A stretch of 64,000 nt of DNA from Isurus oxyrinchus. Its lineage: Eukaryota. The stretch lies in assembly GCA_026770705.1 (NCBI GenBank), contig JANJGN010000021.1:90024001-90088000 (forward strand), read 5' to 3'. Position 1 is the first letter of the stretch, and each line of letters begins with the position of its first letter. Below the pieces are notes generated by a model, which saw nothing but the letters and a program-made list of their open reading frames with translations, was not told the origin of the DNA and made no database searches. The position numbers were made by a program, and so were the translations under genes. Positions 1 to 64,000 of this stretch are shown here, piece after piece.

Positions 1-890
1 TTTTGGGTGGATGGCAGTTCTACAGCTGTATTGGAACAGTGGGCTAGGGGCAACACTAGTTCTGCAGCACACGCCATCAATGCTTTAACCAGAACATTTT
101 TGGGATCCATAGCTTTTGCAGTATCCACTATTAATTTCTCTTTGAGGATGGTTGCAAATGCTTTAGCTTTGCGTTTTGCACTGATATTCTGTGCTCTACC
201 ATCATTGAGCATGGGAATATTTGTGAAGCCTCCTCCTCCTGTTAGCTGGCCACCACCATTCATGACTGGATATGATAGGTTACATGAACGTCAATCTGAT
301 CTGCTGTTCATGGTATCACTTGGCTCTAATTAATGCATACTGCTTCTGCTGTTGGCCTGAAAGTATTACTGTGCTGTAGCTACATCAGGTTGACACATCA
401 TTCCTAACTATGTCCAATGCTGCTCTTGGTAAGTCCCCGCAACTTCCCATAACCTGCACTCTTTGTTGAACCAAAGTGGATCCCTTGGATTCACGTTAAT
501 GTAAAAGTGAGCCAAATGCAGTGCTCTGATATTTCAGGTTGTCGTTGAATAGGATTCTGCTGCTGCTGATGACCCGGAGTGGAACATTCGCTGGGCCTTC
601 ATCTTCACGAGGCTTGTACCATACACTTACGCATACTGCCATAAACAGATGGATCTGCGACAGGTAGACTGGTTGAAACAAAACCTAGTATGTTTTTCCC
701 TCGTGATGGTTTCTTCACTACCTACCGCAGGCTCAGCCTTTCAGGTATGCATTTAAAGACCCAGCCAGTTCGATACATAGTGATCCCTTTGAGACACTCA
801 TGCTGGTGTACAATCAAGTATCCCATCCGGAGTGGATTGCAAGCCCTTGCTACCTTCAATAATTTGGCTAAGCGATGCTCAAAATATTTG
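1..890 (-). mobile_element. Decayed LINE fragment, CR1-group 'family B' (endonuclease-to-RT linker region)
   Basis: Aligns by eye with the minus-strand copy at 43130-44300 (e.g. tctgctgctgctgatgaccc vs tctactgctgctgatggccc; ctgcgacaggtagactggttga vs ctgctgcaggtagattgttga) and in reverse with the TCAPDLATPLTKLFQYSY region at ~56490-56550. Confidence 0.75.
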
Positions 891-997
891 CTTGCATGGC
901 TATCCTTGTGGGAGCAACTATGCCCTGGTATGAAAAATAATTTTCATGAAAAAAGCCTGGAATATTTAGGATATATTTGGTAACTGCTTTTCTACAG

Positions 998-1104
998 CCA
1001 TCGTGGCTGAGCCGGTACAGTATTCAGTCATCAGACATGATGAATTAGAAGGATTAAATCCCCTGCAACAGCGGCAGACATTTCACTTCTGTTGTGTGGC
1101 ATAA
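998..1104 (+). CDS. Candidate terminal coding exon (phase-1 acceptor): xIVAEPVQYSVIRHDELEGLNPLQQRQTFHFCCVA*, ITIM-like VQYSVI
   Basis: Acceptor ctgcttttctacag| at 997, open frame to TAA 1102-1104, AATAAA at 1243-1248, lies outside recognisable repeats. No transcript evidence. Confidence 0.35.
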
Positions 1105-1439
1105 TCTGTCTGGAAGACACACATGGCGCAAATTGACAATGTACTTAAAGCTGCCGGCGCTGCAATCTATCAATATATAAAGCATGTGGTTTCATCTTTT
1201 CAAAGTATTTCTGATCAGTCGGTTTTATGCGTGGTCCTTCGGAATAAATGGCGTTCTGCAAACCAGGTGGAGGCAATTATGCTGTTTGGAGGTAGATTAA
1301 TGTGAAATCTCGTTTACGAAATGAGGCGGTGTGTTGGTTTTAAGACTCACAATCCACAGACGCTGTGTAGACATTATTTAAGTGGTTCTGATGCTCATGG
1401 TGAAATATGATGTTGTGGCGGCAAGAATGCATGGTTTAG

Positions 1440-2304
1440 AAAAGAGCTACATTTGGCACCTTATATTCGTCAATACAGGTGTTCAGGAAGGTTAAGGAAT
1501 GAAAGAAAGGAGGAAGTGTTGCCGAATTAATGAAGGAAAACATTACATTTCTGTTAGTAGCAGTTATCCTACAGGGGTCAAGGACAGGTGTTAGCGCTTA
1601 GATATACTAAACAGTAGAGGTACCGTTAAATTCATGGTTTAATACTGTAGGCCACTACCTAGTAGGAATAGACATAGAGGAACATATCTCCGAGGAAAAT
1701 ACAGAAATATTTTAATTATATTGCTATAATGGGGATTTAATGATATAATATAGACTGGGATGTTAATAGTGTCCGGGCAGACATGGGCAATAATTTCTAG
1801 AGTATGTTTAGGAGAATTTTCGACATATATTTGTTTCCAATCCTATGAGGAAAGAAATCTTGTTGGTTGCAGTTCTCGTGAATGAGGTTGGCAAAGTAAA
1901 TCTTCTACTGAGAGTGTCATAAGGTTCAGGTTGGCTACGATAAATACGGCAAGCCACAACTCTGAAACAAAAATGATAAATAATTGAGGCAGTGGCAAAC
2001 TCGATACGCTAAATTGGTCACTTTCAAGTTGACAAACTCTATGTAGTAATATGCCCCAGGGATTAGCCCTAATCCGAAGAAATTAGTTTAGAAGATTGAC
2101 AGGCAATTGGACTGAAACCTCTAAGGCTCTGAGGGGGATTTGAAATGAAAGATAGTGAGGGGATGTTGCTTTTCCTAGAGGAAAATAAAACTAAGTGGCA
2201 CAGTTTAAAAATAAGGCATCTCTCATTTAAGTCTCTCAATGCGTCAATAAACTTTGAAATTCCCTATCCCAGATGGTATTGGAAGAGAAGCAATTGAATA
2301 AGTT
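1440..2304 (+). mobile_element. Decayed CR1 LINE (endonuclease fragment joined to 3' ORF2 fragment); its tail resumes at ~4040-4210 after the Penelope insertion
   Basis: Endonuclease-like segments (gtgttcaggaagg...aaaggaggaagtgttg; ataatggggatttaa...atagactggg) and 3' segment (cacagtttaaaaataagg) matching the CR1 copies at 12290 and 38560. Confidence 0.7.
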
Positions 2305-4035
2305 CAATGCGAAAAAAAACGGAATATGCTGGAAAAACTCAACAGGTCTGAAAACATCTGCGGAGTGAGGAGCAGTGCTAACGTTTCTAGTCTGTTTGAC
2401 CCCTCTTCAGAGCTGAAGAGAAGTGGAAATGTGATGCAATTTATGCAGTTTAAAGGGGGTGGGGGGAGGTGGGGGGAGGGTGGAGCAGGTGAAGCCGGAT
2501 CAAAGGCAAGCAAAAGGTCGGGACAAAGGAGTTGTTGACAAAGGTGTCATGAACTATAGGACAAAGGGAGTGTTAATGGTCATTGTTAGTGCGAAACAAA
2601 GTGCTGATAATAGCGTAAAGATAAGCAAGCAGAATGTGATAAAAAGAGAACAATGGTGGATTGTGAGAAGGAACAACATGGAACAAGTAACAGTTGGGCC
2701 TGTAGTGGATGGGTTGGGGAGGGGCGTTGATGGGGAAAAAGGAAAGAAAATGGGATGGAGGGTTAAAATAGGCTACAATGGGATATAACCATGGGCCAAT
2801 GAATGCAAACTAAAATAAAAATAAGTGGATAAAAAGTAAAAATAAATGTGGAAAAAAACAAGTAAAAAGGGGGTGAGGATGGAGGAGACAGTTCCTGGCC
2901 TGAAGTTGTTGAATTCAATGTTAAGTCCAGAAGGCTGTAAAGTGCCTAATCGGAAGACGAGGTGCTGTTCCTAAAATTTGCGTTGGGCTTCACTGAACAT
3001 TGCAGCAGGCCAAGGACGAACATATAGGTAAGAGGGCAGGATAGTATGTTGATATGTCAAATGACCGGAAGTCACCCTTGCTGACAGACTCCTCCTCCCT
3101 CCTCAAAGTCCAAGGACCAAAACATTCCCTTTAGGTGAAACAGTGCTTCACTTGCATCTCCTTCACCATGGCCTACTGCATCTGCTGTTCCCAGTGTGAT
3201 ATCCTTTACCCTGTGGAAACCAAAGGCAACTGGGTGACTGCTTTGCAGAACACCTCCGGTTTGTCCACAAGCATGATGAATTCTGGCCGCTTGCCATTTT
3301 AACACACCATCCTGCCCTTGTGCCCACATGTCCGTCCTTGGCCGGCTGCCATGTTCTAGTGAAACCCAAAGGAATCTGGAGGAACAACACCTCAACTTCC
3401 AGCCAGGCATTTTGCAGCCTTCAGACTTAACATTGAGTTCAACAACTTCAGGCCATGAACCCTCTCCTCCATCCCAACCCTTACCCTTTTGATCCATTTT
3501 TCCTTTATTCATTTTTTCTTTTTATCCACAGTTTTACTTTCAGTTGTATTCATTTATCCATGGCTGCAGCCAATTTGTTATCCCGCTTTGTATCCCATTT
3601 TTGATCCTTTTTTCCCCACCACTGCTCATCTCATCGCATCCCCGAAAGGGCCATGAGTTATGTGTTTCATGTTATTCCTTCACACAGTTCACCGTTGTTC
3701 TGCTATTACCACATTCTGCTTTCTTATCTTGATGGCACTCTCAGCAGGTTGTTTAGCGCTAACCACTACTATTAACACTCCCTTTGCCCTTTGGTTCATG
3801 ACATCTTTGTCAATCCCTCCTTTGTCCCCACCTATCGCTGACGTTGTATCCAGCTTCACCTGCTCTACCCCTCTTAAACAGTCTAAATGTAATCACATTT
3901 CTGCTTTTCTTCAGCTCTGAAGAGGGGGTCATACAGATTCCAAACGCTAACTATGTTCCTCTCTCCACAGATGCTGTCTGACCTGCTCAGTTTTTCCAGC
4001 ATTTTCTGTTTTTGTTTCTGATGTCCAGCATCCGC
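2305..4035. mobile_element. Penelope-like element relic in inverted (fold-back) arrangement, with GIY-YIG endonuclease fragment
   Basis: 2305-3070 is the reverse complement of ~3270-4000. From ~3135 the + strand reads VKQCFTCISFTMAYCICCSQCDILYPVETK, later LEEQHLNFQPGILQPSDL, typical of the C-terminal GIY-YIG region of vertebrate Penelope-like elements. Confidence 0.8.
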
Positions 4036-4512
4036 AGTACTTTGATTTTATCTTAACTTTGGATTAGAACTTTGGCAGACATTTGATTTAAAACGCAGTC
4101 AAAGGTTTTTTTTAGATAGGCAGGCGATTAATGATCAGAGTGTAATGCGTCCATCTAAGAACTTACAGAATAGTGGAGCTAGCTTGAGGCACCAAATATT
4201 TATGTTCCTAAAAAGGCAATCATATTAGTCCGATGAAAATTGAAATCAAAGAATGGCAGGCAAACTAGAGCGGAATATTGGCTGTCCTTAAAAAGAAGAT
4301 AAATTGAGTATAGCCAAGGTACAAACCAACAATGCAGGAAGGTGGAGCATGCAAATCCAATGCTCCTTGGATGCTGAGTTTGGTGGACACTAATATGAGG
4401 CACAAAATGTGTGTATATGACAGCGGTCATGCGAATAAGACAGTTCTGAACCAGGTTAAATATAAAGGATTCAGATGGAATCTGTAAACAAAAATGAAGC
4501 AAAGAGAGACAA

Positions 4513-5345
4513 AGGGCACAATTTCACGTTTCTCTGCTGGCAGGCTTGTAGGCGGGGGATGAGCGCTAAATTTGACAGATTGCATTCCTGACTGCTTGCG
4601 GCCCACCCCGACTTGTCCACAATTTTACGCTGGTGTGGGCGGGGCTTGCCCTTGCACCAATTAAGGTTCTTAAGTATTTGCCACTTCAGGAACTTCGGAC
4701 AGGATGGGTGAGATCGAATTTGTTGCGGGTGTGGGAGGGGAGCGGGGTGTGGGATGTTGGGGGCCGTATAGGGCGCTTCCATCAGCAGCTTTCACTTAAC
4801 ATTGCCCATGCCAAAAAAAAACTGACCCTTGTGCGGGTACTTCTCACGCCCCGCCTCTCAACACTCACCAGCAGTTCGACAGACACCCAAACACCCCTCT
4901 GTCTGCCTCTTTAGTTCTCATCGACCCTCCCCACCCTGAGACCACCGAAACATACCTGTTACTGGTCTCCCGGACATAGGCTCTGGGGACTGCTTGCAGT
5001 TCTAGTCCTGGCCACAGTAGCTTCAGGAGCTGCAGGTACTCGAAAGCTGCTAGCCAATCCGATTCGCAGGCAGTTTTATGAGGTGTGACTTGCTCCGGAG
5101 TGAGGGATTGAATTTCATGCTGGCCGAATTTACAATCCGGCTGAATTCAATGGACTTTCAACTGATTTGCAGCATTTTACGGCCCCATCCACGCTGGGGC
5201 GCAAAATTCCATCGAGGGTAGGAAGTCTCGCCTGAAGTCAATTAAGCCTTGATAGAATGTTAAGTGGCTGCAGGCCAGGCAGTTTCGGCGGGGAGGTATT
5301 CTCACCTGACTCTTCGGATTGGGCCATCTGAAAAATCCTGGCCTA
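4513..5345. mobile_element. GC-rich non-autonomous element with short imperfect terminal inverted repeats; a ~110 bp mini-element is nested at ~5103-5220
   Basis: Ends gggcacaatttc...gaaaaatcctggcc. Internal caattaagg..cttaagt..ttgccactt motif is shared with 14018-14595 and 58225-58980. Confidence 0.5.
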
Positions 5346-5519
5346 TGCGAAGAACATGGTAGCTAACACATTTTGCAGGCACATAAACAGTTGGGAAAAA
5401 AAGAAGCAATGGTGATGATGCGGAATCTTAAGCTGAATATGCCTATTGTGGCAAAGGCATCGCTTAACTAAATGAATACTTTGAATAAATCTCCATCAGG
5501 TTAGAAAGTTCCTGTCCAA

Positions 5520-6160
5520 GAGGCAGTGTAAGAGATTGTAGTTGAAACATACGGTCAGCTAAAGTTGTTAAAGATATGTTATTAGATACACTGGCTGTAC
5601 TTTAATTTAACATGGCACAGGAACGGTTGAGATTCATCCTGGGATATGAGAGTAGAAAGATAAAAATTATGGAGGCACTGGCCATAATTTTCCAATCATC
5701 CTTCGATGCAACAGTACAGAGTATTGGATAATTGCCAATGTTACTCTCTTGTTGAAGAACTGGTGTAAAAACATAGCCAGTAGCTACAGGCAAGTCAATT
5801 TTACGTCATTGGTGAGCGAACTTTTGGAGGCGATAATTTGGGACAAAATCGGGTAAATGTGGATCAATTACTGAAAGCCATGACGTATTTGTTAAGGGCA
5901 TATCATGCTTAACTAACTTAGCTGAGAATTTTGATGAAGTATAGGAGAGAGGTTATGAGGTTAATGCAGCTGATATGATTTGCATGGCGTTGAAAAGGGC
6001 AAGTGAGTTGGTCAATTATCGAAAGAGAAAATATTTGCAGGGCTACAGGAGAAAAACTTGTTAATGGGACAAGATTATTTGCTTCTGCAGTGAGCTAGTG
6101 CGGAGTAGGCTGGTTGAATGGCCTCCTTCTGCCTTGTGGGAATCCTATGCTTCTCTTATT
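5520..6160 (+). mobile_element. Decayed CR1 LINE fragment (RT N-terminal part plus 3' tail)
   Basis: gagattcatcctggg..., gcactggccataattttccaatc, agctacaggcaagtcaat (NYRPVSL-type motif), 3' tail gaatggcctccttctg. Confidence 0.75.
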
Positions 6161-6199
6161 CTCACTTTTGCAATCCATACCCGTAACTTAATGCTTTGC

Positions 6200-7055
6200 A
6201 CCTGGCAAGATTTCAGGGGATCTGAATTGCATTCATTCGGTTGGAGTCATGCTTGGCACAAAGGAACATGGCTGTTGGAGGTCAGTCATCTCAGCTCCAG
6301 GACATCAAGAGTTCCTCAGGGTAGTGCCCTCGGCCCAACCATCTTCAGCTGCTTCATTAATAACCTTTGTTCCATCATAGGTTCACAAGTGGGGATGTTC
6401 GCTGATGATTGCACAGTGTTCAGCAGTATTCATGACTCCTCAGATACTGAAGCAGTCCGTGTTGAAATGCAGCAAGACCTGGACAATATTCAGGCTTAGA
6501 CTGACAAGAGGTCTGTAACATATGCATCACCCAAGTGCAAGGTAATGACGATCTCCAACAAGAGAGAATGTAACCATCTCCCTTGACGTTCAATGGCATT
6601 ACCATCACTGAATCCACTAAAATAAACATTTTGCGGGTTACCATTGGCCAGAATCTGAACCACACAGCCTGTCCACCACCTACAAGGCACACGTTAGGAG
6701 TATGATGGAATACTCCCCACTTGCCTGGGTGAGTGTAGCTCCAACAATACCCCTAGGCCGCGCCTTTCAAACCCAAGACCACTACCATCTAGAAGGATGA
6801 GGGCAGCAAATAAATGGGGACTTCACTGCCTGTAAGTTCTCCTGCAAGTCACTCACCATCCTGACATGGAAATTTATCACTGTTCCTTCACTGTCGCTGA
6901 GTGAAAATCCTCGAAGTCCCTTCCGAACAGCACTGTGGGCATACCTACACCACATGTACTGCAGCGGTTCAAGAAGGCAGCTCACCACATTCCGAAAGCG
7001 AGCTTGAATGGGCAATGAATATTGTCCCAGCCAGCAAGTCCACGATCTGTGAATT
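6200..7055 (+). mobile_element. Family-B LINE 3' fragment (RT core and tail)
   Basis: ORF 6098-6499 contains VPQGSALGPTIFSCFINNL and MFADD RT motifs. Tail gcggttcaagaaggcagctcaccac matches 57880-57900. Confidence 0.85.
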
Positions 7056-8765
7056 AATAATTCACAGAGGTAACTCTGCTTTCTGTAATCGTGCTTCAAA
7101 GCAATCTACTCATTTTTCAGCCGTAATATTAGTCTATCAATCTTGCATGATTGAACCTCATCAGTTGCCTTTGAGACATCTATTTTGGACCATACATGTT
7201 AGTTACAAGCAACCTGTTTAGAATATTTAGTTAACTTATTGTAAAATGCAATTTGTTTGGTTAGATTTGACGAAACCTTACAGTCCATATGGGCTCTGCT
7301 GACTCAACCTAAACATTCTCAAAGTACTCGGTACCCTATCCTTATTTCTAAATGCAAAAACCTGCTCACAATAAATGTTAGACTACCAGGTCCATAAATT
7401 CTTGATTTCTATCCAGAGTGCTCATAAATAATAATATTATATCTGCAATTATTTACCCAATCTAAAGCTATAATTCCTGAATTCGGGCATCTTTACCTAA
7501 GTTGGCTATGGTTTTGCAATATTTTTTCGATAACTTCCTTTAAAAGACTGGGTGGAATTTAAAACACCTTTGCAATTTGTTAATCTTTCGTATTATAATT
7601 TTGCTTTGCTACTTTTTTCACTGCTATGGTAACATTGATGAGATCAAGTTATTGATTCACTATTAATGCCCGCTTTTTCCTCTTTTGCAATTACTGGTAC
7701 CAAGTAATTAATCGGCAATTTACTTTAGATATTCCTTCTTATTTCCCTTTGCATTATAAATCGTAGATATAGCAACGGACGGTTATCATGCTTTAATTGA
7801 CCTTCAAGTGAATGAACTGTAAGCCTTTTTGTGTTAATTCTGATTACTTTCGAAGTTTTGTTTCATTTTCCCGTTTCCTAACTCATTCTGTGTTTTATAC
7901 TACATTCGCTGTTTCTCACATTTATGTCAAACAGATGTATCGAAACTGTTTTCTTATGCTAATTAATGTTCCTTTTAAATGTTATGCGATTGATCCTACA
8001 CTTGTTTTTTGATCCTCGACTTGGTGACTTCAGGTGGTATTGCAAAGGGGAAGGTTAAGTTCTATCGTCAAATGGAATCTGTTCTTCAATGATGCATCAG
8101 TTTGAAAGTGCTCATGACCTAATTAAGTGCTGATTATAAAATACCATGTAAGATGAATCTGATTCTTTACTTCATAGCCCTTGATTTCTGTTCAGTTGTT
8201 TTATTTTCATTGTAACGGATCACATGTAGCCCAATGAAGTCGAATAAGTTATAACACCATACGAATCTGTCCCTATTCTACTGAAGACATTGAATGAATA
8301 TATGGAAATAACTACTTAAAAAGCACATCAAAGTAGAGTTTTGGCTCTTAAACGCTATGCAGACTGCTACTGGGAGAGGCAGCTTAATCACCCGCAATGT
8401 CTGGACCTTGTATTCACAGAGACACGTTATTTTTGGAGCTTCGACCTTGACCATGGACATGCTAATTTATAATTTAATACATTGTTAAGTGAAATAACCG
8501 AGAAAAGAGTCTTGTAGTTCAGTGCACAATGCGCTATCACCTGCTAATACATTTTATTAAATTAAGTAGAGATCTTAAACTTGCTATAAGCTAAGCATAA
8601 AACCATACTTTTACCGTTGCCTTATTAACTCAACCTTAAGCAAAATCACATGGGTTTGAGTTTTTGATCCAATTAGTCTTGCTGACCATCCTTCAAGTCA
8701 GGACCCATAGTATGAGCTATTAACCACATTAATCTGGAAGATTCTAGTGTCTCATGCTTCCTTAG

Positions 8766-8792
8766 ATTTCTGTAACCTCATTAAGTAAATAA
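8766..8792 (+). pseudogene. Candidate dead or poison 27-nt micro-exon (xFCNLIK*I)
   Basis: catgcttccttag|ATTTCTGTAACCTCATTAAGTAAATAA|gtaagt. 27 nt with in-frame TAA in phase 1; sits directly before a 36-nt exon, as 46327-46353 does. Confidence 0.3.
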
Positions 8793-8999
8793 GTAAGTTC
8801 AGAATTGAGGGTTTTTAGCGAACTTTTCGAGAATAGTTTTAATTGTGAATTAATCTGCGTTCAGATGAAATATCTATAATAGTGTGTCCACTACAACTTT
8901 AATTCATTACCAGGAGGCTTAGCTGTCTACATCAATCACCAACAGCTTAAACTATTCTGAAAAAAGACACGTTGAACACCCTGATTCTGTTTTTTTTAG

Positions 9000-9035
9000 A
9001 TATTGATAAAATTAAGGACAGACTGGCGATGAAAC
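9000..9035 (+). CDS. Micro-exon, 36 nt, phase 1-1: xIDKIKDRLAMK
   Basis: ctgattctgttttttttag|ATATTGATAAAATTAAGGACAGACTGGCGATGAAAC|gtgagt. Confidence 0.8.
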
Positions 9036-9739
9036 GTGAGTGAAAACGTACAATGGTATATTGTGTTTTGGAACTTGTGCTGAATACTTCAATCTATTCG
9101 CGGTAGTAACATACTATTGTTATCTCTGACATTGCTTATAACTTGTTATCTTCCTTTTAAATCTTTGATTTGTCTAGCTTTTGAAACATCACACGGCATT
9201 GGCTTACACAAGCTTTAGTGTTTACAATTGTCATAGCTATTATAATGACATATTATGTGTCCTTCTTATTGGCATCAATGCTATTTTGTCAATTGATCGT
9301 CTGCATTGAATTAACTAACATGTCCTTTTCATAAATTGAATCTTTTGTTTTTGTTGCCTTTTTCTGTATTTCAATTATTCATTTTATGTCCCTGCAACAT
9401 GGGGCAGCCAAATGTTCAAAGGCTTAACAGAAAACGTCAAAGTAACAGACACTTTAAAAATGATAGAACAGCTAATCTAGTACAGTGTGAAAGATTAATC
9501 ATAGTTGCACATTAATACAGCTGTGTTTCTTAATTATGTTTATATATTTTCCACAAAATTACAGATAATGCTAAAAAAAACAATTTGCAAAACGTAGTTG
9601 TGTAGTCGCAGAAAAGCACAAATGCATGTTAGTTACTTGAGCTCATGAAAACCTCCTTATATAACTATGTTAAATTAGGAAAGTGTACTTTAGTTCAGGC
9701 AGAATATTTTGCTGCATGAATCGATGATTGTAAATGATG

Positions 9740-10040
9740 GCTGCAGTCCAGGCACATGAGCAAACAACCTCAGATGGCACTTCAGTGTGGATAATGCCAT
9801 CTTTCACCTAAGAATTGTATAGAATCCCGTCTAATCTCACAATTAGACGGTAAGGTTCACATAGAAAAATTTGAAAATGATGACAGGACTTTTGTTGTGT
9901 CATGTCATGCACCTATTGATCAATAAATGTAAATTCAGTAGAATATGCAATCATTATTCTTAATGTTCCCTATTGGGTCTAGTGAGAAAATTAGAAGTCA
10001 CGCAACATTAAATTAAAACAGGTATTTCATTAGCAGTGCA
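9740..10040 (+). mobile_element. Highly decayed Deu-domain-type SINE (SacSINE1/AmnSINE1-like)
   Basis: tgccatctttca...cccgtcta..ctca...gacggtaagg...atttgaaaatgatgacagga...tcattattc...tatttcattagcagtgcagc follows the order of the Deu domain as I recall it. Heavily diverged. Confidence 0.45.
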
Positions 10041-10059
10041 GCATCATTCTTCAGTTGTA

Positions 10060-11240
10060 CATCATGTACAATTGAAGTGCAGAGCAAACACACATAGATC
10101 TGCTGCTGATGTCTTCATGATCCATACCCATGAATATCTCTTCTCATGCGCATAGTTTAAATAAATGAATACACAACGCGTTTACACAATCCCTTGTGAA
10201 TGATTGCACTTTAATGTCATTATAAAGCCATGACCTGTCACTCAACATGGTCAAACAGTATGGTAGCAAGGTTCAGTAAAGGCACGTCATGGTAAACAAT
10301 TTTAGATCGTGCTGCACCTCGACGTTTTGGTCAGATAGCAACAAATTCCCAGCCTCAGATAGTGTTGACATCGGAGCGCAGTGATGGCACAGAGAAGTTT
10401 TGAAAACTCAGGACGGAGATGTTGTTTAAGCAAAGATCTCGTAAGCAGATGGATCCTTCATGTGAGATTGCACGTCAGTTCCCTGAGTGGTAAAGTGCAT
10501 CGAGGAAAAGCACTGTGTTAGCTCAGTTGTTCAAGCCGTGTGTCCAGGGCGTGGATGGGATCGATTCAGAGCGAGGGAGAGTCAAACAAACGAAAAACAA
10601 GCCAAGCTGTCATATAAATCTGGATAGGCAAGGTTTTGATTATAAGGAGTGGCTTTTGGAATTCCTGAACAATTATTTGAATAAAACAAGGTGTAATGTG
10701 TAATGGACGTTACCAAAACATCCACAATATTCATCACTTTGAATTCGATACAGGCTCTTCTGAACCAGGGAAGCAAGCCATAAACATTCGCCTAACAATT
10801 GAGAATGAAGATCCACACATGGTGAATACGTCAAGATTAACAGAAGATTTAAAAGATCCCCAAAAGGCATAGGCTACATTGCGAGACAGGTTCAACATCA
10901 GGGCAATATTCTATATTCATCGACTAAAACTCATGTCATTTCGACAGCAATCTACAAAATCCATGGGCCACTTCGTCAGCAGATTCAGAGGCAGTGACTT
11001 CTTAAAGTCAGGGATAGCCGACAGAATTGCAGACTTAGTGAATACAATGGTGGCTACTCTTGAGGAGTTGCCAGAAAGATCTGCTAGACAAGCCCAAAAT
11101 GTGTAGCATTGAAGAGTTACACAAACATGAACTTAAATACGACAGGATTCTCGCAGGTTGAAAACGTTTATAGGTCCTAAGCAAACCCTCAATTGCTGAC
11201 GCTTTTAACTCGAACAGCAAACCCGAGGAAGGAATGGCCA
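10060..11240 (+). mobile_element. Gypsy-like LTR retrotransposon relic (LTR end, PBS-like tggtagca, gag fragment)
   Basis: ORF 10879-11106 RDRFNIRAIFYIHRLKLMSFRQQSTKSMGHFVSRFR resembles the Gypsy gag R-Q-x3-ES-x3-F-x2-R motif. tggtagcaag at 10261 lies downstream of an aataaa at ~10160. Confidence 0.5.
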
Positions 11241-11359
11241 TATGCGTGCACTGAATTTTCAACATTGTACAACATAAATCTCCAAGGCATGTGGTAGAAT
11301 AGGCTATTGGCAATGGGAGCGCTCTAGAACAATTCTGAAACAGACACAAGTATCCTTAC

Positions 11360-12575
11360 GTTGATTATGTGTGCTGTGGACAAAGGGAAACCGGTGGATG
11401 TACTGTACTTAGATTTCCAGAAGGCATTTGATAAAGTGCCACGTCAAAGGCCATTGCAGAAAACAAAAGCTCATGGTGTAGCGGGTATTATATTCACATG
11501 TATAGGTGATTGGCTAACTAACAGGAAGCAGGGAGTTGGCATAACTGGGTCTTTTTCTGGCTGGCAGGATGTGTCGAGTGGTGTATTGCGATCTGAACTT
11601 TTTACAATTTAGATGAATGACCTGGATGAAGGGACTGAAGGAATGGTTGCTAAATTTGCTGATGTCACAAAGATAGGTAGGAAAGTAAATTGTGAAGAAG
11701 ATGTATAGAGGCCACAGATTGACATAGGTAAGTTAGGTGAGTGGGCTAATGTCTGATAAATTAAGTAAAATGTGGGAAAACGTGAAATGGTTCATTTTAG
11801 CAAGAAGAATATAAAAGAAGCTTATTATCTAAATGGTGAGATATTGCAGCGCTCTAAGATTAAGAGGGATCTGGGTGTTCTAGTGCATTAATAACAAATT
11901 TTAGTATGCAGGTAAACAGGCAAATAGGAAAACTAATAAAATGTTACAATCTATTGTGAGGGTAATTGATTACCAAAGTAGGGAGGTTATGTGTCAGTTG
12001 TACAGGGCATTGGTGAGAATACATTCGGAATGTTGTGTACAGTTCCAATTTCGTTACTTAAAGAAATATGTAAATGCGTTAGAAGCAGTTCAGAGAAACC
12101 AGGAATTGTAAAACCAGGAATTGACGGGTTGTCCTATAAGGGAAGGCTGGACAGGTTATGCTTGTATACACTGGAACTTAGAAGGGTAAGGGACAACTTA
12201 ATTGAAACCTTTAAGGTTCTGAGGGATCTTGCCAGGGTGGGTGTGGAGAGGATGTGTCCTCTTATGGGAGAATCGAGAACTGTTTAAAATAAGCAGCCGC
12301 TCATTTAAGACATAACCCAGCTAATTTTTCACTCTCATTGCTTCGCAAGACTTTAGAAATCTCTTCCTCAGAAGGCAGTGGCAGCAGAGTCTTTGAATAT
12401 TTTTAAGGCACAGCTAGATAGATTATTGATTAAAAAGGGGGTGAAAACGTTATCGAGTGTAGGCAGGAATGTGGTGTTGAGGTTACATTCAGACCAGCTA
12501 TGATCTTATTGAATGGCGGAAAATGCTCGAGGGGTGGAATGTCATGTTCTGCTCCTGTTTCCAATGTCCCTATGT
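11360..12575 (+). mobile_element. 5'-truncated CR1 LINE (RT to 3' tail)
   Basis: ORF 11361 VDVLYLDFQKAFDKVP, KFAD motif at ~11652, LIETFK near the C-terminus, tail atgtccctatgtccc. Confidence 0.9.
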
Positions 12576-14017
12576 CCCAAAGCCATGGGAACATTCTTGT
12601 AAATCTTTCCTGAATCTCCAACGAAGTCTTTGACTTTTTCCCATAAATATGGCCACGAGTATTGGTCACAATACTCCAGCTGAGATCAAAGCATTGTTTC
12701 ATTAAGCTTCGTTCTGTTTCGGCAATTCATGCCTCGAAGCTATATAAAGACGACGATCGCGTGTGCTTTCTTAAACACTTTCTGAGCAGCTCTCAACAAC
12801 CAGCACCATGCATCCCCCACACCCTACAGCTTCCTTCAATGACTGGTACACGTTTAGCAATTTAACCCCAAGAACTCTCTGCTCCTGCGGCATTTATGAA
12901 TTGCACCACTTCGGTTATAATGCCTCTACTCTTCCTTCCTATAAAAAAAGTATCACTGTGCACATGTCTATTAAATATAATCCATTCTGCGCTCACCAAT
13001 CCACTTGTGCTTGAATCCACTTACTGCTTGAATTCTGTCACGATCTTCCTGACAGTAATGGCATCTATTGCTCTAGTGAACAGATATTGCAAATGAAATG
13101 AAGCATCCAGTTTTAGAGCGATAGAGAGGTCGACCGATTTGATTGTGGCGTGATGTAGACAGTATGAAACCCCAACGAACGTATTTTTAAATGCTCTTCA
13201 TTTACTTATATTTTGGCATCAAATTGCTTTGCTTCCTTCAATGTATAATCAAGGGTTTATGATTTTTCAAAGTATATCAGCTTCAGCTATTTATCGAGTT
13301 AAATATTATTTTATAAACACGCCTTTTTTTAAACAAGGAAAACGTTATTGCATTCTTGGCGAAGGAAGAGTTTCAAAGGTTTACGAAATTCTCGAAGTTG
13401 TAGAAATTACAGTATTGTATCTGTTTATCAATATTTAGTTGCTTTGTTCCAAGTATCCTGAAAAATACATTACGTCTGGTGAATTGCAGTACCCGATAAA
13501 AGCACATATACGAATTCAAAAAGAAAAACAACATATTCAAATGCAAACCATTTAGAATATTGGAAATATTTTCTGTTAGTTAATGACATTATCATAACTG
13601 CATATGTGTTAGATTGAATAAATTAGAAGAGCAAATGTGTGTAAAATTCTTATCCATCTGATTCTTAATTACTATAAGTATGGAAACGGCAAATGGAAAC
13701 TGCGGTGATAAATGCTTAAAACCTGTGGCTAACCTGCTGGTTTAGTTACCGAGGTTCGGCTAGTTATATAGTTCAACCAATGTTTATTGTTATTTCCCTT
13801 TTCTACTACTGGAGGACGTTAATACCTCTCAACTGTTATTGTCACTTAATGCACTTTATAAGGTTTACAAGCTTTCTTTTTTTTTAACTTCCTCATTCTC
13901 GGGATACGAGAATCGTTGGCATGCTTTGCCTGTCACGAATTCTCCAAACAAAGCACCCTGCTAAGCTAAAGTAAAGGGCAGTTAACAATCGAATATTAAA
14001 GGGCCAGCATGTTTCGG

Positions 14018-14595
14018 ATGGCGGGATTTCCCTTCCCACCATCCAAAGAGCCGGCGGAGAACATTCTCGCCGATAATCCCTGGCCTGTAGTCATTTACGC
14101 TCCAATGAGCGTTGATTGGCTTCAGGCGGGGCTTCCGCCCTCAGCCTTGCCCATGCCACGCTAGAAGCTGCAGTGGACACTGCAAGAAATCCGTGCAACC
14201 TAAGCCCAGGGAGTCGTGGAACAGGTAAGTTTGAATGGTCTCCTTGCGGCGATGGTAGGTGAGGCCTGGTGAGGTAGATAGACGGGAGTTGCGGTGCCGG
14301 TCTAGCGGCGGGTGTTGGGGTTAGTTTTAGGGAGACGGCCCCCAATGTTAACGCAGAATGCTGATGGAGGCGCTCCCCCACTGCCTCGACTTCTCACCTG
14401 AGGTCTGGACTAGATAAAATGTCGGTTTCCCGTCTAAAACCGCTGATCCCCTCTTGCTGGTCTGAAAATTGAAGCTTTTCGGACAACAGCCCTTAAGTAA
14501 TTGGCCACTGAAATCCCTCAATTGGAGCCTCAAGGCCTCTCCCGTTCCAGCGTATAATTGTGGAGAGGTCGAGGCGGGCGGGAAAAATTCACGAG
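14018..14595. mobile_element. GC-rich TIR-bounded non-autonomous element (same family as 4513 and 58225)
   Basis: Ends gggatttcccttcccacc / ggcgggcgggaaaaattc; shared internal ccttaagtaattggccact motif. Confidence 0.5.
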
Positions 14596-14779
14596 CATAT
14601 AATATCAGTCTGATTACTACTTCACACATTATTAAGTCCTACACTCTGGCCTATAGATCCATAACGATGCTCTTCGGCTGCATAAATTTAAGTCGCACAA
14701 TCCCTTACCGCTGCATAGAATGCCCGCCGTATGTTTACTTTACACACGCTGTGCAAAAGTTTAGTGGACGTTATTTGGT

Positions 14780-15790
14780 GCTGTTAAGCTAAAAGTTAAA
14801 CTGCATTGAAATCAGAATATGGGAAACGCACTTTTTTTTATAGAGGAATATCAAGAAGTATCAAAAAACGCAAAAAGTATTTACCGATTATGTAATTCAT
14901 TTTATCGCTTGTACAAATGCTGAAAGTTGTGCGGAGAACATACAGATATATTCGCACATTGTAATAGTTCAAATTGTACAAATATACAGTTCTGGGAGCT
15001 AATTGAATTTACAAAGTGTCAAATATCTTATAATCGATCACATATTTCCCATGTTACACTTCAACAGAAAATGTCAATTTACAATGAGAGAAATAACAGT
15101 TTTTTTTAAAAAAAAACAATGGTATTTATTTGTTCGCTCTGTCATTTTCAAACATATCTCAGTTGCTTTGATTTTTTTAAAATTAAATGCCATCAAGGAG
15201 AACGAGGTTAAACGTTAACCTTTTCTATTTGATGGCAGACATATTACAATGTATGGAAATAACGGAAAAAAGAACAAATTGATGCTGATTAATAATTTGC
15301 GAATTGGATATGCCTAGCATTGAAACATAAATCGTAACATGATGTTGAAGTCATATTTTTCACGTTGTTTTTATACTCATTTTTATCCTTCAAAACCAGT
15401 TAATGATGTGATGACTGGCTATTAAGAATTGACCCGTTTTGTGCCTCACTTATATTAGAACACTCTTTGGCCTGTTATTTCTTGGTTTTATTTTTCACAG
15501 GTTTACCCTGCATGGATAGGAAATTGAGTAGCTGTGTACACGTGATAAAGAATGGAATGCGTGTAACTAAAGACCTCCATGCGAGAGTTTAAAATATCAG
15601 AATAAATAGGAAAATGGAAAAGATGCACTTGTGACATTACTCGAATGCTGCTTCTTCCTTTCCAGCAAAACAGAATGGTGAGTGAAATAAATCAATGGTT
15701 AATGCTTCTTTGAATATTTATGCTCTTTATTGACATGTCTTAATGTAATTTCAACATACCCCTGTCCCCCAATGTTTTGCTGCTCTTGGA
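14780..15790 (+). repeat. Copy 1 of diverged ~1 kb tandem duplication carrying a 12-nt micro-exon
   Basis: Collinear blocks shared with 17905-18840: agaagtatcaaa, tacagttctgg.agct, acttcaacagaaa, acaaattgatgct.attaat, ttttgtgcct.actt, ctcc.tgcgag, tgacat.tc.taatgt. Confidence 0.85.
15666..15677 (+). CDS. Micro-exon, 12 nt, phase 1-1: PKQN
   Basis: gaatgctgcttcttcctttccag|CAAAACAGAATG|gtgagt. Confidence 0.75.
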
Positions 15791-15879
15791 ATTAATAAAA
15801 ATGATTCAAACAACCCTGTACCTCTGCGTAACGTGGTCCGTATGTTAGCTTTAGACACAATTGTAAGGTGCAATAATAG

Positions 15880-17885
15880 AAATATAGGAACATGGGGAAT
15901 AGGCAATTCAGCCCATCGAGTCTGCTCCGCCATTCAAACATATCATGGATGATCATCTACCTGTTACTTCATTTTCCCCACTATCCCCAAGCACTTTGAT
16001 GTCATTAGTAACTAGAAGTCTATCGGTTTCTCTTTTGAACATGATCAATTTCTGAGCTTCCACGGCTCCCTACTGTAGACAATCCTAAAGATCCACCAAC
16101 CTCTGAGCGAAGGAATTCCTCCTCACCTCAATGTTAAAAGATCTGTACCTTATTCTGAGGATTCGTGCCCTGGTCTTAGACACACCAGCGAAGGGAAACA
16201 TCCTATCCAGAATTTCCTTGTCACGCCCTGTAAGATTTTTGTAAATTTCAGTGAGATCACCTGTCTTTCTTCGTAACTCTGCAGAGTACAGGCCCAAATT
16301 CCTCAATCTCACCTCATACGACAAACCCGCCATCGCTGGTATTGTTCTGGTGAACTTTCCTGGCAATTGCATCCTTCTGTCGATAAGAAGATCAAAGCTG
16401 TACACAATGCTCCAGAAGCGGTCCCACCAATGTGGTATGAACTGCATTAATACTTCTTTACACTTGTCCTCAAATCCCCCATTGGAATGACGAGGAAATA
16501 TCATTTTCTTTCCTTATTGCTTGCTTCACCTGCATGCTTGATTTTATTAGCTCATTTCCAGGACACACAGGTGTCTGTGGACACTAATACTGCCCAACCT
16601 CTCACCATTTAATAAGCGTTCTGCCTTTACGTTTTCCTTCTATGAAAGTGCATAACTTCACACTGTTCACATTATATCCCATCCTCCATGTTTTTGCCCC
16701 TTCAGTTAGATTGTCCAAGTCCCCTTGAAACTCCCCTGCATTCTCTCCACAATACACATTCTCACCAATTTTGTATCACCAGCATATTTAGAAATATTGC
16801 ATTTGGTCCCACATCCAAACTATTTATATAGATTGCGAACAGCAATGGCACAAGCACTGATAATTTTGGTACCAAGCTAGTAACAACATGCCATCCTGAG
16901 AATGATCTGTTTATTGCTAATATCTGTTTTCTGACTGTTAACCAATTCCCAATCATTCCAGTATATTATCCTCAATCCCACGTGCTGTAAGTTCGTTTAC
17001 TAACCTCTTGCGTGGGATCTTATCAAAAGCCTTCTTTAAATCCAAATAGACCACATCCCCTCGTTCCCATTTATCTATATTACAAGTAACATATTGTAAC
17101 ATATCCAACAGGTTTGTCGAACATGAGTTCCCTTTCATACATCAATGATGACTCTGCCCAATCGTATCATTTTCCACGTGCCCATTTATCCAATCCTTTT
17201 TAATAGTTTCTAACAGTTTCCTTGTTACTGACGTCAAACTAACAGACCTGTATGTTTCAGTTATCTCTCTCCCTCCTTTCCTACAAAATGAGTTTACATT
17301 TGCTACACTCCAACTTGCAGGACCCTTTCCAGTATCCATACAATTTTGAAAGACAATCACCAATGCATCCAATATCTCTATACCCACCTCACTGAACACT
17401 CTGAGATGCAGCTCATCTAGTCCAAGGGATTTATAAACCTTTAATTCAATTACTTTTTCAACTGCTACCTCTTTAGTCATACTAATTTCTTTCAGTTCCC
17501 CGCTTCTTCTAGTTCCTTGGCTCCCTCTATTCCTGGGAGATTTTCTGTACCATCCTTAGTGAAGAATGGCATAAAGCAATTGCTTAATTTCTCCTCAATT
17601 TTCCTATTCACCATTATAAATTGTCCTGTGTCTTACTGTAATGATAGACATTTGTCGTTCATTATCTTTTCTTTTTCACATGCTGAAAGAAACTTTTACA
17701 GCCCACCTTTCTGTTATTTGCAAGGTTGAATTCGTATTCTCCTATCCATTTTTTTTACCAGTTTCTTGGTCATCCTTTGCTGTATCCTGAATTGCTCCCA
17801 ATTTTCGGCCTTTACCACTTTTTTTCTGGCAACTGAATAAGGCACTTCCTTTCATCCAATGGAACCCTTAACTTCTTTTGCTAAT
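15880..17885 (-). mobile_element. 5'-truncated CR1 LINE lying between the two duplication copies
   Basis: Minus-strand ORFs: TYRSVSLTSVTRKLLE (17142-17480), DVVYLDLKKAFDKIP (16953-17138), GLYSAELRR (16085-16504); 3' tail at ~15880-15935. Confidence 0.9.
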
Positions 17886-17904
17886 CACTTATCTTCTTTT
17901 GTTA

Positions 17905-18840
17905 ACGGATGTTGCTCAAGGCCGCTAAGTACAACCTCTGAGTTTGAGAAGTTTACTTTTTGTGAGAAGTATCAAACTATGAAGGCTCTGAAGATATTTT
18001 ATCAATTCTGCAAATTCCGAGAGCTGTGCAAGGAATATACGATACATTTCCATACTGTAATATTTTAAAATGTTCCACAAAATGTACAGTTCTGGAAGCT
18101 ATTTGAAGTTTAAAAATGAAAGCTCTGTTATTTGCATTCTTTTACTTCAACAGAAAACTTAGATTTACAAAGAGAAAAACAGTTTTTTTCTGGCGAAAAT
18201 CAATTTTCTGTCTTTGCCATCTCTATCATGTCTTCAAAAATATCTCGGCAGTCCTATCGTTTTAAAAATTAAATGGAATTAATTGGACCGAAATTAAACA
18301 TTAATCCTGTCTACACGATGGTAGACTTATCACATCGCATGTTAATAACACATAGTAAAAAGCACAAATTGATGCTAATTAATCAAATTTTCAAATAGGA
18401 AAGGATTAGCTGAGAAATAGAAAACCGCAGATGAAATGGAAGGCATAGATTGCAGATTGTTTAGATACATCGTTCTCTCCTGCAAATCCAGCCAATGATT
18501 AGATGACAGTTGATCCATTTTGTGCCTGACTTGTGTTGGAACTCAATTATTTGATTTGCTATTTTTTTTAGGCTCCAACTTTTTCAAAGAAAATTGAATA
18601 GATTTAATAGCCTGAAAAGGAATGCAATAAGTATAACTACATGTCTCCTTGCGAGTATGTAAAAAATCAATATAAATAAGAAAGTCGCAAAGATGAGCTC
18701 AAATGCTTCTGCTTTTGTTTGAAGAACCTGACATAGGTGTGAGGGAAACATTCATCGTTAACGTATCTTTGATATTCATGTTCCTTACTGACATATCCTA
18801 ATGTGATATCCACTCTCGCCTGTCTTCCCAAGGTTTATTT
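17905..18840 (+). repeat. Copy 2 of diverged ~1 kb tandem duplication carrying a 12-nt micro-exon
   Basis: Collinear with 14780-15790 through the same shared blocks. Confidence 0.85.
18725..18736 (+). CDS. Micro-exon, 12 nt, phase 1-1: EPDI
   Basis: aatgcttctgcttttgtttgaag|AACCTGACATAG|gtgtga. Same position and length in the duplication as 15666-15677; donor weaker. Confidence 0.55.
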   Translation, partial: NLT

Positions 18841-20635
18841 GTTCCAGAGTTGCCTTCAAAATTGCACCAGGCATATTCTGTCCTAACTCTTCATTCAAAA
18901 TTCACCACTTTACCTGTCTGCTGATTCAAAATTGCCACATGGCAATAATTTAACTTTGGCAGTGTCCGCAAACTTGTTTAAAAAGGGGAGTTTAGTTAAT
19001 GACTGCGCATAAGCTGCAAAATCTTAAATATGCATTAAACTGTATATTGGATAAAGGCACCATATCCCCTTAAGTTGAGTTGCAATCATTATTTCCACTG
19101 AGCGCAATTAAGGTAAATTTCGCAAGTGACCTAAAGTCAGCTACCAATTTGATGTTATCGATTTTAAATGTTGAACTACGTCATAGAGTAATCTAACGGT
19201 TCTAAGTGAAAGAAAATGAAAGCAACGCGTGGTATATTGTCAGGAATAATTGAGTTCGGCTTAAAAGGCTGAATATATATTATTCTTAACTGAAACATTC
19301 TAATCTAACAAGCATGCAACTAACTTCTCAACTTTTCCTAGCTGAAACTATGAAACATTTCTACTCATTTAGATAAGGAGCAGAACACTTTGTTGTTCAG
19401 ATAGTTGTGCAAATATGTTATTATGTAGGCAGAATTTATGTTTTACGTCATCAAAAGTAATAGAGCACAAATTGACGTCAATTTGATTCATGACACATTT
19501 TCAACGTATTTCAAATTTCAGCTACATTGCTTTGTTTGCAATATACGCAAGAAATGTGTTAAAAGTAAACTATTGTTTCCCCGATATCAATTGTGTAAAT
19601 CACAGTATATCGTTAGAGTCATTGTTGCATGTAAATTAAGTAGAGCTTGCAAAGTTTTCATTCTGGACAGAGAGCAAAGGAGCTGGAACTTCCCTTGATA
19701 CTCATTCCTATTCCGTGCTTTGATCTGGATAACAACTAAGCAGTGGGAATAAGAACTCTGGCAATATTTAAATTGAAAAGAGACAGCACTGAAAAGCAAA
19801 AGAGAAAGGTAACAGTTTAGAACAAAGTACTCTGAAGTATCATTTTGCTTTCAATTAGCGGAACATTAGATCTCTATTTCCGTTTTATTTTTAATTTAAT
19901 TGAAATTATTCGGATCGAGCAGACATATTCGCATGGTAGATAAATTTATAATTTTGGTTCCTGGGAAGACAGAACTAAATAATGGTTGATTACTGGTACG
20001 ATGTACATGTTACTGGAAGCGGATAAAACGAGCGAAGTAATAGACACTTTGACATCAATGAACTTTTCTGATTCTTTCTGTCACAATGATCACTTAATGT
20101 GTGCATATCGGCTTTTGAAAGGAAGTGGGAAAAAGGCGCTGCGATGTTCCTGTGACAGGCTTCCAGGATTCGTGCATGTTAATTTTCAGACATTAAAACC
20201 CTAAAAGTTTACTAATCAGTGACAAACATTATCGACTGGTTTGTATATATTTGCAGTTGGTTTAGGGATTTATTCTGGAGAGTAAATCCATAGTGGTAAT
20301 GTAAACTGCGTGATAACGTATCGTCAGCCAGTTTAACATTCCACCTGATTTTATTATTCTTTCACTTCCCTGGAATAGAGTTTCGCTTGGATTATCAGTT
20401 CGCTGGTGTTCAGTCTGCGCCATGATGCAAGATAAATTTCACTCTAACATTTGTATCAACATCAGAGCAATGTTAGGTAAACACTGAAATAATTGCAATA
20501 GCTGATGATCATCAGCGACCTATGTACTTTAAGGCATCGAATTAGTCCTTTATAATGAAACTCTTGGGGTTCAGAGCGAATTGCACAACTTTAAAATAAC
20601 TCCCATTATTCTTTCTTTTTAATCATGAACAAAAG

Positions 20636-20659
20636 GAACAATGACTGACGCAAGTGGAG
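20636..20659 (+). CDS. Micro-exon, 24 nt, phase 1-1: GTMTDASG
   Basis: ttctttctttttaatcatgaacaaaag|GAACAATGACTGACGCAAGTGGAG|gtatgt. First AG after the pyrimidine tract, strong donor. Confidence 0.6.
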
Positions 20660-22959
20660 GTATGTTCTCAGAATAATCGAATATGTGTATACATATTATG
20701 TATATGGAATCTGTTGGAAAAAATGTAATATGTGTTGCCTGTAATTTCTTTCACTTTATTGAGTTAACACTATCCAGTGTCGGATTCTGTGTGGAAGCTC
20801 GTGAAAACTATTCACAGACTTCCCAGCTGCAAGCTAAAAAAAAGGTTTAAGTTGATATTGGCTGAAACCATTGCATATACATTAAAGCGGAAAACAATTA
20901 ATCCTCTAGTGCTACGTAATTCCCTAAGTTCGAACTCAATACCAAAACACGGAGTAGGTATGGAATTTCAACTTTTCACCAGGGCATAAAGTTATTGATT
21001 TTAATCAGTTAACATTTAGAAAATTTGCTAGGTTTCTATTTGCATGCAATCACACTGAAGCGGAAAGCAGAGGAACCCCAATTTGCATCTGTGTAATATT
21101 CTGAATTAATAAAATGTTTCAATGAGAATCGCACGTGCATAAGCATATGAAGGCATTGACATCAAAACAACGAAGGCGGTGTTAGCACAGGGGGGCGAAG
21201 GCTTCGTCAGGCAGAAAGACTTGAATATACTTGTAAAAGACGAGAGGATGGCGACGAGACGGAGTGATTAAAGGGAAGAAACCCCAGGGCTAGTGTTAGG
21301 AGTACACAGGATGATTTGGGTTATGTGGCCTAGACACATGGCAGCCGGCACAACGTATCAATCGCGGTTTATGCTCCGCTCAATTCCCCTCTCAAGTTTT
21401 CGCAACCAAATTTCCAAAGTAATCCTTCTCTTTCAAAGCCTTGCTTAGCTTCCCAGTACACGTGTGTGCACTTTTCTCTTCAATTACTCCCCTGATAGCG
21501 AATTCCACGTTCGCATCAATATTTTGGCCAATGCCTCTGCTCAATTGCAAAGTTAAATTGATGGCTTTAAGTTATGCTTTTTCCCATAACCTTGAAAACC
21601 CAATCATTACACGCCGGAAAATAATGCACCTAATGCGAAATTTGGGCGCAAGGTAATATAGGATCACCACCGCAACACCCCCCCCCCGCGCCCCCCCCCC
21701 CCCCCCCACCACACCAATCGCACCCACACTGCTTATATATTGCCTGAATTTTAAGCATTGTGCAAGGCAGACGAAGAAAGATAAATTAACAAAAAACCGC
21801 ACAAAAATACAAATTAGCTTAGAATTAACTTGTTTTAAATTAAATGGAAGATAGTTAACATGATGTGCAGCACCGCAGAGTTATGGGACACTTCCTTTCG
21901 ACTTATCTTGGGCCCCAGGGACTGCAGTAGCACACTTCCTTTTTCGGGGTTTTACGGAAACATTGCCGTTTCTTGGGGATCCGTAATAAAATTTGCATTC
22001 GGAACTTTGCCGATATGATGAACCCGGTCACGTATAAAGCTGTTTGGACAATGTATGGATCATATTTCACCAAACTCAATTAAAACGTATTTTGGAGTTC
22101 CATTATATCCTAGCGACCCTCTTTCCACTTTTAGAAATTGATTATGCCGCCGAAAATAGGTTTGTTTTGAGATGTGCAGCAAAAAGCCTCGTGGAATTGG
22201 AGCTGGATACATTGTCCGTGTTAACTGTACACTGAGGTTACCGGCCACGTCATCAGAGTTGCAGCCAGGTGGCAGAAATGCGAGAAGGTTATGTCTTTCT
22301 GATGATACGAAGAATCAGATGTTGAGGAATAAAAAAAAAGTACGAACCCAGTAAAATATAAACTCTTGATAATCCTTAACGTTTCATAATGTAATGATAA
22401 TTTTGCTATTCGAAAAGTAATTTCACTGGTAGATGCGACAATAATTATACGGGATATACATAACTTCACAGTAGAAAAGGAGGCCCGAAAATTATCTTTT
22501 AGCGGGCAATCGTTACAATATAACATGCCATACATAGTTCAAACTGGTGCAGAAGCATATTTCACAACTTCCTTCAATTATCATTTCAAATCGAGCTCAT
22601 AATGTTTCGAAGCAACAGGAGGATTGAGTAGACTACATCAGGCACTTTAATACTTTAAGCAAAACGTTTTGATCACTAAGATGTTTCTGTCCTGCAACGT
22701 TAATCAATTACAATTGCTTTATATTGATTTTAATAAACGAATGACTTCCTTCTTACTTAATGCGGTGATATGTGCATTTTAATAGTATAAATTGCACATA
22801 ATTGGCGTGGATGAATTTTGCTGAATTGAGGTTCAGAAATCCCACAACTCGAAACAAAAAGTCAGAAAGAAATCTTCCAAATTTCCAACCAGCAGTTCAA
22901 TTCGAATACCATTCTCCTCTTAGTATGAATATCATCAAAGTCATTGCCCATGTTTCTTA

Positions 22960-23560
22960 GCAGAAAGACCAGCTGTTGGGGTGGTCCGGTGGTCAGGAGA
23001 GGGATGGCAGTAGCCGGAGGTGTGGCTTTCGGTAATCGAGTGGTCGTGGGGGCTGGGGGATTGTCGAGGTGCGGGGTCGAATGACTTATAGGAGTGATAT
23101 CGGGTTTAATCGGGGTGGAGGTTTGTGTGTGTGAGGGTGCAGTCGCCTGGTCGGGGGGTTCCGGCTAGTCGGGGTTGGATATAGTTCGGGGGAGGTGGGG
23201 GAAGGTGGTGGTCAAGTAGGTAGGAGGGATGGTCCGGGGTGTCATTAGGATAATTACCCAGGAATTGGAAATGGTTTTAAACGTTCCCTGGGCAGCTTTT
23301 CAACTTAGGGAGTCCGAACCATACGAAATCCAATATTTAAATCGGAGTTCCGGAAGTTGCCAGTTTAGGGCAACTGCCGAATGGAAGTTGACACTTCGCA
23401 GCAATTCCCGAGCAGTCCTTGCTTGGGTACTCTTGCGGGGCCCAGAAAATCTTCCGGGGCGCCTCCGCAGTGCGACACTGTTCCCACATAACCGCAGCAC
23501 CACCCACCGCCCCGCCGCCACCACCTCCACTCCAGGGAGCGGAATATCTGGACCATGAAA
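22960..23560. mobile_element. GC-rich interspersed repeat, probably non-autonomous DNA-type element
   Basis: Abrupt G/C-rich block in AT-rich surroundings ending gggagcggaatatctggacc. Overlapping ORFs show no protein signature. Confidence 0.4.
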
Positions 23561-23869
23561 TTAAAAACCGTAAGGACAAACCACATAGCACAAATTAAAG
23601 ATTGGGACGTAGGTAGTGATGGAAGATGAAACCAAACACGAAGAACTTAAAAAATCCCTATCAACATGTATTTTGTTAACAAGTCTACCAATTGCTCCTA
23701 AGCTATATATATATATAATAACACTCCAATGTTGATGATAATAATACTAAGATTATTAATGTTAATAATATTAAAATTATTAATGATAATAATTATAACC
23801 ATATATGTTCAATGCTAAATTTGTTGGTATGTCAGAGTTACTAATCTGATCGCCTTTAAAACCACAATT

Positions 23870-24650
23870 ACATCAGATTGAGATGGTGGAACATTTAATG
23901 TGGTTTCACCAGCCATGGTGAAACAGTACCAATGAAGCAGTATTAGCGGTCGAGGCATATATCTGCACAAATGTTCAAAAATGGCATGGCAGGTTGCGAA
24001 GGTGTTTCAAAACTTCATGCAGGACTCTGAACTTTACGCAAAGACATAGGGTACAAAAAAAGGAGGTTATGATGAATCGTTATAAAACACTGCTTCGATC
24101 ACATCTGCTGCAATATGTCTAATTCCTGGAACCAAACTTGAGAGACTATGCAGGAGCTTTAGATGGGGTGCAGAGCAAATTTAAGTTGAGCCCAGGCATG
24201 AGCGGCTTCAGTTGATTAGCTAACTTACACAAGTTGGCGTTCTGCTAGTTAGGAATGTTTTCCGCGATTGAGAGGAGGTTAGATAGACGTAGTCAGAATT
24301 ATGAGGGGCCTATAAGCATAGATGCAGAAAAATACATTAACATTGACGAAAAAAATGGGAACCAGAGGACACAATTGCAAAGTATTTGCTAAAAGAACGA
24401 AAAACAAAGTAAGAAATTAAAACTTTTATGTGCAGCAATTTTAAGGGTCTGGAATACATTATGTGAAAGAGAGCTGGGAACAAAGTCAATCGTTGCTTTC
24501 AAAGGCAAATTGGATAAGGGTCCGAAGAGAAAATAAACTGCATAGCTACGAGAAAGTGAGCCTCTAGCTAATTTCACTTGCACGGAGGAATCTTTGTTTC
24601 CATGGATCCACTAGTCTGTTCTGTGCTGTCACCAATCAACGATTATATGA
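23870..24650 (+). mobile_element. Strongly decayed CR1 3' fragment
   Basis: aggaggttatgatgaatcgttataaaacactg, aaccagaggacacaattgcaaagt, and tail ctgttctgtgctgt resemble the 3' end of the copy at 31600-32220. Confidence 0.65.
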
Positions 24651-25997
24651 AAAGAGAAACGTTGTTTTCAGTGTTGGCTGTCTCGGGAAGCTGGTTTTTC
24701 AGGCCGGTGATTCAGCTTTTCCACAGCATAGGCTGTGGCGAAGCAGTGTAACTTCAGGATTTCCGCCTTAATCTATGCTTGCGATAAATGCTGAAATTGC
24801 GGTCAGATTCATACGTTTCATGACGGTAAATGGTGATATTTCGTCAGTAAAAGAAAATGGAAAATTCTGGACATTATGTTATTAAATGACAATATGTTTA
24901 CGTGATGAATAGTAATATGATGATTACACAGAGGGTTTTATTTCTCACCCTGATAGTAAACGTTGGAACACACTTACCGAAAGATTAGTCCAATTGTGTA
25001 CTTGTGATTTGATTTTCTATTAGGACATGTGATTTCAGAGAAACATTTGATGTTACAATATGTGAACTGAAAGTTTCTTTTATCCGATGTTGGAGGCGTT
25101 TCTTGCTCTAGATAAAAGCAGGACAGTCAATTATGGAATGTTAAAGTCCAAATGATTATTAAAAAAAACACTGAAAAGGCTCAAGTAACAGATATTCCCC
25201 AGAATTCCTTCAGAAATGTTTCCACTACGCCAGAAATACGGCTCGAACTATATTACTAAATACAACATAAGCCAAAATAAGTTATATCGGCAAATTGCCT
25301 TAAAGACAGTATACTTCTTTAGTACAGGTCTTTTTTAGCACAGTTCCTTGCTCTCAGAAACAATTCCCTGTTCCTCGCACATCATTCAAAGTAGTTCTTA
25401 CATTTCTTAACGAGATTGTGGCTCTCATAATTAACGGAAATATCTCAGTTATAAAATAAACTGGGTATAAATGTCTTCCCCGAGCTTCGATGTGGGTCCA
25501 TTGGCGTTTTCCTGGTTTCACAATGCATTCTATGATCTAAAATTCCTTACGATCCCCACCACCCGCAGCTGAACTTTAAAAGAAAAGGAAAACACTTCTT
25601 TAAAACTCTCTGGATTTAGATTTAATTCAATGTTCCTGGTAATTTTGTCTGACAACCCCACACGATTTATGGTGTGCATTTTGGAAGGGTTCCTTTCAAT
25701 TGCCTGCAGATTCACGGAGAGCCCAGAGGGAGGAAAAGGTAGTAACTAGTCGAATCGCCAAGGAAGCTCTCCCTCCGCTTCCCCGCTCATCCCGCTTTTA
25801 AAATTGGCCCTGTATCACCAAGATTCTTGCGGTAAAGGAGCCAGCTCGGTTATTTCAGCATGCACCCTGATGACGCTGCATTGTTAGCTTCCCAACCGAG
25901 TTTAACTTATCTGATAATGTTGTTATTTTTCCTTCCCCGCCGGTGAAAGAATTTGCCTTTTAATACAAACGTTTATTGTTTCTTTCCTCGGAAATAG

Positions 25998-26027
25998 ACC
26001 AGCTGAAAAAAGCCCTTGCTGATATTG
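25998..26027 (+). CDS. Micro-exon, 30 nt, phase 1-1: DQLKKALADI
   Basis: tttattgtttctttcctcggaaatag|ACCAGCTGAAAAAAGCCCTTGCTGATATTG|gtgaga. Confidence 0.8.
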
Positions 26028-27169
26028 GTGAGAAAATGCTTCGAAAAATAGTTTGTGTCAACAAGCATAGGATCGCCGAACAAGTTTTCAGTGCACTTAA
26101 ATGCGCTACGGATTTAAACAATCAGTATTATTTACTTGTCTTTTAATACCCAGCCATGATCTTATTATTAAATGAGTGTATAAACAGTATAACAACGAGA
26201 ATTCGTAGTTTCATGCATTCTTTTGGTGAGTGTTTGCGTCTTCTGAAATATCGATTTAACTCGTGTACTTCAGAAATGCTTTTGAGAAAAAAAGAAAAAT
26301 ACGCGCTTTAGTCATAAAAAAGCTACATTTGTAACTGACGCTGCAATTGTATTGCTTTTGTTGTACCGTTGTATTGTTATAGCTTGGTTTGTTGGCGGCA
26401 AAGTGGCCGAACCGCAAAATTCAAAACATTCCAAATTCTCAAGTTTGCTCCCCTAATCGTCCGAGTATAGCGATTATTTATTTTTAGGTAGTTTGATTGA
26501 GGATAAGTTGACGAGAACTCAATATTCTGTAGTGTTGTCAGATTGACATGCAACCTGGGGTTATAGTCAGAGTATCAAAATCCATACAGCAGTATTTTAG
26601 AGTTCAATTTTGTTACGTGCTGCATAAAAGATTCAGTCCAAAATTCGTATAATCTTATTTTGTACGTAATAGCTAAATGTAATGAAAAAGAACAAGCAGT
26701 CTTCGCTTTTATACGACTAATGATCTAAATATATGGACGCAGGCGCTCGTTGCTTTTCTTCACTGGCAGCCCCAGCTGTGCAGACACGGATTGGTGATTA
26801 AGGGTTCTATAAATAGGGCAGTATTTGTGAAAGCATAGGCTAGTTCGTTCAATAAGCTTCAATAGTGCAGTAGCGGAACAGTGGTACGCTATGACATTCT
26901 TTCCTCTCGGGCACAATTGGATATATCAATGCATTAAAATACGCGTCTCAACATTTTCTCCTTATTATTAGCAAAATTGGATTTATTATTTGCCCAATTC
27001 TCACTTAATCCAAAACAATCCCATTTTAAGCTAACAGTATTGGAATTCACAAATAGTATTTCATGCTCACACGCGTATCCCATTTGGATCTGCTTCGGAC
27101 TGAACTGCAGTAATCATGTCCACCAAGTGGATAACATTGATCTAAGTTTGGTGTTATTTATATTAGGGT

Positions 27170-27680
27170 ATTAATGCTTCATGTCCAAACTTAAATTACC
27201 TTTGCCATTCGTATTGATAGATGTATTAGTTTAAGTGGCTGCAACTCTAAATAAACATAAGTTACGGAAAGATGTGGAACAAATTTATAGGTTGAGGAAT
27301 ACAGAGGAACAATATGAATAATTAAGCTCATTTAATGTCGTGGCATGAATCGGAATAAAAGAACTTTGGATGTTTTCTCTCGTACTTGATACCACTGTTA
27401 ATTAGCGTCGCCCATTTAGGACAAAAACGAGGAGACATTTTTTCCACTGAGAGGGAGTTGTGAGCCTTTGGAATTCTCTTCCTCAAAAGGCGGTGGAATC
27501 AGAGTCTTTTAACATTTTTAAAGCAGAGTTAGACAGGCTCTTGTAAGTAATGATGTGGAAAGTTATCGGGAGCAGCCGGGAATGTGGAATTGAGGTCACA
27601 ATTGGTTCAGCCATGATTTTTTTGAATGGCGGAGCAGAATCCAGGGATCGAGTAGCCCAATCCTAATTCGTATGTTCAAA
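27170..27680 (+). mobile_element. CR1 3' fragment
   Basis: ctttggaattctcttcctcaaaaggcggtggaatcagagtcttt...cagccatgat...gaatggcggagcag matches the tail at 12350-12530. Confidence 0.8.
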
Positions 27681-27739
27681 TGCTGAAATTGAAATCAATG
27701 CAGTTTGCTTTGTTGGTCACATTTAAATACAACGGGGTT

Positions 27740-30700
27740 GAAGATGGCTGCTTGAAAAAGGAGAAGAGCGCACAGCTAGAGCTAAGATTTAAAAACCGAC
27801 GAGTCAGAGCAAAGGTTTAAAAAACGGGCTGCTAACATTGGATTTTTAGAAGAGCTGGAGCTGAGGGCCATAGCGGAGTTTTAAAAGCAACTCACTGATT
27901 GCCAGGGAGGAGCTGGAATGCATCCTCTTTGAACTGACGTCACCGGACAAAGAGTCACGTGAATCTCTTCCTCGGAAGCTTTTCATTTAAGCTAAATTGA
28001 CTCTAACAAAAGGCTAGATTTATTGCTTAATGAGCAAAAGTCTCAAAATTATTGGAGCCTATTTCTTCCTCTCTAATTTATCATATAATTACAATCACTG
28101 CTCAATCGTTTAATCTGATCGCTGGATAAAGATGAAGTGGAATAACAACAGCTAATAGCATTTAAGGCTATTGATTTGTTTTAGAAATTTTTAAAGTAAG
28201 GTAGTTTGAAAATGAGAGTTAAGTCAATTAGCTTTCCTATAAGATAATGGGATATCAACGCAGTAGACGGAGCTTATTAGTGATTAGATGACAGGTTATT
28301 TAAGTTTTTTTTAAAATAGAGGAATGGCAGGGAAGATCAGTTTCACGCAGTGCCCCGCCTGTGAAATGGGAAGTTCAGACGCCTTAATGTCCGCGATAAT
28401 TCCCATGTTTAGGAGTGCCGCCAGCTGCACACGCTCAAGCTCCAGATATTGCGATTTGAATAGCAGGTTATCACTGCGACTTATCCAAGAGGTTGTCAAT
28501 TTGGTGTCTATCTCGTTTATTGATGTGGGCGCCACGCAGTTTTAGGGTATGCAGGCCGAGAAGGAATAGGGGACATCAGGCAGTCAAGGACGACGGAGAA
28601 TATCGTGCAGAAATCCAATGAGAACAACTTACTGTGGAATGATATGCGCCGCGAAATGCTGGTGAGATTGTTAACTGCCCTGAGAATTGCAGCCAGAAGC
28701 AAAAGATCGTCTGCCTCAGGTGTCGAGGTAGAAGCAGTGGCGGAACGGAAAACGAGGAAGTTAGGGAAATCGACAGTGATAGTGCTTCAGTTATTAATGG
28801 AACATAAACAATTTACTGTGGCCACAGACATGTATGCAGGATGCCAAGTTGCCTCCTTGGTGCCAGAATTAAATATATTACTGAATGACTTGTATAGCAT
28901 TCTGAGGAGTGAGGGTGAACAGCCTAAAGTCGTGGTTCATAGATACTGATAATATTGGTAGAAAGAGGGATGAAATCCTACAGACATTGCTTAGGGAGCT
29001 AGAAAATTAACTGGCAAGCAGAAACTAAGAGTCTAGATCATGCGTGTGCTCCCAGTGCTACATTCTAGTGTATTTGGAAATAATAAGACAGAACAGCTAA
29101 ATCTGTTATTAGGGAGGTGCTGCAGGAGAGATGGCTTTAGATTTGGACCTGATCTGTGGAGATGGGTCCAGAAGAGTGTGGGCGAGTTGCTCTGATCTGA
29201 TCAGGAGCGGGACCTGTTCTATTATGTAAGCTTATAACTAATTTGCTATTGGCGTGGCGAACAAGAAATATTAGCTGGGACGAAGGAAAATGCACTTTGA
29301 AGCAGCAAGGACAGATAACGCCAGGGGACGAAATAATATGTTATTAGTTGGTTTCAGGGTAAGAGGAAATGAAACAAGGTTTGAAAGATTGTCAGTATGG
29401 AAGTATATCAATATCCAGAGTGTGATAAATACATTTTATGAGTTGCAGGTGCAGAGCCTTGTGGTAAAATTATGTGGTGGCAATAACGGGAGATGTGGCT
29501 CAAAAATGGACAGATGCTAAATATTTCTTCATACAGTGCGTTCAGGGAGCATTGGGATTACATGAAGGAGGTGGGTAGCTGTAGTGGATAAGAAGAATAT
29601 TACCATGCAGGAGAGAGGAAATGTAGAGGGCTCACAGAGAGAGTTTGTCTTGTTAGACGTATAAAAACAATACAAGTACTGTTGTGCTTCTGGGTGTATT
29701 CAGTCGACCAGCAGTGGATAACACGTGGAGGAAAAAAGCTGGAAGGTCATTACTGATAGATGAAAACAACTATAGAATGGTTTTAATTGGAACATTAATT
29801 GCTCGATTTTAACTTGGGAAATCAATAGTATGGGGGTGCAGTGAATGAGAGGAATTCACGAAGTAGCTTCTGGAGAATTTACGTATCAACATTTTGTGTC
29901 CGCCCACATTGGAATAATGCACTGCTGAACCTGTTTTGGTGCATAGCTAGGTCAAATCGATCAAGTATCAGTGGGCGATCATGTAGAGATAGCGTTTATA
30001 GGATCATACATTGTATTAAAAATGGAGAAATGAGAAATCCAGAGCAAAATGAATTAAAGTAATGACGATTATGCTTCAGTGGCTTGGGAGCCGATCTATC
30101 CAATATAATCTGGAAGAAGAAATTAGCCAGGAGAATTGTAAAGGAACAATATTCCACCTTCGAAGAGGCGACATGTACGGGAACATATGGATATTTTCCG
30201 ATGAAGGGAAGAGGTGTGGCAAAAAATGAAAATCCAGAAGTCTCTGGATGACAAGATTGGTAGCGTGTAAGATGAGCAAAAGCCCTGCATATCACAGATG
30301 CCAGGTGAATAAGACAACGAATAACCAGGCTGAGTATAGAAATTTCAGATGGAAAGTGAAAAAAAAATATTGGAAGCAAGTCCAATGTTTGAGAAGCGAC
30401 TGGCAACTAATATACACAGAAAGTAAAAGCCCTCCATAGGCATATAAAGTGCAAACACGTGGTAAAATAAAGGGTAGGGCCACTTTTAGGCAAAAAAGCT
30501 ATGTATTTAATGGAAGCAGGGGCATGTGCGAATTACTATGTGTACACTTTGTCTCTGTCTTTACCGTTGTAGACTATGCTGCCTGGGTAATAGTGAAGGC
30601 TGAATCTTTGTTATACCGATACTCTAAAAATTATAAACAGGAGGGAATGGACAGGTTGATTGTGCATACATTTAGTAAACCACCCAAACCGCACGAGGTG

Positions 30701-32220
30701 CATCCAAAGATACAGATGCAAGTAAAAGTCGAAATTAAGGAGGCCAGGCTATAATTTCCCAATATTCCTTAGATACAGTTGTGCTGCCAGAGTATTGGTA
30801 ACATTGTACCTTTGTTCAAAAAACTGTGTAAGGATAAGTAAGCCCGCCATCCACAGACCAGTGAGTTGAACATCGGTGATGGGAAAGTTGTTAGAAACAA
30901 TAATTCCAGACAGCATTAACCTTCACTAAAGCACATTTGGACGATTGCTGTTAAGAGATGAAGGATTTTTGAAGAGGAAACAGTGTTCAACGAGCTTGCT
31001 TGAGATCTTCGATTAAGTAACAGAGGGTGTCAATGAAGGTTCACGTGGTTTATGGTGAATATATGGACTTCCAAAAGGCTTTTGATAAAATATTACATAA
31101 CGGGGCTCGCAGTAAATTTAGAAGTCATGGGATAACAGACTATTGCAGATGGGATACAAATTTTGGTTAAGGGACACGTAGCAAAATAATAGGTTATTTT
31201 TCAGATTAGGTGAAGATGTACAATGGGCATCGGCAGGGATTATTTTAGGACCACTGGTTTTCATGATCTATATTATTATCTTAGCTATGGCAAAGTGCAC
31301 AATTTCAAAACTTTCGAATGACGCAAACATTGGATGTATTTTGACTAGTGAGGAAAAGAATGAGAACAACGAAGTTATTGGTGGAATGGGCGGGCAAAGG
31401 GCAGATGAAATTTAAGGCAAAGGCGGGTAAAATGATTCACTTTGGTAGCAATGACGTGTAGAAACAATGCAAAACAAACAGCGACAAATTTAAAGGTTGT
31501 GCAGGAGCAGAGCGACCTGGTGTATATGTACAGAAGTAACTGAAGTTGGCCGGGGAGGTTACAGCAAAGCTTAATAAAACATACAGGGCCCTAGGCTTTG
31601 CAAAACTGGATCGAGAGAACAACAGCAAGGACGTTATGATTATTCTGCATAAATGCTGCTTCTTTTTAAATTGGAGTTTTTTTATTCAAATATGAGCATC
31701 ACTCTTATTGAAAAATGTGAATGCAACAGAGACAATGTAGGGAAGAAAAACAGTCACCAGAATGGCTCCAGGGATGATGGGCCAATTCCATGTGGCGAAA
31801 TTGCAGATGCTGTTGCTATTTTCCTTTGATAAGGGAAGACTAAAACGAGATATTATAACTGTTTTCACAATCCTGAGGCAGCAGTACAAAAAAGAGAGAT
31901 AGATTATTTTCATTTCTCCTGCTGGCAGAAAGCATGAGAACCAGAAGACAGCAAATAAAGTTAATTGACAAAGCAAGCAAGGACAACATGAAGAAAAACA
32001 TTTTTGTCAGGACGTGCCTTTGGAATGCTCAACCTGAGTGTGTGAGGAGGCAGATTCAATCACGGCCTTCAAAACAGAATTGGCGAATTATTTGGAGGAA
32101 AATAACTTGCAGAACTACGGGGAAAAGGCAAGCAGTGGGGCTCGGTGACTTGCTGTTCCATACAGTTGACAAGGACACGGTGGCACGAATTGGATCCCTC
32201 TGTGCTTTAACCATTAGCAT
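27740..32220 (+). mobile_element. Near full-length but heavily mutated CR1 LINE (5'UTR, ORF1 zinc-finger/esterase, ORF2 endonuclease-RT, 3' tail)
   Basis: ORF1 start MAGKISFTQCPACEM (CxxC) at 28324, esterase-like EGEQPKVVVH at ~28910, endonuclease start YINIQSVIN at ~29404, YMDFQKAFDK at ~31060, 3' tail ~32190-32220. Confidence 0.85.
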
Positions 32221-32229
32221 CGTCATGCA

Positions 32230-33585
32230 CGCCTTTCCATCTGTTTAAAATATGGAAATGCCGCAAACCCCTTAGGGATGGGAGGGTTCTATATGATTGA
32301 TTTTTGCTTATGGCTGAAGATTTCATTCCGTGAAGGGCAGGATTTGCCACAAGCGCTGCATTTGAGATGGCAATCTTGCACTACTGTGGCGAGTTTTGTT
32401 TAAAGTATTGTCAAGCTACTGTAGCCACTGATCACCACTGCGCCGCATGCTGGGGAGAGTCGATGGTGTCATTTTCATTTATAGTTAGCCAATATTTCCT
32501 ACTAGTGCAAATCGACATTTTTAGGCTTTATATCACACTAGAAGTACTCTTGAAGCAGATTTTGGGCGCCCTCCTGCGGTCCTGAATCTGTTTATGTCGG
32601 CGTACAGAAAACCCTTGAGAATCTTCAATCCTGCGAATGTAACTGAGCCAGAAATGTCGACTTGTATTGAGTATACTTGCGAGATGTTTTCTTTAAGGGA
32701 ACTGTTACGTCATGTTTTTTGTCCTTCCATGAGGTATCCAGAATCTGTTGCAAATGATGAAGATGAAAATGGATGAACTTCCTTTCCTGTTAACTGCAAG
32801 GTGATAGTGCTTCACAGTTATTCAACAATATACCAAGAACGCACGGGTCATAAACTGGCATCTTGGTCTCAACAGTCGGGTTGTTTTCCCATGCATGATG
32901 TGTGAGTCAGTGAATGGCAAAGACCTCTACCATATGCGCGCATAAAGTCAGATTGTGTGTCACGGTGGATCAAAGATAGCATAATTTTTTCACCATTTCC
33001 GACAGTGTTATTGAGTGCACTCAAGCGTGGAGCTGTGGCATCCTGTCTCATAACTTATGACTATTGCATCAAGTTAAAGACCTGGAAGAGAAAATCGAGG
33101 ATTCATTGCAGCTGAGTTTCTGTATCAATGGTTAGCACCGCATCATCGATGTAGAACAGTTTTCTCGTAAAGACATGCTGTATGTTTGTCTTCACTTTCA
33201 GTCTTGACAAAATGCAAAGTTTTTCCTCCTAGTTTGCAGGAATAGTCAGGTACACGGAAAAGAGAAGTATCAAACAATTTGGGGGCTGGGGCACAGCCCT
33301 GTTTCACTTCATTCTTCACCCTGAAATTTTGGAGTGTGTCAAACTCTACAGTACAGTGCAGAACAAGAAAAGAACTGATGAGACTAAAAGGCATTGGGGG
33401 ACAGCGGCGTTTCTCCAAACTTGAAGCACCATGCCTTGTTTCAAATGCTTTACTGAGATCTACGAAAGTAAACAAAATATGTATTTCCTGTTTCTCTGCA
33501 CTTGTCTTGCAGCTGGTATCAGGAGAACATAGTGTCCACAGTGCATCTGTCAGCTGTTTTCTGTCCTCAATTATCATTAGAAAAG
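32230..33585 (-). mobile_element. RTE-clade LINE fragment (RT to 3' end)
   Basis: ORF 33143-33577(-): FTFVDLSKAFET, VKQGCAPAPKLF, characteristic of RTE/BovB-type RT. Confidence 0.8.
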
Positions 33586-34259
33586 TGTATGATTCTCAGC
33601 AGATCTGAAATTCCTATTTTCAAAAATTCAAATTCAATCCATCTGTTTTGAGACAAATGTAGACATGAAAATAAACTAAAAAAACATAAGAAGTAAACAT
33701 TAAGCGGAAGACACCTTTTTAAAATATGTTACTTGAGTTACAAAGATTTGACTCCCATGCTAATATTTGTACTGTTTTAAGTGCCAACGAGCCATATTAT
33801 TTGACATATGACAATGAATGAATTCAAATGATCCAAAGTCGCCAACAAAACTTCACAATTTTTCCTAAGATGCGGTTGCTCTGAAAATAAATTTTGAACA
33901 TTCAAAAATGCAAAGTAAATATTTTGAAATATAACTCAGGTGTAAAGTAATCAGGTTGATCCTATTGTCTATTACCACTTTGGGGAATTGCCATGCATAA
34001 AGCCTGTAAGAAGGAAAAATGGTGCAGGGCGAAAGTACCATGGTGGATGTGAAAAATCACATATTTAGCACTTTGAAGATAATGAAAAGTCGAGATCAGA
34101 GCTGATGGGTGCTTGCACCGTAGCTGCTGGCATTAAGCGTTTAAAAATTTCTTCGAACATCCCCCGTGGATGAAACAGACATTGAATCCTTTATATGCAA
34201 CTATTATTGCGGCCTTTCCGTTGCTTTCTCTTATTTTTCTCCTTATGTTTTTGGAATAC

Positions 34260-35285
34260 ATCACACATGACACGCATTCAAGTTAAGATCACTCAGTCAG
34301 TCATTGAGCTCCAATATGCAGATGATGCCTGTGTGTGTACGCACTCAAGAACTTGCCCTGTTCATTGTCAACTCCTTTTCTAAAGCACAAGGAGAAAATG
34401 AGCACTTCACTGAAATATGGTAAATTGACCCCTCTTCCAACCCACTCCCATTAAACAACACGTCGGCCCGACCCTCACCTCCATGGATTAATATCAACTG
34501 TAAGGATCTGGGTGACTCCCCGTATTTTTGGCGCCATGTATCAGCGAAGAAAGACACAAGCCACAAGATTCATCATCGCCTCCAAAGTTCCATTTGAACA
34601 TTAACCCGGCTGATGCAAAGAACATTTGAGGGCTACGCTCTCAAACTGGACCAAAGATAATCGCCTTCTATGCATCAGAGGTCACCGTGCTCCTCTATGT
34701 TGTGAAGACTTGGATAACGTACAACAGGCACTTCAAAGCACTGGGGTAGTTGCAGAAGCAGTATCTTTGCAAGACCCTTCAAATCCGCTGAAAAAGAACT
34801 TTGTCCAAGAACAGCATTCACGACCAGTGCCAGCCTTGAGGTACTAGCCATTCAAATCCAGCTCTGCTAGGCAGAACATGTTGTTATTAAGTCTGACACA
34901 AGGCTCACGAAACAATTGCTCTACCTGCAACTCGGTAATGGCATGAGACCCCCAGAAAGATGGCAAAAAACGCCTTATCGTTCCCCTAACTGCATCCACG
35001 AAGTGGTTGAACATCCTCACCAACTCAAGGTAATCCCTGGCATTTGACTGAACAAAATTCATTGACCATATAGAGGCACATCGTCAGGAAAAAAGCAGAG
35101 GCAAAGTGGAAGAGTCAGAGTGTAGAAACCTCCAAATGAACTCAATTAGCCGACCCTTCGACCCTACTTTTCCCACTCGTGGCAGAGTGTACAGATGGTG
35201 CACTGGACTTAGCAGCCACCCCAGAATCCATCGATCTGGAATGAAAGCAACTGATCATCGAAACCATAGGTCTTCCTAAGGATTC
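34260..35285 (+). mobile_element. RTE-clade LINE 3' fragment
   Basis: VIELQYADDACV at ~34300; C-terminal zinc-finger-like remnant cccactcgtggcagagtgtacaga...ggacttagcagccac at ~35170-35220. Confidence 0.75.
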
Positions 35286-36232
35286 ATGAAACCTTCATGC
35301 AGGCACGTGGTGCACACATGCTTACTAAACGGGAATTAGCGATGCTTTTAATTTAAATGCATTCAAATGAACAAACAGAATGTGGAAGGACTCTGAGTTT
35401 AAATGAAAAGGCTAAATGTAAGTATATAGAAGGATAATCCGCTTTCTTTTCTGCTGCTCGCAAAAAAATCCTGATCCTTTATTCAGGGCGTCTCTAAGCA
35501 GCGGTTTTGTATGAAGCTCATATGGGGAGCTTTGTAAAATCGCCCAGGTCCCGTTTCATGAATGAAAATTTGTGGGCGCAGAGGATTATATAGGGAAATG
35601 ATTTACATTGCGATGATTTTGTGATAGTGTATACATGCCACTACATTACACGGAACTTTAGGCAACAAATTTAAATTGTGTCCTGGATGCGTGTGCCTAT
35701 GTGCTAAAATGCAAGGAAAATTCAAGGCTGCTGTGATCTCAGTAAGTTAACAGTCGCTGAAGTGGTTTTATCAATCCTTTGATAGAGCATTTGTGAGGTT
35801 CAACCTGAACGAAGGAAAACATGGGAAGTAATTTTGTTAGTGGAGAATGGAACAATGAGGCCGCGAAATATTACAAAAATGGTTGAGGTTTACCTGAAAT
35901 ATAAGTTGTAGGCTCGGAAGCATCGGTGAATGGACCAAGGCACTATGCTGTCACTTTTCACCAGCTGTGGACCCACATAAAGGAGAAAGATGGCCGTGTA
36001 TTTGTTCTCAGAGAAACAGGCGGCGTTGGCCTTTTTGCGCAAATGAAATCGGACAACAGAAGAGTTTCTGTAATTCAAAATGTATTCAGGAATGTGAAAC
36101 TGTAGATTGATGATTAGCATATGTCATACCATCCACATTGACCATTGCAGAAGCTGCATTTAATGTTCTTTCACATTATATCCTCACATTGTTATTAACT
36201 GTTGATTTTCTTTGTTCTTGCCTGATCGACAG

Positions 36233-36256
36233 TCGCACTGCAGGATAGAAATGCAG
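36233..36256 (+). CDS. Micro-exon, 24 nt, phase 1-1: VALQDRNA
   Basis: gattttctttgttcttgcctgatcgacag|TCGCACTGCAGGATAGAAATGCAG|gtagga. Confidence 0.75.
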
Positions 36257-36429
36257 GTAGGACAGCAGTAATTCATATGAAATATTTATGAAAATGTATA
36301 GCATATATCAACTAAGCATGCAATTATTAAATAATAGTGTAACCATCTCAGTGTTAGTGACATATTTTTATAATATTATGCTGAGATGAGAAGTGATAAA
36401 GGCATGAATTCACCTGAGGGAGGGGTTGT

Positions 36430-38855
36430 ACACACTACGATGGGGTTTAAAATAAGAAATAATGGGAGCTTGTCAGAAGGGTATGGCGATAATAAAGGGA
36501 GATTATATAACCTGGAAAATTCAGATGGGCAAAGGTAGCCTTAGATAAGGAATTCAAAGGACGTTTTCGGAATAGTTTCTTAGAACTGCTTATTCTGGCA
36601 ACAACCAGAGAGCAGACAACACGAGATCTGGTATTTTGGAATGAAAGAGGATTCATTACTGACCTCATAGTGATGGCGCCCTAGGTAGCTGTAATTATAA
36701 TAGCATTCCATTTTAAATTCAGTTTGAGGGAGAGAAGAGTGTGCCCAAGGTTAATTTTGTAAACTTGTCTATGGGCAATTCTGAGGGCACGAAAGTAGAG
36801 CTAAAGTGAACTGACAAGTTAGGTTAGGGGATTGGTGAATACAGATGTCGTGGTGGATATTTAACGGGATAATTCAGAATGCACAGAATGTATACATTCA
36901 AATAAGAAAGAAACAATCTAAGGGGAGGACCCACCATTCATGTTTAACTAAAATAGCTACGATAATATCAAACTTAAAGAAAAAAGAAACAAATAATTGT
37001 GCAAATATGTCTGCCAGTTCAGGCTAGAGAAAGCTAGTTAGAAATATGAAGGCAAATATTAAGAGTTTCTATAGATATTTAAACATGATCAGAGTTACAA
37101 AATGAGGGTTGGCCATATAGAAGGTTAGTGTGGGGGATTGATAATGGAAAATAAGGGGATGGTAGATGAATTGAACAGGTATGTTGCTACAAAGGATACA
37201 AGCAACATCTTAGAAATAGTTGTAAATCAGCAAATGTAAGGGAGGGAGCTGCACAAGAAAATTACAATTGCCAGGGAAGTGATACTGACCACATTGTTGG
37301 GGCTATGGGATTACAAGTCCTTGGGTCGTGTTGCACTTCATCCTCAGGTCATAAAATGAATGGATGATAAGATAGCTGATGCATTGGTTTTAATCTCTCA
37401 AAATTCCCTAAATTCTGGGGAGGTTCTATTAGTTTTTAAATAGCGAAAGTAATCTTTGTTAAGAAAGACAGGGAGACAGAAAACAGGAAACTGCAGACCA
37501 GTTAGCTTAACATCAGATCGTGGGGAAATATTTTACAGCAAATTATTAAAGAAATTATAGTAAGGCACTTATAAAAAAACAAGGTAATCAAACAGGGCCA
37601 ACATGTTTTTGTGCCAGGGAACTAATGTTTAAGGAATGTATTTGGGTTCTTTGAAGACATGCATGTGCTGTCGATAAAATGGAAATAGCTGATATAATGT
37701 ACTTAGATTTCTAAAAGGCATTTGATAAGGTGCCACATCAAAGGTCACTGCAGGACACAAATCTCATGGTGTCGGGGGTAACCCACGGGTAAAAGATTGA
37801 GTAGTTAAAATGAAACATAAACAAGGCATACATGGGTAATTTTCTGATTGGCAGGATGTTATAAGTGTTATGCCACAGGAATCGATGTTGGCGCCTCAAC
37901 ATTTTCACAATTTTTATAAATGACTTGGACGATAGAACTGAAAGTATAGTTGCTAAGTTTGCTGATGGCAGAGGGATAGGTAGGAATGTAAGTTGTGAAG
38001 ACGGCACAAGCAGGCTACAAAAGAATATGGATAGGCTAAGTGAGTGGACAAAGATCTGGCAAATGGAGAGTGTGAAATTGTCCATTTTGTCAGGAAGAAT
38101 AAAAAGGAAGCATAGTATCTAAATGGCGAGGGATTGCTGAACTCTGAGGTGCAGAGGGATCTGGGTGTCCTAGTGCATGAATCGCAAAATTTTATTATGC
38201 AGGTCCGGCAAGTAATTAGGAAATCTGACGGAATGTTATTATCTATTGCGAGGGAAATTTAATTTAAGAGTAGGAGGTTCATGCTTCAGTTATAGGGAGC
38301 TTTAGTTTGACTACAGCAGGAAAACTGTGCGGAGTATCGTTCTGCTTATTTAATGAAGCAGATAAAAGAAGGTTTTCGAGACTAATAAATGAATAGGCGA
38401 CTTGTCTTATCAAGAAACGTTGGACAGTCTATGGTTTCATCCACTGATCTTTAGATGAGTAAGGGGCTACATGATTGAAACATATAAGATCTGGAATGAC
38501 CTTGGCAGGGTGGATGTGGAAAGGACACTAGCTCCTGTGGGAGTATCTAGAACTAGCAGTCACTGCTTAAAAATAAGGGGTTGCCCATTCAAGACAGAGA
38601 TGAGGAGAATTTTTGTTTTATCCTGGAGAACCATGAGTCTTTGGAACTCTCTTGCTCAAAGGCCAGTGGAACCAGACTCTGAGCAATGTGAAGGAATATA
38701 TAGATAGATCTTGATACACAGTGGGTGAAAGGCTATCGGTAGTGTGCGGGAAGGTCGATTTGAAGTTAGGAATGTCTCAGCCATGATCTTATAGTGTAGG
38801 GGAGCAAGCTCGAACGCTGAGTGACCTTCCCCTGCTCTTAATTCATATATTCATA
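36430..38855 (+). mobile_element. CR1 LINE, ORF2 (late endonuclease to 3' tail), decayed
   Basis: FTIFINDLDDRTESIVAKFAD (ORF 37865), MIETYKI (ORF 38471), tacttagatttctaaaaggcatttgataaggtgcc at ~37700. Confidence 0.9.
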
Positions 38856-39257
38856 TGGTCATGTTACATTGTTCCAAGGAAACTAGAAACTTCATTGATA
38901 TAAATATATTATTTGTATGGTATGAGACTGAAGTGCTAAAAAATGTATATTTCAAAATAATAGCAATAATAGCATGCACGTGACAAATTCGATTTAAATT
39001 ATTTGAATATTTTTCATTTTATAACAGCACAGATTAAAATTCCCTTTGTATTTTCCAAATTATGCCAAAAAGTAAGCGAAAAGAACAAACACCTAGAGCT
39101 CCATCGACGGCGACACGACAAGTTCTTTTTCAATCGCTTTAAACCCGTTTTCCCCTGCCAATCATTATTTTGAAGCCCGATCCAATTGTTTGCTCAGCGT
39201 TCAAATGCATGATTTCCAAGGTCAATTAATTGATTCTCACCAGTTATATGTTAAGCC

Positions 39258-39390
39258 CAAAAGCAAAAAAAAAAAAAAAATGCGTATTGGAAACCTGAAA
39301 TGAAAACAGAAAATGCCGTAAATACTCAGCAGGTCAGGCATCATCTACAGAAAGAGAAAAATATATTACATCTCAGATAATGAACTCACA
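39258..39390. mobile_element. Short Penelope-terminus fragment
   Basis: gaaacctgaaatgaaaacagaaaatgccgtaaatactcagcaggtcaggcatcatct matches the reverse complement of 3965-4030. Confidence 0.65.
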
Positions 39391-39419
39391 TTAGTACTCA
39401 TCAATTTCGTTCCAGTTTT

Positions 39420-40780
39420 TTCATCACCCTTAGTTTCGCTATTTATTTGATATTCCCTTTCGTCGCATTAAATCACACCACCATTCAAGTTAGATGATCT
39501 ACTTTAAATTGCATCTTGCTCTTCTCAATTATTATTCTAAATCTTATTACACAATTATCACCCTTACCCAATTGTTCCCCCATATGCATTGGTCCAATGT
39601 CCCAATTGGCCCATCTCATTCCTAATGTCATCTTCCGCAATATCTTTTTCCCAGCTGCACTGAGGGTTTTCTGGTGAAATGAGTTCTCATGAATACATTT
39701 CAAGAATGGTGCCGCCTTTCCCCCCTCAATATAACATTACCTTACACAATGTTTAGGTGATTGGCTTACCTAAGTATCATCAAATGATCCGTTCTTTCAC
39801 ATCTGTCATTATTCTGCAGCTTTGTTCCCCTGACTCTCATTATTTGAAGGCGTACAGAATTGCCCATGATCATGCATTTCGTGCTTCTCAAATTCCGTGG
39901 CCTCTTTAGGGACATCTTTACTTTCTAACCATAAAGTATCTGACATGATCAGTACTGCCACCCATCTCCATTTTCCCTTCTCAATCTTATCTCAACAGTT
40001 TGTCTGATTGAATGTTTAGGGCCATGTCCTCACCATATTTAAGACATATTTCCGTCATTGTCACAACATCACTTTCTCCACTCAGTTGTTTGTGCTGAAG
40101 CTTACCAACATTATTCCACCACACTCTGGGCATTTACGTACTTGCATGCTAAATCTTGACTTACATTTTATCTAATATTGCACCACTTAATTGTTTGGTT
40201 CTGTTCATTCATCACAATCTTTTATGCGCATATTTTCTGGCTGCTTCCATTTTTTGGTGCCCCTCATGCCGATTGTGATTAAACCTTCCACAACTAAAGC
40301 AGTGAAACTTATCTTTGGACAGTTGAACCTAGTTCCCTAAAGGTGCAGCCAGTGACATTTAGATAGACCCCTCCTGCTTCAATTAGCGACTATGCCATTT
40401 TAATCTTAAGCCTCCGTCCTGCATTATGCTTCATGTCATTCATTGATGATCAATCTCTTCATATTTCTCCTATTTTGAAGCACACAGACTTGGAATTAAC
40501 CCTGTGCTCTGAACTTATACAGTCCTACTTTTTATCTTCTTCACTAGTTCCTGAAATTCTGGCAATCGAACCTCAATTCATGTTCTCTCTATGCCATTAG
40601 TACCGACATGTAACAAACTTCTGGTGCATGTCCATCCCATGGACGAATTTCCTGCATGCTCTCTGTGACATCGTAAACTTGCCACCAGGAAGACAACATG
40701 CCTTTCTGGACTTACAATGATGGTAATAAAACTTGTGTCTGACCATCAACATGAAATTCGATATGACTGCAGCAGGTACC
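39420..40780 (-). mobile_element. Decayed CR1 5' fragment (ORF1 esterase to endonuclease)
   Basis: ORF 39485-39703(-) GEQLGKGDNCVIRFRI (EN 'SDH' region); minus-strand CCLPGG at ~40680-40700 resembles the CR1 ORF1 VCCLPGA motif. Confidence 0.6.
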
Positions 40781-40920
40781 ATTAGTGTGATGAGCTATGC
40801 CAATAACTGGTGATCTGAACTACAACTCATGCTCTGAAAATCGAATTGCCTCCTTTAAACGCAAATATTTATGATGCCATTACTGGTTAATCCACCTTAA
40901 ACGTTTTCTTCTTTTTTTAG

Positions 40921-40947
40921 AGCTGGAACGACTTATTGCAGAGAGCA
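40921..40947 (+). CDS. Micro-exon, 27 nt, phase 1-1: ELERLIAES
   Basis: acgttttcttctttttttag|AGCTGGAACGACTTATTGCAGAGAGCA|gtgagt. Confidence 0.8.
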
Positions 40948-40959
40948 GTGAGTAGGATC

Positions 40960-43900
40960 ATTTTTAGGCTTTGACAGGATGTGGGCATCACTTTGTTGTC
41001 CAACATTTGTTATCTTTCCTAATTGACTGTAAGAAGGAAGTGCTGAGTTACCTGATGGAACTGCTCTATTAGGGAGGGAATTCCAGCATGTCGATCCGGT
41101 GACATTAAAAGGGCGGAGATACGCTTCCAAGTCAGGACATGGAGTGATTTGGTAGGGAACTTACATATGGTGGTGTTCCATACAAATATTTCCTTTGGCC
41201 TTCGAGGTGGCAGAGGTCGCAGGTTTGGAACTGTAAATTGCAGTTAAATTCTAATTGCAACCGCTACTAGCTTTTAGAAGAGAATGATAATAAAATTAAA
41301 CACGTAGAATTCCCTTATTAACACATTCATAATTTCACACTCTGTTGCAAAATACACTCCGTCACAAACTGCTACTTTTGATCTTGCTTACACCAGCAAG
41401 GGAGGTGGCACACAAAGATGCCCATGTGTCAACTGTCCTCGGCCTTTGAGATATTAGAGGTCGCAGGTTTGGAAGGTTGTATTGACGGAACTGTGATGAG
41501 TTGCTTCATTGCTTCTTGTATACAATACACTTTGCTGCCAATGTTACGTCTGAGGCGGATGGACTAAATGTTTAAGATGGCATATGGGGTTCCAGTTAAG
41601 CTGGCTGGTTTGTCCTCAATTGTGTCCAGCTTCTTGAATATATTGGGAGATACACACATCCACGTAAAAAGGAGAGTATTCCATCAGGCTTGTACATGCA
41701 CGTTCTAGATGGTGGATAATGTTTATAGGTGAGTTACCCATCATGGAATTCAAAACACTTGATATTCTCGTGCAGCGACAGTATTTATATGGCTGCTCCA
41801 GAATAGCTCATGGTCAATAGTCTCCCCAGGAAAGTTGGAGATTTACTGTTGGAAATGCAATTGAATGCCGATTACATTCTCTCTTGTTGGTGATGGTGAT
41901 TATCTGTCACTTGTGTGGCACGAATTTTAGTTTATACTTATCAGCAGTATCCTAAATGCTGTCCCATGTTTTGTTGCACACGGGCACAGGTGCTTGAGTG
42001 TCTGAGAAGTAGCCAATGGTACTGAAAATAAAGCAATACCAAAGAACATCTCCACTACTGATCTCTTGATGGAGGGTAAGACATTAATGACGCTGCTGAA
42101 GATGTCTGGGCCCAGGAACTCCTGCATCTCTGCCGTAGGGCTGAGGTGATTTACCTCCAACAGCCACAACCATTTGCCTTTGTGCTAAACATGTCTCCAG
42201 CCAGTGTGTGTTTTCGTACTGATTTCCATGGACGTTCTTTATGCTAGGGCTCTCTGATACCTCGCTCCATAACAAAGTTGTCTTTCCATCAGTTGCAGAC
42301 ACTCCAGCATCACTCATGTTGCTCAGTCTTTATTTCAATGTTTGGATGTGAGATCAGGAGTTGCGTGGCCATGGTGGAACATAAAATGAAGTCAGTGAGC
42401 AGTTTATTTCTGTTTAACTGTCGCTTAAAACACTGCTGATGAAATCTTCCATAACTTTGGGGATGATCGAAAAAAGACTGTTGGCAGTCTCTGGAGAAGA
42501 TGGACTGCGTCGGGGTCTTTGTCACTTATGGATTTAAGACCATTGTATATGGCCTTAGAAGCCCATTTGTGAGATGCAGTCGTATCTGCAACTGGCACAC
42601 ATGAATAGCATTGGCCCGAGGTTGATTGATTTTTAAAGTTCGTTCCTGAGGGCTCAATCTTCCAACATATTCTCAGGCCCTTTGTCGTCGGCTTTTTCCT
42701 GATCTTTTCTTGCTAATTGTCTCTGGACACTCTGGTTAGAAGCAATGAGTTACGTCCAATGCATCGATTCAGATCTCTATCAACTTGATATTTCTCTTGC
42801 AGGCATCCTTGTACTGCAGATGTGGGTGATCTATTGGTCTTATGCTGATAGCAATTACTCTATAGGACATGCCTTTGGGGAATCATCACACACATATTCG
42901 GCTTAAGAGACCCAGTCAACGGAGACACTGCTGACTCAAGAGGGTAACAGGCTGGAAATCCCTGCATGCTGGTGAATTTCCATTTTCGACATTCACTCCA
43001 GCTTGGAGATGCTCAATATTTGCCTGACGCAGCAGAGGTGGAACCCGTTTAGTTGCTTTCTTTGGCTTGCCCGAGTTGCCCATACATTTCTGCTGTAAGA
43101 ACATAGACGGTTGGTGTGGTACTTGTCTGCATAACTTTGTCTAACTTTCTTATGAACAGGGCATAACTGTGTAATTTTCACCATCTCCGGATAGATGCCA
43201 GTGTTCTGGCTGTATAGGAACATGACTTTGCACGGCTATTTCTCGAGCACCAGTCGTCAGTAATATTGCTGGGAAGTTATCAGGCCCCAGGATGTTTGCA
43301 GAATCTACTGTCTTCAACCGCTCCTGATATCACATGGAGTTAATCAAATTGGTTGAAGACGAGCATCTCTGTTATTTAGGATCTTCGGAGGAGGCCAAGA
43401 TGGAGCATGTACTTGGCGCTTCTGATTGCAACTGCATCAGTTGTGCGTTTTGCACTCATGTGCGTCATTGAGGGCTGGAATATTTGTGGAACCTTCTGTT
43501 CACGTTATTTAAATGTTCTGTGAATTCTGTGAATTTTGTTAATTTTCATCTGACTGAAGGTGTTAGGTTTTGAGAACTTTCATCTGATGATTGGTTATGG
43601 AATCACTTATCTCTGACTACAGCATGCTGCTTCCGCTATTTACTTTGCAAGTAGCCCTGTGTTCCAGCTTCACCATGTTGACACATCATTTTCTAAGTTT
43701 CCTTGCTGCTGCTCCTGGCATGCATTCCTGTACTCTACCTTGATCCACGGTTGATTCCTTGGCTAATGGTAGAATCGGGGACACATCAGGCCATGAGCCT
43801 GCAGATTGTGGTTTAATACAGTTCTACTGCTGCTGATGGCCCACAGTGCCCCATCGGTTCCCAGTTTCGAGTTTCTTTTTCTCTGTTCGAGATCTATCTC

Positions 43901-44965
43901 ATTTAGCACTTAATAGTGCATCAAAACACGATGGAGGGCAGCCTCAATATGAAGGCGGAATTTCATTTGCAGAGGGATTGTGCGGTGGACACGCCTGCCA
44001 CTACTTATGTGGACATATATAGCTGCTGCAGGTAGATTGTTGAGGACACGGGCAAATAGATTTTCTACCTTGTTTGTACATTTGCGAACTGCCACAGGCC
44101 ATCTAAGCGTAAAGGCTTTCAGTACTCTGTCGGCTTGGTCGATAGTGGTGCTACTGAGTCAGTTTTAGTGATGGGCACTGATGTCCCCGCCGAGATTGCA
44201 TTATGTGATCTTTCCACCGTCAGTGCCTCGTCCAAAAGGTGCTCAGAGTGAAGGGATACCGGTTCACCGGCTGGGGAAAGGCGACATTTGGCAGTCAGCA
44301 GGAAGTTGCCTTGCCTATGTTTGACCTTATGCCATGAGGCATCATGGGACACAAAGTTAATATTGAGGACTTCTAGGCCAACCCACTCCCTATGGCATGT
44401 CACTGTGCTGCCACATCTAGTGGGCCTGTTCTACAGATGGGGCAGGACATATCCAGGGACATGGTGTGCAGCGGATGGGACAGTGATTATGATTATGTCA
44501 ACCTACTGCTTAAACTGCCAGGAGTACACCGCTCCCAGTTTTGGCACAGGCCAGATGTTAATAAATAGGACTTTGCAGGGTATTTAGAAGTGGGAGTGAC
44601 GTTGTCGTCTCCGATGCCTTGGACCATAGCTGGATGGTTCATCTGCTTTCATACCTTTTTTTTACTTTGTAGCAGCTTGGTATAACTGAATGGCTTGATG
44701 GGCCACTTCATAGGTCATTCCAAGATTTAATCACGTTGCTGTGGGACTGGATTCAGAAATAGGCCAGACCTTGGAAGGACAACAGATTTCCTTCCTAAAG
44801 GACAAAACATTCAGCGATGGTTTGATGCTGACAGAGCTTTTAATTTCAGATGTATTACTTGAACTTAAATTGCATCAGCAGCCTTTTCAGGAATTGCACT
44901 CATGATACCTTAGCATTCACCTAGGGTTTCTGGATTTCTATTCCGTGACATTGCCACTGTGCCAC
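40960..44965 (-). mobile_element. Family-B LINE, apparently end-to-end (tRNA-like head, endonuclease, RT, tail), interrupted by an RTE fragment
   Basis: Tail at 40960-41230, RT at 41900-42520, TGIYPEMVKITQLCPVHKK at 43140-43210, endonuclease start ~44480-44580, head 44680-44965. Confidence 0.8.
42530..43125 (-). mobile_element. RTE 3' fragment nested in the family-B LINE
   Basis: Minus-strand LNGFHLCCVRQILSI (RTE-type 'FH.RCLR.IL.I' motif) fused to family-B sequence in ORF 42993-43223. Confidence 0.65.
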
Positions 44966-46326
44966 AACGAAGTTATTGCTTTTTGCCGATAGGTCTCCAA
45001 ATAATAGTGTGGGGAGGGGTGGAGTGGGGGAAAGCATTGACACACAACTCATAATTTGAAATGGCCTTACCTGCTCTGGATGGACAAGTTTAGTTAACAT
45101 TTTCACTGCTTACATCCCTGGTTTTTAAAGACGTAAAGATATTGTGAATTAATATCCCTCTATCTAAAAACCTTTCCTCCTACTTATTCTCCAATATTAG
45201 CTTAAAGCTTACTTAAAGAGGCATCCTGGTTGTTTTTGACAGTATGCTCCTACACTATCAATGTCTCTTCAAGTAACGAGTCTTTGGAAGAAGTTGGAAC
45301 ATGATTCAAAACAATTCCCACTTCCTCTTCATGCAGCTATATAAGTTGCAGTAATGAAATAATATATATATTTTGAAGATGAATCATCACTCATAATCAG
45401 TTCGTTAGGGCAACTGTAAAGTTAGAGAGCAACCAGGAATAATTAGATAAATTAGGAATAAATATTTTGCCACATGACTGCAAGTTAGAAAAACAAAATG
45501 AAATTGAATGGAGCAAAATTAAAATCACAAGTTGGGGATGTCAAACGGCAGCAGTGCCGAACATTAAATATTGTGGTGCTCTTAGATATAATTGCTTCTA
45601 GTAACCAAGGCATTAATAATTTATCTTCAATCTTTTGTGGTGCTATGATGGCAACTTTTGTATAGTACATGATAAATAATTAAATGCTGTCGATGAGGGG
45701 GTGGGGGGCGGTGGTGAGGGGGGAAGAGGGGGTTTGGGGGGGGGAAGTGGGTGGTGCTTATCCATTGTTAGGAGGTGAACTGTGATATCCAGTATCTTTC
45801 AAGTCTTGGTGATGCTGAACAATACAAGTATAGTGAGCCGAAATGCAAATTTCATCCCTCATTGCATTTAATGGTCTCTCAGTTGAAAATCTTGATGTTT
45901 CATCTTTCGTTGCCTTTGCTTAAATCCAAATTATGGCATTAGGATTACTGATTTCTCATTGGTGCTGCAGCAAGCTCTGACACAGCGCAGGGACTGAAAG
46001 GTATCCTCGCGTTTGTTTGGAAATAGGGCTTCGGACTTTTTTTGGTAATGCATATTGAAAACGTTGTCTTAGTATGAGACTGCCGTGGAAAACAGAGATA
46101 GGTAATTACAAATTGGGGAATAGTGTTTCATGGGGGTTATCCTTTCTACTGTCGTAAAAATAAGGTACACGATCCATTGGGAATAATATGCTTCCGAATA
46201 AAGGATAATAAATAAAAAAAAACACTTCTAAGTGAAAACATTTACCTCATGCAGTTGAGTGTTTGCTTGCTGAAAACTATGGCAATTAACAATGATTTAC
46301 ATTGATACTGTGTGACTTTCTTACAG

Positions 46327-46353
46327 TGAAACAGATGCTGGCAAAAGATATAG
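46327..46353 (+). CDS. Micro-exon, 27 nt, phase 1-1: MKQMLAKDI
   Basis: gtgtgactttcttacag|TGAAACAGATGCTGGCAAAAGATATAG|gtaagt. Confidence 0.85.
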
Positions 46354-46459
46354 GTAAGTTTTAAAGGAATGTGTGCATGCATTTCGTAAATCTCAATAAT
46401 ATCTTTACTTGATCACCAGTATAACAAACGTGATGCCACCAAGACTGGGACGAAGCTTA

Positions 46460-46660
46460 TATAAAAGCATGAAATGCTGGAAATACTCAGCAAGTCTGTC
46501 AGCATCTGTGGAGTGAAAAACAGCGCTAACATTTCAGGCCGATGGCCTATCATCATCCGAAATGTTGAACTGATATTTCTCTTCTCAGGTGGTGCCAGGT
46601 TATGCCCAGCGTTTTCTTCTTTTATTTCAAATTTCAAGCATTTGAATTACTTTTCTTTCG
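46460..46660. mobile_element. Mini fold-back made of two inverted Penelope termini
   Basis: aatgctggaaatactcagcaagtctgtcagcatctgtggag...ccagcgttttcttcttttatttcaaatttcaagcat; both arms match the ends of 2305-4035. Confidence 0.65.
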
Positions 46661-46699
46661 GACCAATGTATTACCTTAATCATGGTGACAGGTAAAATT

Positions 46700-47910
46700 C
46701 GAGACAGGTGTCTAGATGAGGGTAATGTAATTGCTGTAGTTTATATGGATTTCAGCAAAGCCTTTGACTAGGTCCCACTTGGGAGACTTACCAAGAAGGC
46801 AAATGCACATGGGCCACAGGGTAATTTGATAAGGTGAATTCAAAAGTGGCTTAGTTGTAGGAGACAGAGGGTGATGACAGAGGCTGCTTTAGTGACTGGA
46901 AGCCAGTGCCCAGTGGGTCTATGCTGAGTGCCTTATTATTCATCATTTATATCAAAGACATTGATGACAATTTGAAGGGGGGGTGGGGGTGGTGGTGGCG
47001 GGTGTAGGATTATGGATGACACAAATATTGGCTGGGTTGTTGACAGTGAGGTTGAGCGTCTTGGGATACATGAAGATATAGACGGGATGGTCAAATGGGT
47101 AGATAAATGGCAGCTGGAATTCAACCCTGAAAAGTGTAAGGCAATACACTTTGGAAGGAACAATCTGATGAGGAAGTATTCAACGAACAGCATGACACTA
47201 AGAAGTTTTGAGGAACAAAGGGACCTTCGCTTGTGTGTCCATAGATCTCTGAAGGCAGCGGGGCATGTTAGTGGCATTGTGAAATAGGCATATGGGACAC
47301 GACTTTATCAATCGAAGCTTAGATTACAAAAGTAGGGAGGTCATGTTGGAGTTGCAGAGAACCTTTGTAAGGCCACAGCTGGAGTACTGTGTGCAGTTCT
47401 GGTCACCGTATTATAAGAAGGACATGATTGCTTTGGAGGGGGTGCAGAGGAGATACACCGCGATGTTGCCTGGGATGAAACGTTTATGTTATTGAAGAGA
47501 GGTTGGATAGAATTGGGTTGTTTTTGCTGGAGCAGAGAAGACTGAGGGGCGAACTGATCGAGGTTTACTAATTATGAGGGGCATGGACAGGTGGAAAAGG
47601 AGCATCTTTAGTTGAAGAGTCAGTCACGACGGGACACAAGTTCAAGATGAGCAGCAGGAGGTTTAGGGGGATGTACAGAAAAAACATTTGTACCCAGAGT
47701 CTGGAATGCACTGCCTGGGAGGATGGTGGAGGCGGTTTGCCTCGCATTCTTCAAAAAGTACCTGAATGAGCACTTGACACGTCATAACCTTCAAGGCTAT
47801 GGGCCAAGTGATGGCAAATGGGATTAGGTGGGTAGGTCAGGTGTTTCTCACATGTCGGTGCAGACTCGATGGGCTGAAGGGCCTCTTCTGCGCTGTGTGA
47901 TTCCATGAAA
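46700..47910 (+). mobile_element. 5'-truncated CR1 (HER1-like) LINE
   Basis: YMDFSKAFD at ~46743, WQLEFNPEKC, VRPQLEYCVQFWSP, tail gactcgatgggctgaagggcctcttctgcgctgt. Confidence 0.9.
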
Positions 47911-49011
47911 TATGTGATTGGGTTATCATTACTATTACACAGAACTATTTATATTAATATGCAATGGCTCAAAAACCAAAAATATAAAGATTACAAAATA
48001 AGTGTCAGCATGGCCACATCAGAACACTGACATCTTTAATTTTATCACTATTCCCACTATTAGCTAATCCATTTTGCTTTTGCCTACATAGTATAGGTTT
48101 TCGTCTTTAGACTGCTCATTACATGTGGAGTCTGACCCAACGTGGTATCCAAAAAAGCATCCACTCTTGCAGCCATTCCGGTGCTCAAGTTTGCACTCGG
48201 ATTTCCTGTCCACCTTGATGGAATTGATCTAATGAGTGATAGCCGGTGTAGATCATGCCAGGAAAATAATCCGATTTGCACGATATAATCGGTATTGAAG
48301 CATGAAAGTAAAGCTGACTGGCATTTTGCCATCATTCATGAAGATTATGTAAAAATTTGGAGATTGGCTAAAATTCATCTCGTTAATTCTAAAGGCAGAA
48401 ATGTACATTCAAGAAACTCAACATAAAATTACGTGGAACTATGAAGTTAATGAAAGAATCCGCAAGATTGTCTGGAAACAAAGCATTTGAATAATTTGTC
48501 CGCAGCACAGCCTGTGGGCTTGAGCATGTTCATGCCAATCTGCGCTGGCACTGTTACCTGACAATTCGCCGTGAACAATCCCACCTCGCCCTCCACCACA
48601 ATATCCAATCCAAAACGTCCTACCCATTACTTTTAAAAAATCTAGCTCCTTTCCTTGGCGGTTGGTTTAAATTTCAAGGTGTCCTTTACACTCAGTTGAA
48701 TGTGAACAAAATGAAATGTGTTTTGAAACCCATAAATAAACTCTACTTACATGCTGCATGTGAACACCACAAAAATTCATGCTAACCTCAACTTTCAGCT
48801 TCAACAGATCTTTATCAAACAGGTTTACATGGAAGGTTTAATTGAGAAGCGTGGACAATTTATGGCTCATACTAAGCCACCAGGACTGCGCCCTACCAAA
48901 ATTCAAAGTTCAGTTCAATGATTGTGGGCTGATTATCCCTCAGACAGTATGTCATATATGAATGAAACACTTCAATGAGGTTTGACATTTTGTCAATGTT
49001 TGCTCCTTCAG

Positions 49012-49047
49012 AAATTGAAATTCTGAAGTTAAAGGTCACTAATGCTG
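49012..49047 (+). CDS. Micro-exon, 36 nt, phase 1-1: EIEILKLKVTNA
   Basis: ttttgtcaatgtttgctccttcag|AAATTGAAATTCTGAAGTTAAAGGTCACTAATGCTG|gtaagg. Confidence 0.85.
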
Positions 49048-50911
49048 GTAAGGCAATTCATCAGTAAATACACAGTATCGGCAAAAATGTCAGCCAGTGT
49101 TGCTTATAGAATTATTTCATATGTCTATATGTCTGAAGTACTCTACATGTCCTATACTTATATATAAACTTTATGTTAGTAATAAATTACGCAAATCTCT
49201 GAAGGCTTCCTATTTTCGTTTTCACATTATATGTCTGACGTACTTTATGATTCCTGCGAAAGTTTTTTCAATTCTTTGGTGTAATATCTTGTTTAATTAT
49301 GGCCAGTCTCAATACGGTTTGAGGGAAACTATACTGCAGAAGGTGACACAGAAAGAAACATGAAGTAATTCATGAAAACTACTGCTCCTCCAAACTTAAA
49401 ACTTTTCATGATATGCATTCACCTGTTATTTCCCATTTAATGTAATAGCCATGGGGTGGGGGTGGGTTGAAGGGCGGTGGGGGGAATTACATGTTACACA
49501 ACCCTGTTTAATTAATCGATATGGACATTCCTTCAGCATCACTTTAAAATATAACTGATAGAAAGAGAGTTTTAGTTATTTGCAACTTTTGTGTTTGTTA
49601 TCACTTCCGAGGTCCTGGCTTCCTTACAATAGTTGCAGGAGCTTGCTAATGAAAAAGACTGAGCATTTGATTCAGTCGGGGTATACCATGTTTGAAGCAG
49701 TTAGTTTTCAATTGCTGAAGTTTTATTGATTATTAAGGCAGTGGAATCTGGCAGAAGGTTTTGTTTAATACCTTGGTGTCCATTCCAAAAGAGAGGAGCA
49801 TAAATTTCCCGTGAAATCACTTCTTGCCTCAGACTTAGAACCATGTGAGATTGGAAAACCACGTGCTTTGGGGTGGGGAGCCATGGAAGGGGTGGGATGG
49901 AATTTTCAGAGACCAGTGCATAACACATGATAAAAATAAATGATTACAAAGACATATTAAAATACAGGTAGTACCAATATGTGTAGACTCCAACCAACAC
50001 AGGCATTAATCCTCTTGCGAATTTTGTAAATAGATTTTTAGGCTAAAGATCTACTTACCTTTTCAGGCAATTCTTAAACCGTCATCCTTCCTGCTCCCTG
50101 AGGTACCATGCCGAAACAAGGTTTGGCTTTGGCGACCATAGAGTTCCATTGGATTGGTCCATGATTATGCTTGGCAAAGTATTGCAGTGGTTCAACATTC
50201 TGCAGTATGGCAGACCCTGAAATTCTCCCGTTCTTCACCAGCTGTCATCAGACGCACCAGAAGGTTTTAAAGACTAATCATCAGCAATGTTTTACCACAT
50301 ATGCACCATCGCTAAGAAGTTCTTAAGTGGAATTTGAATTTGGAGCCTCTGACCCACAGTCAGGGACGCTGCTACTACGACACAAAACCCCCAATAAAAA
50401 AGTCATTTGGACCCTTGAATGTACAATTGATGGGCCGTTGTCGTTACCCATCGCAAATTCTGAAAAAGGTGCCCACGAATTTCGCAGAAGTCTCAATGCG
50501 GCAAGGACTATGCAATTAGAATAGCATCACGAAAGCTGCCAGCGGTGAGCGAGAAACAGGTATGCTCCAGTGAAGATTCTTCAGCAGCCTCAGAAATTGA
50601 CAATTGCAAATAAGGCATCTTTCTCTTTTGAAAATAAAATCATCCCACTGAATTACCAGGTGCATTCATGGTGCGCCATTGGCCCAGGCTTCACAATCAC
50701 TCCCCAAGGCACGTTCAAGCACTTTTCAGCAACGCACTTGTTTCTAATGAAACCGGTGGTTGAAATGTGTTTATTAAATGAGGGAGCCACCGTGAGGACA
50801 TAATCAGATCTGGCATCTCATCCTCTTTGTTCAGGCAGAACGCTAAAAACAGATTCCATTCATGCTGGGTTCTCTATTTTGGATTGGACAAAATGCTGAG
50901 AGCACAGAATC

Positions 50912-51019
50912 TGGCGTGATTTTATCGCCCTGCTGAAGTCATTGGGCCTTTGAATGGTTCGCCGCATTTTAGGACCTCCCCCACTACCCCCGCCACGAGG
51001 GGCCGTAAAATTCTGCCAG
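50912..51019. mobile_element. ~110 bp MITE-like element
   Basis: tggcgtgattttatcgccc ... ggggccgtaaaattctgcca are imperfect inverted ends; similar to the nested piece at 5103-5220. Confidence 0.55.
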
Positions 51020-51822
51020 AATGAAGCCAACTCATCGTAATTTTTACTGAATGAGTTCCTATCTTACCTTCTGTCCGGGATCCTGCATCGGTTCAAGGAA
51101 ATATAAATGAATGTATAACAGTTTATTTTATGGTTTGGCAAGCCTCTTCCATTCGCTTCCTGAAGGAAGGTCCAAGGAAAATGCCACAACCACCGCCATG
51201 CGGAGGACAAGGTGCAGATCCCGAATCAAACCCAGGTGGGACAGTCGAATGCTCCTCTGTCGATCGCAATCTACTCCACATTGACCGTCCAATCAACTGA
51301 TTCCCACAATAACACCAGTTGGTCTTCTACCTTTCCATGCAATTTGTAGTCTCTAACTATGAAAAGTGATGGTGGACATTTACATTTTAATTTCATCGCA
51401 TTGATTTCCAGTAATCTCCCCCTCTATTAGCTTCCACCATTACTGTATTTAGGAAAGCTATGGAGGAACCTTTCTGGTTCTTATTTCGTGGAGCGGAATC
51501 TGAATTCAGAGCTCCTGGTTTAAATACCACTGCTATCCCCTTGCACCACAAGACCTCTCTCAATCAAACTATAACATATATCTTATAGGCAGACATGTTA
51601 TGGAAAAAGGAACAAGGTTTTCCTGAATACAATATTCCTTTGATGGAATGCGTCAGGGGTTCCTAAATCGGCTTTTTCAAAAACTTCAAAGAACAATTTA
51701 ATTCCAATTTCTCTATGATCTTGAAACCGATAGCATCTTTTGGGGGAAATATGGGAAATTTAAAATGGTAGGAAGTAATTAGCGAACGTTTTAAATTGTA
51801 AAATTTAATTTATGTCTCACAG

Positions 51823-51840
51823 ATGGCAAACAAGCCCCAG
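51823..51840 (+). CDS. Micro-exon, 18 nt, phase 1-1: DGKQAP
   Basis: ttaatttatgtctcacag|ATGGCAAACAAGCCCCAG|gtaaga. Confidence 0.8.
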
Positions 51841-52269
51841 GTAAGATGCAGTAAGGCATTGCATTTAGTTGTGCATTCGATTGCCATCATTGGCTGTCTA
51901 TCACTTACTTTATCACAATTTTACAGAGAACGTTATCTGGACTGTAATATGCACTTGCCATTTCCTAATTTTATTGCCTATTGAAACCTCTGATACTGCA
52001 CTCAACCTCTCTCCCTTAGGCCGGTGTGTTTGAATGTATTTGGTGGGCAATTGTCCCAGTCATTAATCACAAAATCTGGTTGGACTACATAAAATTACTC
52101 ATGCAAAATCTCCCACTATTCTGAAACCATCCTGGGTTGTAACCCACCTTTTAATCAGCTACAAACCACATTCTTAAAAGCCCTGTCCTTGCCTCCGCAT
52201 GCACAACTCTTAGAACAAATCTGATGATCTTGTGCACTTCTTTGTCAGTAAGAACTCATTGAAGACTAC

Positions 52270-52615
52270 CAAAGTCCTGATGGCAGTTCACAGTATCTTC
52301 AATCTTTGCCTCTACTTGAAATTTTGATGTTGTGTCCAGCACACGGAGATCTAGGTCCTTAATATATCTCCAAGGAAGCATGTCTCTTAGTACCTTGCCC
52401 TGTGGAACCCATTATGTAACTTCCTTCTGTCCACAAAAAAAAAACAACCCTTCAGCTCCACTCTCTCTTTGCATTCACTCAGTTAAATTCGAATCCATGC
52501 TGCCCTTTTGTCTAGTTGGTTCAAACTTTGCTCAGAAGTCTTCTATGTAGCACATTATGAAACTGTTTTTTGGAAGCGATATATGCCACAATAACCAAAT
52601 TGTCTTTAATGATCA
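52270..52615 (-). mobile_element. Decayed CR1 RT fragment
   Basis: cttagtaccttgccctgtggaaccc is the reverse complement of a GVPQG.VL-type motif; cacattatgaaactgttttttggaagc resembles a reversed DFQKAFDKV.H motif. Confidence 0.55.
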
Positions 52616-53024
52616 TTATATTATTTCCTCACTATCATGAGACTCTACGTTCCCCCACACAACACTTCATGTGGTTGTTATGTTGCTTCTATCGGGTCGC
52701 TTTGCTCATCGAACACAGTTGCATGCCTATCTACTCAGTGAATTGGTAAACAAGATACTGCAGACGTGTAGGCCAATGTAAGATGATTAATTAACACATT
52801 CAAAACAGCACTAACACAAAGTGTGCTTCTTCAACAAGACCTTATTCTAAACTCTTGATTAACATTGTAACTTGCGTTACACAGCAACTGGGTAACACAG
52901 TCACTTGGTCAATCTGCTCATATTCTCTTACAAAAATGAAGTGCACTGCACCTCAGATTACCACAGTGGTAGCTGAAGAACTCCCTGGAAGAAAAAACAT
53001 CCTACTTATTCCAAGCTATATCTT

Positions 53025-53380
53025 TTTTTGTCCTTCATTGGGCCATGTGATGTGGGCATCGCTGGCAAGGGTAGTATTTGTTACCCATTTTGAACTGAGG
53101 GCCTTGCCACACTAATTAAAAGGGAAGTTAAGCGTCAAACACATTGCTGTCGACCTGGAATCACATATAGGCCAGCAGAGGTAAGGGTGGTATACTTACT
53201 TACAAAAAGCGCATTACTGCACTATATGTCTTTTTATGATAATCGCCAATGGCTTCATAGTCAACATTACTGAGACTCGCTTTTAGTCGAATTTAAATTC
53301 CAGCATATGCCATTTGAACCCTTGCCTGGGCTTCTGTATTACTAGTCCAGTGAAATTACCACTACGCCACTGTCGCCCCT
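53025..53380 (-). mobile_element. tRNA-derived SINE made of the family-B head plus the family-B 3' tail
   Basis: Minus strand begins ggggcgacagtggcgtagtggtaatttcactggactagtaat...gggttcaaat (A- and B-box like) and ends ccttgccagcgatgcccacatc; matches 44680-44965 and 57930-57970. Confidence 0.75.
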
Positions 53381-54295
53381 TCTAAAGAAAACGATATTAA
53401 CCTGCATTTCATGTCTTTAAACTCATATTCTAAACTATTACGGCCGTTTGGTTGCAACATGGTTGTGTCTACTAGAGACAATTAAATAGTTGCCCTCAAG
53501 GAGTGGAAGTAAAGCCTTACATGGTATCCAAAGATGTAATTCATAGCTAAATCAAGGACCTTGCAGCTTTCTCCTTCTCAGAACACAGAAAACATTTTTA
53601 TTTCATGTATTCTCAATATGTGGACGCCGTTGGCTAGGTCAGCATTTAGTTCCAAACGCTCACTCCCATTAAGAAGATTTACATCTGCGGCATTACTTTT
53701 TCTAGTTCATCGACTTGCTAGAGATATCGAAGGGCACCTGAATGTCAAACGCAACAGTGCATCATGAGTTGCATATATTCTGACACAATCAGGATGGCGG
53801 ATGTCGTTCCAAACCTGAGTCAGTAAAAACTTTGTTTACCGGTCGTCCACACGGTTGCTGGTGAAGCTGCAGGAAAAATAAAGTCAATCGCGGCATGTTC
53901 GTAAGAACACATGTTAGTTTATCTATCTTGTTTTAGGTAAGAATTAACTGTACAGAGATATGCAAGAAGTAATCTGTCCAAAGATGTACTAATGGTAACG
54001 TAATTATCTGACTCCTATCCCACCACAAGACATTTCAAGCCTGGTTCAGGAATTGACCAATTTCATTTAAATAAAAATACAATAATAGTTCGTGAAACCG
54101 AAGCAAATCAAGGGTGCAGAATGCAACTTTGTCAAATGATCAATGACGTATTTATTTGCTATTATCTACTGTTATCAACTTATATAACTTAACTTACTGT
54201 AGCATGTAAGACGGGAATAGACAGTGAGATATTTAACCATTGCCAAAATGCTAATGGGTTGTATATATTTTGCCATTACATGGATTGAACTAAAG

Positions 54296-54310
54296 GAGGC
54301 GACACTAAAG
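54296..54310 (+). CDS. Micro-exon, 15 nt, phase 1-1: GGDTK (NAGNAG alternative gives 12 nt)
   Basis: Branch-like gctaat at ~54250, no AG until ...ttgaactaaag|GAGGCGACACTAAAG|gtaatg. Weak pyrimidine tract. Confidence 0.55.
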
Positions 54311-55127
54311 GTAATGTCACTTATCAAAATATACTGGTACTTGTGAGTTGCTTTGGCTCCTGGCTCACAACACTTTAACATTAGGTTAAGATTCATTCAT
54401 TTCACCGTCTTAGCTGTTATCTTATTTGTCTCAGGACATGAGGTAGATGCAGTAATAACTATTATTTTTATATATATTCCGCAAAACAAAAAATACCGCC
54501 CAGCATGAAGTTCGACATGCAAAAAAAAATGAAACAAGCCTTAACTTTCCTTAATTAATTACAGAACGAAAATGCACTCTAACAAATGAAAAGCTACATC
54601 TTTTGTGAAAGGAACTCATTAACAATCATGGCACATAGTTCATAATTGGCAAGTCTTAACTTTATAAACCAACTGCGACTACCGTCTGCTGAGCACACAT
54701 GTTAAATTATTAATGAAAACCAGTTTTTCTGTATAATGTGTTCGGATCATTCTCATAGGACCTGCAACATGAATTGTCTTTAAAACTCGATGTATAACCA
54801 GCAATGCATGTACACCCATTGTGTGAATATTCTGGGTAAAAGATTTGTGGTTGTATTGCAGCAAAGCAGTATTTCTGAAAAATACAGGAAACTTAACAAT
54901 GCCCTTACTGTTGATGAAAATTGGCTTCCATTTACATTATGACGAGGCATTAAATATCTGTCATATTCCATAGTTTTATTTTCCATTCTGGTGAAGAAGA
55001 AAACAGAAAACATCATCGTTCATGAACTTGTCCATGTTTGTCATTGCATTTGAAAAACGTTCTTAATTCAGAGCTGACACAGTCAAAGATTAATTTCTAA
55101 TATAGGTTTTTCTATCTCTTCTTTTAG

Positions 55128-55163
55128 AGTTAGATAACTTGAGAAGAGACCTATGGAAAGCTG
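55128..55163 (+). CDS. Micro-exon, 36 nt, phase 1-1: ELDNLRRDLWKA
   Basis: gtttttctatctcttcttttag|AGTTAGATAACTTGAGAAGAGACCTATGGAAAGCTG|gtaagg. Confidence 0.85.
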
Positions 55164-55284
55164 GTAAGGAAATAAATGAAACAACATAAACTTGCACTTG
55201 CATCAGACTTTGAACAGGATAAAGATGACCAAAAAGAGCAGCGCGAGAGTTCTAACGAACTTAATTTGACAACCAGCAAGATGC

Positions 55285-55452
55285 TCATTCTCAGAATATT
55301 TAAGAAGTATTTGGATGAGCACTTGAAACGCCACAGCCTACAGAACGAGCCAAGTGCTGGAAAATTGGATTTGAGTAGATAGATGCTTGATGGCCCGCAT
55401 GACATGATGGGCAGAAGAGCCTGTTGATGTGGTGTATGGCTCCATGACTTTA
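55285..55452 (+). mobile_element. CR1 3' tail fragment
   Basis: aagaagtatttggatgagcacttgaaacgcc...gatgggcagaagagcctg matches 47755-47885. Confidence 0.75.
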
Positions 55453-55974
55453 TGGGATAGCTGGGCCAGCATTCTACTCACTTACCCCCCTCCACGCGGC
55501 AGCTGGGGGGGGGGGGGGGCGGTTGGGGGGCGGCAGTGATGGGGTGCAGTCGGGTGGTGGTGTTGAGGTGGTAGTGGTGTTGGGCAGCATGAAATTGAAG
55601 GGATGGGGTTCCCTCCGGCTTCCCGCCCACCGGCCCAGACCTCATAGTGAATTTACGCTGGGCGGGCAAGGGTGCAGACAGAAAGCCCCACCATGCCCCT
55701 GTTTTTATACTGGTGGGAGGACTGAAGCTGTGTGGGAAAATCTGAAAATAAATAAAAAGTTAGATCCAGAGCTGGAAGTGTGGTGGCGGCAGCTCTTTTA
55801 GATGTTCCCCTTTGGCCTGGGCCATACTCATCTTAAGTAGCCGTGACTTCGGGTTCTCCCTTTCCCTCCTCCCGATACCCCAAATGTTCCCTGTCATGAC
55901 ACCCCGGCCTTCGCTAACCTCCCCATCCTGCGAAACCTGACACTTACATGGATCTCCAGTTCCTGGGAATTATT

Positions 55975-57985
55975 CTCAGGGGAGGCTTTAGGGATAGTGA
56001 TATTGTCACTGCGCCAGTAAGCTACAAAGTTACAGCTGGGTGGGCCACCCGGTATCCACCAGAACGAACACCGGCAAAACCCAATCCTGTCGACCCTGCA
56101 AAGTTATCCTTACGAAGATCTGGGCTAGTAACAAAATTGTGAGGTCTGTCTTACAGAACTAATCAAGCGACGGAAGCATAACTTATAGCCAATGCTCCAA
56201 GTCCAGGGCAGACCTAGCAGAGGTGGCGATAATCCTGCCAAATCCAGTCGTGAATGATAGCAGAGCCCCGCACCTCATTGCAAAAGGTCAGACTGAAGTA
56301 TTTTCTACAATTTTCTGCCTGATGTCCCGAGTGGATGATCCATTTTGGCCTCCTCTGGAGGTAACCAGCATCACAAATGCCAAGTTGCAGCCAATTTTAT
56401 TCACTCCATACCATGTCAAGAAAGGGCTGAATGCACTGGATAGCAGAAAGGGCATGAGCCCTGACAATATTGCGGCAATAGTACTGAAGACTTGTGCTCC
56501 AGATCTTGCCACGCCCCTAACCAAGCTGTTTCAGTACAGCTACAGCACTGACATCTGCTCGGCAATTTGGAAAATTGTCCATGTCTGTCCTGTGCACAAA
56601 ATGCAGGAAAAATCCAACTCAGTCAATTACTGGCCCACCAGTTTACTCTCGATGATCATTTAAGTAATGAAAAGGGTAATGAACAGTGCTATTGAGCAGC
56701 ACTTGCCTAGCAATAATCTGCTTACTAATGCCCAGTTTGGGTTCCGCCAGGGTCACTCAGCTTCTGACCTCATTACAGCCTTGGTTCAAACACGGACAGA
56801 AGATCTGAACTCCTGAGGTGAGTGGAGAGTGACTGCCCTTGACATCAAGGCAGCATGAGACCTAGTCTGGCATCAAGGAGCACTAGCAAAATTGGAGTCA
56901 ATGGGAATCAGGGAGAATACACTCTGCTGGTTGTATTCATACCTATACAAATAAATATGGTTGTGGTTGTTGGGGATCAGGCATCTCAACTCCAGTACAT
57001 CACTACAGGAGTACCACAGGTACTGTTCTCTGCCCAACCAGCTTCAGCTGCTTCATCCCTGATTCTCCTCCCATCATGAGGTCAGAAGTGGAGATGTTTC
57101 TGATAACTGCAAAGTGTTCATGACCATTCACAAATCCTCAGGTAATGAAGCAGTACATGTCCAAATGCAGCAAGACCTGGACAATATACAGTCTTGGGCT
57201 ATAAATGGCACATAACTTTGGTGCTACACAAGTGCCAAGCTATGAACATCTCCAACAAGAGAAAATCTAATCATCGAACCTTGACAGTCAATGGCATAGC
57301 GATCACTAAGTACTAATGCTAACTATAGCCTGGAGTTCTCATTGACATGAAACTGAACTGGACTAGCCATTTAAATACTGTGGCTTTAAGAGCAGATAGG
57401 AATCCTGCGACGAGTCATTTCAGCTCCTGACCCCAAATCATACCCACCATCTACAAGACACAAGGTAGGAATGTGATGGAAGACTCCCCACTTGCCTGAA
57501 TGAGTGCAGCTCCCACAACACTGAAGAAGCTTAACAGAATTCCAGGACAAGACAACCCACTTGATTTGCAGCACAGAATAAAACAGTCATCACCTCCTTC
57601 ATCGACCCAAAGCAGCAGCCGTGTGTGAAATCCACAAGACACACTGCAGGAACTCACCAAGTCTCCTCAGACAGTACCTTCCAAACCCACGAACACTATG
57701 ATCTAGAAGGAGAAGAGTAGCAGATAGATGGGAAGACACTGCCTGGACGTTCCCCTCCAAGTCACTCACCATCCTGACGTAGAAATATGTTGCCTTTATT
57801 TCACTGTAGCTGGGTAAATATTCTGGAACTCCCTTCCAAACCGCACCGTGGGAGTACCTACACCACATGGAGCACAGCCGTTCAAGGAGGCAGCTCACCA
57901 CCACCTTCTGAAGGGCCATGAGTGATTGGCAATAAGTGCTGGCCCATCTAGCAAAGCCCACAACCCGTGAGCGAATAGAAGAAAA
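55975..57985 (+). mobile_element. Family-B LINE with internal deletions (head remnant, endonuclease start, RT, tail), inserted in a GC-rich element (flanks ~55460-55975 and ~57985-58110)
   Basis: ORF 56223 KGMSPDNIAAIVLKTCAPDLATPLTKLFQYSY...NYWPTSLL; cagtttgggttccgccagggtcactca (QFGFRQGHS); ALDIKAA; tail at 57880-57985. Confidence 0.88.
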
Positions 57986-58224
57986 CCTACATGCAGTTCG
58001 TCTCCAGGCCACCGAAGCTCTGTTGCCACAGGAGCAGGAAAGATGCCGGCCAAGCAGATGGGGAATGTGAATTGTCGCCGAGCCTCCGACATCCTAAAAA
58101 ATCAGCCCGATGTGTTTTGGGCAGCTGATCAGAATTCTGATCGAAGCAGCTGATTTTAACAAATGTTTCTAAGGTGCTGAGGGCAGCACAGTGTATCAGG
58201 TTTGCTGTGTGTATACTACAACGT

Positions 58225-58980
58225 TGGCTAGAATTTCCATCCCACACCTGCCCCACCAGCTGATTCTTTGGGAGTTGCGCGGGGTGCGCGAAATTGAAGG
58301 GACAGGACTCTGTCCGGTTTCACTCCTCTCCAGCCATGCAATGATCTTAAGGAATTCCCTCTGAGAAGCCCGCCCTTGCGACAATTGATGCCCTTAAGTG
58401 GCCACTTAATATCCATTTAAGCATAATATCCCGCAGAGCTTCAGTTTGTAGGTTGGTGATGAGATTGAACCTTTGTGGGGAATGCCAAAATACAAATACA
58501 CAGCAAATATATATCTTGGGTGAATTGGGGTTTGAGGGGGTTAATTCCATGAGAAGACCCCTCCTAAATTTGGGCGCCTCGTCCTCCAACATGCCTTATA
58601 CTCCGATGACCCCCGGAAGCCCCTTCCCACAGCGTCTCCTCCAAAATCCTGATCACCACCTCGCCCCCGTCCCACGCCAACCCTACCCTCCCCACCCTGG
58701 CACCCCTTGAACTTAACTGTGCCTTCTGTCCCAGGACCTCTTCCTGAACAGCCTCTTTCATCCAGCACACACTGGAGAGGTGCCGATCAACCAGATTGGC
58801 TGGCAGCTGTGTAAGGCGAGGCTTCCTGCCACATGAGGGGCGGGACCTCCCCTTCAGCCAATTAACACTTGTTGCAGCATCAATTGGCTGTGTGGCACTC
58901 TGGTTCAGTGGGCATGTGTTCCCCGCCGACTCTTTGGATAGGGGAAACAAAACTCCGCTTTCCGAAACATTCAGCCGATA
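58225..58980. mobile_element. GC-rich TIR-bounded non-autonomous element
   Basis: Ends ggctagaatttcc / gaaacattcagcc; internal cccttaagtggccacttaat shared with 4513 and 14018 elements. Confidence 0.55.
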
Positions 58981-60952
58981 GCATTAAATTTCTGCGTTCT
59001 TAACTCCAGGACCCATTGCCATTTTATTTAATTTTTTTTAAAGATGTAGTAATGCAATAACCTAAATGTGATCAGCACAGCGCTACTCGCAGAATAAGAG
59101 GCCATAGAAATATCATGGATAAAGTAAATCCCACAACTTTGAATATGGATTGAGTATTCTAGCCAGAAGGAATATATTAGATGAAGCACTAGTGAATATT
59201 TAAGTAGACGGTGTCACGTTAGAAAAAGTAGATAATGGTCAAGTTGGATACATGGTAACAGGAGATGGCAGGTGCGATGTCAAAGACAGAAGAAGGATAG
59301 AGTTAACCTGAAGTAATTTCGTGAAAATAAAAAGTCCATTAAGAAAATAAAACTCGAGCTTGTTACAAGCGAAGAAAAAAACTCATAAGATGCGACATTA
59401 TACACAAGTTCATGTATGCCTTGCAAACCTGAAAAAATAAATAACAAGCTGTGCAAGAAAATGGAGGCCATTGAAATGACGATTCTAGGGTGCATGCTTA
59501 AAAATCAATATGCAGTCCATGAGATAAATGAAGTGATGATTGGGATTTAAAAATCAAGAAAGATCTCTGAAAATGAGATCTAAAAAACAAAATGTCATAA
59601 TTTCGGTCATTTGAGCAGAACTGAAATGCTACAAAATATCTGATAGGGGGCGAATAGGTGGGCAGCAAGCAAAGGCCTTCTGGCAACTCATATATAGATG
59701 AAAAGTTAGAATTCAGGGTTTAGGAAGCTTTTAAATAGATTGGATTAAACATTAAGCAGAATAGTTCTGCAGAAACATTGAATCAGCAATCCGATTTAGG
59801 GAGTACAACCCTATTGGTGTTAATTGCGCGAGGTCATCGCAGGATTATAGTGCCACACCCAAGGATGATAGAACAGTTGTGAATCTCGACTGAGCAGTTC
59901 ACATCTAATTATTCATCCCACTTCGACCTTATTAATAACAACTATCCAAATTTCAAAGTAGCACCTGACGAGAAATAATTAACTTTTATCATGAACATAT
60001 GTGAATGTTTCCCTTTTTGAAACAAATAAACCATTGCGGGTTCTATTTTCAATCACAGTCTAAATTCAGCAAACTAAATTTCACTGAAAAATTCTTCCGT
60101 GGAACACGTTATTTTTCATGCTTTCCCTTTGACAGTGCGTCGTTCTTTGAGTGATTTCATAAACGTTTCACTCTGATTATTTTCACCATATTGAAGCACG
60201 GATTGTAAGTCAGTTGATCTACCCCAACGCACATATGTGGATACAATTGTCAAACATTCTTGCAGGATTATTTTCCTTCAGTGGGAGAGTCCACCCTAAC
60301 TTCTACATTTTCCACTCGGTCATCATTGCCTGGAATAACCACATAGTACTTAGCTTTATAAGTCGCGTTCTGCAAGGATCATTCCCGCACAATTCCAATT
60401 ATGAGACAAAATTAACTCCAAATTCCCTTGGATAATGCAATTCCTTTTGCTTTGCCTCTGCAATTAGCTGATCTTTAATTTGGCAGCCACAGAAGATGTA
60501 AGTAGTTCTGCATCTGGAGACGGTTCTCTAGCCCTCCATTAATTGGGTAATTTATTCGATCTTCAGCCTTTCCTGCACTTCGAAGAGTTCCAGACTTTTT
60601 TGAAGAATGCTGTATCAGGCAGCTGGAGGCGTTATTATGTCGTACATATTTGTTTTCTCATACGAAATTCACTCTCAGGCTCACTATTGGGGCAAACCTT
60701 CTCACGTTCATTCTTTAACTCATTCTGCCAAGCAGCATACCTTAATTTTGGGTCATCATCTAGAACATTTAATCACTACTTATTATGCCGCATTTGCAGA
60801 GTCCCTATCTCTGGGCCATGAACTCTAGATTCAAGTCCCACATCACGACATGTTGTATTCAGAAGGAGAGCTCTTGTCGTCGTTTAACGTGTTGATAATC
60901 AGCCCAGGAATCCTTTCACATGTGCCCCACTGATCCCGAAAGATGTGAGAGG

Positions 60953-60985
60953 TGTGTGTATGTGTGTGTGTGCGCGTGCACACAT
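60953..60985. repeat. (TG)n/(CA)n microsatellite
   Basis: tgtgtgtatgtgtgtgtgtgcgcgtgcacaca. Confidence 0.85.
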
Positions 60986-61207
60986 GGATGTGTGAATGTG
61001 TTCTTACAAGCATTTAGTTCTTCCATTCGTTTTTCTTACATGTCGCACCATAGTCACATCCCTCCATTCGCTGGACCATTCTGGCACACAGACGCACTTT
61101 AGGCAATTTGCCTTTGAATGCGATATTCCTGTCATGTGTGTTAACATTACCCAGCCTACCAACATCCAGCTGCTGACCTGCTCTATTCTGTTTTTCAAAA
61201 CTGTTAG

Positions 61208-61230
61208 CCCAAAAACTCCTGAGCAAGTGA
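61208..61230 (+). CDS. Candidate further or terminal exon of the micro-exon gene: AQKLLSK*
   Basis: Branch-like ctgac at ~61173, pyrimidine tract, first AG at 61206-61207; phase-1 frame ends at TGA 61228-61230; AATAAA at 61726-61731. A gtgaga donor at 61227 would instead give a 19-nt internal exon. Confidence 0.35.
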
Positions 61231-62017
61231 GATGTGGATATCTCATTGGCTTCTATCAGGTGATCAGATCTTGAGAGTCTGCAATCATTCGTACTTATGA
61301 AGAATTAATTTAATAGCTCGAATACCTTGTTGGATAATCTCTGCCTAACCATCACTCCCTATCACCGTTTCATTCTTAATAGCTATCTACTATGGTAATA
61401 CAGAATCTCCCCAGAGTTAATGTCTCCCTCGAATGGTTTCATACAATGCCTTAGAGCTGCTTGAATTTCCTCTGATACCTCAACCTTTGGGCTACATGTA
61501 AAGTATCCAATCAAAAAGAGGAACTAACTGCACTCCTCTAAAGGGCAGGGAACTATCTCCCAGCAGAGAATGCAATTTGAGATTACTCCCATCGACCAAT
61601 TGATAGGAACTATACCGTCCAACCATCTGAGTTGAATTATATTCATGAAATGCTCTTGTCAGTGAAGTTGTCAACTTGCAGTTCGGTTGATCTGCGGAAA
61701 GTGCCTTTCATCCTTGCTGTAGAATAATAAAACCCGATTGGCACGGTTATGGAGCGTAACGTGAAAGTATTCCAGTCTATGCCCATACCCTTACATCCAC
61801 TGCTACTGCCTCATCAGAGTGACACATTCCAATAGAAGAATGCTAATAGGACGTGGTGGGGTCTGTGATACTTATACCGTTTTCGTATTTCGAATCTGGT
61901 AGTTATCTTTCTGATGAGCCTGGTGTGATCCACAATAACCACAACTGCACACTTTGCCAGGATTCTTAACATTTGACAAAACGTGTGAGCATACTGTCTG
62001 TGCTGCTTAAAAATAAC

Positions 62018-62070
62018 TCTCTCTCTCTCTCTCTCTCCCCCCCCCCCCACCCCCCACTCTCTCTCTCTCT
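62018..62070. repeat. (CT)n - poly-C - (CT)n compound microsatellite
   Basis: ctctctctctctctctctctc ccccccccccc accccca ctctctctctct. Confidence 0.9.
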
Positions 62071-62569
62071 GTGACATTATGATATGATGCCACTAATTTT
62101 CTGACATCGGGATTGGAACAATCAGGTTAATGAAAGATGAATAATGCCCTGATTGTGTAAACTAAAAACGCACTGACATTGTAAAAAAATGATTTACTTT
62201 GCACCGTGTCTTGTGTAATTGTTAGCTTTTTTCATGGAAGGTTTATTTAGCAGCATTGGTATTTTATTAGAGCCTACATCATTACTAATATAGTCATTTG
62301 TAAGAGCTATTTCGCATGGACTCCCCACTCGTTTTGGTGACCTAAATTAGCTGTCATCCCCGAACCTAAAACCAGTAGGACTTGTATACTCACTGATACG
62401 ACGTCGATCCTCACAACTGAATATTTTTCATAAAATTTTCGCCGATCTGTTCCACACACTCATTTCAGTAACATCTGAATCATTTGTTCAGTATTTCCAG
62501 AGTATTCCCGTTATGCATTCGCCTACTATAAAATATTTTTCACTCTGGCATCTACCCAACAATATGGAC

Positions 62570-63160
62570 AATTTCGTAGGTATGTCCTGTACACGATAAA
62601 AGTAGGAGAACTATAACCAGGCTATTACCATGCACCAGTCCCCTCCTGACCATCATTACAATGGTGGAGGGTTTCATCAACAGTAGCTAGAAATGGCCTG
62701 CTCACTGACACTAAGTTTGCTTCTGCAAGAGCCACTCAGCTACCGACCTCATTACAGCCTTGGTCCAAACATGGACAAAAGGGCTGAACCAAAGTGGTGA
62801 AGTGAGAATGACTGCGGGAGAAAGCAGGAGAAAAATAAAGCTGTTGTTGTTGGATATCAATTATCTCAATGCCAATACATCACTGCATCCGCTCATCAGG
62901 GCAGTGATGTATGCACAAACATCTTCCTCTGCTTCAACAATTACTTCCCCTCCATCTTACTATCAGAACTGGGGATGTGTGCTGATGATTGCATAAAGTT
63001 CAGCACATTCAGGACTTCGTGGGTACTGAAGGGGTCCACATCCACATGCAGCGAGATATGGATAATATTCAGGTTTTTGCTAACATCTGGCAAGTGACGT
63101 CCACGCAATAGAACTGCCAGGCAATGACCAACCATCTCCAATGAGAGGGAATCCAGCCAT
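62570..63160 (+). mobile_element. Decayed family-B LINE RT fragment
   Basis: gacctcattacagccttggtccaaacatggacaaa matches 56766-56800; gctgatgattgca (ADDC) at ~62980. Confidence 0.8.
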
Positions 63161-63164
63161 TGAA

Positions 63165-64000
63165 AAAAAAACATACAATGTGGCAAAGATGAGTGGTAAG
63201 TCAGAGGATTGCGAAAGTTTTAAAAGCCAACAGAAGATGACCAAAAATGCAATAAAGAGGGAGGAAGTAAACTTTGATGGTCAACCAGCAAGTAATATAA
63301 AAACGGACAGTAAGTGCTCTTTTAAATACATAAGATGGAAGAGAGAGGCCAAAATGATCATAGGTCCCTTAGAAAATGAGGCTGGGGAAATAATATTGCG
63401 AAAAGAGGAAATGGCAGAAGACACTAATAGCATTCGAAAAATATTAAAAAATCAACGGGCAAAAATAGGTTGTGGGGCGGAAATAAATACAATAACTGTC
63501 ACAAGAGAATAAGTAATATGGAAACTAATGGGAATAAACGCCAATAACTCCCCTGGACCTGATAGATTTCATCCTAGGATAAAGGAAGTAGTTGCAGAGA
63601 TAATGGATGCACTGGTAGTAATCTTCCAACAATCGTTTGATTGTGGGAAAGCCCCAGATGGTGGGAAAACTGCCAATGTAACACCCTGAATCTAAAAGTG
63701 GGGGTGGGGTAGGGGGAGGTGGGGAACAGGTAACTATAGGTCAATTAGCTTAACATCCGTCATTGTGGAAGTGTTCGAGTCTATATTAAATGATTTGATA
63801 GCAGAGAATTTTGCATAACATAATATAATCAAGCAGAGTCAGCACGGCACCGTGAAGGGGAAGCCATGCTGATAAGTTAATTAGCATTCTTTGAGGAGGT
63901 TTTAAGCAAGACAGATAAAGAACAACCAGTAGGTGTCATATATTTGGATTACCAAAAGACAAGGTACCCACTTAAGGTTACTTAATAAGATAAGAGCCCA
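63165..64000 (+). mobile_element. CR1 ORF2 fragment, runs off the window end
   Basis: NIKTDSKCSFKYI, IGPLENEAGEII, tcccctggacctgat (SPGPD), aactataggtcaattagcttaaca (NYR.ISLT), YLDYQK at ~63940. Confidence 0.88.

Follow-up and report, generated by a model that had tools for sequence, protein, structure and literature searches.

Five shark microexons as a probable damaged module of a gene cluster likely to encode long helical rods

Five very short exons in the 4.98-Gb genome of the shark Isurus oxyrinchus raise the question whether a heptad repeat that runs unbroken across their junctions is the design of the gene to which they belong. The window analyzed is a stretch of 64,000 nucleotides; coordinates outside it are window-relative, and 1.86 Mb of contiguous DNA around it was covered. 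An earlier note had proposed a chain of five AG...GT phase-1 exons of 30, 24, 27, 27 and 36 nt on the plus strand, and all five are present where it placed them. Joined by a scripted splice, they encode 48 residues; the best register places L,I,N,I,M,I,V at the a positions and A,L,L,S,K,L,A at the d positions, as had been reported. We consider it probable that these exons represent a five-exon module, damaged in this copy, of a gene with at least 121 predicted microexons, and that the shark cluster containing this gene encodes long cytoplasmic helical rods.

Exon 1 can be drawn in two forms. The family-typical 36-nt form (25992..26027, plus strand) is a top scorer (38.8) in a model of the exon family and aligns with paralogues over 12 codons, and its acceptor dinucleotide is GG, not AG. 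The 30-nt form (25998..26027, plus strand) uses an internal AG at +6, a weak acceptor of 1.7 bits. Among the 114 exons of the window's gene, the GG of the 36-nt form is the sole broken acceptor; the same internal AG occurs in 18 of 94 36-nt family exons, and acceptors as weak as this AG number 6 of 170 in the family. Exon 2 (36233..36256, plus strand, 24 nt, donor of 9.4 bits) is a 27-nt type-B exon minus one internal codon, as seen by DNA comparison with the paralogous exons at +674,698 and +1,225,531. Exon 3 (40921..40947, plus strand, 27 nt; in-sample score 21.9) ends in A and has paralogues. Exon 4 (46327..46353, plus strand; in-sample score 24.4) is a 27-nt type-B exon with a hydrophobic codon 4, K/R at codon 7 and D at codon 8, and exon 5 (49012..49047, plus strand; in-sample score 33.3) is a 36-nt type-A exon with hydrophobic codons 2, 5 and 9. 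Two further 36-nt family exons flank the chain on the same strand: a phase-1, type-A exon at 9000..9035 (score 31.1), absent from the earlier note's chain, and the next family exon downstream at 55128..55163 (score 38.8), whose direct joining breaks the 48-residue register.

That the five exons are pieces of one helical chain of coiled-coil type is borne out, and the strongest support comes from complete paralogous modules. Two paralogous genes each have a full counterpart of the five exons, one at +674,468 to +693,547 and the other at +1,225,297 to +1,241,204, with codon counts of 12, 9, 9, 9 and 12 in both. Because the acceptor of exon 1 is lost and a codon of exon 2 is deleted, the lengths of 10 and 8 codons belong to this copy only, and the comparison marks them as local damage. 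The module's four-residue stutter would fall across exons 3 and 4. It is very likely that the five exons are genuine and belong to a far larger, poorly annotated whole.

The extent of the family is apparent from the DNA around the window. In a generic scan of 464 kb for phase-1 exons, the plus strand gave 31 exons of 27 nt, 52 of 36 nt and 2 of 21 nt (n=126), and the minus strand only 3 of 27 nt and 3 of 36 nt (n=44), with no excess of either length. A family model was then trained on −352 to +773 kb, where 178 exons score 13 or more. At a score of at least 9, unseen DNA yielded 33 plus-strand exons against 1 on the minus strand, and 40 against 0. Over the whole 1.86 Mb there are 242 family exons on the plus strand and 0 on the minus strand, a count that is in-sample up to +773 kb. 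The model covers 27- and 36-nt exons only, so that exons of 24, 33 or 42 nt in the window may escape it; a loose scan of the window for other exon lengths gave none that was convincing.

The composition of these exons points to a heptad code written in two lengths. In 36-nt exons outside a tandem array described below (n=63), the hydrophobic fraction is 0.92, 0.92 and 0.78 at codons 2, 5 and 9. In 27-nt exons (n=82), codon 4 is hydrophobic in a fraction of 0.74; 56 of them have K/R at codon 7, and 28 have D at codon 8. Proline (0.1%) and glycine (1.1%) are scarce across the 178 exons. Given these hydrophobic positions, 12 plus 9 codons continue the heptad exactly, and would encode three exact heptads. 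Two 9-codon exons in succession would give 18 residues, a heptad repeat with one stutter; in PMC4786415, 18 residues are described as 7+7+4, a stutter. Two successive 12-codon exons need a five-residue insertion, and the same paper states that such an insertion must spread over at least two heptads. Junctions of 12 with 12 codons, or exons of 8, 11 or 14 codons, would be expected to break the register, and the rod would consist of segments of parallel coiled coil linked by kinks. Every exon is phase 1-1, so blocks of exons can be duplicated or lost without a change of frame, which suggests that the rod grew by exon-block duplication.

Exon order matters in this family. Over three stretches of the catshark RefSeq model of the +896 kb paralogue described below, the local phase kept by the native order was reached by only 25, 56 and 13 of 2000 shuffles, some exon boundaries having been inferred from mapping gaps. 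The proposed relation between exon order and heptad phase therefore holds family-wide, though with breaks built in; selection on exon order likely preserves local phase.

For the five exons themselves the order test gave a divided answer. Among the 120 possible orders, the native one ranks 1 on the Kyte-Doolittle (KD) scale and 1 on the Eisenberg scale, but 8 on a binary measure, 10 by Fourier power at 3.5 and 25 by count. Large hydrophobic residues (L/I/V/M/F) fill 9 of the 14 a/d positions of the 48-residue register, and the hydrophobic Fourier peak of the chain lies at 4.18 residues, not 3.5. Random five-exon chains drawn from the family (n=5000) equal the native chain in 13% of cases on KD and in 4.9% on the count measure, and 39 of 141 windows of consecutive predicted exons score equally high on KD. 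When the 36-nt form of exon 1 is substituted, the native-order ranks drop to 13, 5 and 32. Once the chain is extended by its two flanking exons, those at 9000 and 55128, the native order ranks 2021, 2199 and 3294 of 5040, which is chance; extended into these exons, the register picks up D,R/K,M upstream and N,K/R,D downstream. The native order thus comes first on two measures, lower on three, and at chance level with its neighbors. The earlier note had taken the periodicity as independent support for the exon chain. Since the signal disappears once neighboring exons are added, it is no independent proof of this chain, and paralogy is the better one.

Nor is an unbroken register the design of the gene: the paralogous 12-9-9-9-12 modules carry the four-residue stutter, and 36-36 junctions are common. 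Allowing the family register its breaks places L/I/V/M/F at 11 of 14 a/d positions, compared with 9 of 14 in the unbroken version. The unbroken register is real for these five exons only, and is the product of local changes. Loss of the exon 1 acceptor together with the exon 2 deletion would have let one forced register span 48 residues, at the cost of moving the family's core residues to e and g positions. On two hydrophobicity scales the native order of these five exons tops all 120, and the same shuffle test applied to 44 five-exon windows of the RefSeq model puts no native order first; the exon 2 deletion may therefore have persisted because it improves the register.

The residues at the core positions also bear on the proposed oligomeric state. 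Asn at an a position, with beta-branched a and Leu d residues, favors parallel dimers; GCN4-type zippers have Leu at nearly all d positions and one conserved Asn at a, and form parallel dimers. The earlier note had extended this rule to the 48-residue chain. The argument fails, as Leu occupies 3 of the 7 d positions and the Asn is not conserved. In four paralogous exons its position is N, D, D and E, and among 82 27-nt exons D is found there in 28 and N in 9. Only in the earlier note's register does the Asn occupy an a position.

The window lies wholly in the interior of a predicted gene (1..64000, plus strand) that extends from about −242.5 to +366.4 kb. It has at least 121 predicted 27- and 36-nt microexons over about 610 kb and a predicted product of at least 1,323 residues. 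The cluster around it runs from about −357 kb to beyond +1,254 kb, more than 1.6 Mb. Paralogous start exons of 39 codons are found at +392,498 and +896,233; a third, incomplete one lies at +833,918, and a genome search for the start exon returned only those three copies. A promoter-like element precedes each start exon; a fourth copy of the element lies at −276 kb (E 2.4e-9). From these three start exons with their elements, and the fourth element, we count at least four and probably five paralogous units. No family-type start exon was found after the element at −276 kb, and neither the start nor the last exon of the window's gene was located in the DNA covered. The limits of this gene, and its status as a working gene, are predictions from sequence. 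At −363,584 there is a candidate start exon whose donor is strong but which does not resemble the family start exons. Upstream, the neighboring genes encode RRM and zinc-knuckle domains, and we take them to be RBM4-like.

The start exon matched four catshark proteins (XP_072329363.1, XP_038671248.1, XP_038673008.1 and GCB74337.1), which belong to the same family and have the 39-residue start exon in common. The RefSeq entries are predicted models. XP_072329363.1 corresponds exon for exon to the paralogue at +896 kb, with 36 colinear exons (24, 27, 33, 36 and 42 nt) and 28 of 35 junctions gapless; the gene at +896 kb continues far beyond the end of the model. The catshark models are uncharacterized, apparently truncated, and represent neighboring paralogues, not the window's gene. 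A search with the window's exons yielded no orthologue, only P0001, P0002 and four weak, unrelated matches among 7999, and none of 7992 candidates was a longer relative of P0001; both are weak negatives. P0005 proved to be an unrelated repeat protein. Comparison with a feature atlas gave only generic coiled-coil look-alikes, with 116–121 of 256 features in common.

What kind of protein would these exons encode? XP_038671248.1 bears the RefSeq name ‘centromere-associated protein E-like’. CENP-E has a kinesin motor domain; the name finds no domain support, as no Pfam family matched any of the four catshark proteins at E 0.001. One weak, unrelated PDB match was seen (E 0.0074). In the RefSeq models the start exon, which is hydrophilic, leads straight into helical exons, and no signal or membrane exon was found after the start exons of the paralogues; a reading of the start exon as that of a type II membrane lectin was dropped, there being no membrane exon after it. 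A crude pattern scan up to +864 kb found no credible lectin, Ig, SPRY, C1q, TNF, fibrinogen, SRCR or collagen motif. Several other candidates were set aside: a listing of long ORFs in the region contained repeats only, a signal-peptide-like stretch at −353,158 is pyrimidine-rich with no in-frame ATG, and two similarities between gene gaps are dispersed repeats. With neither a signal peptide nor a membrane segment nor a globular domain found, we suggest that the protein would most likely serve in the cytoplasm as a structural filament or spacer that associates with itself.

Other readings of the locus can be weighed against this one. The window's gene could be a decaying or 5′-truncated copy; the shortening of exons 1 and 2 would then be neutral damage, with exon 1 skipped or the whole gene silent. 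The lack of a family start exon behind the −276 kb element would fit such decay, as would a broken acceptor and a deleted codon in two adjacent exons, several expected 27-nt partners that were not found, pN/pS of 0.67–0.84 in the tandem array, and the failure to find an orthologue in the databases. Yet 111 of the 114 exons are intact, with one broken acceptor, two broken donors and no stop, compared with 34/34 and 27/27 intact exons in the paralogues. All 18 copies of the array unit found by BLAST also have intact exons, and array exons are more alike than their far flanks (0.74 versus 0.64–0.66). We regard decay of the gene as unlikely.

The tandem array itself invites another interpretation. 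At −142.5 to −76.6 kb, 33 near-identical 36-nt exons follow one another with no 27-nt partner between them, and they might be spliced mutually exclusively or combinatorially, as a diversity generator similar to Dscam. Such a scheme would account for the number and equal length of the homologous exons. It would also suit the periods of the joined array, 2.4, 3.0 and 4.0 with no signal at 3.5; PMC4786415 places a periodicity of 12 residues beyond what helical coiled coils can adopt. Against it, BLAST of the two flanking introns with the array, which could miss short sites and would not show other mechanisms, revealed no general complementary docking site (a single 19-nt match, present in 5 copies, was the best on the upstream side, and the downstream side gave none). 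The array also has higher-order blocks of 4–6 exons, and in RefSeq models of the paralogue 36-nt exons are spliced to one another in twos or threes. We therefore give a diversity generator little credence. Because the RefSeq models join 36-nt exons in runs, it seems likelier that the array would be joined constitutively into a Cys-containing segment that is not a coiled coil. It is similarly improbable that sharks possess a splicing-programmed fiber kit, in which hundreds of frame-symmetric exons of 9 and 12 codons would be interchangeable units of register, the array would be a mutually exclusive cluster on the scale of Dscam, and the choice of exons would set the supercoil, kinks and partner specificity of a giant rod protein.

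The least probable reading is the earlier note's own, that the five exons are a selected, unbroken GCN4-type dimeric zipper whose oligomeric state is switched by regulated skipping of single exons: the first rank on two scales, the fall in KD score with every single-exon skip (from 3.20 to 1.74–3.04), and one junction of the +896 kb gene whose three orthologous versions, from this genome and two catshark models, show length differences of 0, +21 and +8 residues and could be isoforms, are outweighed by the ranks of 8, 10 and 25, the chance level reached with neighbors, the stutter in the paralogues, the unconserved Asn, Leu at 3 of 7 d positions, and the need for a 1.7-bit cryptic acceptor. Its arithmetic is correct: all exons being phase 1-1, skipping any one keeps the frame and shifts the heptad phase, and some switch of oligomer through splicing may be possible.

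We thus return to the damaged module within a cluster of long helical rods. The result would be a vertebrate cluster of more than 1.6 Mb built almost wholly of 27- and 36-nt exons and largely missed by annotation; the database models found have 152–730 residues, compared with at least 1,323 predicted for the window's gene. Literature searches, with most subscription journals outside their scope, returned no description of such a cluster. Such a cluster would lend itself to studying how coiled-coil register is shaped by the duplication and splicing of exons.

Known systems share parts of this architecture. The stalk of CD23/FCER2 is built of 63-nt exons, and schistosome micro-exon genes consist of symmetric small exons. 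The likeness lies in symmetric small exons that build a helical stalk, 21 residues being three heptads; in the shark family it takes two exons, of 36 and 27 nt, to make up the three-heptad unit, stutter units are interspersed, and no lectin domain or signal peptide was found. Like Dscam, the shark gene has a tandem array of homologous exons of equal length, 33 of 36 nt. Dscam exons sit inside folded domains, as described in PMC5740500, whereas the shark array exons are 12-codon helical pieces. The same paper reports mutually exclusive clusters of up to 53 exons in arthropod Dscam, a size that the shark array would approach if its exons were mutually exclusive.

The closest parallel is with the chicken BG genes. 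Butyrophilins end in a B30.2 (PRY-SPRY) domain; no credible motif of this type was found up to +864 kb, the last exons being unlocated and the +896 kb gene running past the DNA covered. BG genes belong to the butyrophilin family and, in PMC5938342 and PMC4046983, are described as a multigene cluster encoding a cytoplasmic helical tail of tiny exons, each with a split first codon, in numbers that vary by gene and with a true heptad that crosses the junctions. These exons are of 21 nt (some of 18 or 24), 13–36 per gene, and lie behind a signal peptide, an Ig-V domain and a transmembrane exon (the same two sources). The shark cluster likewise spells a helical rod with many symmetric split-codon microexons. 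It differs in that its exons have 27 or 36 nt, at least 121 of them in one gene, and 21-nt exons are rare (2 of 126). No Ig-V domain was detected in the four catshark proteins (Pfam, E 0.001) or in the crude inter-gene scan to +864 kb, nor was a signal peptide or transmembrane exon found where the paralogue start exons were tested. The shark genes would thus extend the BG design, from exons of one heptad each to a two-exon code that yields exact heptads, stutters or breaks.

The tandem array of 36-nt exons comprises 33 exons spaced about 1.5 kb apart (window-relative -142,481 to -76,600; pieces L027-L034 of the surrounding DNA). It is built from higher-order blocks of 4-6 exons, and its members fall into two sub-types, in one of which codon 9 is often Cys. 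The 27-nt partner exons are absent from this array, and its final exon carries a GC donor. Also within the window's gene, at +266,530 to +330,458, we observe recent multi-exon block duplications, in which two of the copies have broken donors (+277,762 and +312,046). Introns in the window are filled by an old repeat (44295-44421) and by decayed reverse transcriptase fragments (56163-56663, 6065-6499, 17142-17555 and others), which we take to be LINE-type.

Near their N terminus, the family start exons (L145:2233-2349 and L054:8498-8614) share a conserved acidic motif with a Tyr. This motif, the only conserved non-helical segment seen, is a possible binding or phosphorylation site. The short paralogue downstream (+833,918 to about +862,000; L138-L141) matches the catshark family model XP_038673008.1. 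Its donors are weak or broken, and it is possibly decaying in the Isurus oxyrinchus genome.

Upstream of the cluster lie two divergently oriented genes, presumably RBM4-like (parts at L111:6103-6789 and L108:8812-9567 on the minus strand and L114:8992-9579 on the plus strand), one of which encodes a pentapeptide repeat tail rich in Ala, Gln and Tyr. A fourth copy of the promoter-like element (-276,098 to -275,849), unlike the others, has no family start exon behind it. Roughly 13 exons at -357,433 to -319,227 form a run of their own, for which no start was found; this run is either a further paralogue or a fragment, and its exon order parallels residues 268-400 of the predicted catshark model XP_072329363.1.
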